A stretch of 55,145 nt of DNA, filler included, from Sphacelaria rigidula (Eukaryota), in NCBI GenBank assembly GCA_964200075.2. It is 6 parts of 6 records of this genome, joined end to end, with 100 filler letters (N's around TTAATTAATTAA, not from the genome) between each part and the next. Parts side by side here need not be neighbours in the genome. Positions count along the whole stretch, not along the records: positions 46,040 to 55,145 come from CAXNAA020009286.1; 5 more parts are not named here. One strand, written 5' to 3'. The translations under genes were made by a program, and so were the position numbers. The notes below the pieces were generated by a model. That model was not told where the DNA came from. It saw only the letters and a list, made by a program, of their open reading frames with translations, and searched no databases. This document shows, in pieces, positions 1 to 55,145 of the stretch (position 1 is the first letter of the stretch; the number at the start of each line of letters is the position of its first letter).

Positions 1-26
1 GCACCACACCCCCCCCCCCCCCCCTG

Positions 27-112
27 GGTGCTCCGTCTCGAAAGGGATGCGTGGTCAATGGTCAAACGACTAAGGCAAGCAACAAATGAGTACGCCCCCC
101 CCCCTCCCCTGC
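27..112 (+). mobile_element. Short 3'-terminal fragment of a C-tailed LINE-like element
   Basis: GTGCTCCGTCTCGAAAGGGATGCGTGGTCAATGGTCAAACGACTAAGGCAAGCAACAAATGAGTACG followed by a C run; same sequence recurs at ~19990-20156 and ~46282-46620; flanked by poly-C on both sides. Confidence 0.65.
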
Positions 113-1244
113 CCAACCTCTCCTTTTCATCTTCCGAACATGTTGTATCCGTACACAATGGCGGAAAGTCGCCGTAAAAGCAGGAGGAAGGACTCTCTCC
201 AAATCAGTAGAGTTAACCGGCGTTGGGCTACAAATGTTCATGGTTGACACATTACTTGATTTGAGTGTGTACAACGAGAATCGGATCTTGAGTAGGGCTG
301 ACAGTCCCGTGTGCTCTTCGGCGTGCGTATGGCACGTTTTCGGTGAAATCGGCGCCAAGGCCGCACTTTGCCTGGGGGATGCTATGAACCGCCCTTGCCC
401 GAGGGTTCTCGGTATGTGTTGGGTTGGGGTTAGGTTCAGGGGTAGCGATACTCATAGAATGTGTCAACCATGGACATATGTAGCCCAACGACTGTTAACT
501 AGCCTCCTGCAAATAGCCCAAGTAGCTGCATCAGCTACAGGATTGATCTAACGTAAAAATTGACAGCTCTTCAAGTAAAGTGTTTTTTTTTGCTGCAGCT
601 CCCAGGAAGGGTGCGGCACGGTCTCTAGCCAACTCCAAGACTCAGCTGCCCTAGCTCTTTCACCACATGAGTTCAATGACTCGCGGTAAATTCTACCAAT
701 CTTCCACAAACAGAGTGTATCCTTATTTTGAATCCAGAAACATGCTCCCAACACGTGAACCACCGTCAGCTTCAGAGGTTTGAATACGTCCGGCAGCCTA
801 ATCACCACAATTTGGGGAATCCCATCTCGCACGCGCCAAAAATGGGCTAGAGCGAAGGAATCGCTGCGGTGCGTGCGGTGATATTTTGTTCATCTGCCGA
901 TATGTTTCAGATTCGAATGCGCGCATAAACTTCAGCTTCGTTTGTTTTTTTTGGGCTTAAAATAACTTTTTTCTTTCAAAAGCCCCTAACCCTAACCCTA
1001 ACTTTCTGAAAAGCTTACAATGTACTTGAAACGCGCATAAAGTTGCGATAAATCTTATGCGCCTCCTGCAGCCATCGTATAAGTTGCCTGAAAGTGCCCC
1101 ATAGGGCGTGACTCGTCACCAGACAGGCTTCAATACTTCAAACTACCATGGTTGCGGGTTTTATCAGGAGAACATTCTGCTGTATATTTCATATACGTGA
1201 CATCATGTTGAATTGAAAAATGAAATCGAGATTCTGTACAGTAA

Positions 1245-1736
1245 TTGTACATGGGGCCATGGGTAGGCTTTAGCTTCGAATACGCATCAAGAAGGTTCGG
1301 GTTCGGCCCGCTAGTGGGACTCTGTCGCTCCCTCAAGATTTTCGCCGCAGCGAAGCTCATCGACTTCGTGTACAATAAGCAGCATGCAGGCTACCCCAGG
1401 GACGAGGTCCGCCAGCTTGTTATTTTCCCATTCGTGACCCCTGAGGTCATGGCGGGCCTTTCGTCTGAGAAGGATGATTTTTTGGTCGCGGCCTCCGGCG
1501 CGCACTCAGATTACGGTTTGGTGTCGTTTTGGGACGACAACAAAACAAGGCTTGCCAGTTGGTACCTTGTGGCGATCGATATCACACGTATCCAGCCGTC
1601 GTCCGCGTTTATGGAGCGAGTGTTCTCAATTGTGACGGGCTGTTTGGACTGCCGGCAGGAGAAGGCGTTAGGTGATTGGATCGAATCCACGGTTATGATC
1701 AAGTACAATTGGAGCCGGAAGTTTGATAAGATTTGA
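1245..1736 (+). pseudogene. hAT-superfamily transposase C-terminal (dimerisation-domain) remnant
   Basis: Translation contains FW...LASWYLVAIDITRIQPSSAFMERVFS...IESTVMIKYN, matching the hAT C-terminal W..PsSa..ERvFS pattern; no N-terminal part is visible. Confidence 0.8.
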
Positions 1737-1890
1737 AATGTCGACTGATGGCAAATGATGGGGAAAGCGGTAGCTTGTAACTTGCCGGGCGAGAGGCCAA
1801 AGGCGGCAATATCCTGTGTCCAGAGGCTGCAATGCCCCACTGGTGTATCCTTCATCGTGAGGGTTTGTAGTGGCATTTACTGTTTCGATA

Positions 1891-2979
1891 CAGGCTGGGC
1901 CGCCTAAGACGCGGACAGGGATGTGAACACGCGATTTAACAGCTGAGTTTCAGGTCATCTTCTATTAAATTTTGACACGATGTACAGGATGTATGTACAA
2001 AGACGCCACCTTCTCCCCCATATGTTTTTTTTTTTTGAAGTTATTCACGATTTTGTTCCGAAAAACTGTTTTGAAATGTTTGGTTGCCGATAGCTCACGG
2101 GGAAAAAATAAAACAATCTAGAAGGGAAAAGGTGACGTCTTGGTACGTACATCCTGTACATCGTGTCAAAATTCCATTGGAAACGACCTGAAACTCAGCT
2201 GTTAAATCGCGTGTTCGTGTCCAAGACTGGTTCCTATGTGGAGATTAACCAGTCACGAAAAAATGAAACGCGGTTATGCTGTTGAATTTCAACTGTTTTT
2301 TCACGAAATTTCGACACGATGCGCATGAGGTATGTTTTGAACTCCCTATTGTTCTTCCTTGACATTTTGTTTTCTTCTCATGAGTTGTCGACGCTTTTGC
2401 ACCAGAAAAAAACTGGTCCGAAATTTAGATCACCAATAACATACGAGGAAAAAAAAAAAGAGGGGCAAACGGTAGGGGCTTTACATATACCCCATGTATA
2501 CCGTGTCAAAATTTCATGAAAAACAACCTCAAAGTGAGCAGTGAAATCGCGTTTTTCTGCCGAGAACCGGTTCACTTGCTTTCAGAGTACAATAACCTCA
2601 GCCGGAATCTTGATGTTTTCTACGAGCGCGACGCCTTGGCGCGCGGGAGGTCTCGTCTGCGTGCCATCTCAGACACTGCGCACCTACAGTACGACATGCC
2701 TTGTACAACCACAACTAGTGCAGCACCATCACTTTGCGGCCGCGGCACAACTGACTGGAACCGTTTTCCCCGCGTGATTCCGCCGCACATGCCAGCCTCA
2801 ACTGTCTACACTTCGCAGCTGACTGCAGTTTGGTATTTCTCAGATTGCAGTGCTACGTGAAGTGAAAGACGTGCGCTGATCTGCAGATTACCACGATGTG
2901 TCATAGTAGGCACAATTTGCGATAGATCATCAGTTAGAATCGGCTGAAGGAAAGTCAGCTTCTTAGGCGGCCTAGCCCG
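1891..2979. mobile_element. Non-autonomous TA-flanked DNA transposon (Tc1/mariner-type ends) with an internal inverted repeat
   Basis: TA|CAGGCTGGGCCGCCTAAGA at 1889-1909 pairs with TCTTAGGCGGCCTAGCCCG|TA at 2961-2981; internal ~90-bp inverted repeat ~1925-2015 versus ~2125-2220. Confidence 0.65.
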
Positions 2980-3888
2980 TAGGTGGTTTCGGGTGGCCTT
3001 CAAACTCAAGGATCGAAAAAAAGTTATATTTTTCAATAAAAAAACAAACCTGAAAAGTTCGAATACCCAAGTTGTCGTCTTCTCCTCATGCTAAAAGGCT
3101 TGCCTCGTGAGGTGATACCACCACAACGCCACAACAAGGACGCGAAGGAGGCGCATAAAGTACGCATATTTGCGCTGAAAGAAACTTGAAATGAGGCTTG
3201 AGCCCTTAGACGACGAGAGTAGGCCATCTGCTGAACGGGCATCAGTTCCACTTGAAAAAGGTGTGCATGATGCAGATAACCGACCCTCGTGTTCTAAGGG
3301 TTCAAACAAGGAAAATAAGCTTGTACATTATATAGAAAAAAGAGAGAGAAAAAACGGGCATACCAAGCTGGAGTCGACGAGCTGGGCCAGCCTAAAAGCG
3401 GCTAAAAGTTGCCCACACCACAGCTTTCCCAGTTTCCCGAATGAACCCGATGTAAGCATACATCACTGTGAACTGCAGACGCACCTGATGACAAAGGACT
3501 GCGTCGCTGTTAGATTGGCGTCGTATTGCCGATGACATTATTGTACTGCATAGAGTAAGGGGTGCGCCTCATATCGTTGGGCGATGGCTTGTTGGAGAGC
3601 GTTTTTTTTTCTTTTTGTTATTTTTAAATGCCGTGGGTTCACGTCAGCAATCACCGCACTGGGTATTCGTGGGGTGCAGCAGCGTCACGCAAAACTTTGC
3701 ACGCACGGCCCAACTCAATGACTATTGAGCTGAAATGCCACGAAGAACTTCTGCACCCAAGGAGACGATACATTCCGTGAGCAGCTGCAGTTTCTCATTT
3801 TTTTGCTGGACTTATTTTGGCATTATCTTGTTCTTGCTGAAATTCCAAATCCACATAACTTTCTGTTTTTTCTTTTTTCGTTTGCTGC

Positions 3889-4350
3889 TCAGACCCACTT
3901 TTATGGCAACGAATCCCGATTTGTACAAATATGAGGATTTCAGCCTATCTATAGGCGATTTTCTCCCGTGGATTGATTTTTCGGACCCCAGTCCTTTGTG
4001 CAATGTTTTTCGGCTAGCTATGGGTAAACTAGATCAATTCTCCGATTTTCTGGGCGTTGACTTTCGATACATCACCGTTCTGCTGAAATCGGGACACTCC
4101 CGTCTCTTCCCCGCATCTCCCCCGATTTTGCAGAAAAATTGGGGGAGATGCGGAAGTGTCCTGATTTGGGCAGAAATGTGATAAACCAAAAGTCAGCGTT
4201 CATAGAATCGGAGAAATGATCTGGTTTGCTCACAGCTAGCCGAAAAACATTGTTCAACGGACAGGGGTCCGAAAAATCAATCCACGGGAGAAAATCGCCT
4301 ATCCTCAAATTGGTAAAAGTCGGGATTCGTTGCCATAAAAGTGGGTCTCA
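3889..4350. mobile_element. Foldback/MITE, almost entirely palindromic
   Basis: Left arm AGACCCACTTTTATGGCAACGAATCCCGA...GATTTTTCGGACCCC is reverse-complemented in the right arm (GGGGTCCGAAAAATCAATCC...CGTTGCCATAAAAGTGGGTCT); a second copy lies at ~22423-22770. Confidence 0.8.
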
Positions 4351-4499
4351 CGTGATGTTTTGCATGCCGGTCATAAAAAGCTGCTGTCAACATTTCAGCG
4401 TCCAACTCCTAATATCGCGCCGTGCGTCGCCTGAGCGAGGGAACCACCCATTGTTGGCTGGCCCAGCTCGTATCTGCCTACCCATTGATTTTAAAACAG

Positions 4500-5747
4500 G
4501 TAGCGTTCAGTATGAAAGCGGTGTTTGCGTAGGCGTTTACGAATTCTGACAATATGGGACGTACGTACAGAAGAACGGTACGGTGTCTGTCCTTGTTTCC
4601 CAGCTGCAGTGCCGCTGCCAGTAGACAAGTTGGCCATCGCAGCTAGGTTGCCGCACACACGAGTACAGATACCATCGGCAACAAGTAGCATTCATCTAGC
4701 AGCGGCCGACTGGTATAAGCAGCACAAGTAGGGAGAAGTAGGCACGAACTAGTGCGCTTCGCAGAGGATCGATCGACTTTCCCACCCGCCGCCCAGTCGC
4801 TCAAGAAAGGGTGGAACCAGGGTGCAGAAAGTGGATAGGTAACTGTGCGGAGTAGCTCTACCGTAACAGTAGGGGGAGAGGTGGATAGCTCCGCAGGGGA
4901 TAGTAATAACATAATCGTCAGCGTCGATTTTCGGGTTAGCCTGATTAATAGTATGTAGTGGTTGATGAGTTGATGGGGACAAAAAATGCACCGAGTGCAT
5001 ACCGCATTGAGTTCGATTTGTTTTTGGTTGCAGGCATTTTAATTTGCGGTAATTCTAGTGAGACACTGCCGTACGTAGAAACGGGACAACACATAATACC
5101 AGAATTCTTGAGCCGAAGCAAAATGTAGCGTTCAGTATGAAAGCGGTGTTTGCGTAGGCGTTTACGAATTCTGACAATGTGGGACGTACGTACAGAAAAA
5201 CGGTACGGTGTCTGTCCTTGTTTCCCAGCTGCAGTGCCGCTGCCAGTAGAAAAGTTGGCCATCGCAGCTAGGTTGCCGCACACACGAGTACAGATACCAT
5301 CACCAGCAACAAGTAGCATTCATCTAGCAGCGGCCGACTGGTATATGCAGCACAAGTAGGGAGAAGTAGGCACGAACTAGCGCGCTTCGCAGAGGATCGA
5401 TCGACTTTCCCACCCGCCGCCCCGTCGCTCAAGAGAGGGTGGAACCAGGGTGCAAAAAGTGGAAAGGTGACTGTGCGGAGTAGCTCTACTGTAACAGTAG
5501 GGGGAGAGGTGGATAGCTCCACAGGGGATAGTAAAAACATAATCGTCAGCGTCGATTTTCGGGTTAGCCTGATTAATAGTATGTGGTGGTTGATGAGTTG
5601 CTGGGGAGAAAAAATGCACTAAGTGCATATCGCATTGAGTTCGATTTGTTTTTGGTTGCAGGCAGTTTAATTTGCGGTAACTCTAGTGAGACTGCTGTAC
5701 GTAGAAACGGGACAACACATATACCAGAATTCTTGAGTCGAAGCAAA
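4500..5747. repeat. Head-to-tail tandem duplication of a ~625-bp unit
   Basis: 4500-5124 and 5125-5747 are colinear with scattered substitutions and small indels; the ORF track shows duplicated ORFs. Confidence 0.95.
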
Positions 5748-7289
5748 CGCTTGTTTTTTTCAAAGTATTCCGAAAAAAACGAGAGTGTTTTCTGTCACAG
5801 AAATCTATAGCCGAATCTGGAATGGCCTGAGACAACAACCAATTTGAAAATTGGAATGACATCGTGTGTGGTGCTTATAATCGCATGATGAGCATTATAT
5901 GTTTCAAAAGTTTGCGGGGGACAGTTGGGCTTTTGCGCCTATATTTACACCGTACCCCGCGCATCTGAATGCACAACTCGATTCGAGTGGCCACTGGATT
6001 GACTTTTATTGGCTGACGTACATTCCGCTCCAGATGGAATAAAATCCATGCGAGAAGATACGCCACGAGCGAAACAGCGCAACAACAACGCGACAGACAT
6101 ATCCAACGTTTCTCTTCTCCCCTGAGCACTCCGTTGGATAAGTGCACGCATGGGTTCACCGAGCCGACAAGAAGCGCAACAAGATGTCAAGACGTTTCAC
6201 GAAAATCGTCATGCTAGCGTACTGCATCTTTACTTTTCCCCGGCCAAAACGAGCGTTCACCCGGAATGCTGCGTGATGTTGGCTCAAATGCTGTGCTACG
6301 TCAGAGATGTGAGCCAGATGTGCAAGGGCGAACAGTTCTCGATGCTGCATGCAAGGGGGAAAAAATAAACGTTGAATCTTTTCTTCAAATCAAGATGCCT
6401 CTGCAAATGCAATTCATATGACACAGGAGATCAAGACTGGAATGCTTCGTCGTCGCCCCCATCACTCCCTCTCTCAGTGTTCCCACGTAAGTCCCTCCAA
6501 GACTCGCTGCGACACCCGGGCAAGCGAGGAAAGATGTGCTCGAGGTGCCCCCTGTTGTGAATGGACTTTGACTCGCACCACGGGCACTCGACCAATGCAT
6601 CTACTGCACTCATGCTCTCAACCAGAACTTCCACAAATTCCACCATCGTCGCCTGGCCCTGCACATTAAGCAACACCGACCATTGTCAACGATGCAGGAC
6701 AGGACAGGACGGGTTGGGGGATGGAGGAGGGGGGAGGGGATCACTAAACAGGGGAGGTACCTATGCTTCGCATTCTTCAACTTCGAGGATGGACATCACA
6801 TCTTCGTCTGCCAGGGAACGTGGGGATAGGGAAGGGTACAGTCAGACAAGAGCGTTGACAATTCTCGCATGGCAGCCAAAAAATCTTAGGCACAACACGA
6901 GGATCACTTGTTTTACGCGACCATCAATCAATCGTTCAGTCGATTAACCCATGAGTCCATCCCGTGTCCACTCAGACAACGCGATTCAGACAGAAGATCT
7001 GTGATAAACCACACCCTCTTTATATCCTGACTTGGTTGTACTACACGTACAGTCAGCTGTTGTGTTACGAGCTGTCCACAGCGGCCTTGAAATGATCGTA
7101 TTCTGCAGTTGACGTCATCCTCCCCAACATTAGTAGGTGAAGGGCTCCCCGTACTCTGGTTATGCATACAGCATTCATGGAAGAAAGCTTTGGCGCCAAT
7201 CCGTCAAACGGGGCATTGGAACGCCGATATTGAGGCTCAAGCTATGTTGAGAATTTTCGCCCTGACAAACAACTTGAAAGTGCAACGAC

Positions 7290-8635
7290 TAGGGCTGTGA
7301 ACTGGACCAGTTTGTACTGGCAGTTAAACTGGAACTGGAGTTTAACTGGAACTAGTGATGAGGATCCCAGTTTATCCAGTTTATTTGAAGTTTGCCGTTC
7401 CCGGCTATGTTTACACCATTTTCAGTATGGTGATTTTATAACAAAGATGTTTTCACGATTACAAACAAAATGACAGTTGGATTGGGGTCTGCACCTAACA
7501 ACAGTACAGTACTCGTGGTCAGTACACCTCGAAGTGATACTGCGGATATGTGCCACGTTTGTCGTTTCATAGCACATCTAGAATCAAAAATAGCAAACGG
7601 TAATCCGCGGCCACAAAAAACAAAGTACACCATGGCTTGCAATTCAACTACATGCGTGCTTGTGGGTCCGGACGGGAATCATTTTGCGCCCCTATCCCCG
7701 CGTACTGCCAGTCTTGGCTTCTTTGCATCCTCCTCTCCTCACGGAGAGTCTGCTGCTGCATATCACGGATGAATAGTTTTTTACTCGCTCACCGCTTTGA
7801 ATGGGATTTGAATGTCATCCGAGAGTGCCCCAAAAAAACAATCCGAGACCCTCTGCCCCTTTCTTCAATCCTGGAGTTTTTTTTTGGGGGGGGGAGGGGG
7901 TTACCAAATCCCATCAATGAATGAAGAAAAGTAAATAAAAAAAAATAATAAACTACAGAATATGTATTCAAGTAAAAAATCGTGTTGATGAAGCTTTAAT
8001 CCTTAGCATACCTTCGGAGCCAAGCAAGGCCAAGTTATACTTATGGGTTTCGGCAATACATTACGAATCATACTTCTACGACAAGAAAAAGACCAGAGAA
8101 ATACCACAATGCTCTGCAATGCTTGCTCAATCAAGCTAAACGCGTCTTTCTGGACCGTCAATTTGCGTCCAGTGTGCGTCGCATCTTGTGGTGGCAGATA
8201 GGGCCAACAATCACGGGCGCTACCTCACCCAAGTCGCCCCCCAAAATGGCTATTTATTGAGTGTTTCTCAATCTGAAGAAAAGCAAATCCTATGACCGCC
8301 AGAGGGGGGGGAGGGGGGGAAAGGTACATAGTAGGGTCTCGGATGTTTTGTTTGAGGCATTCCTGTGTCATCTAAGACTTTTAGCACGTCAATGTGAAGG
8401 GTCACATTTTCCACAATTTCCACCTTATTTAGGGAAAAACAAGCCAAATAACGCAATTTTTCTCGCATCCGGCGGCGCTCCCGCGGGGCCCCCTCACCAG
8501 CCGGGGGAGGGGCGTTGGCTGTTCGCGGCTTCGCCGCTCGCCGTCGCGTCGATTATCTGGAAAACAATCGATGTACTGGCCGCTGGCGCGGCCAGTTAAA
8601 ATTTAACTGGCCAGAGCAGCCAGTTCACAGCCCTG
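7290..8635 (-). mobile_element. Internally deleted hAT element with TIRs and 8-bp TSD
   Basis: TIRs TAGGGCTGTGAACTGG / CCAGTTCACAGCCCTG; flanks GCAACGAC (7282-7289) and GTAACGAC (8636-8643); AACTGG subterminal repeats; internal minus-strand peptide VYFVFCGRGLPFAIFDS resembles the hAT LPF motif. Confidence 0.8.
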
Positions 8636-9109
8636 GTAACGACTGTTTTGATGTGCATCTGAATTCCAATTTATGGCACACCCGACCAGTGGCATCCACC
8701 TCACCCATTGTACTGTACTGTAATGTACGACTATTCATGACATAGGACAGTACCTGCGATAGTTGCGAGTGTTTTGTGAATTCCGAGCGTGGACAGTACC
8801 ATCGTGTTTGAGAGCGTACAAGAGCAGCACAATCGAGGGATGCGGATAACGGGAAATCTACTTCGGAAAAAACAGAGTTTCGGGAAATGTTTTTCGCATC
8901 TTAGAGTCAGAGCTGATTGATGACTTCAACTGACCCCCCAGGGATCCAGCGGTGCTAACATGATAGACGAATTCAAGGCAAAAAAAAACTGAGACACTCG
9001 CTGTAGAAAAAAAAAAAAAACAGAAAAGGAGGACAGAACAACAAGGAAAACAGACAACAAAAACAGAAAAAAAGAAAAAAAGAAGAGGAGAAAAAAGAAG
9101 AGCGGAGAA

Positions 9110-9209
9110 NNNNNNNNNNNNNNNNNNNNNNNNNNNNNNNNNNNNNNNNNNNNTTAATTAATTAANNNNNNNNNNNNNNNNNNNNNNNNNNNNNNNNNNN
9201 NNNNNNNNN
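9110..9209. other. Artificial contig spacer (N44-TTAATTAATTAA-N44)
   Basis: Identical 100-bp linker with stops in all frames; repeated five times in the window. Confidence 0.98.
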
Positions 9210-9480
9210 AGCCCTGGTCCGGCAAAAACCCGGCGTGCTCCGTCCCGGCTTTGTAGGGATGCGAGGTCAATGGTCTGATGAGCATGGCATGCATGATCAT
9301 GAGTACACCCCCCTCCCCCTGCCCCTCCTGGTCCGGCGAAAACCCAGCGTGCTCCGTCCCGGCTTTCTAGGGGCGGGCCCCCTGTGGGGTTGGCGTCGGT
9401 TGGCGATGACGCTGTAAAATACGCCACTCACCGCGTAAACTAGGCAATGGAGATGAGCATACCACGTGGTGTTTATGCTG

Positions 9481-9793
9481 TGAGACACCCATGAGGCAGT
9501 GTGTAAGCCGTGGCTGTCTCCGGAAGTAGCGATGCCAGAAAATGAAGCAACTTATCGGACGTTGTCATCCAAATGCAAGATAATCAGTAGGCTTCGGGCC
9601 GAACAATCTTAGCCGGATGCAGCTCACCCTTCATGCGACTCGCCGAATATATCACGGCGCATCGCGCTTGGTGATTGATTGCGAGCCTGGTCCGGCGAAA
9701 ATCCGGGTGCTCCGTCCCGTTTTTGCAGAGATGCGAGGTCAATGGTCATATGACTACGGCATGAATGATCATGAGTACACCCCCCTCCCCCCT
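9481..9793 (+). mobile_element. Full-length copy of a ~310-bp C-tailed interspersed repeat (family A, SINE-like)
   Basis: Starts TGAGACACCCATGAGGCAGTGTGTAA and ends ATGATCATGAGTACACCCCCCTCCCC. Other copies: ~9211-9325(+), ~10975-11032(-), ~11148-11336(-), ~12875-13187(-), ~13333-13400(+), ~41540-41832(-), ~46067-46277(+), ~46621-46678(+), ~52516-52830(+). Confidence 0.85.
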
Positions 9794-10650
9794 GCTACAG
9801 GGGAAGGGCCAGATATGAGATAGGCAAACCAAATCAGTGCGGGAACCACGGTATCGTGAGGGTCCCCCCGCCTCTAATCCCTTATCTCATCCCCTGGCCC
9901 GCAGGAGTAGCCAAGTGAACCTGAGTGCAAGTAGGTTTTTGCAGTAGGGTCTAATATTTCATCCTACCCCAATCCGTTGCCGAAAAACCAGAGGTTGGAA
10001 TTTACTTGGGTTCAAGTGTTGAAAACGACACTTGGTGGATCGGATCTCTCGCCGAATGCTCTCCAGCAGACGTTTTTGCTTTGTTTTTTGCAGAAATTTG
10101 GGGGAAATATGCGCCCGCGGAGCCAGGTGTTGTCATTTTAAGCTTTGTCAACGCACATTTTGCCCAGGATACCCTTTGACGAAGAAAGAAAAGAAAAAGC
10201 GTCTCGTGAATTAGTTTTCGGCGGTGCCTTTTGTGTTAGGGCTCCGCGTGAGCGTATATGAGTGGAATTGCGTGTCAGGTTTTCTCGGAAAATGAAATAA
10301 ACGATAGGAAAATGAAGATATACACATATATATATATATATTATCCCTGTTTATATATTCCATGTTAATGCATGATCCCAGATTGCGAGAAAACAGTGAA
10401 ACAGCTACAGATGTTGAGAATCCATGAGGTTTATCTGGTAAATGGAATAAGACTAGTTTTCGTGCGGTACATGCAAGAAAGACTGCAGAGGAACAAAATC
10501 ACTACACGGAACATACAAACACCACCACCGACAACAACAAACATGCAACACACGAGCAACGAAAATAAAACACGAGTTGAGTAACCGGTTCAGAAATCTC
10601 CGCGCGTCGTCGACACCACCCTTGGATTTTTTTTGTTTTACTCTTCTTAG

Positions 10651-11110
10651 TTGGACGGAAGATCCGGTGCTTTGGTCTGGGGCGAGCAGTTTGGGTCTGC
10701 AGCAGACGATCACGCGGTAGGCTTGGTGTTGGGCCCGTCGAAGTCGGAACACTACCTAACAGAGGCGGCTCAGGGGGGTGGTGTTCCCGAAGCGGGCGAG
10801 TCGGAGTTGGGACAAGGCGGAGGGGCAGGGGAAGGAGGCAACAGTCCGTTGTACTTGACGGGTTGGACACGAGGAGCGTTGTATTCCGACGTTCCAGGTA
10901 AATTTCTTTGCTATTCTCGGTGGTTGTGCAGACAACGGCATGCTTGTGGTCGGGAGGGGAGGGGAAGGGGGGGGGGGGGATAGGAATGATCTTGCACCCT
11001 GTAGTCATGAGAACATTGACCACGCATCCCTANNNNNNNNNNGTTTTTTTTGATGGTTTCGAAGTAAATTTTTTGGGTTTCGTGGGGGGTGGGGAAGGCC
11101 GGGGGGGGGT

Positions 11111-11147
<37 letters not shown>

Positions 11148-14100
11148 TAGGAATGATCTTGCACCCTGTAGTCATGAGAACATTGACCACGCATCCCTAC
11201 GAAGTCGGGAAGAAGCACGCCGGGTTTTCGTCGGACCTGGCTCGCAATTAATCACCAAGCACCAAGCACCGTGTCGTGTTCGGCGAGGCTCATGAAGAGT
11301 GAGCTGCATCCCGCTGAGATTGTTCGGCCCGAAGCGTGTGTGTGTGGAGGGGGGTTGGGGATACAGAGAGGGAGAGAGGGTATGTGGACGACGCTTTTTT
11401 GGGATATGCGCACGAGGCTCGTGTGAAGAAACTTCCTTGAAAAGGAAACGGCAGCGGACGGAGCTTCGCGAGTGACTCCCGGGGGTTGTAACGATCCAGA
11501 CATGTTGTGGATGTGGGGTAGGAGCTGAAGCTGCACTTTTGCCAACATGTCCCCCTTCCCCTACCCCACCACCCCCCTTATTTTAGAAATTGGTTGTGTA
11601 TTGTAAGTCCTTGAGTCATCATGAGTCATTATTCAGGAGTTGAAGAAAAAAGTGATATCTGGTTATTGGAGAGGTTTGTCATCTCTAGTTTTTGTCTTCT
11701 ATGTATGTCTTGGCCTTTGTCTTAATCTATCCGTTTTTTTCATTTTTTTCTTCGTCTACTCTATTTGTCTGTTTTACCTTCTCCGTGTTCGTCACTTTTC
11801 TTCAGCGAGTGTTCCCATTTTGTCTTTTTCCCGCGAGTACGAGACCACTGCTGGATCCCTGGGGGATCAGCTGAGGGTATGGTGATGAATGAAAAAAATC
11901 AACATCATGATGCCTATTTTCGCAGCGATAATTTTGTTGAAGCGTGTCCCGCTACACCCTATGGTGGCGCCCAAGAAATGAGGCTCATGGCGTGCAGAAG
12001 AGGACGTGTTTGCTATTATCAATAGCGCTCTACAGATGAAGCTGGTGAAAGGGTGCAGGACTGCAGGGCACTATTTACCCAACGCTGTGCAAATGACAAC
12101 GTCAGTCTGGACAGGCTCATTTCCTCGCAGTGATTTCCATTGGTCCTATTAGGTAGGGTATCACATGTATGCGGGCGTGTACCGTTGCGCACCTGTGTTC
12201 GTAGTGCGCTCACGGAGGGAGACACATATCGCTCATCTTGAGGCCTTGGTTGTCTCCTCACTTGATATCATGACTGGCCATGCGCCTCTTCCTTGCCCCC
12301 GTGATACGCACGTAAGAGGCGCATGGTATGAGATGAAATCAAGCAAAGAGACAACTCAAAGCCTATATATGAGCGATGAGTGTTCTCTTGAGCGCACCAC
12401 GGACACACCGGTGCTGGAGTTCCACCCGCGAACATGTGATACCCTACCTAATAGGACCAACATAAACCACTGGCGGATAAAAGTCGGCCCAGCCTGTCCT
12501 GTCGTTGCTACTGCATTTCCGCCTTCCCTCCCCGCTTAACGCCATGCCTTGCCGTCGGTCGTTTTCACGCAGCGCGATGGCAAGATGGCTGGGCCGTAAA
12601 ATTATCGAATCCTCCTCCGAAAACGCTTGGGATTACCGGAAGAGGGGCGTTTGACCCGGGGTCGGGGGTCCCCACGGATCCCCTGTCCACCGCCGGGGGC
12701 GGCACCGGCGTGGCGCAGCAGTCGGCGAGCGATGCGGCGCGGGGAGCTTTTACGATCGGTTTTGTGGGCAGCGCGATCGGTGTGGTGGTGATCGTGTCCG
12801 CAGCGCTGTGTCTGCTGTTCAAGCGAACTTCGTACGTGGGAGGAGGTGGGTGTGTGTATGTCGGTGTCTGGGGAGTGGGGCGTACGCATGATCTTGCAAG
12901 CCGTAGTGAAATAATGACCGTTGGCCCCGCATCCTTACTAAGTCGGGACGGAGCACGCCCGGGTTTTCGCCGGACCAGGCCGGCAATCCGTCATCGAGCA
13001 CGAAGCGCCGTGAGGTGTTCGGCGAGTCGGATAAGGGGTGAGCTGCATTCTGCTGAGACTGTTCGGCCCGAAGTCTACTGATTATCTTGCGTATGGATGA
13101 CAGCCCACGAAGAGCTGCTTCATTTTCTGGTACCGTCACTTCCAGAGACAGTCCACGGGTTACACACTGCCTCATGGGTGTCTCACCAGGGAAATACTAC
13201 GTAATACAATCATCCCCTCTGTGCGGAGTTCGGGTTCTCAACCCTACACAATATGATCCAGCTCGACCACCATCATGGTTACCGCAAAAGAAAAACGCAA
13301 GCAACCCTCCTCCCCCCCCCCTCCCCCTCCCCAATGGTCTAATGACTATGGCATGCATAATCATGAGTACACCCCCTCCCCCTCCCCCTCCCCTCCCCCA
13401 GTAACCTAGCTGCCTAGGTTACGCAGTGTATGAGGAGTGGGGATACATATGGTTCAAAGGTTCCAGCGTTTGCAAGGCGTTTTGGCGACATGACAGGCGT
13501 TGCACATGTGTGTGTTTTCACTCGTCCCCATGTTTTTTCTGAATCGGTTCAGAGATGTTCTGACATGTGAGATTTTTGCTTTCTGCCATTTGGGATGGCC
13601 ACGCGAGACTTCTGGCGGGTTTAGAGATGTTCGCGTATTTTTTTTCCAAGTTTCTGCTCCGTACGGTACGATTTTTTTGTATTGTGTGTGCGCGTGTTGT
13701 CTTCCCATCTATTCTGGACGCTTGTCGGTACCCTTCGGCATTGTGGGCGCATCAGCAGGGGTCACACAGGCGGAAGGTCAACATAGTTTTTTTGTTTTTG
13801 TTTCATTTGACCGTTGACCGCGCGTCCCTGGTGTGTTCATTGAACCCCCGGGTAGGAAACTACTTTTCATTCATCCATTTTGCTAATCGTTCAAGTATTT
13901 CAACGTACTTTTGAAGTATCGAAATGTGCTGCCATGCGCACGGTATACGTAAAAACGGTGGATACCACCCTCAAGTTCACGGTAGACAGCACCCACAGGG
14001 ATGGCTTATTTCTCATTCTCTGCACCGCCATGCACCCCTCCCCCGAATCTGAGTTGACCACTGTTATGTACATACTGCTATTCATCATCATCTGTTCAAT

Positions 14101-15053
14101 GTGTTGGAACCTGAAAATCTTCAAGACGCGGCCTGGATTACCGTGGACATGCCCCAAGTGGTCGATCGCAAGCGTCTTTTTTGTGCTCTTGTTTTTCATT
14201 TGTTTGTCTCTTGTTTACCGTTCGTGTCTGTGTATCTGCATGCTCTGGGGGCGTCTCGGCGTTTTTTTTCCGATTGAAAAAGTGCGGTGGAAAAGAAAAA
14301 TTCAGACCCATCAGTTCTGTCCGCGTCATACTTTTCGAAGTTACCACCTATCAGATCGGAGTTTCGTTTCCGCCGCACTCTTTCGATCGAAAATAATTTG
14401 CGAAGACTCGGCCTGAGGACTTCACCCGCGCATGCGTTACTATACTTTGACGGAAATGATCACGTCGTCAATCCGGAAACTTCGGGCTTGTAGCGTTTGA
14501 ACCAAGTTCGCTCACAACACCGCCCGCTACACTCACACACATCGATCTCACCACACCCACATCCTACACCATACCCACCCCACTCCTCTGCCCGAATATC
14601 CCCACCGTTCACTCCACAGCTCTCTCCGCGTGGAAATACGAAACGAACAAAAGCGTCCTGGGCGGTCTCCGGAGACGGCATCGCATGTCAGCATCTGACG
14701 GGAGCGGAATGAGCGGCGGACCGAATGGATCCGCCGGAATGAGCGGCAGCGGCGGCAGCGTGCACCACGGGTCCGCGCATGACAGAGACAGCGTGGAGCT
14801 GACCCTGCTGTCGTGTGAAGGTGGCGATAGCGGCGGCGTGTCCTCTCCTCTCGCTTATAGCCGGCACGGTGGCGGGTGCGGTGGCGTTGGGTCTTCTTCG
14901 GCGATGGGGGCCGGTGGGGCGTTAGGCGCCGGGGGGGAGGCGTTTGGCACCGGAAGCGCTGGGGGTAGCGCAGGCGGCGTCGGTAGTGGTGGCAGGAGAG
15001 AAGCGAGCAAGAGCTCTCCTACCGGCTTGCGACCACCTACGTTTTATTTGTGA
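10651..15053 (+). CDS. 3' part (exons 10651-10897, 12573-12845, 14620-15053) of a single-pass membrane protein with SBBP-like beta-propeller repeats and a Gly/Ser-rich tail
   Basis: AG/GT boundaries join in frame (phase 1, phase 1) to give LDGRSGALVWGEQFGSAADDHAVGL...LYLTGWTRGALYSDVPARWQDGWAVKL..., a hydrophobic helix FTIGFVGSAIGVVVIVSAALCLLF followed by KR, then a low-complexity tail ending PPTFYL*. Upstream exons are not identified. Confidence 0.75.
11630..11877 (+). repeat. Interspersed repeat: pyrimidine-rich body ending CTGGATCCCTGGGG(G/A)ATCAG(C/T)TGA
   Basis: Same terminal motif and T/C-rich body at ~45090-45277(+) and ~8926-9109(-), on three different contigs. Confidence 0.6.
12128..12472. 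mobile_element. MITE in intron with ~45-bp terminal inverted repeats
   Basis: CAGTG...TTGGTCCTATTAGGTAGGGTATCACATGT pairs with ACATGTGATACCCTACCTAATAGGACCAA...CACTG; no clear TSD. Confidence 0.7.
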
Positions 15054-17189
15054 CGTCATCTGGTGTTTGGTGTGGTTGGGGGAGAGGGGAACGTGTTGAT
15101 CGGGAGTGCCTCGCGCGGCGATGGAGACCCTCGTCCGAATTACCGCTGGTGCAGTGGGGGTCGCGCTATAATGTGGTGGGTTGCCGACTTCGTCTGGCCG
15201 CACTAGTGGGAGACCCCTTACTGTACTGGTTATATTTATATATATATATATACATGTGATGCAATTGGTTGACGACATCATAGCGCCATATTTTGACTGC
15301 ACTGTGGTGGGATCCCTATTGCATTGTTAATTGTAGTCCTACATGGCTTCCAGGCTTTGTGCGGCTGGTTGATGCCGGGGGTTACCTAGCGGAAGAAATT
15401 AGTAGGGATATATATATATATATATATATGCGAGTCAAAGAGAATCGCGTGTGTGTTGGGTTTTCGGTGTTGAAATGTTCGCAGGGGATGACGTTGAATG
15501 GCGTGCAGCTGCTCTCATCATGAGGAAGAGGTGTACGGGCCTTGAGCTCAGGGTGTTCGCAGCAGAGGTCTCCCCAACCCGACTCCCCAGATTGATGGTT
15601 GGAAAAATATTCGTTTTATTCATGCAACCATCATATTCGGATCTTGACAGGGATCATAGTCCGAAGGGCACGGCACCGCAGGTGCCGGTTTGACCCGTGC
15701 CAACGCACACTTTGCCGACGACACTTCATGTACCCACTCCCCTCACTTGTTGTTCTGCGGTCCTGCGTGGGGTTGGGGGTAGAGTTAGGGGTAGGAGTTT
15801 AGCCTTGAGCTTTGGCGAAAAACAACACATGTTCGACCTCAAATTTGGGGGGCCAGGTTGCCTAGAATACTCCACCCGCATTCACTCTGTCCGTGTAACG
15901 GTATCTCGTAGCAACCCCCCCAGAAGCTGTTCCCGGGCATGTGGAGGGTATGTGTAGTGGCGTGCCTTGCAGATACAACATATTTATTTCATGTTAAACG
16001 GGGTGTTTTCGTCGGTGTTATTGAGGGCACGAAATGTGCAGGGTGGGCTAGTGTCTGTTTTGACTATTGTATAGTGGGCAGCGTCATTTGCCGTTTTTTG
16101 GCGCAGCGACTTTTAGTGTCAGGAACAGACGATATATGACTCAATGCCCGTGCTCCGCCATTTCTCACCAGCTCCAAAATTTCATGTTTTATTTTCCCAT
16201 GTACCGGCCGGCGGAGCTGCCATTGCTGTACCTTGATATTTATGAAGTGTAGGTTTGCCCGTGAGCCTCCAGCACAGGGCACGTGAGGGGGAAGACAATC
16301 TGTCTAGGAAAGTGTGTCACTATTAAGAATGACTAGTACTGCAGTGTAAACATCGACGTTGCTTTTCAGGCAGGCGGTCTTATTACATGCCTGGAGGGCG
16401 ATGGATGATTCCAAATCCATCCGGTCGGTCCGTTCTTTTCCCAGGGGCTCCCTGTCTCGGTACGCGTCGAAGAGCCTTGTACCAGTCACAGCGCAAGCTC
16501 GGACCTTCATTGGCATCTAAGCATCCAAACATCTTGAACGCTGCTCTTTCTTGCACGCATATAATTGGAGTGGTTTCATGGGGGGTAAACTGCTGTACTT
16601 GTAATGACTGGTGGGGTGGATGCCATTGTCTAAGTTTGGGGAGGTCGTTGTCGCCAGTGTGTTTGTTTCCTTGGATCTTTCGTATATGATAGCGATCACA
16701 GTTGCACGAATGTATACAGTCGTTGTTGCTTTTCCTATCCAGATGTTTTCTGTTGAGACCGGGTGTCCCCATGTTCCTTCCACCGTGCAGTACCTACCTA
16801 CGCCTATGTGCCCCCCATGACGTGTGTCATGGTGATGTAGGACGTGGCCTAATAAGATTGGTGAGTCCAGCGGACGTGGATTCAGTCTGGAAGTACTGTA
16901 GGCTGGGGCTGGGATTGAACCCCCACTGACTGGTCAGTAGTCTAGGTGGTTGTCTCTTAAACCGTCACACATTCCAGGAATATCATAATAATTAGCCCTT
17001 GTGCGCGGTGTTCTCCTCCGTTCGCACCAACACCAATAATAACAGTGACGACTCACCTCAAAATGAGTTGAGGTCCGTTTCGTTTCAGTGTGTGACAAGC
17101 AGACACTATCTCAGAGGGTAGGGGCAAGCGTTTGTGAGCTTTTTCGTATAGTAGCTGCTTCACGGCGGGAGGGTGTAGTTATACTACTA

Positions 17190-17948
17190 CAGTAGCGGGC
17201 CCTGTATAGTGCGGGTCATATAGGGCGGGTGTCCGATATTGTGCGGGTGAAATCGCTTGGCACAACTTAGACCCCTCTATAGTGCGGTACCCGCACTATA
17301 GAAGGAGGGCCTCTATAATGCGGGTTTGGTTCAATCCATGACCCTATATAGTGCGGGTCTGACGTTACCCCCGCCCTAGATGCGGTCAAACCACCGCGAA
17401 CACATGCACAAATCACGCACAAAACACAACCACCAATGGTACAGCACTGGGTGAGGGTGTCGGGATTGTGTTGAAACGGCGTCGCGTGTAAGTTTCGTTT
17501 TTTTTCATTTGAACTGTGTGGTGAAACCTGTGATAATTTTATTCATACGTAGTAAAGAAGTGGAACGGTGAAAACAAAATGAACCATCCATGGGACCTTG
17601 CACACACAGCCTGTTGGTACGCTCACGGTATGAACATGTCATGAACCAGGTACGGTACAGCAGTACTGTCCTCCTGCACTATCGTTTCACCCGTGTTCAG
17701 GTTGCGGACACTGCATTTACCGCTGCAATACGCTGTCCTTTTCGCATCATGAACAGGCGCAGGTTCCTATCCGTGTAGACAACACATCCAACACCCTGTA
17801 TGCCTTCATACACCTCGCCGTAGGCTGCCTCGTATCGTTTGAACTAGTATCCGGAATAGTGCGGGGAAGCGCACTAATCAGGACGGTTTTTATATAGTGC
17901 GGGTAAATTTTCGTCACGCATACCCGCACTATATAGGGTCACCTACTT
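17190..17948. mobile_element. pogo/Tigger-like non-autonomous element
   Basis: TA|CAGTAGCGGGCCCTGTATAGTGCGGGT left end and ACCCGCACTATATAGGGTCACCTACTT|TA right end; many subterminal TATAGTGCGG motifs in both orientations. Confidence 0.7.
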
Positions 17949-18317
17949 TACTACTGTGTTATCATCGAGTAAAGAATTAAGTCAAACTTCGACGATTGAC
18001 AACGGAGATGGGTGCGGGGTGCCGGGCTGAAAAAAGTCGCGCAGGCTCCATCTGCGTCAGCGCGGCACCCCCCGCGTAGAGGCCGCCAGAGGCAGAATGA
18101 AAGAGGGCAGGATTTTGACGTCACACGATTAGCGAAAAACAGCCCTCCGAAACGACATCGCCCACCATCGACGATAACACCCCCGCAGTTTATTTTAATT
18201 TCCAACAAAATGATAGAACTTACGTCAGTCTTCGTTACAGCATGTGTGTCTGTGTGTGCTGCCGTCCCATTTATTCTGGGCGCCAGTCTGCACCTTTCGG
18301 TATATGTGGGCACACCA

Positions 18318-18417
18318 NNNNNNNNNNNNNNNNNNNNNNNNNNNNNNNNNNNNNNNNNNNNTTAATTAATTAANNNNNNNNNNNNNNNNNNNNNNNNNNN
18401 NNNNNNNNNNNNNNNNN
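18318..18417. other. Artificial contig spacer
   Basis: N44-TTAATTAATTAA-N44. Confidence 0.98.
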
Positions 18418-19989
18418 GTGGTGTGTGGTTTTGGGGGGGGTTGGGTGTGGGGGGGGGGGGGGGGGGGTATGTTTTCAAGACAAATTACTTGATGGTTTCA
18501 TTATTTTGTGTGTGCTGTTTGTACTCCAGTGACCTGCAATGCTGTCGTGCGCTTCCATCTACGCGCCCATATCCTTCTCCGGGATATCAAAAGCCCCGGT
18601 GGCAAAGTATGAAGGGAACGATATCACCGCCTCGCGCAATGCTCGAAGGGGCATCGCGAAGCTGATATTTTTTCATCAATTAAATGATGTCCTGCCGATC
18701 GGATGGTACAGTCGCAACCTCGCGAAAACATCTGCCTACATGGCCCGAGAGGAGGTAGGGGTTTGCTGTCTTCCTGCGGCCGTTGCAACACGGGGGTGCG
18801 GACATCATCCGAGAAATAATTTAATTGTGATTCAGGAGCCTGTAGGGGTGCACCTTTCAGTTTAAAAAAATTCTGAGGCTGAACTCTAAGGCTCGCCCAC
18901 AACATCGTTGGGGTAGAGAGGGTCCTACTGTGGTGAGCTCAGTTTCATTCAGGTACCTCTCACTACGGCAAAGAGCACCAGAATACGAAAAAAACATCCG
19001 TGCGATGGTATAGGTCTTGAGAGTTGCTAGCGTGCGAGCATTTCCGTTTGTTAATTAACATGTATCTCCCGCTGTAACCAAAATGAAACGCCTTGGTGTT
19101 TTCCTCTGAAATGACTTCCTCTACATTGCATCGAACAGTGGAGACATCCCCGGTTAGGCCAACCACCACCGCTCGCCACCGATAAAGGTACCGTGGACGG
19201 GAGAAAATTTCCGGCACGATGTGAAAGGTGACTCCCGGACGTTAGTTTATAGTACTGGACCGAGGCCCGCGGTGTGGAAGAATCGCTGCAGAAACGATAT
19301 TTCAAATAAACTGCAGACGCCGGCGCGGCGGGCACACGTGACATATACACGGGGCAGACATTTCAGGGGCGGTGTTGCCCACAAGCGAGAGGATGAAGAT
19401 ATTTTGTTTGCAACACTGCCGCCCCGCCGTCGTGACGCCTTCCGCGGCATGTTGTGCCTTCCCTATTGTTGGCCTGCGGATCAGCGACCGCTTATGGATG
19501 GGGAACACAAAATCCCGAAGTTTTTCGCACACAAATCATCCTGCGTTTTGTACACACACCCCGTCTTCCAATTACACAGTGTGACAGCCTGCAGTGCTGC
19601 CAGCTCCATTAACATTGGTATTGAGTCGCCTCATACTCGTGAATCATTGCACACTCCGAGACAGGAGCACCCAACCGGAACTTACGGTCACCGGCGCGTC
19701 AACGAACATCCCTGTCGCAAGTGCAATGTGCGTGGGATGGCATACCACAATTTACGGCATCACCCGCGACAACTTCACCAACTCTGCCCTAAAACCTAGT
19801 ATCCCGCGGCTCCCCCTTTATCGCCATCGTCACGCTCCGGTATTCCCCAATGGCCACGTTGCGAGTGTCTGCCAACACCTGGTCACGAACGGGGATACGC
19901 GCGGTGAACATGGGTGTCCCACACGGACGGCGTCAGGGTTGCTAGTCGTGCATGTTGCATGTTGGGGTTGGATAACCAGTTCACGGAGA

Positions 19990-20156
19990 AAAGATATGTA
20001 ACGGATTTTGGTGTAATTTATGGAATAAACGTAATGAGCACCCTAGTGTTGGAGGTTTATCTATTAGCAGTAGGAACGATGCTCCGTCTAGAAAGGGATC
20101 CGTGGTCAATGGTCGAAGGACTAAGGCAATAAACAATTGACTTCTCCCCCCCCCCT
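19990..20156 (+). mobile_element. 3' fragment of the C-tailed LINE-like element
   Basis: Encodes GEKICNGFWCNLWNKRNEHPSVGG...APSRKGSVVNGRRTKAINN* followed by a C run; homologous to ~46435-46620. Confidence 0.65.
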
Positions 20157-20399
20157 GTTATGCTCACCTCCCGCGTCCACCATGATATCCGCTCGACCTG
20201 CACTCTGTCATGCCAGGGTTGCCCATTCCAGGTACCTGTCGACCTCGTCCATGCCGCTGTCTTCGCTGAAGTGAGACCATGTATCCGAGGAGGTGCTGTC
20301 GTCCGTGTCCGACCCCAGCGCCTTGGGACCGGCGCTTTCATGTTCACCACTCTCACGTTGCCCTTCCTTCTCTCACCGTAACACTTCGGGGTATGAACC

Positions 20400-21790
20400 C
20401 GGCACTGTAGCATTGGTCGGGTCGCGTCGCCCCTCACAGCCGCAGAGAATGGGATGAAAACCTTCGCCCAATCTCGCGCAAGTGCAACCGCGCCGGCATC
20501 TGTGCCTCTCCGCCGCGTCAGGGTTACACCCACACGTAAGTTGCTTGATTTTTCCCGTTTTGTCGATCTATGCATGGTCGGACAAGCTGAGGACAGTGTC
20601 GTCATGTCCCACGGCCTCACCTGCCTTGCCCGACGCCGTACTCCACCCGCGATCCTTGAAGTCGACATCGGGCATGGAATCAGCCATCCCCCCCACTCAG
20701 TATTCCAAGACAGCAGCTACTCGCTTGACCTGGTACCGCAACGCGTCCTCTGGTGGGACCAGCTGCCTTGGCTTGGTGCCGCCCATCTTCCACGCCAACA
20801 ACCTCACCCACTTCACGAATGTTGCCGTGTCTCCCCCGGCCTGATTGTGAAGAATATCCTGGGCGCGAGTTCCATCCGTAAAGAATGCGGATTCCCCTTT
20901 GTAGTAAAATACTACAGCGAGAAACTTCACCACTTCACCCTCACCGACGGCCACTGATCCGCCCTCGAATCGCAACAGCGCCTTCGGGAAGAGATCTGGG
21001 ACGCGCAGGCCTTTGAGGCGCCTGCCACATAGATTGCAAAGGTAGGACATGGAAGCAGGTCAGGAAGTTACAACCGCTCAGCGAGAACACCAGCACAAAA
21101 AGGGCGACCGTCATACCGCGTTCTTCGGCCAACCACGTGCTACCCCCTTCCCACACGCTCATAGCTCCGTCTTGTACATTCGTGACTGCTTCGTACACGC
21201 GATTGAAGTTGATATAATCGACGTCGTCGGCGAGTCGGCGACGGACGGGTCTCAGGATTCGCTATTGGACGCCCCTGTTGCCGCCGATACAGCTGCGGCA
21301 GTCAGCGTAAGACGGGAAACGGAGCCCGTGAGCGCCCGGTGGTGTACTCCAGTGCCCACAACGTCGGCGCCGAAGATGCGGGATCGGCTCCTCTGCTGTC
21401 GGTCCACTTGATCCCACGCGGAATCCATCAGTATCCGGGGGCGCATCTGTTCTCTTATCGATATGCGCATGCGGGGTGGCGCAGCTTTCCGATGCGAGCC
21501 CGTCGTGGAGGACGAGGGCGTGTCCATCATCCGGGGTTTCTTGGTTTCGAAAAAATAAAGGAGCCTCGGGTGTTGACAGCGCGGCGCCGCCTGGGGGGCG
21601 GGGGCAACGGCGACGAGTCGAATTTCAGTGCTTCCCATACGAAGGGCTGCGTGCGAGCGGCCCACGATTGATCCTTGAACGAGGCAAGAAAAGTCAAAGT
21701 CGCCGCCTCTCATTATGTCGTCCTCTGCATGACAAGCACTTACCAGTGAGGTGTGCGGGCTCTTCTGCTTAGTATCCTGCGGCCACAAAA
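20400..21790 (-). pseudogene. Degenerate AcademX-like transposon protein: XPG/FEN-like nuclease region plus C-terminal Cys-rich finger
   Basis: Across frameshifts and stops, in order: CHAEDDIM, DYINFNRVYEAV, ALFVLVFSLSGCNFL, LVPPEDALRYQVKRV, a GW motif, then LTCGC-x9-CRRGCTC...LCGC. Confidence 0.65.
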
Positions 21791-22422
21791 CGTATGTCTG
21801 CTAGGCTGCCGGCCGGCACCTGCAGCCGGTCGCGCATGCGCATTGGAGGCAATGTGTTACCTGGGGATCGTCTGCGGGAAGGGGGAGGGTGCAGCTCGGT
21901 ACCCGGGTCGCCCACGTGACAGCCTTTTGGTGTACGATGAGTCCTGTTAGGCGGGCTTCCATCGAAAAGTGAACATAACTTTTGGAGCAGTCTCCGATAC
22001 AAAACGATTGCCGTAACACCGCGTGGTGTTGGCGCTTGGCGGCTACCAGTTGCAGCCAATTCCATAATAATATATTTGGAAAAAAATGAGCTTCATCCCG
22101 CAAGCAATGCTTTCGCCACACTTTCAGTGACTGTGCTCGGGGATTTTTTCCGTAGCTGAATGCATCCCGATGGCGTAGATACTTCATTCCACGCCTCCCA
22201 CCAAAACCGTAAGAGTACAGCACTGAGTGCAATCCTCATGTTACCCTGATATCGGTTGGGGGGGGGGGTGAGGACCTCCCCCGATCCGGGCTCATATTCG
22301 GGGAAAACCGTTCACAAACCGTGACATACAAATCCGAGCGTCCCTCATTTGGGCCATATTTGGGTCCATAAAAGGCGTTTCACGGTTTGGGTTCCCCCGA
22401 TCTGCGTACAAACCGGTTTTTG

Positions 22423-22770
22423 TGAGACCATATTTTATGGCAACGATTCTCGATTTGTACAAATGTGAGAATTTCAGGTCGTCTACAGGCGATTTTCTCC
22501 CGTGGATTGATTTTTCGGACCCCAATTCGTTGAGCAATGTTTTTCTGATAGCTGTGAGCAAACCAGATATTTCTCCGATTTTCTGTGCGTTGACTATTGA
22601 TACATCACCTTTCTGCTCAAATCGGGACACTCCCGCATCTCCACCAATCACGGACTGGGGTCCAAAAAATCAATCAACGGGAGAAAATCGCTTGTAGACG
22701 ACCTGAAATTTTCGCACTTGTACAAATCGAGAATTGTTGCCATGAAAGATGTTTTGACTGCCATAAAAAA
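22423..22770. mobile_element. Second, partly deleted copy of the 3889-4350 foldback MITE
   Basis: Shares TTTTATGGCAACGA...GGCGATTTTCTCCCGTGGATTGATTTTTCGGACCCC and its reverse complement. Confidence 0.8.
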
Positions 22771-22919
22771 TGCTCTTATTAGAACGTCAAAAATACGAAT
22801 AAGAAGTTCCTAGATTTTTTCTTTTATTTCTGGATATTAGCCCGATCTCTCGAACCCGTGGTCAGACGCAGGCTCGTCTTTGCAACACCGTCCCTGTTAT
22901 TCCTTACAAGAGGTACTCG

Positions 22920-23355
22920 TCATTTCATGTCTGTATCCGGGCTGCGTTATGGTGGGTTGAAAAAAAAGGATAGCTAGCTTCGTTATTCCATATTCATGTC
23001 CGGGGTGTGATATAATACAGTAGGTTACACAAAAAGGAGGATTAGCTTCTTCATTTCATGTCTACATCCGTGCTGTGTTATGGTAGGTTGAAGGAAGAGG
23101 GATTGTTAGTTTCTTCATTTCATATCTATGTGCGGGCCGTGCTATGGTAGGTTGAAGAAAAGCGACGGTTAGCTTTTTTTATTTCATGTCTATGTCTGGG
23201 CTGTGCTGTGCTATGGTAGGTTAAAGAAAAAGGGGGGTTAGCTTCTCTGTTTCATATCCATGTCCGGGCTGTATCATGGTAGGTTCACAAGGAACCGGAG
23301 GTTTAACTTCTCCGTATCATGTCTATGTCCACGCTGTGTTATGGTAGGTTGAAGA
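22920..23355. repeat. Diverged tandem minisatellite, ~7 units of ~62-69 bp
   Basis: Recurring TTCATGTCTATGTCCGGGCTGTGTTATGGTAGGTTGAA...TTAGCTTC unit. Confidence 0.85.
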
Positions 23356-24013
23356 TATTATACGTAGGAAAAGGATGGTTGAAGAAAAATATATGGGGTG
23401 TAAAAGGACATGGACATGGTCTAGAGGGCTTGTTTTGTACCAACGGTAAGAAGACGGCAAGTGCAAAAGGGGATGTAGTGCGGTACTTTACACTGTCCTA
23501 ATACCTGGCGTTGCCGATTTTCCAATCTCAGAAGTGCGCTATCAGACGGAGAAATGTACGCGAAGATCGTTCCCAAGCCTTCAATTGCTGCTCGTGCCGA
23601 GTCCTCTGTGATTGTTGCTCAAGAGGAAGCAAGGAAACCAGCCTTGGAGGTGAATGGGGACCGGAAGCAGGTTTTGACCATCTCTCTCACCGTATCAAAT
23701 CCTAGACAAAGCGGTGGGAACATGGCGGGCCGAGCCTCTCGCTCGCAAATTGGCTCCTCGAATCAGTTTTTCGTCGCAAGGGTTCTCTCAACCCGGTGTG
23801 GGCGCCTGCCGTGGCAACAAGAGCCCGCGTCCCACCCATCCCAACACTGGCAGGGCAGCAATTGCAAAAGGGAACACATGTATCCCATTACACACAAAAC
23901 AGGAGGGCTCATCTTCACGCAGTCGCAGTCGCAACACTGATCACTCGTCACGATTCACTCAGGCGAGAGGAGCTAATGCGTACCGATCCTGTGAGCGGTG
24001 GAAATGGAGCCAT

Positions 24014-24276
24014 TGTCGGACGAATAATGATTCATCTGAAAATTTGCTTGCTTACTAATGCATTTGACTCGTTCCGTAAGAATCAATCCTTGGGCCTTTT
24101 TTTCTCAGCGTTGCGCCGCAATTACGCGCACCCCGAGCACGTGGAGTAAGTGAGAAAAGAAAATTGCATGAAAAATGTTTTGTCCCGCGGTCAACTGTAT
24201 TCTCTCTTGCGATCGATCAGGCCTAAGAAATCGTAGATTTAGTGATTCGAGCCAGCGATCATTTGTCCGGCCCTTG
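24014..24276. mobile_element. Copy of the ~250-bp MITE family also seen at 38662-38913
   Basis: GTCGGACGAATAATGATTC...GAATCAATCCTT...ATTTGTCCGGCCCTTG is colinear with 38662-38913; another left end lies at ~27462-27525. Confidence 0.7.
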
Positions 24277-26671
24277 AAATGTAGGTCCTGTATTTCTTGC
24301 TGAGATGAATGGCGACGGTCAGAACACCGTAGATAGAGACCGATCCGACAAGGACGACACAGTTTCAATGGTGACCAGGGTCACAGGGCCCAGAGCCAGG
24401 ATAGGGAGGTTTGGCTGGGTTTCTCTCTTCTTTCACCGGGGTAGTTGGGCCCCACCTCAATCCACTGCTGCACATGCTTATAAAAGCAAGGGCACACCAA
24501 GCGAAGCCGAATGTGGTTACCCGAAGGCCGCACGTGGACAGTCTAGGTCGAAGAACCAACAACAAGCGATACGGTCGAGAAGCGGTAGTTGTCCGAAGAA
24601 ATGGGAGGGGCTGCCAACCCTCGTATATCTGATGAGCCTACTTCTTCCAGATGTTGCGCCAGAAGCGGGTCGAGAGAGGGTCCTCAACCTCAGTGTGCCA
24701 AAAGAGATACAGCTTGAAGGAGAGGCGGATGAATCCGAGTTCGTTGGTTGCCGTGAGCTTTTTAGGTAGTGGTGTAAAGTGTGTAGTGCCCGCACGTGGT
24801 GTACTAGCTCTTCGAGGAATCACACGCTTGAACCGTCGACAAGACGACGAGAAGTTCGGATTCACTCACGACTCCAAGTTTTGTGGCAGTAAAAACCGTG
24901 ACGAAGGCCGGACGCACGAATCATCCTCATTTCAGCGCGATGGTCGCAAGTGAGCTGAAGTCGAATCAGACTCGGCCTCATCGTGTGGGCTCAAAAGTCC
25001 GACTCGTCCTCCTTCATCCGAATCGGTCGCGCTAAACCCTAAGCTTGAATGAGGGCATGTCTCGACAAGAGAACACGTATCGAAATCGAAACTGATGTTA
25101 ATTTTAGATATTTTACATGATTCTACGGCGTTCAGCACCGGCAGCGAAAATGAGTCGAGAGATGGACGAGATTTAGACCGAGAACAGCCAGCAGCTAACG
25201 GACCACAGCCGATCTAAGGGGCTCAAATGCTGACCACGAGAGGTGCGCCCCCCCCCCCCTTCGCCATACAGTGCTCGATAGCCCTCATGACAGCTCGTTC
25301 TCATACTATGTATAACATGCTCGTTTCGGCTCCAATCCGTCAATGAATGGGGCCGCTCAGGCTGTTGTCACGAAACCGCACAGTACCAAAGGTACCAACA
25401 TTGCACATATCGGGGCGGAAAACATCACACATACATTTCAACACGTCGTTGATGCTCGACCAATACAGAATCAAAGCACACTTTATCAAAAGCATGTTAT
25501 ATTTTGGTCGAAGCCAGGCTATCTTGTGCATGTGTGTATGCTCTGTTGTGAGTGTCTATACCCAACGGTGTATGCCCTGAAACGTCTACACTGTTGTATA
25601 GGTCGGCTAAGATGCACACCCCACCAGCATATATTGCGCATATGTGCACTGGATAAATGCACGTGGCCGAGGAGTATACCTCTTTGGGCACTGACATAGG
25701 TAAGTGAGTACCCTAACAACGAGTATTAGCCCGGCTGTTCACCCAAACAGAACACGTAGCCTAGATTTACGCCGAACCGACGCACCTCAGAGATCCATGG
25801 GTGTGGATTTCAGGGTTAGTGTAGCTGATGCCGATTCATCAGATGGGCATCCCCATATGGTGAGGGCTTGACACCACTACGTTGGAATGAGAGTGTGACT
25901 GAAAAATTACTCCCCCTCGATGCATGCTCGATCGCATAGATACCCGAGATTTTCGTTCGATGTGGAGACCGAGTGCAAGGAAGGAACCGCGGCGAGAACT
26001 GGACTCCTGAAGACGCCACACGGAGATGTTCAGGTATCTCCGGGTTGAGACCGATTGCAGGTTCAGACCGATTGCAATGCGAAAAAACTCAGAACTTCAG
26101 TTTCGCCAGTTGCCGATATCTAACCGTTACCTTCAGCGGGCGTTTCCATTTTGTTTTCATCTCGGGTACGTCTATCATATGGATAACGACGACGACTGGA
26201 TCATGACTATTTGGGCGATCAGTTAAAGTGCGACAAGCAATCAAATCAGTCTCGGGCAGAGTTTACACGTTTCGGGAGGCTCTCTGGTCGAGGGGGCCAA
26301 AGGAAATGTGCGTATATAATGATTGGTACTATGGAGATGCGGCCAACCCTAACGCTAACCCTAACCCTAGCTCTAACCCTGACCAAGGCATACCGAGAAC
26401 CCTTGGGCAGGGGGGGTGCTTAGTATTTCCTGCGCAAAGTGTGCGTTGCCAGAGCCGCCTTTGAGCCGAGTTTGGACCAGAACACGTTCTGAACGAGCTG
26501 GATCTACTGCTCACCACTGCTCACCTGAATTTTCTCACAACTTTCTTCATTCTGAAATCAAGTAAAATCGAGTACCAACCAATATTCACGTGCATTTCTT
26601 CAGGTCTACTGCTCTGGTCGGGCCAAAGAACTTAATCGTACCGTGGACAATAGACGGCGTCTATTGCAATA

Positions 26672-27270
26672 CTTCCTCTGTGTCATAAGTAAAGTCCGTT
26701 ATGGGGGTCAGATCGCATCTCGCCAACGGAGTTGTCGACCATGCTATACATGGTTAGGTTTGTTGAATAGCTATATGTGTGGTGATGTTCATTGAAAAAA
26801 AAAGTAGTCGTGTCGTACTTACTGAGAATTGGTGGGTCGAAAACTAGAGGAATTTCGGCCGTTTTTTCACGTTTGTTTCGTGAACAGTTTTGAGAATATT
26901 TTGAGAATTTAGGTATCATCGACATTTGAACATCCACTACCCCCCGCAACCACGATATACACCCCTGCAAGACGTGAACGGGACGCCGAGCTATCGTTGG
27001 GCAAACGTTATGCCATCGCGGTGGAGATAGCGTTGGCCATTCCGCTGGGCAAAGCAAGGGTGCCCGGGGGCGTTCTAGGCCCCATGGCGGAGCGTTTCGG
27101 TGTTGGTACTGACTACCCTAGAAAACATTGGTCCGAGTGTAAAGCTCAGATCGACGAAACCGGGGAGCTCGACCTCTCGAACAAGACTCGTCGTGGGCGG
27201 CCGCTGCTTCTTTCCCTCACAAAGGACGCTGCGCTGCGGAAAACCAACAAGGCGAATCGGTCGGTCGTGT
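26672..27270 (+). mobile_element. 5' part of a mariner-like element with transposase N-terminus (HTH region, RRGRP motif)
   Basis: TA|CTTCCTCTGTGTCATAAGT end; downstream frame ELSLGKRYAIAVEIALAIPLGKARVPGGVLGPMAERFGVG...NKTRRGRP; truncated before any DDD/E domain. Confidence 0.7.
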
Positions 27271-27525
27271 TTCTTCGACACTTTTTAACCCCTGGGAAAG
27301 GGGCTAAATACGGCCTTTTTCGGCCGACTGTTTTTTTTCCGACCGGTTGTGCATGCAGGATAGTGGCTGCAAAAAAAAAACGGATTCCAACTCGAAAAAA
27401 ACCAAAGGTTGGAGAAAAAAATCGCCCACGGTATCGGACACGGCCAAGAGTCCGTGTAATTCAAGGGTCGGACAAATAATAATTCGTCTGGAAGTTACTT
27501 GGTTTTAGTATGATGAGTCGACTCG

Positions 27526-27625
27526 NNNNNNNNNNNNNNNNNNNNNNNNNNNNNNNNNNNNNNNNNNNNTTAATTAATTAANNNNNNNNNNNNNNNNNNN
27601 NNNNNNNNNNNNNNNNNNNNNNNNN
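27526..27625. other. Artificial contig spacer
   Basis: N44-TTAATTAATTAA-N44. Confidence 0.98.
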
Positions 27626-28596
27626 GTTGACCGTATCCTGCTCGGGACGTCTCGTCTAGTGACGGCGTCAGGAGAAATTCGGATCGGTATTTCGCAGGCC
27701 GTGCACCGGCCCACGCTCGGTGCTTGTGTGTTGAAATCTCGCTCCCTGAGGCATTACCCCAACCCTATCCCTCCGGGCTCCCCCATCCGCTTCGACTCAA
27801 GCTTGCTTATCCCCCGTGCGCGCGCTGTTTTCTGTCATTCACAACGCTGGCCTTCGCGGATCTCGTACGCACGAATGTGGCGGCTTCGGTTGGCAGCTGC
27901 TGAAGACACCGTAGCGGGCCCAGCGGACGGTCATGTCGGCGCTCAGACGATGTATCCATTCCTCGACCTTTCGCCAGCGTCGATCGGAGCCTGTACTAGC
28001 ATTCTCGCGTCCACGGTGTTGGACATGGGGGAGCAAGAAAGGATAGATGACGAGGATGACATGGGGGGGCTGACCAGTGGAGAGCATTCTGCCTGTTGAT
28101 GTCAACCTCGGTGTCGACGGTATCCCGTGGTGTACACGCTTGTATTTGTGCATCTTGTTTGTTCCCGTCGACTCGACGTCAAGCTGTCGAGTTGATATCC
28201 TGGACAGCACGGTAGGGAGGCGTAATCATCCGCTTCAACCCGGACAAACGCTCTTGCCTTGTGTTGCTTCCTCCCGCGAGTTTCACTGCCTGGGCGTACA
28301 GGTACAGGCCGATATCGTAGGCACGTGTGCTTTTTTTTTTTTTTTGATGTTGAGTCGCGAGGCCTTTGGGTGGCACGCATCGTGTAGGCAGAAACTCAAG
28401 GGGAAACTAGGGACCGGAAATCGGAGAGTGCGAGGGGTTAGGCGGGTAAGGATCGGGACGAATGCACTGCACCTCAGCGTGATGAGAGACTGTCTCCACA
28501 ACCACCACGGCCGCATCAGGCCCCCGACCTGGCTGCATACGACAACGATCTCTACCGGGGCACCCCATCGTTGGATGGATAATGACAATCTGTACG

Positions 28597-28629
<33 letters not shown>

Positions 28630-28654
28630 ACACATACTATCGCCAGCTGAAGCC

Positions 28655-29070
28655 TTCCAGCGCGGCGAAACGTTCCGGACACGTAGCCCCCGCCGCTCCC
28701 GGAGGGCCTTTTTGAGAAGCATGTCATGATTCTTTTCATGTTATTTCGTCAACTTTGTCGCAAGAAATTGATCAATGTACACTGTTTTGATTTTTTCCCT
28801 TGATGTTGTTGCGGGAAATTGACCGATAAACGCTGACGAAGACCGAAAAGTGTGGTGGGCTTCGCGGGGTTCGTATATCTGCTTCTGCTCCTCGCCCGTC
28901 CTGTCCCGATGCCCTCAGATGCCGGAGGCCGTTGTTTCGGTAATTCACATTATCCTGATTTTTTGTATATTTTCTGTCAACTTTGTTGCAAGAAATTGAT
29001 CAAAGAGTGTTGACGAAACGCGAATCGTTTGGTGGGCTTTGTGGGGTGCATGTTCGCTCCTGCTCCTGTA
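28655..29070 (+). repeat. Interspersed repeat with internal duplication; inverted copy at ~34740-35143
   Basis: CTCGCCCGTCCTGTCCCGATGCCCTCAGATGCCGGAGG and GTCGCAAGAAATTGAT have reverse-complement counterparts at ~34864-34902 and ~35024-35039. Confidence 0.75.
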
Positions 29071-29300
29071 TATGTTTACGTATAAGATATATTTGTATAT
29101 TATGTTTCATATGAAGACCGTATATATATATATATATATTATGGGCTTATATACTAACCCTTGATAAGTACGTGTGTAAATAATTTCCTAGTATGTAGTG
29201 TAGCATATGCATATATACAGGAGGAGAAGCATCTGAATACTTTGGACCTATATTATATGGTGCATAATATACTAGATGTGATATGATGTACATGAACAAG

Positions 29301-29456
29301 GGCCTCTACTGCCCATGGCAACTGACCGCATCCGCCAACGCTTCGGCGAACAAGCAGGGGACACACGGCTCGGTGTCCCCCTCACCCCCCCTCGAAGACT
29401 CAAATTTTCGACCTTGGGGCCTACGTCTCCTGAATATCTTCTTGCGCCGCCCCCTG
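29301..29456 (+). repeat. hAT-like terminal fragment ending GCCGCCCCCTG; inverted homologue at ~32710-32877
   Basis: GACCGCATCCGCCAA(C/T)GCTTCGGC...AGGGGACACACGGCT present in both copies, in opposite orientation. Confidence 0.65.
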
Positions 29457-29599
29457 TCGCAATCAGTGTGAACGACTAGATTGATATGCAGCGGAGGCTG
29501 CTGAACAATCCCGTCTCTTCGCCGGGTTTAAATACGAGTTTGGGGGCAAGAGGGTGTGTTTTCGACCATCTCTGCTGCTTCTATGATCTCGTACGCTGA

Positions 29600-29965
29600 T
29601 TGCGGTACAGTATAATGGTGGGACTGTCGCCAATTGGGCGAATGGAGCGAGGGTTCAACCCCCGCCGCACCGCTTTTTTATTTTTCTTCGATGTACCTGA
29701 TTTCGACCGCTGAAAGTGTGACGACGTATGTGCGTGGAGAGAAGATGGGTGACCGAGTTCGCTTGACTTTGGGTTGACGCGGTGCTGGAGAGCCGACCCG
29801 ATCCGCGAGTCCAAAATGCAAGGCGTGTGCCGGGGAGAGACGGGGTTGACCCCTTGAGACCACGGACTCGTCCCGAGGAAGGGGATGAGTTCAAAGCGCG
29901 ACAGATGAAGAAACAAAAAGTGGCGAGTGTAGGACTTGAACAGCAGAGGCTGCTCGCAAAGAATA
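29600..29965 (+). mobile_element. tRNA-headed SINE, family C
   Basis: A-box-like AGTATAATGG (~29609) and B-box-like GGTTCAACCCC (~29652); body is colinear with the reverse complement of ~47050-47393. Confidence 0.65.
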
Positions 29966-30325
29966 CGTCTTTCGTTTTGCCCCATTTCAGGATGCACAGG
30001 TGCGTTCTACTCTCAATCATATCTTGAAGACATTGTTGGGCGTACAGTGACATCATCAGCGGACAAGAGCTGGACGCACGTGCGACCGACCCTGGGAACA
30101 GGCCAGTTTGTTTTTCTTCACCTCACGGTATATCCCCGGGTGGCCACGCTTGTCTTTTTGTGCATGTTGCACCTCCCTGTCGCTTTCCTATCGATTTGAC
30201 GTCGAGCTGTCGGGGCTACACATTTTCCTCGCACAGCGCGGGGGTCGCGGGCCAATACCGCTCCGAGGGTTCTCGCTTCTCGAAATGCCGTGTTGGGTGT
30301 GTGCTCTAACTCGCCCTTTGGTTTA

Positions 30326-30568
30326 AGTTCAGAGTTTTTCTCCTATTAAATCTGGTTTAAACGTGTTAGAAAACTTGATGATAGGCAAAAACAATATAAT
30401 TGTTTCAGGCAATAATAAATCTTTTCAAGTTTTAAATAAAAAAGAATCTTCAGCTTGTTCAAGAAATAGTTTTTCACCTCAACCTTTAAATTTAACTGTG
30501 TTACGTTATAATTTTTGTTCTGTTCAGCAATTAAAAAATAAAAACATAGTAATTTCTGTAGGAAATGT
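30326..30568 (+). other. AT-rich island with an open frame; possible organellar DNA insertion
   Basis: Abrupt switch to very AT-rich sequence that stays open for ~75 codons (SPIKSGLNVLENLMIGKNNIIV...ISVGN) with A/T-ending codons, unlike the GC-rich flanks. Confidence 0.5.
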
Positions 30569-33052
30569 CGGGTCAACCATCCGCTTCATGGGAGTCCCAC
30601 TCGTCAAACAAACCATGCCGCTGGTTACGTTCCTGCCCCGATACGCAACTGCCTTTCTGGGGTCGCGATGGGGGAGGGGGGGCGTCACCCTGCTTGTTCG
30701 GTGCCCCTGCCGTGGTGTCGATGCCCCCCCCCCCCCGTCACAACTCTGCACCGGTCACCGAAGACGCTCAACCGCCCGCGGCGTGTCGTTTCCCGCGGCC
30801 CCCTCAGGCGCGAGGACCTCCTCCGAACGTTGTGCTGAACGAAGTGTTTTCTTCGGCCCGCTGTTCTCGCCGTCCACAAGAACTCGCGGGGCCCACCACG
30901 GCGGCATGGCCCCTGCCCTCCAATTTCAATGGGTTCGTTGCGTGATCGAGGGTTGCGGGTTTAGGGCAAAGGTTTTCGGAGAAAGAGAGAACGGTCGACC
31001 CTCTACCTTCTACCGGAAGCCAACAGCGTACGACGATCGTGTACCTTTGCACTTCAGGCCAGCGGCTGTGACGAGTCAACAGCGCGCCCACCTCAAAGGT
31101 CATGCAGGCAGCGTCGTGTTCGGTACGGCAGAACACCGCTTCGTGCTCCAAGCGCAGAAGCGCTTGGAATCCAAGCGTTTCCGAGCGCAGGGGAGCACCG
31201 CGATCGAGCGGGGGCTCTCCAGGAGGGCGAGGACTAACTTCCTCCGGGGCGCGAGGTACGACAAGTCCACGAGGCTGTTTCATCTTCGGCGGGAGAAGGA
31301 ATCGTGGGAGGTGAGTGGTATAATCTCCAGTGAGGGTCGCGAACAAGGCGTTTTAAAATGAAGTCGAGGCCGATACGAGGCGTGTAACTGTTCCTCGCCC
31401 TCTTGAAGTATTCCCGCCCCTCCCCTTCGGATATCCTGACCCCCGTGCCCCCTTCAAGAAGAGGAGCGTAGAGGTATGACTGTCTTGGGGTTGGTTCGGG
31501 GCTGCAGGAGTGGTCGACGGAAACCTAGCCCGTCTCCGAGCCTCTCAGCCACTCTGCGAGTGATCCGACACGATACCGATCTTCTCCTCGTCTCTTGATT
31601 GCTCGGCCGTGCCTTGTTTTCCGCGAGTTCTGCTCGCAGCCGTTCGGAGAACGTCTGGAGAAGGCGGGGTTCAAGCCCAACACCTTGCCATCCAGAGCAC
31701 CTGGAGGTACCTTCGACGTCAACCTGATCGGGCACCTCAGCCGAGACGCGTTCTACGAGGAAACCATCTTTGCGGGGATGGGCGAAACGGAGATCGACGG
31801 ACTTTTCAACCTCGCGGAGGCGATGATCAACACCGCCGCGCACGGAGAGGTGAGGCGGGCGGGGGGACAAACTAGCGTACCTCTGCCCTCAGTCATTACC
31901 TCCGAGCTTCTTCTTGAATTTTACCGGCAATCGGCGATCCAGTTTTGAATTGGCATCGCTTTCGTTGTTTTTGTTCTCCCGAGTCGAAGTTGTGCCGGCT
32001 CACGATGCTCGTAGCAGACGTTTCTGTACGGTGTTCGCGTATGGGGCGGAGGCACGAGCACCATCGGCGAAACAAAACAGGTACCGAGGCGATCGTACTT
32101 CCTGTCGACAGGGGCACGTGCGATTGTGCCCCCCCCCCCATGTTTTTTGCCATCGCCGTGTCTAGACTCCCAACGACCAGCGCCGGAGCTGATGTACGCT
32201 TGAGTGCTGGGCGTCTGTCCGTGCGCAGGACCTCTGGGTCTCTGCCGCCTGTGTTCGCGTCGCCTCGTTGCGCCTAGACCGAAGCAGTGCAGGCACACTC
32301 GGCTGACGTTGAGTCTCGGCACCTTTTCTCGTTTTGCGATCGGAACAAGATAAAACACACAGAAAAAAAAAGGGGGGGAGATGAACATGCAGTAGAGCGC
32401 ATTTTTTGTCGGCTCTTGTTTTCGATCGGAGCATGAAGGTGTGTGCTGAGACCCGCCCTCACGGCGGCCGAACCGAGGCGCATCATCGCCGGCGGGCAGT
32501 AAGTACGATTGACCCAGTCAGCTCGGCCGCAGATTTGCAACGGTTGAAAAGATGTGCTCGACAACGCTGACGTTCGGATCGTGGCAGACACGCGAGGGTT
32601 AGCCGGGACCGACCCCGCTTCACTACCCCACAGTCGTTTAGCCCGAAACGCATGCATTTCTCAGGCGTCTGACCGCGCACCATGTTTGCCGAATAGCCGT
32701 ACATTTCGCCAGGGGGCAGCGAAATAAGTGAGTTCAGGGCACGTGGGCCCCGAGATCGAAAATTCGAGGTTTTGAATGGGGGGGGGGGGGAAACCCAGCC
32801 GTGTGTCCCCTGTTTTTTTTGCCGAAGCATTGGCGGATGCGGTCGGCTGCCGTACGGGCTGGGGCAGCCTAGAGGCGGATTTGAAGTCGTTTGCAGGCCC
32901 ATTCTCTTTTCTACATTTAGAGTTGGACCAAGAAGTTTGGTATGGGCGATGAATGCACAGGACGTAATACACAAAATTACTGCGGTACCAAAATCTTTAT
33001 TTTTCATTTTCATGAGTTAGGGGGATTTCACTGATACCTGAAAACCGATTAT

Positions 33053-33520
33053 TGCCCTTAACTCATGAAAAAAAAAAAAAAGCATTTTGGTACCGCAGTA
33101 ATTTTTCTGTCAATGCCCTCTGCGTTGTCCGTACCAAGTTTCAGGGTCCAACTCTAAATGTACAAAAGAGACTGGGCCGATCAAAAACAGGGTCGGTATA
33201 AATTCGGGACAGTATTTCGCACGCCACTCACCGGCCCACGCCTGGTTTTCGTGTGCTGGGATTCGGTGTGAAAGCTCTCTGAGGCACAATTAGCAAAACA
33301 AAGTGGGTCAGGCTGCTTTTTTCCCATTTTTTCCACTGGTTTAGGGCGTTCTACTGTGGTGAAGATCACATCTGACGAGAGCGCCCTAACCTCTACGAAA
33401 AATAAAATAGAAAGGAGAGCCCACTTTGTTTTTCTTTATTCGGCACTCTTTTGTGATTCTCCACACCAGAATTCGTCGCCATCCGCTAAATCCATCGATC
33501 GCGAGTTTCCTAGAGATTTT
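33053..33520 (+). mobile_element. End of a DNA transposon family starting (G)CC(C)T(T)AACTCATGAAAAAA
   Basis: Colinear reverse-complement copy at ~45488-45939; an inverted ~130-bp end at ~32895-33023. Confidence 0.7.
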
Positions 33521-33819
33521 ATTTAGTATTGGCGCTATCTCCCTTAGGTAGAGGAATGACTAGATATGGGGTTAAATCGTCGAGAACATACGGGCCCAAA
33601 CTTCTGAGCAGAGGGCCACCTTCCCCTTGATTAGACGATGAATACGATACGCGGATCACGGCCCCACTCGTCTGTGTCGATGAGGTATTGCTTTTAGAGC
33701 TTCGATCCGTTTTTAGGCTGGCCCGGCTCGTAGGCAGTAGAGATCCTTCTATGTGATATACCACACTTCGTGTGTACGTTTCACATATTGTACATCATAT
33801 TCTTGTACACACAGATATA

Positions 33820-34610
33820 CTTCCTCTGTCCCATAAGTCTGGGGAGTTATGGGTGTGTAACTGTTTGCGCATTCACCCTTTTCCGATCATGCTAATGTTA
33901 GGTTCGTTGAAAAGCTGAAGTCCCAACGCAGCTGATGCAAAAAAAAAAAAAAGAGAAGGGAAAAAAAGCTCGTTGTTCATACTAAAGTTCAGTAAAAAAA
34001 AGCCCATTTTGGCCCGTTTTTGAGGACTTCTTTGAGGATTTTTTTGAGAATTTTTCTGAGAATTCTTATGAGAATAATTCGTGTTTACCACCCCTAGACC
34101 CACCCCACAGACCACACAACACCATGGACGTGCCCCCAAGTACCCCCCCCGCTCGTTGTGACGGCGGTGAGCTATCCGTGGGCCGCCGCACTGCAATCGC
34201 GGTGGAGGTTGCGCTAGCAATTCCGCCGGGCAAGGTGCGGGTGCCCACCAAGCCTTGGTTTTAGTGCGGAACATCCAAGGTGTCTTGTTCGTATAGGGGG
34301 CGGTATGGCTCGTTCAGTAGACGGGGGTTAGGTTTTGGGTGAGGGATATTTCTTGGGGGGTTTAGGTTTGGTTTTCATCGTGCCCCCATCCCACTCCCTA
34401 GTGGAAAAGCGTCAAAATATGCCCATTTTTGGCCTGACTACTTTTTTGTTCGCCGCTGGCACATGCAGAGTAGTGCGCAAGATCAAAAAAAAAAAGAAGT
34501 GTTTCAACCCAAAAAACGCTCAAGATTCCGAATACATTATCGCCGAAGGCATCCGAGACCGTTAATGGCCTCTCCCAACATAACTCCCCAGACTTATCGG
34601 ACAGAGGAAG
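33820..34610 (+). mobile_element. Complete non-autonomous Stowaway-like mariner derivative (791 bp, TA TSD)
   Basis: TA|CTTCCTCTGTCCCATAAGTCTGGGGAGTTATG ... CATAACTCCCCAGACTTATCGGACAGAGGAAG|TA; retains ELSVGRRTAIAVEVALAIPPGKVRVP, homologous to the 26990-27065 frame. Confidence 0.85.
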
Positions 34611-36732
34611 TATGTAATAATTATCAAGGGGTAGTATACACTCCATTTTTCTACGAAAGGGGGGGGGGTGTATTTGGTTGCACGAAAAAAGAGGCTCATA
34701 AGTGTGTTAGACATCTTCCACACTTGCGTTGCGCTTGCAAACATACACCCCGCGAAGCCCACGAAACGTTTCGAGTTTTGTCAATGTCCAAAGATCAATT
34801 TCTATCAACGAAGTCGACAGAAATATCCAAAAATAAGGATGATTCGAATCGTCGAAAAAACGCCCTCCGGCGTCTGAGGTCATCGGGACAGAACGGGCGA
34901 GGAGCGGGAGCAGCTATACGGACCCCACGAACCCCGCCAGACTTTTCGGTTCTTGCCGGCGTTGACTCATCAATTTCTTGTAACCAAGTTCACGGGAAAA
35001 AACAAACAAACGAGTGTCTAGCCATCAATTCCTTGCGACAAACTTGACAAGAAAAAAAAGGCGAAACCATTGCGACAACTTTCGAGGAAATAGCCTCCAG
35101 GAGGGGGGGGCTACGCGTCCGAAAATGTTCTCCGCGCTCCTGGATATATACAAACGAAAACCGCTCGTGAGCTCCGTGAGACCCCCTGGCTGGGCTGGAC
35201 GTTTTTTCCGAACTCTTGTCCCAGCCGCCATTCTCCTACCTTGAGGGCATGAAGGGCGGGCAGTTACTTGAGGTCGAGTAACCCGCGGCGAGTATTCACG
35301 CTCCAAGCCCGCCGTGCCGTACAGCCAAGCCCACCGCTGACGTTCGTAACCCGTGAGTGAACGACGGGAACCGCTCCCCCCGCCCCCCCCCGCGAAAAAA
35401 AAAAAAACATGTGTGTATGCCTACATCGAAGGTCACGACTGCCGGGGAAGCGCTGATGCGGAACGCCGGCTTTGAATTGGGGAATGGCGGCAACCTTCCC
35501 AGCACGACGGCACTAAAGACGGTGCTCGGCTACCGCGAAGGAAAGGTCAAGGCGGCGGAGCGCCGCGCCAGGGCAGGAGAGCGAGAAGCCAATCGCGAAA
35601 CGGGAGGAACTCACGAGTGGCCCGCGTGGGATCCCAACGCTCGGAAGGGCTCGGTGAGTTAGCGGCAAGCTCACCTGTTTTCTTTCTTCTTTTTTTTCGT
35701 TGCGAGAGGGTTTGCGTGCGAGGACGGCGGGTCGCGCGTCCGCATTTCCCCACTAGCCCGGGCTCACCGCAGCAATTTCCGGGAGCCTGAGCGACTTCTG
35801 CTACGATCCAAATAGTAGTGTCGCGAGGTGAAGATAAGTACTTTCCTTGGGGCGGGCGGCCGCCCTTTGTTGCCGTGATGTGGTAGTAGGTTTCATCAGC
35901 CCAGCCTTACCGCCCGGAAGAAGTGCAACATCTACTGGGCTAGAAATGCTACACGCAGTCGAGGAATTGGAAAGGCGGAGTAGTACTCACCCTTTTTCTC
36001 GGCTCGGTCTAGCTGCTCGCCCTCTGCGTGTCGTGATCGTGACACCGTGAACGATGAATTCCATGAAAACACTCTGGCGCGAGTCTCACGAAAGAGTTAT
36101 CGGTAATGCTCTTGACTCCGGGGGGGGGGGGACTACAGGCGAAGGCCGACTCGCGTGCCTCGGGTGCAAAAACCCTGCACAGTAGTGGGCGGTCCTAACT
36201 ACTCATTTCGTTTCCGTTTTGTGACTTCTTTGTGCTTGGCGATTTTCTTGGGCTCTTTTCGCTTGCCACCGCTCATCACATCGGGGATTTGAATATACTT
36301 GTATCCGCTCCGCATCCCCAGAAGAAAAAGTCATCTGTACTCAAAGCTGAGTGACTCACGGGCTGCCCGGTCATCGGGGGTCCTGCCACGTTTCAGCCGA
36401 GATTCATACTCTTGTGTACTTGCGGTCGATCGAACCCGCCCCGATAATATTTGTCGAGAAGTGCACAGTTTTGTTTTTTCAAACATCCTGCCTACTCAGC
36501 GCACCAGGGCCGAAAAACTGTGTTCCACGGCCGATAACACCCTCCTGACGAACGGGGTATTTACTCGTTTCGCCCGACCACACCAACCGACACTGACTTG
36601 AGCACTGTGTTTCGATGGCGATCTGTTCAGCTGTGCTAAAATCTACCGACGCTAGCAATCCCGAGCTCTATCGGAGAGTAGTACGTGAGGAAAGCCCCCG
36701 AAACACCCCTGAACAGTTAGACCGCCCGCTGC

Positions 36733-36832
36733 NNNNNNNNNNNNNNNNNNNNNNNNNNNNNNNNNNNNNNNNNNNNTTAATTAATTAANNNNNNNNNNNN
36801 NNNNNNNNNNNNNNNNNNNNNNNNNNNNNNNN
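36733..36832. other. Artificial contig spacer
   Basis: N44-TTAATTAATTAA-N44. Confidence 0.98.
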
Positions 36833-37287
36833 CCCGGCTGATGCGCCCACATATCCCGAAAAAGGGTAGACTGGCGCCCAGAATAAATGTGAGGACAACA
36901 CACACACGACTGAGAGTAAGGAGCGGTCACTTGACGAATCAAATAGTTTCAGATGCGCTTTCTGCAGTAGCTTGCCACTGAGGCGTTCGATATCCCTGAG
37001 TAAGATACCGACGTGCAGCTGTAAGCATACGACGATGTTACAGGCAAAGAAGAGCACACAAAATATGAAAAAGTAGTCAAGTAGTGATGAAAGTAAGTAT
37101 CAATCAACGCAAGACTCTCGATCTCACGAAAACATTCATTGATTGATTGATCGATTATCGCACATTAGCTGATTGCAACAATCCAGCCCTTGATCAGGAG
37201 CAGCAAAGAAAAAAAACAGAAAAAGGAAGAAAGAAGGAAGGGAACCGAGGAAGACAGAAACAGCCACAGAAAGGAAAGAAGAAAGGG

Positions 37288-37390
37288 AGCAGCGACAACA
37301 ACAAAGACAGCAGCAATGACAACAACAAAGACAGCAGCAATGACAACAACAAAGACAGCAGCAATGACAACAACAACAAACAGCACAACA
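37288..37390. repeat. 24-bp minisatellite (GACAACAACAAAGACAGCAGCAAT), ~4 units
   Basis: Direct tandem repeat visible in the sequence. Confidence 0.9.
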
Positions 37391-37619
37391 AGATGATCAT
37401 CTCGCATTACGTAGCTGATTGCAACACTCCAGCCCGTAATCAGAAAAAAAAAATGGAGAAAATGAAAGAAAAAAACAAAATAAATAAAACGTAGAGAAAG
37501 GAGACAAGAAGACAGAGCCGGGCTCGTTTCCGGACGGGGGGTCTGCACAGACTAAACAAAGACCACACAAGAAACCATCTGGACCAAGAGATGAAAAAAT
37601 CAGAGATAAGAACAAAACA

Positions 37620-38928
37620 CAATGCTCTACGTATTTGGCGTAGGCTATGATGAGTTGCTGTTGGTACTGTCGGTCCCAGGTGCTGTCGGTGCATCTTGGC
37701 CTGCAGCTCTCGCGGGCCGTATCGCTGCCTCTGCTTCATCCTTTTGGCACCAGTCTGCATTAACTTTTCTGCTCCCTGTTCAACACAGCTGTGCCACTCT
37801 ACTGCATTTAAGGCTCTGGTAGTCCATCCCTGCCATTCGATACCGGACGCCCTCATGCCTTCCGCTAGGCAGCGGATCTGGTCCTTGTGCCTGCCGATAA
37901 ATTCTCCTTGTTGCCCCTTCACGGCTATGATTTCACCGAATATAATGTGTTTCGGTATCAGTCCGGGTGACATGCGCGTGACAAAACCGGCGAAGTGGCG
38001 TCTCCTCTTTCTCACCGTCGTCTCGATGCTTTCGCACCCTGTCCTCGCGAGGGTCTCTCGGTATGACAGAACGTGATCTGTGTGATTGCGCGTGTGCCAT
38101 CCAAGACAGGGCCTGAGCAACGCACGGTGGACCGTGCGCAGTAGATTGTAGTGAGCGATGAGAGGGGTCCATGTGACGTACCCGTACAGGAGCGCCTCGG
38201 CAGCCTCGGTCGATTGTAGAGTTTCACTTTGTACTGGTGGTAGTTCGACCATGCCCGTTGTGCATGCTTTTTTATTTCCACCGAGAGATCGCCGCTCTCC
38301 GTGGTTGACCCCCCCCAGGTAAACAAAGTTATCTGTTTGTTTGTATACCTGACCAGCCGCGTTGATGTCGAGGTGCCCCGCCTGTAAGTGCAGTCGCATA
38401 GTCTTCGTCTTCGCTTCCGACACAGTCAACCCAAGCTCTCCGCAGATTGTCACAGTCATCGGCGTACAACATACTCCATGAGGACCGTACCGCTTCCACC
38501 GCGATTGTTGTGACCACGTCTGGCTCGTCCCATGCTACTGCACATTCTCGTTAGATATCTCCCTTTTCGCGCTTTCGGACTCGCAGCAGGTCACCCGAGA
38601 TGACGGGGTCATCGCGGAAGGTTGCCAGAGCCACCGTGAGCACTGCCGTGAAGAAAATGTTCACGGGTCGAACGAATTAATGATTCGTCTGGAAATTAGT
38701 TGATTCTAGTGTGATTGATTCGTACGGTACGAATCAATCCTTAGGCTTTGTTTTCATAACCCAGGTACGCGCAGCCCAGGCACGTTGAATGGCGCAAAAA
38801 TGGCGTGGATACTTTTTTGACCGGCGGTAAATTTTTTTCCCTTTGTTGAGCAATCAGACCTGAAAAATCGCGGATTTGGTGATTCAAACGGGGGATGATT
38901 CGTCCGAACCGTGAAATGTTGAACAGTA
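37620..38928 (-). pseudogene. 5'-truncated, degenerate RTE-type LINE reverse transcriptase (RT 3' half and C-terminus), inside the probable Tim10 intron
   Basis: LFNIFFTAVL, SMLYADD, GLTVSEAKTKTM, FVYLGG, EALLYG..TW, SYRETLARTGCESIETTVRKRR..FAGFVTRM motifs; frameshifts and stops; interrupted by the MITE at 38662-38913. Confidence 0.9.
38662..38913. mobile_element. 252-bp MITE with 7-bp TSD inserted in the LINE RT
   Basis: Ends CACGGGTCGAACGAAT / ATTCGTCCGAACCGTG; AAATGTT duplicated at 38655-38661 and 38914-38920. Confidence 0.8.
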
Positions 38929-39666
38929 CATTGTTTTATGTGTACGCCAAGAGTCTATTATCGACCCCTTGAGGAGTGAAAAGAGTGCGATAGCGGATAC
39001 TGTACCACCATGTGGAGGGGTAATTTCCCACAGGTGTCTGTCGAGGTCTCATGACCTCTTCACATTGGCAACGTCATGGAATGACTCTGTATGCTTCCTA
39101 TGCAGAAGGTCAGCTCCGGAGTTCGAGTGCCGGCTCCGATCAAGGCGATAAACGAAAAAAAAACTCGATTTTAAGTATTCAACAATTGAACGTAATTTTT
39201 GGGAACAAGGAAACTGGTGGGTGGCTAACGAGCAGAGTTTACAAACTCATGGAAAATTATTCTCCGGAGATTGTTGGCTTGGCAACCCAACACGCGCAAG
39301 AGGTTCGTGAAGAAAGGTGCACATGTCCGGACCGCCAACCGGCGAAAAAATGTGTGCCTCTGCGACCCTCATCCCGTGAAAGACACGAAGAGGCTTATGA
39401 GCGGGGCAGGGGAGTTGACGGGGTTGACGGCCACGGGGTAAATTCACACCGGTGACCATCGAGACCCTATTAGCTTTTCAGAGAGAGCCTCGTTTTCAAA
39501 CAGTTTTGTCCTCGACAAGATTGTGGACGAGTTGGATACCCACAGCGGTTGTTGAACTTCGCTGCTCGTTCTGTGCCTTTGAGAGTCAAAGTTTCATCAA
39601 ATCGAAGGCTTTTGTGTGGTAGACCAAATGTCATACAATATCATACAAATCGTGTGTGAACTGTCG

Positions 39667-40035
39667 GTCGCCACGGTGGCTCAGTTGGTTACCTGGAATC
39701 CTTTTGACGGTTGGGTCATGGTTTCGAATCTCGGTGGAAGTCGCACGATCTGGAACTTTTTCTCACACAATGCCCAACAGTGGAGAGCGACTATGTCGTG
39801 TCGTGGGTACACAAAGTTTGACTTCACGGTCGACGAGGGAAAGGGACTGCTGAACCCTCCTTGCGATTAGAAGTAAGGCGAGCACCGCAAAAGGAAGGTA
39901 GAGTAGTAAAACAAGATATAGAACAAGAAACTCCTGTGTTGGTCTTCCTCCTGTGTGACCCCGGCTGACGCGCCCACATATACCGAAAGGTGTAGACTGG
40001 CTTCCTGACTACTTGGGATGACAGCACGCACACAA
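39667..40035 (+). mobile_element. Full-length tRNA-headed SINE, family B
   Basis: A box TGGCTCAGTTGG (39677-39688), B-box-like GGTTTCGAATC (39720-39730), CA-rich tail; 5'-truncated copies at ~13683-13810(-), ~18243-18317(-), ~36833-36908(+), ~47845-48083(-), ~54885-54950(-). Confidence 0.8.
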
Positions 40036-40442
40036 TGCCTGCCCCGTATCAGACGGTTTCTGTGTGATGGCGAGTTTAGTCTTGATTTTTTCGGCGGGAA
40101 ATGTTGTACCCCTGCGCGATTTCCGCCACGACGTTGTGCTTGCCTTGTTCCGAGCGTCAAATGGATAGTTCGTATACCTCGCCTAGTCCTTGTACATGAA
40201 TGGCGATAAGCATTGCGAAGCACTGGTGCGCTCCTCCGTGAAACAACTCGTACATGATTATATTTCCACTGGTGTACCCATTTGCTGTGTTAAGTTCAGG
40301 CCAGGGATGTCATTGATATGTTCGTGAATAAAAGTTGCCACATGCAGTGAGAACAACATGTCCGCAGTCTGGTTACACGGCTTCTTATAGCCCAACACTC
40401 GCCAACGACGAGCCCCGTTCCCACCAACACCCACTTGTTCAG

Positions 40443-41415
40443 GATGAGTAATATGTGCTTCCAGAAGTGCGTGCTGAAGATGTCCGGGGAGTCGGACTTG
40501 AATGTGGGGGAAATGACATGCGTCGATCGCTGCGTGAGCAAGTATATGGAGGCCCAAGACAAGGTGTGCTGTCAGCGAAACTGGAGGCGTGTTGTGCATA
40601 GTGTGTGTGAGCGTCTCGAGGCAATCTTATACGAGCGCGACATTTGGAGCCGTGTGCTCGCCATAGTGCATATTCGCCGAGGTTGGAGGAAGGAGCAACG
40701 TATTAAAGAAGGAATCCGCTGTTTTGTGTGGGTAGAGCTCGCACTAGAGCCGCTGTAAGTCAACAACTGTCCATCAACGTAACAGCAAGCTCTCAGAAGC
40801 GCATGCTTGGACGTACGTCTGACGTCTGGCCGCTGCTTGCAGCGCAAAAGCCACGGCGTGGCGCGTCAACTCTGTTTTTGTTGACAAGCCAGCACTATGG
40901 CGTTGTCGCCCACCACCCTGTCGCGTTGTTGTGGACTGTACAGTACAGAGCCTTTGCCGTCGTTGAAGAGCTCGACATACCTCATCTTTTCACCCCGGCA
41001 GCGTGCGAACGATTGATTTTTCATATATCAGGTCAGCCATACTGATATCATTTAGCTTACTGATGGGGGAGTGGGAGGCTGAATACTTACTGTGCTTTCT
41101 CATGGGATACAGTCAATTTGTATCTTCTGTCGTATTTATAAGGCATCGTCCGTCGGCAAAACGGTTACATTGGGTATATGGGGAAAGGGAAGGGAGCAAA
41201 AATCCTCGTTACTGTGCTTCTTTTGTGTCACACGAGTGTGTTTTGGAACTTTCTTGTGCACACGACGCTTAATGCTTCTGTTCCTCTTTCTCCCACTCCG
41301 TCCACACTTATGTACGTCCCAGGTGGGGACGGTTCTCAAGAACGCAGAGCAGAGCCTAGCAGGACAACAAGCAGGCGCAGCGGGTGCCGTAGGCGCTGTT
41401 GCACCAAGAAGATAG
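40443..41415 (+). CDS. TIM10: Mitochondrial import inner membrane translocase subunit Tim10, last two exons (40443-40563, 41323-41415)
   Basis: Twin CX3C motif MSNMCFQKC...ESDLNVGEMTCVDRCVSKYMEAQDK|VGTVLKNAEQ...*; canonical AG/GT sites with a phase-0 join; first exon not found in this contig. Confidence 0.9.
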
Positions 41416-44400
41416 CTCTGTCTCTCGCTTCAAGTTTGAAAACGGTTATTTTCATTTGTATACCAAGGGGGGTCGTATAATATTTCTCGGCCACCACAGG
41501 TCATGCTTCCAGGATCATCCCAAAACAGCTCCCAGGGAGGGGGAGGGGGGGGGTGTACTCATGATCTTGCATGTCGTAGTCGTAAGACCATTGACCTCGC
41601 ATCCCTACAAAGCCGGAGTGGAGGGCGCCGGGTTTTCGCCGGACCAGGTTCGCCATCACCAAGCGCGCAGCGCCGTCATGTGTTCGGCGAATCGCATGAA
41701 GGGTGGACTGCATCATCCTGCTAAGACTGTTCGGCCCGGAGCGTACTGAGCATCTTGCGCATGGATGGCAGCCTGCAATGAGTTGCTTGATTTTCTGCTG
41801 TCGCCACTTCCAGAGACAGCCACGGGTTCCACACCGGGGGGGGATGCGGGAAGACTCGAACCATGAAAAACAAGTTTTCGCGAGATTTAGACTCTATCGT
41901 TAATTGAGGGTGCGTTTTTCAGAACGCTCTTGCTTGACCATTCTCTCAGTTCGTGTGTAGTTTTCTTTGCCTGTGACACTGTCGTGTGCTGAGAGCTATA
42001 CGTCGATATTCTACTCAGACTTCAATGACGAGCTACTGCAGAAAGCGTATCGGGCCTCGTGCAAGGCCCGGAGGGGCATTTCAGAACTGAAACTAATTTA
42101 TTTATTGACCGCTCCTCATTCTCAATCGTATCCTAGACTCTTGAACGTCATGAAAACATTCTTGAAGGTTGACATGAAAATGAAACCTAATTGCGATAGA
42201 GGAATCTCGAAACAATTTCACGCGCGATTTCAAGCCTCTGACGACAAGAGAAATATTAGGCCACCTGCTGGATGGGAGTCACTGAATCATTTTCATTTGA
42301 AAAATGAATGTAACACCCAGGTAACCTACCCTGGCGGTCAAAGGGTCATCAACCCCTCCAAGTAGGAAGCAGCCCACATGTGTCCAGGTATACCAACGCA
42401 CCGCTCTTGCCTTGACTAATCCATATTGATCCTGCAATAAATATCACAAACTCTCTGTGGTCAGAGGGTTATAGGGGACTCAGAGGTCAACTTTTTAATT
42501 TCTTGGTCACTGACATCGAATACATCAAGTCAGGATTGACTGGCCATCCGGAGTAGTATCGGAATGGTATTGATCGCGGTTTCCTGTTTCATTCCAATAC
42601 AGTTCAACGCGAACGGGGTAACAATCAAAATACGGAAGCATTCAATGGTGACATGTCCACGACATGGAGGAAACAGGGACTAATTATAAGTGAAATATGA
42701 TCATCGGTACTTCCATACCGTCGGGAAAACATGAAAAAAGAGAGACGGCAAAACAAGTGAACTATCCCTTTGAATTTTCTGCCGTATAATAAAAACTAAC
42801 TAAACGGGCAATCATCAAGAAACACGGCGGTTATGTGCAAAAGCTACTGTTGTAGTTGTAATGAGTATGCACGGAGTGAGTGCTTGTACTTGTACGGCAC
42901 GTCGACCGGAGACGGGGCGGTACAGGAGCAATCCAACAGTGGCATTTTTGAGAGGCTCACTATTCTCACATGTGTGCAGCCGGAATTCCGGGAGCCCGGG
43001 TGACGGAATTCGACGACGACGGTAGAAATGGTTCATCACAAATGGTTCATCACAAGAGGAGCCATCGCCGAGACCTGGAGAGTTACTTATACTATGTACC
43101 TGGTACAAGTCGACTCAATCACCCATGCACCCAGGTCTCGGTCAATCCTTGCCTAAATAGATTGCATTGTAAACATGAGCTGCGTACAACATGGAATCTA
43201 GTGTCTATTGCAACAGAAGGCAATATATTACATCATGTAAGCAGTGTATTTTGACAAAGTAATATTTTGTTCAGGGTTCGTCCAGGGTGTGCTAGATAAC
43301 GAAAAGGCAAATACGTCTCGCTTTGGAGATCCTTTGGGAACATCCCACGACCCTAGCAAAATACCGCTTACGCAGCTAAACGACTAAATTATCTTGATAT
43401 TTCCTGTCCTCTTCTACAGACTAAACGGGCAATCAGCCGTGGTCGACGTGCACAACAGTAAGAAACAATGACAAATATACAGTTTTAACGATGTCAAACC
43501 CTCACCTTGGGAACAGACTCTACATCGACTGCTGCGGTAGTGAGGTTGCCATCTACATATCTCCTTTAAAACCTCGCCAACAATCCATCAAAGACCCAGC
43601 TGCAAAAATCGAAAACATCACGATAACGGGGACCTGGTTTGATCAGGTGCATGGAACAACATACTGTGCACCTCTAATTACAAACTCATCCGCAACTCCG
43701 TAGAATCACCACGTGTACGCAAGACTGCTGTCCATCTGAGGTCCGTGGCAACTCACATTCTCAAAATACACATACGATACTTGATACGAGATACTCGGCA
43801 CGAATGTATACGACCTGCTCGACGCACCGTATTACGTACTTGCATACAGCCGCAGCATGCCACAAACTCTCAAAGTCTACAGTATCATTGCCGGAGATGG
43901 ATGTGGAATTCGAACACGGAAATACGAAGGCTCACTGCCCAACCTGCCCCTGTACTGTTGCTTTCCTTTCAATGATCGTCTTTTTGTGCTCGAGCTCCTC
44001 TCGTCTTCTAGTGGAACTTGAGTGATTGCCTCCCATGCCCATGTATGTTCTTGATGTGCAGCCAAAACAAGTGCTTGAACAACGAGATGCAACCTAGCAC
44101 AAGTCGGTCATACGGCCGCTTAGAGCCGAGGAAAGAAAACATTAACGATCATAAAATTGATCAAAACCGGCTTGCGGCCGTGTTTATTTACAGATGACAA
44201 AGCAAAATAATATCGAAACGTAATCATGAGCAAGCAGCAGTAGCTGGAACCTCGCAAGTTGCTCCATGCCCTGGTAGTTGAAGGCCCTCCGTTTCTTTTC
44301 ACAAAGGGTACATGCATGTAGTGTAGAGCTCCGTGTAGTAGGTAACCACCGCCTCGGATCCAAAATAGTTGATTCTGAGCCCCATCTTCTTTTCAAGATG

Positions 44401-45939
44401 GTCCTCCACCGAAAACAACTACGCCACACCTTCTTCCGAACTGAGGTAAAAGCTCCTTACACGAAGACACCAACACCCCCGCGTTCATGTGCCAGGGTGG
44501 TCCACACAAGGGAGGCACCGATGCCCCTTCCATCCCACGGATGAATCAGCTATGTTTCTCTGGGAGAGCGCCAGCCCCTCACACGTTCTTGGAACACTTC
44601 GACAATCGCAACAGCACTTTCCGTAACAAGCGGCCTTGGCCATGCGTCCGAGTTGATCTTGGGCTTTGATGGACTAACGCAGACCACCTGCTTGGCACTA
44701 CTGCTGCTCTGACGGCCTCCTCAGAACCAGTTCTTGATCGTGCGATACAGGCGCCGGGCTTGGTTATAGTAGCGACGGTAGCGCATTCCACGTGGCACAG
44801 GGAACCTCATCGTGGTAGAGTCCGCGTGCAGGTCAAGCAGGATGCTCCGAATGCCCTAGAACAATCGAACAATCAATTTACAAGATGTGCGGAGATAGTC
44901 CGCGCAAACATCCGAAGAAAATGTTAGGCCTATTACTGTTAATAATGCAACCCAAAGTAGTATGGTCGAAATAGATGAGCCGCAATCTGTTGCCACGAAT
45001 TTTTGCTCTGCACGTTTCGGTAGAGGGTGCATTTTTGCGCAAAACGTTTTCCACCGACGACGCCATGTGGCAGAGGTCGGCCATTTCTGAATGCATACTC
45101 GTACATTTCTTGTCTTCGCTTGTTTCTTCTCTATTTTTCTCTTTTCTTCAGTCTACTACTCTGTTTGTCTCTTCTTTTCTGTTTCCTTCACTTTTCTTGA
45201 GCGAGTGTTTCCGTTTTCTTCTCATCTCGGGTACGTTTATGATAGGACCACGTCTGGATCCCTGGGGAATCAGTTGACCCTTTGACAACGAACCCCCCGC
45301 AGGTGGGCTGAGATGGACTATGTCATATTTGGGGTTCATAACGGCTCTTTTCTCGCTACGAGCTGGGTCAGTCCAAAAACGGATTTAAGCTCTAAAAGCA
45401 ATATCTCATCGACACAGACGAGTTGGGCCGTGATCCGCGTATTATCGTATTAATCGTCTAATCAAGGGGAAATAGCGCCAATACTAAAATCTCTATGAAA
45501 CTCCCGATCGATGTATTTAGCGGATGGCGACGGATTTTGGTGTGGAGAAACACAAAAGAGTGCAGAATTAAAAAAAAATGACTCTTCCATTTTTTTTTTG
45601 TCATTGAGGTTAGGGCGTTCTCGTGAAATATGGTCTTTACCATAGTAGAACGCCCTAAACCACTGAGAAAAATTGAAAGAAATTAACCTGACCCACTTTC
45701 TTTTGTTAATTATGCCTTACAGAGCGCCCACACAAGATTTCAATACACAAATACCAAAGGTCGGCCGGTAAATGGCCTGCAAAATACTGTTCCGAATTTC
45801 TTCTGACCCTGTCACTAAACGGCCCATTATACGGCCAATACTTGGAGCTGGACCCTGAAATTTGGTATGGACAACGAGTAGGGCATAATAAAAAAATTAC
45901 TGACGTACACAAGGGATTTTTTTTTTCATGAGTTAGGCC

Positions 45940-46039
45940 NNNNNNNNNNNNNNNNNNNNNNNNNNNNNNNNNNNNNNNNNNNNTTAATTAATTAANNNNN
46001 NNNNNNNNNNNNNNNNNNNNNNNNNNNNNNNNNNNNNNN
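45940..46039. other. Artificial contig spacer
   Basis: N44-TTAATTAATTAA-N44. Confidence 0.98.
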
Positions 46040-46281
46040 CACACACACACACACACACACACACATTTGCAAGATAATCAGTATGCTTCGGGCGGAACAA
46101 TCTTGGCAGGATGCAGCTCACCCTTCATGCGACTCGCCGAAGATATCCCGGCGCTTTTGCTTGTGTTGATTGACTGCGTGCCTGGTCTGGCGAAAGCCGG
46201 GCGTGCTCCGTCCCGACTTGATATGACTACGGCACGCAATTCATGAGTACACTCCCCCGACCCCCCCCCCCTCCCCCATGA

Positions 46282-46620
46282 GAGCATGAACGATACAAGG
46301 AGGAACGAGACGTGCAAGAGGGGGAAATGCGGGACGTGAACGAAGGTGGCATGAAATCGCTTGATGCGCTAGACAGTGGAGAAAACGGTGGCTAAACTAG
46401 AAGGTAGATGTTGGCCACAGACGGCGAAACAGGACGGGGATAAGATATGCAAGAGGTTCTTGTGTAATGTACGGGAGAAACGTGATGAGCACCCAAATGT
46501 TGGAGGTGTCTTCATTAGGAGTAGCAACGGTGCTCCATCTCGAAAGGGATGCATGGTCAATGGTCAAACGACTAAGGCAAGCAACAAATAAGTACGCCCG
46601 CCCCACTCGCCACCCCCCCC
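46282..46620 (+). mobile_element. Longest 3' fragment of the C-tailed LINE-like element (ORF2-like C-terminus)
   Basis: Reads EHERYKEERDVQEGEMR.../EKTVAKLEGRCWPQTAKQDGDKICKRFLCNVREKR...GAPSRKGCMVNGQTTKASNK* with one frameshift, then GTACG and a C tract. Confidence 0.65.
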
Positions 46621-47029
46621 TGCGAGGTCAATGGTCTCACGATCATGGCATTCATGATCATGAGTACACTCCCCTCCCAACATTTTCACGTTGATTCCAT
46701 TCGTCTTGTACTGCGGTGCCTGAAGATTTAACGGGACGGTCTCGATAGAGGTGCAGGTGTAAAATATCCGATATGCGGCGAGATGAGGCTGTTGTGGTCG
46801 TTATATCATTGTAGGACGTTCGCGTCGAGGTCAGAGTGCTTGAAACGTTTTGGGGGGGATGACTGACTGGGGCCTCTCCCTGACAACTTGCCTCGACGAA
46901 AAACAGCGTACTCGTGGGACAGCTCTTGAGCGACCTCAATGTCACTTGTTATCAGTGTACTGATCCTGAGTCATGAGCTAGCTTGTTTGGCCCCTTGTAC
47001 CAATTTCTTGACTACAGCGCTGGACGTTA

Positions 47030-47393
47030 AGCACGCGGAGTAGCCAAAGATACTGTACTGCTGCTTCTCGGGCCCCGCTATTTTTTTTTTTTTCATCATT
47101 TGTCGCACTTTGAACCCCTTCCTTCTTTCCCCGGGAGGAGCCCTTGCTCTCATTGGATCAACTCCTCTCTCCCCGGTACACGCCTTGCACTTCGGTCTCG
47201 CAGATTAGGTCGGCACCCCCGCACCGCGTCGACTCACGTCAAACAAACTCAGTCGACTGCTACTTTGTTTACTCACGTTCTCACGCTTTCCGCGGTGGAA
47301 ATGAAATATTACGAAGAAAAAACCCAACGCATCGGGAATCGAACCCTCTCCACCCTGATGGCGACAGTCGGACCACTACACCACCGGGGCGCC
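47030..47393 (-). mobile_element. tRNA-headed SINE, family C (intronic, antisense to NAT10)
   Basis: Minus strand begins GGCGCCCCGGTGGTGTAGTGGTC (A box) ... GGTTCGATTCCC (B box); body homologous to 29670-29950. Confidence 0.75.
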
Positions 47394-48100
47394 TTTTACG
47401 TATTTTTTTTGTGTTGTAGGACAGCGGGTCTGAGAGTCCTCTTCGATCAGGTATTTTGGTAGCTCATGAGCTAGCTGTCCGATGTGTAAAACAGTCTCCG
47501 AAACTTTTTTTTTTACCCCGAAAAATATTTCGGTGGGTTTTACACCAAAATGAGGGCACGTGCACGCATGGTATTTGCCATCATTAAGTTGAGGAAGAAC
47601 CGCCGGTCGCTGTGCTGTCTGTTGTCTACAGCGATGTGCTGCTATATGTAGTGCCTTCCCCCGCACTTGTATGTACTCTGTACATTGGCCTGGCTTCGCT
47701 GCTGTTCTGGGTGTGCGTTTTGGTATGCTGCTCACCCTGAATAATGAATATTACGTAATCAAGAAGAGTGCTGTGTTCAGTATAAAATATATTTTCTGTT
47801 GAAATCACGTCAATAGTCGATACTGCACGCCAAACACTTTTTGACTGTGTTGCCGTCCCATCTATTCTGGACGCCGGTCGACACCTTTCGGTACTTGTGG
47901 GCGCACCAGCCGGGGTCACACAGGAGGAAGAAAGGCCAACATGAGAGTTTTTTTCGTTTTTGTTTCTTTTAGTTTTACACCGTCCTCCTGCGGTGCCTGC
48001 CTTTTTCATTTTATCGCGAGAGTGGTTCAGGAGTCCCTCTCCCTCGTCGATCATTAAGTCGAGATTTTGTGCACCCACGACATTTACCTACTTACCACAG

Positions 48101-48806
48101 GTTTTGGCACTGTTCAACAAGGCGGTGCGAAAGCTGTGCAGCTTCCTGACGGGAGTGGCGGAGAAGGCTGCGGCGGAGGAGATGGAGAGTCAACAGTCCA
48201 AGAAAAAGCGACTTGACACGATGAAGTGAGCTAGCATACCACGGTCAGATTTTTTTTCTCCTCCACTTTTTGTTTTTTCTTTCCTTCGTCATACGTTGAA
48301 TACCACCGCTCCATTTCCCCGGGACGACGGCGTAGTCTCGTAACGAGCCTATACTGGTTATTATCCCTAGGGGTCAAGGCGTCTCCTCTCCCCCACATAC
48401 ACCGCGCATTACGTTGTCTAGCATTGAAATCAACGCGTTGAATCAACACGCCTTCAGCCCGTCGTATTGTTTTTTTTCGAATCGGAAAACGTTTTTGTTT
48501 GCGCGACTCACTATTTCGCGTTTTGGAGCGGCTTGATTCAGAAAAAAACAGACTACTCCTGGGGTATGAACCCGCGAAGTCCGGCTAAGCGAGTGCTGTG
48601 GCGTGCCGCTTTGATCGTCTCGATATATGCTGAGCGATTCTCCGAAAAATCAAGTATATGTGCCCGTTGCTTGACCCAAAGCTGTTGTTGCCTTCTCTTT
48701 CTCTCTCTTTTTTTTTCTCTTTTTGTTGATGGAGTTCTACTGCTGCAGTAGGCGCTGCCTTGTCGATGTCCCGGTGCTTCAACGTCATTTGCCTCCCGTA
48801 CCCCCC

Positions 48807-48838
<32 letters not shown>

Positions 48839-51800
48839 TTACCTCTTCCGTGGTCTCCCTTTTTTTTTTTTTGCCTGTATGTCTTTNNNNNNNNNNTGGG
48901 GTTCCCCCGCCGGCGGTGGGGGCTGCTTTGTCCTTTCCCGTTTTTTTTTCTTTTTTTGGCTCCCGGCCCCCCCCCCCCCCTTTTTTTTTTTCTTTTTTGT
49001 ACGGTGAAGATCTACCAGGATCAACGTTTCATATCTCTGCCGTGAATGACTGTGAGCCTTTTGCTCCTCGCACGTTTATAGGTGTGATAGGTCTGCTGGG
49101 ATAAATATCTAAATATCGATGTCCCAGTGCTTGAATCCTTTAGGTGCCAATCCCGCTGAGACGTACCCAAGATGGACCGCCGAACTAAATGAAAAACATT
49201 GCCTGGTTGAAAAAAATGCAACGCGTCAGCCAGGGATTGGGGAACACGGAACGAACGGATGCATGTTGTCGTCATTGCGGATGGTTCCCAAAAACGGAGA
49301 GTATCTATCTGCTCAACTAAAGCGGCGCGTAATTTTTAGATATGATGGTCAGCCGGAGATATTGTTCCGAAAATAGTTTCGCCGCCGGAGTTGTTTACGC
49401 TTTGACTGCAAGCATAAATCGCCTATTGGAACGGCATCAATTTCACTTGGAAAGTGATGGTATGATGGCCACATAACGTACCCTCGCGGTGAAAGAGTTT
49501 TAACGTTATTATTATTATTATTTTTTGCTGTTTGTTCGATGTTGTGTGAAGGTCTGCTGGGCAGATGTCGATGCTGAGCAAGAGCATGGACGAGGATCTG
49601 GAGGGAGGCGCGAAGGAAGCCATGCAAAAGTTGGAAGGTCGAAAGGTGAGTAGTATTTATTCATGTATTTTATGACAGATGTTTACACTTTATTATGAGC
49701 TACATGAATATAAGCCTGTCAAAAGGGATGCATGGCTGGAAAAACAAATCGTTTCAGTAATATTGAACTATGTTGGCAAAGAAAAACATTTGGCGATGAA
49801 CTATGAACTGTTGAAACAGTTTTTTTTTTTTTGTGCTATTTTGTCAATTCTGATTTGCCAATCATGGAAAACATGCTCGAGATGGCTTCATTCTCATGAA
49901 AAAAAATCAGGCCCGGAATGCGTCTGAAGCGGTCGTTCAGAAGTATGTCGAGTGATGCGGCGATATCGCCCCCCCTGAAACCAACCCCAAAATTCTCACG
50001 GAGAAAATGGCCACACAGCGCACGATGGCTGGCTCTAGACGGCATGAAGCACATTCTATGCACAATATCGGCAGGAGAAGATGCCAAGCAAGGGACTTCC
50101 CAACTGCTCGGTGTGCTCGGCTCCTGTCATTTCGATTACATGCACATCCTGCCTCCTCAAACCAACCACTTCCTTGGGAGGGGCTGTCGCAGCATCAGTG
50201 AGACACGCTAAAGTATTTCCAGCTGTCAAACCCCCCCGGGCCACACCAACACGGAAGCCTTGAGGTGCCGTGTGGTCATCGTCATGATAGGCAGACTGCC
50301 TTGACAAGCGGGTTGCCGAAGCTTCGAGGGTTGGATCAGCAGAGCTTTGCCAGTGTCTTGAGGAGGTCGTCAGAAGTTGCTGGTTTGCACCTCAAATTGA
50401 GTGGCCGTCTAGACGGAAGTGATCCGATAACCCCTGAAAATGTGCTTGGATGTTCATTCGTCGAATAGACATCGCGTTAACTACGAGCTGGGCGGGCCTA
50501 CATCCCGAGAAACCTTTCACCGAACATATGGCTAAGTGAACGTATCCTTGTGATCGAGAGATCGAGATGCGTGTGCTCCGACAGCTCTTGATGTGCCTTT
50601 GAGGGTTTTCATCCAAAGTAGAAGGTGGTGGGCCAAAAATATACCGGGTTAGTTACAGAGCGAAACCATGGACTCTAGACCTGTCCCCTTCATTCCCTAA
50701 GGTGCGTGTGGCTAGTCTGACCATTGCACCACCGGGGCGCGGCAACTGGTACGATCACGCGAAAACGACGATGCGCGGCGCAATGCTTGAAATTTTGGGG
50801 TGAAATTTTGACGCCAGAGAGGCAACACGTTGGTAGGCCTACCCTATTCGAGCGATCAGGCGACCCGATATTTTTCTTCTTCTTCAGTTCTCCTATCTAA
50901 ACTCTTTCGGAACTATCGAAAAGCAGTACAAAATCTCACATGGGAGCTTTTGTCACCTGAAAACATCACTTGGAGTTCGGTGCACGAATCTGTCACATTG
51001 GTGTACTTGAACTTGGAGTGGTGCGCACCGTTTTGATGGGGGCTGCATCATCAACACTTGCAGAAAGCAACCATGTCTTGCCCAAGAAAACGTCAACTGT
51101 AAATCATGACTCCTCTATCAACGATTCCAAGAGGGTTGAGGAAGCCGAAGACAGCTCAAAAACATGCAGCGCCGGGAGTTGGGGTAAAAAATAAATGAAC
51201 GGAGGGTCACGGGGATAGGGTAGACCTATGCGTTGTTTCTCCGGTGTCAAAATGTCACCCCGAAACTACGAACAAATTGCGCCGCGGATGGCCTGTGACC
51301 TGTGGCTACGGAGTCTTGGCCGGCCCTGCTGGTGAATAAGTGAACACATATTTGTTGAGCTAGCAGTACGGAGCTTAGGGGGCACTGGCGAGAGAGAGAC
51401 GGGAACAGTGGTGTTACGTGAACACAAATCTTGAAAGAACATGAGCTGTCCATCTGTGGGTGATGAAAGCGATACCACCCCCCCCCCCCCCCCCCCCCCC
51501 CCACCCCCACCGCCCCCCCACACGGCTTCCCCCCGCGTCCCATATTACACGAGAGAGGAAAAGGAATCAAATTCTGCTCGAGTCAGGCATGTCTTCTCTT
51601 GGAAGAAAAAATGTACGCGGAATACCAAGAGTTCTTTGTTTTCCTAATCGGTTGATTCGATGCTTCGCAACACCCGAAAATTGAAGGAGGAGCTGCTGGA
51701 GTCCATGGACCTAGCCCAGTACGCGGTCAAGGGAACCGAAGCAGATTGGGAAGCGGCCACGAAGAAGAAAAAGGCAAAGAGCGGTAATCTCGGAAATGTC

Positions 51801-53130
51801 TCCATCAAATCCAAGGTGCGGCGCAGCGCATTTCGCATGCTGTCCAAAAGAGTGTCATGTCTCCAACAGGTGGTACTGCTATCCGAATTCGTGTTGAGGA
51901 CGACGGATGGGGCGGGGTGTAATGCGTGAGAGGACCGCATCGTATTGTAGTCCAAAACACCTCAGGATCGACTATTTTTTCGAAACCAAACGGGCCAGTC
52001 TCTGCAGGGACCACGCCCCTGATCTGAGCCGCAGCCCCTAACGCGAACCCTCATCCTCACCCTAACCCTAACCATAGGGGTGTTGAAATTCCGAAGCGGT
52101 CCGCTGAGCACGCAGTCCTCTCACCCATTACACATGGGGCAATTACTCGATAACTCTATAACGATACACCCGCTTGGTACCGGGGAATGGGGCACGATGA
52201 AATCTGGTTTTGAAGCAACCAGATCTCGTCACCCCTCAAGTCAACTCCAGCGACAGGCATCTTTTGCTGAACTCGGAACAAGTGCGCGCTGTAGTCGGTG
52301 TTCTAAGATTGGCGAGGTTTGGCCGCGAGTGATGAAATTCGAGCGCATGGAAAGGCCGGCGAAATATGAGGGATCGGCTGAGTTCCGAGGTTACCTGAGG
52401 ATCACTCCATAACCCTACATACAATACATAAGGCAACAATCAGGAATCCTATCGCGTGTCTATGTACATGATAACCTCAACCCCACGCCTGCTGGGATTC
52501 ATGCCACTGACGGATGGTGAGACACTCATGAGACAGTCTGTAAGCCGTGGCTGTCTCTAGAAGCAGCAATAGCAGAAAACAGAGCAAATAATTGTAAGCT
52601 GTCATAGACATGCAAGATGCTCAGTACACCACAGACCGAACAATCGTGACAGGATGCAGCTCACTCCGCATGCGAATCGCCGAATATATCACGGAGCTTC
52701 GCGCTTGGTGGTAGGTTGCGAGCCTGGTCCGGCGGAAACCTGGCGTGCGCCGTCCCGGCTTTGTAGGGATGTGAGATCAGTAGTCTCATGACCACGGCAT
52801 GCAAAATTATGGGCACGCCTCTCCCTCTCCCCTTCTCCCCTTCTCCCCTTCTCCCCTTCCCCCCTTCTCCACCGTTTCTCTCCGCCTGCCCCCTTGCCCC
52901 CAATATCCCCTTGGATATCCTTGTGTCTAATTCTGACTCGATTGTCTGACGTGCAGGTGCGTACGGCTGCCGCTGATGGAGTGCTGCTGGAAGGTGCTGA
53001 TGGAAATGGGACTTCTAAAAAGAAGCATGGCGGCAAGAAGAGACGCGACTCTGCTTCCAGCAACGGTGACGTCGGTGTGGAAAGCGGAGCTGGTCCTGGC
53101 AAAAAAAAGAAAAGGATAAAAAACGTCTGA
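48101..53130 (+). CDS. NAT10: RNA cytidine acetyltransferase NAT10/Kre33, last four exons (48101-48225, 49552-49645, 51687-51815, 52957-53130)
   Basis: Spliced translation VLALFNKAVRKL...EKAAAEEM...SKSMDEDLEGGAKEAMQKL...ELLESMDLAQYAVKGTEADWEAA...VSIKSK plus a Lys-rich NLS-like tail matches the NAT10 C-terminus; splice phases 2, 0, 0 are consistent. Confidence 0.9.
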
Positions 53131-53814
53131 AACTAGACATTACAGGGGCGTCTGCTGTCGCAGCGGAGGGGTTAAGGGGTTTTCCTTACCCACATATTTC
53201 ATCCTCCGGCTGTTCACCTCTCGAACCGCGCCTCCACGACGGAAGTGTTTCGTGGTCAAGAGAGGGATAGGCAATGACCAGTCGCCCTTCTCGTATGTTG
53301 GTTGCGATAGATTTTTCGAGACAGTTTTGCTCTATACTCCGTCTACCGTGCCACGTGCTTTCTCGGATCTGGCCTGTGAGGGAAATGCGGGGCGTGGGGT
53401 TTATACGTTTCATTGTCCCTCAAGGGCGTAGGATGTCCAAGTCGCCCTTACGCACGGGCGGCGACCACTATGACGGAGTGGTCGCGAACTAGTAGGCGGG
53501 GCGTGGGGGATGAGCGGGCTGCCTAGACTGTCGGGAGCGTTCGGTACATGAAGGGCGCAGCTTCGGTCTGTGATCATAAGAACAGTGACGTCATGAATCT
53601 CTGGAAGTGTTTTGCATCACGGTGTGTGGTGGCTACGTGATGAGGAAAATATACCTTGAAAGAAAAAAAAAATGCAGGGAAACAAACGAAAACAAGGTGC
53701 AGTGTGTCGGGCCTGATACCCGTAACCCAAGCCATGTCCTGGTTTGTAGACCAAATCAGACTGACCAACATAGGCGACTAGAAACTACCAAGAATTTGAA
53801 AACATGTGAAGCCG

Positions 53815-53990
53815 AATGGTGTAATTTTCTTGCCTCCGGCGGCGCCTCCGGTGAGCCCCCCTCACCACCCGGGCGGGGCCGTTTACGCGAGTCCGACGCG
53901 TTGCCCTGCCAGGCAACTCTGGCGGAGTTGCGGCGCGGCTTCGCCGGCAGTTTTTCAGTCTTAACTGATAAGTGTAGCTGGTCGTAAATT
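53815..53990. repeat. Subterminal segment related to the 7290-8635 hAT element
   Basis: AATTTTCTTGCCTCCGGCGGCGCCTCCGGTGAGCCCCCTCACCA resembles 8456-8500. Confidence 0.5.
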
Positions 53991-55145
53991 TTTGCAACCA
54001 GTTAACCCTTGAACGGGTTAGCGAAACCAGTTCACGATTCTTCAAAGAGATCCTCTACAAAGCCGGCGCACCCGAGACTGAACAACGTCAGATAGGAAGA
54101 TCCAGACAAGTCAAGAACACAGAAAAGGACGAGCCGATGTGAAAGAGGAGGGAGAGCGAAGAACTATGCTCCCCCTCGGGTTCTGGTCAAGCATCATCTT
54201 CATGGGAAAACATCAGACGGGGCGTGTCTCTCCCCCACACGGCATATAGCACTATCGGTAGAAAACAGAATCTATTCCAATTTCACAAAGTGAAGTTGGT
54301 TTCTGCTGCGGGTAAAACTTCGACTCAGAGGTTTTTTGCGTCGTGATTCTTGCGATATTTTTTCCCTAGATTTTTCCAGTCTAGAACCCTCATCGATTTC
54401 GGTTCTTGGAGGATAACTTCGTCAAATGGACACCAAACCTGCTCGAAGGGTCACCTGGACACACAGCAGTTGCCGCGTCCTACCTAGTATTATCCACAAA
54501 TCGAAGTCGTGAGTGAGAACCCCCGGCGTTTCGAGCCCATGTACAAGGATGATCTACATCGAGTATCATGCTCCACAACGTACCTGACAAGTGGGCAACA
54601 CCCCGTACAGACAGAAGCAATGCTAGCGAATCCTACGTCCTGACAGTCTGACAGTCTGGCAGCCTGCAAGGTGGTTATGGCAGTGTATTTCCAGCGATAT
54701 CAACTTACCGTACACTGGAGCAGAGGTTGCAGGTGAATATTTCGGCGATTGCCTCACCTGCAATTCGCCCAGATGTTGCCCCTGCATTATATATGGAAAA
54801 TGTCCCCAACCGTGAACGAAATATGTCTACAGACAGTACGAACACGATGTATGTGGACAGTGTACTGCGCAACGTCGAGTTTGCTGTGTGTGTTGTCGTC
54901 CATAAATCTGGACGCCGGTCTCCACCTTTCGGTATATGTGGGCGCACCACGGCGTGGCTGTGTTACCATACAGCTTCACCCAAGATATAGGCAGCCATTC
55001 CAGCGGCGGAGGCGACCATTCATTCCTTCGTGCGCCACTAAGGGCAAACACACGCTGTAAACAGTGAATCCTAGAAAATGAGGTTGATACAAAATATGGG
55101 GTTGAAGTGGCATTTCTCTTTTGTAGGGAAGACGCGAAACACTAG

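Follow-up and report, generated by a model that had tools for sequence, protein, structure and literature searches.

The DNA at 46060–46681 raises the question of which repeats are stacked there, and how each of them came to begin where a run of C ends. The initial annotation read this locus (46067–46680) as a LINE/SINE pair with a common 3′ end: a copy of a short repeat, family A, followed by a LINE fragment and by a second family A end, each starting in or next to the previous C tract. The window, by which we mean the whole stretch of DNA analysed, comprises 55,145 bases. It consists of six contigs of about 9.1 kb each with spacers (N/TTAATTAATTAA) between them, and contains two N10 assembly gaps. 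The DNA is eukaryotic and nuclear, and one of its ORFs encodes a Tim10/DDP zinc finger. The named matches of the Tim10 exon all come from brown algae (Ectocarpus sp. 8, Ascophyllum nodosum, E. fasciculatus and Pylaiella littoralis) with 73–81% identity, and its best match overall is 98% identical. Two repeat families, A and B, were defined by self-BLAST, two alignments and nhmmer profiles built from the copies. The family A profile comprises 335 positions, and family B corresponds to the LINE fragments.

Repeat pieces at 46060–46681 and in the rest of the window

The following features were found at the locus:

46040–46065, no strand: (CA)13 microsatellite opening the contig, with the stack immediately 3′ of it
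46060–46257, plus strand: 5′-truncated family A copy (profile positions 115–335; nhmmer E 3.5e-58)
46252–46278, plus strand: C-rich tail of the first family A copy (26 nt, 85% C)
46279–46597, plus strand: 5′-truncated LINE 3′ end (residues 1258–1360 of the homologous protein P0003; tblastn E 9e-30)
46598–46620, plus strand: C-rich tail following the LINE piece; its last bases are C8-TG
46621–46674, plus strand: 3′-terminal 54 nt of family A, with a short C-rich tail to about 46681 (profile positions 282–335; nhmmer E 1.5e-10; 91% identical to 9260–9317 by BLAST)

The stack therefore reads family A, tail, LINE, tail, family A end, tail. All pieces lie on the plus strand and each starts where the previous tail stops, which is the order that had been described. 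According to the alignment, an internal deletion of about 25 nt in the first family A copy takes out the GGTCAATGG box discussed below. The LINE piece is a dead copy with a frameshift near 46383 and an in-frame stop at 46393–46395; the stop codon of its ORF, at 46589–46591, lies about 6 nt upstream of the tail. Two other regions that had been noted as similar, 1–112 and 9211–9370, are indeed built in the same way, the second of them extending over 9213–9372 in our analysis. Stacks also occur outside the window, in seven of 44 related ORFs (P0002, P0025, P0026, P0030, P0031, P0033 and P0042). These ORFs read through family A and LINE pieces, which are joined by proline-rich linkers encoded by C tracts (CCC), and their truncation points differ.

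Self-BLAST and nhmmer revealed 11 family A pieces in the window, located on contigs 2, 5 and 6 of the six. Five of the six contigs carry family A or family B. The initial annotation gave about ten copies or fragments of a repeat of about 310 bp on four contigs; the full unit is longer (about 335–345 bp) and the family is present on three contigs. In addition to the two pieces of the stack, the family A pieces are:

9458–9785 (region 9449–9795), plus strand: near full length (profile positions 7–335), 14-nt C-rich tail, nhmmer E 4e-113
13208–12875 (element and tail 12870–13217), minus strand: near full length (profile positions 7–335), short tail, nhmmer E 5e-105
52480–52823 (52478–52870 with tail), plus strand: near full length (profile positions 3–335), 52-nt tail of the (TCTCCCCT)n type
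41835–41548 (tail to 41535), minus strand: profile positions 47–335, C8 at the 5′ junction, 17-nt tail
11337–11140 (tail to 11097), minus strand: profile positions 138–335, tail of about 49 nt, mostly a single C run
9213–9313, plus strand: 3′ part cut by the contig start (profile positions 235–335), followed by a tail and then by the fragment 9327–9372
9327–9372, plus strand: fragment (profile positions 235–280) beginning inside the tail of the 9213–9313 piece
11032–10973 (tail to 10952), minus strand: 3′ end and tail cut by an N10 gap (profile positions 276–335)
13332–13376 (region 13305–13399), plus strand: 3′-terminal 45 nt (profile positions 290–334), C-rich tract before it and 27-nt (CCCCCT)n tail after it

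Three of the 11 pieces (9458–9785, 13208–12875 and 52480–52823) are near full length. The 3′ end is kept by ten pieces, the sole exception being the fragment 9327–9372, while the 5′ starts found by nhmmer range from profile position 3 to 290. The three LINE pieces also reach their 3′ end and differ in their 5′ ends, in agreement with the earlier description of mostly 5′-truncated copies with a fixed 3′ end. The segment 10952–11032 is a duplicate of 11119–11199 with 95% identity, located across an N10 assembly gap.

An arrangement of this kind could in principle be an artefact of assembly or duplication, resulting from a collapsed or misjoined repeat. The contigs are short, a contig or gap edge truncates two of the pieces, and one pair of segments is 95% identical across an N10 gap. 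The pairwise identity between the copies is 73–87%, however, so that they are 13–27% apart, and their flanks, tails and truncation points differ as well. Moreover, junctions of the same types occur on independent contigs represented in the protein database. We regard an artefact as hardly credible.

The LINE behind the family B ends

Three family B pieces are present in the window, at 27–100, at 19983–20151 and at about 46279–46602. The two located outside the stack are:

27–100 (region 4–114), plus strand: 3′-terminal 74 nt of the LINE (residues 1341–1360 of P0003), C16-TG tract before it and C-rich tail after it
19983–20157 (LINE part to 20151), plus strand: LINE 3′ end and C tail (residues 1310–1359 of P0003), 5′ junction without a C tract

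All three stop at one common 3′ point, and tblastn places their 5′ starts at residues 1258, 1310 and 1341 of P0003. The initial annotation had assigned them to an ORF2-like C-terminus. A search of the protein database with the 72-aa ORF at 46373–46588 returned 44 longer proteins. Among these, P0003 (1360 aa) has a C-terminus that is 76% identical to the ORF over 97% of the query. P0003 contains an APE-type endonuclease (Exo_endo_phos at residues 170–392, Exo_endo_phos_2 at residues 279–414), which is located N-terminal to a reverse transcriptase (RVT_1 at residues 740–989, E 1e-30), and it matches the solved structures of the L1 ORF2p and R2 reverse transcriptases with E of about 1e-20. The assignment to a LINE is thereby borne out, and both enzymatic domains that an extension of the LINE was expected to recover were found in this homologue. 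P0003 and P0045 (1328 aa) are single ORFs, each with both the endonuclease (EN) and the reverse transcriptase (RT) domain. The ORFs on other contigs that are related to the LINE begin at many further truncation points.

Within the window, none of the 104 ORFs of at least 110 aa encodes an RT or endonuclease domain, and the identity of the LINE therefore leans on the homologues from other contigs. A tblastn search of the window with 163 related proteins revealed no LINE pieces beyond the three known ends; the only other matches were to family A, and these arise through the A-derived part of P0002. Judged by their homology to these proteins, the family B pieces are 5′-truncated, dead 3′ ends of one LINE family. 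A Penelope-like element of the Chlamys type was also considered on account of the tandem arrangement and the microsatellite flanks. This candidate was rejected, since the homologous full ORF has an APE-type endonuclease and not a GIY-YIG one; the Ectocarpus library discussed below gives (A)n tails for its Chlamys elements (PMC12477816).

The closest named relatives of the LINE are Ectocarpus proteins. Among the 120 relatives listed, one from Ectocarpus has 64% identity to P0003 over the RT region. At the C-terminus, a comparison of the last 70 residues gives 63% identity between the ORF of the window and Ectocarpus P0133. None of the 120 relatives listed carries a clade name. A survey of Ectocarpus transposable elements (Genome Biol 2025) lists RTEX-1_Ec32 as an element of 5.5–5.9 kb with a "single EN-RT ORF; (C)n 3'" and a "C-rich" target site duplication (TSD), and annotates RTEX-2_Ec32 with "(C)n termini/TSD" (PMC12477816). 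Among the LINE, Chlamys and unclassified rows listed from that library, (C)n 3′ tails are found only in RTE-X, while RTE elements have (CAA)n, CRE elements (CA)n and Chlamys elements (A)n; C-rich termini and insertion sites are noted as well for unknown7-N1_Ec32, a non-autonomous family among the unclassified ones (PMC12477816). The curators give RTEX-4_NV and RTEX-1_BF as the best blastp matches of the Ectocarpus RTE-X LINEs (PMC12477816). Since the closest named relatives are Ectocarpus proteins, and among the EN-RT LINEs listed for Ectocarpus only those of RTE-X have (C)n tails, the LINE most likely belongs to the RTE-X clade.

The LINE resembles the library descriptions of RTEX-1 and RTEX-2 in its single EN-RT ORF, its (C)n 3′ tail and its brown-algal host. 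C-rich termini or TSDs are annotated in Ectocarpus, and C-rich 5′ flanks are found here in six of nine truncated copies. In amino-acid sequence the LINE differs from the Ectocarpus proteins by at least 36%. Its host is another brown alga, as the Tim10 exon has 98% identity to its best match and 73–81% to the named species. An RTE-X-type LINE called recently active, RTEX-1 of Saccharina japonica, has been reconstructed from the kelp genome; it is like the LINE described here in clade and host group, the two points, and the only ones, on which the likeness is drawn (PMC4421812).

Family A and the common 3′ module

The initial annotation stated that family A and the LINE fragments end alike. The two families are indeed similar over the last 75 nt or so: BLAST alignments give 75% identity over 93 nt (E 5e-9) and 82% over 72 nt (E 1e-11), and the family A profile finds all three family B ends by nhmmer (E 1.8e-12, 4e-8 and 3e-5). 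The common 3′ module reads GTGCTCCGTCyCG..AGGGATGCGwGGTCAATGGTC..GACTAmGGCA..ATGAGTAC and is followed by the C-rich tail. As the stop codon of the LINE is separated from the C tail by no more than about 6 nt, the module common with family A overlaps the last 20 or so codons of the LINE ORF. Apart from these codons, family A shows no tblastn similarity to P0003.

The GGTCAATGG box within the module encodes V-N-G in the LINE. A motif of the [C/R]-V-V-N-G type, located 6–8 residues before the stop, is found in 27 of the 120 RT-region relatives listed, 26 of them among the 55 best matches, compared with 0.4% of control windows showing the same pattern. The same box is kept at the nucleotide level in family A, which is non-coding, and this indicates a role of the box at the level of nucleic acid. 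With a hand-adjusted alignment, RNAalifold proposes two hairpins in the module, CGUCyC/GGGAUG and UGGUC-N4-GACUA, and folds of single sequences often add a closing helix of GUGCUC with GAGUAC. By eye the hairpins look plausible as well. Wherever a predicted pair has changed, however, only one of its two sides is affected, and no compensatory changes are seen. The folding energies of the nine sequences were compared with those of shuffled versions; z-scores from −1.16 to +0.89 were obtained, so that none of the modules is more stable than its shuffles.

It is not obvious whether family A should be called a SINE. It is short, it is non-coding and its 3′ end is LINE-derived, as the initial annotation supposed; a pol III-derived head with an internal promoter was not found. 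No ORF is conserved in family A: stops occur in every frame, no frame is common to the copies, and frame-breaking indels are present relative to family B. A protein-coding nature of the family was rejected, as no frame is open across the copies and a Pfam search gave no match for the long stop-to-stop ORFs that span three of them. The lack of an obvious tRNA head, which had also been noted, holds. ARAGORN found no tRNA genes, and Rfam returned no match at gathering scores. When two full copies were searched at E up to 10, only chance-level matches to lncRNAs and snoRNAs were obtained, in the wrong parts or on the wrong strand. The family A consensus contains no A box within two mismatches and no convincing B box. 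A tRNA, 5S or 7SL head was therefore rejected on the grounds that ARAGORN, Rfam and the scan for A and B boxes all gave no convincing match in the first 255 nt or so. With a head of no traceable origin, the label SINE is unproven, and non-autonomous partner is the safe label for family A.

Family A may instead be an internally deleted LINE, in which the 5′ end of the LINE is joined to its 3′ end and the LINE promoter drives transcription. Such an origin would fit a family with neither a tRNA, 5S or 7SL head nor an A or B box. It is at odds with the tblastn comparison, in which family A resembles P0003 in the last 20 or so codons and nowhere else, within the protein-coding part of the LINE that this comparison covers. 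We consider a deleted LINE somewhat unlikely, though worth keeping in mind.

Partners of the same kind are described in the Ectocarpus library. RTEX-N1_Ec32 and RTEX-N2_Ec32 are listed as non-autonomous elements that agree with RTEX-1/2 in their 3′ end and whose 5′ head is given as unknown; the former is 604–607 bp long and "can be present in tandem", and the latter, of 188 bp, "could be SINE" (PMC12477816). Family A is like them in being a short partner that has 60–100 bp of 3′ end in common with a LINE, in its heavy 5′ truncation and in its tandem occurrence. With about 335 bp it is unlike either of them in length, the comparison being one with the library descriptions. The pair formed by family A and the LINE is another brown-algal case of the kind catalogued in Ectocarpus in 2025. 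The possibility raised at the outset, that the pair might already be catalogued, is thus realised in part, by RTEX-1/2 and RTEX-N1/N2 (PMC12477816); this lowers the novelty of the pair and leaves the correctness of the reading unaffected.

Outside the algae, a comparison can be made with stringent LINE/SINE pairs such as UnaL2/UnaSINE1 of the eel, whose terminal repeats are not poly-A and probably take part in template slippage at the start of reverse transcription (PMC3747384). As in that pair, the partner borrows the 3′ end of the LINE and the terminal repeats are not poly-A (PMC3747384). Unlike the module of UnaL2/UnaSINE1, which is described as lying in the 3′ UTR, the one found here overlaps the last 20 or so codons of the ORF. 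Further differences from the eel pair, as far as it is described in that source, are the C homopolymer or C-rich tail, the partner without a tRNA head, and a stem-loop without support from covariation or stability. The pair formed by family A and the LINE overturns no current idea on LINE/SINE partnership.

C tracts, insertion and stacking

The tails had been described as poly-C or C-rich and not poly-A. This applies to all 13 pieces with a 3′ end, which carry tails of 9–52 nt with 65–100% C. The tail types include a (TCTCCCCT)n array and a run of about 45 C. With a C tract counted as at least 10 C in 12 nt, 44 tracts are present in the window of about 55 kb, divided equally between the two strands (22 and 22). 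A family A or B 3′ end precedes about 12 of these tracts, so that the pair accounts for part of the C tracts of the window. The other 32 or so have no recognisable end before them, which means that C tracts are common here for reasons beyond these two families.

Nine truncated copies have a readable 5′ junction. In six of them (41834, 13332, 46621, 9327, 27 and 46279) a C tract, taken here as 9 or more C among the 12 nt immediately preceding the copy, lies directly at the junction. Such C-rich positions make up 0.56% of the window, and the binomial probability of six in nine is 2.6e-12. In the remaining three, a C tract lies 13 nt further upstream and is followed by (AC)5, the (CA)13 microsatellite precedes the family A copy at 46068, and nothing of the kind is found at the LINE piece at 19983. 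The tract at the junction is always C on the sense strand of the element and never G. The stacking into C tracts described by the initial annotation is real, and it recurs in the seven of 44 related ORFs from other contigs. The observations of that annotation are confirmed and its interpretation is supported.

It is very likely that family B is the 5′-truncated 3′ end of a non-LTR retrotransposon which is autonomous, encodes APE and RT in one ORF and most likely belongs to the RTE-X clade. Family A would be its non-autonomous partner, a retroposon of about 335 bp that is non-coding and carries the same 3′ module of about 75 nt and a C-rich tail. For the stacking of the two we propose the following course of events. 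The LINE protein would recognise the 3′ module both in the LINE RNA and in that of family A, which would make the relationship between LINE and partner a "stringent" one. Target-primed reverse transcription would begin where the G-rich bottom strand, corresponding to a C tract on the sense strand, pairs with the C-rich tail of the RNA. Each insertion would leave a new C tract, later copies would be placed in or beside older tails, and same-orientation stacks such as 46060–46681 would result. The sequences show the LINE identity, the common 3′ module, the fixed 3′ end with variable 5′ ends, the C-rich tails and the C tracts at the junctions. We infer the priming on, or targeting of, C tracts, together with the recognition of the module by the RT, the base-pairing of tail and target, and insertion in sequence as opposed to stacking in a single event.

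Template jumping by non-LTR reverse transcriptases is established. The main rival explanation for the stacks is that each of them goes back to one integration event, in which the RT jumped from the broken 5′ end of one RNA to the C tail of a second family A or LINE RNA and produced a chimeric cDNA. Every junction consists of a complete 3′ end with its tail followed by a truncated 5′ end, in one orientation, as such jumps would produce. A start of synthesis at the 3′ side of the stacks, with a later switch of template, would also account for the very short terminal pieces (45–54 nt) located there. The isolated truncated copies at 41835 and 13332, however, have a C tract at their 5′ end and no recognisable element upstream of it, although they are not part of stacks. 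In the Ectocarpus library, too, C-rich TSDs are annotated for single copies (PMC12477816). Both observations are compatible with jumping in the stacks themselves. Formation of the stacks in single events is, in our judgement, unlikely, and sequential insertion into C tracts is preferred, although the window fits either course.

The C tracts at the 5′ junctions might also not be targets at all. They may be the leftover tails of older, deleted elements or reflect a genome-wide excess of C tracts, in which case the adjacency would result from the clustering of repeats. The number of tracts (44, of which about 32 do not adjoin a family A or B end) fits such an explanation, and none of the three near-full-length family A copies has a C tract at its 5′ junction, a result that also speaks against a tract being strictly required. 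The flanks of the copies give no clear sign of TSDs: flank-to-flank scores of cognate pairs have a mean of 8.25, compared with 7.07 (sd 3.15) in 56 non-cognate pairs. The copies are old, with 73–87% pairwise identity. TSD candidates recognised by eye (for example TAGGCAA at 9449 and ACTCCGCA at 13217) were rejected, being no better than mismatched controls. A chance association would nevertheless have to place six of nine junctions exactly at a tract when 0.56% of the window positions qualify, always on the sense strand, and with the same junction type in unrelated contigs. We consider it quite improbable, and retain priming on C tracts as the proposed explanation of the junctions.

Microsatellite-targeting non-LTR elements of the R1 and Tx1 groups of animals were reportedly described by Kojima and Fujiwara in 2004. 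The elements studied here are like them in lying inside a simple repeat that flanks both sides and in being able to form arrays. They are unlike them in that the target-like sequence is their own tail, and in that near-full-length copies lack it on the 5′ side.

A more far-reaching reading is possible rather than probable, and we put it forward tentatively on the basis of the sequence comparisons. The box recognised by the RT may be written into the last 20 or so codons of the ORF and not into the UTR, as a dual protein and RNA signal across a wide LINE lineage. The element itself may be a homopolymer-specific LINE whose C tail pairs with a run of G where the target is nicked. Each insertion would in this way provide a target for later ones, and arrays would be built up. 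If the coding-embedded box is real, the dual signal would be conserved across that wide lineage. Our literature search found no mechanistic study of C-tailed LINEs, the only description found being the notes of the curators of one transposable element library. Poly-C-tailed LINEs are unusual, and the making of the tail, the targeting of C tracts and the coding-embedded box as a signal for the RT are all testable. For the annotation of the source genome, the analysis provides names and boundaries for a repeat pair that makes up several percent of the window.

Terminal motif of the C-rich tails

Many of the tails that follow copies of family A (a non-coding repeat of about 335 bp) and family B (5′-truncated 3′ ends of an RTE-X-like LINE) terminate in C(n)TG, as at the following positions.

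Tails ending in C(n)TG
96-112
9782-9795
20147-20158
41535-41551, minus strand
46612-46620

In two of the stacks, where pieces of these families lie in series, the next truncated element (starting at 27 and at 46621) is found directly 3′ of C(n)TG. The motif could represent the true 3′ terminus of the elements, or it could be a part of a C-rich TSD which ends in TG.

C-rich and (CA)n tracts elsewhere in the window

With a threshold of at least 10 C per 12 nt, 44 C-rich tracts were counted in the approximately 55 kb of the window, and about 32 of these 44 have no recognisable family A or B end adjoining them.

Examples from the window-wide count of C-rich tracts
18433-18469, minus strand
25245-25262, plus strand
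30669-30739
36118-36133, minus strand
51474-51521, plus strand

Several of the tracts not adjoining family A or B ends are preceded by ...GTA or ...TAC, and they may therefore be tails belonging to further families of C-tailed retroposons, or else decayed copies. Some C runs are directly continued by long T or A runs (C14 followed by T~27, C15 followed by T~10).

C runs passing into T or A runs
7885-7901, minus strand
35374-35408
48799-48840 and 48962-48995, flanking an N10 gap at 48887-48896

These homopolymers may have caused the assembly break at the N10 gap.

Two truncated family A copies carry a (CA)n run directly at their 5′ side, and a further array is present in the window.

(CA)n runs
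11338-11348, minus strand, (AC)5, directly 5′ of a truncated family A copy
28599-28634, (AC)18, further array
46040-46065, (CA)13, directly 5′ of a truncated family A copy

In part of the Ectocarpus TE library (PMC12477816), (CA)n is the end of CRE-type LINEs and of possible partners. The (CA)n runs in the window may therefore be tails of another family.

Other repeats and coding sequences

Palindromic (foldback) repeats occur at five loci.

Foldback repeats
1925-2216
3891-4348
12103-12496
22422-22751
32896-33178

At 80-86% identity, the loci 3891-4348 and 22422-22751 form one family, and this points to a MITE-like element.

Further repeats
4500-5747, 623-bp unit, tandemly duplicated, 95% identity
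22920-23355, tandem array, period about 64 bp, 6.7 copies, 69% matches
13687-13808, 18250-18317, 36833-36907, 39799-40034, 47846-48082 and 54884-54949, interspersed family of about 120-240 bp, 75-86% identity, two copies at contig ends
33059-33746 and 45343-45935 (minus strand), repeat of about 600-690 bp common to two contigs, 77-87% identity, extending to the end of contig 5

The ORF at 1245-1733 (plus strand) weakly matches the dimerisation domain of the hAT family (E 0.004; score of 17.3 bits, below the curated cut-off of 21.4) and could be what is left of a hAT transposase. At 40438-40620 (plus strand), about 900 bp away from the family A copy at 41535-41835, lies an exon for a Tim10/DDP zinc-finger protein (Pfam E 2e-11), which is a small chaperone of mitochondrial import.
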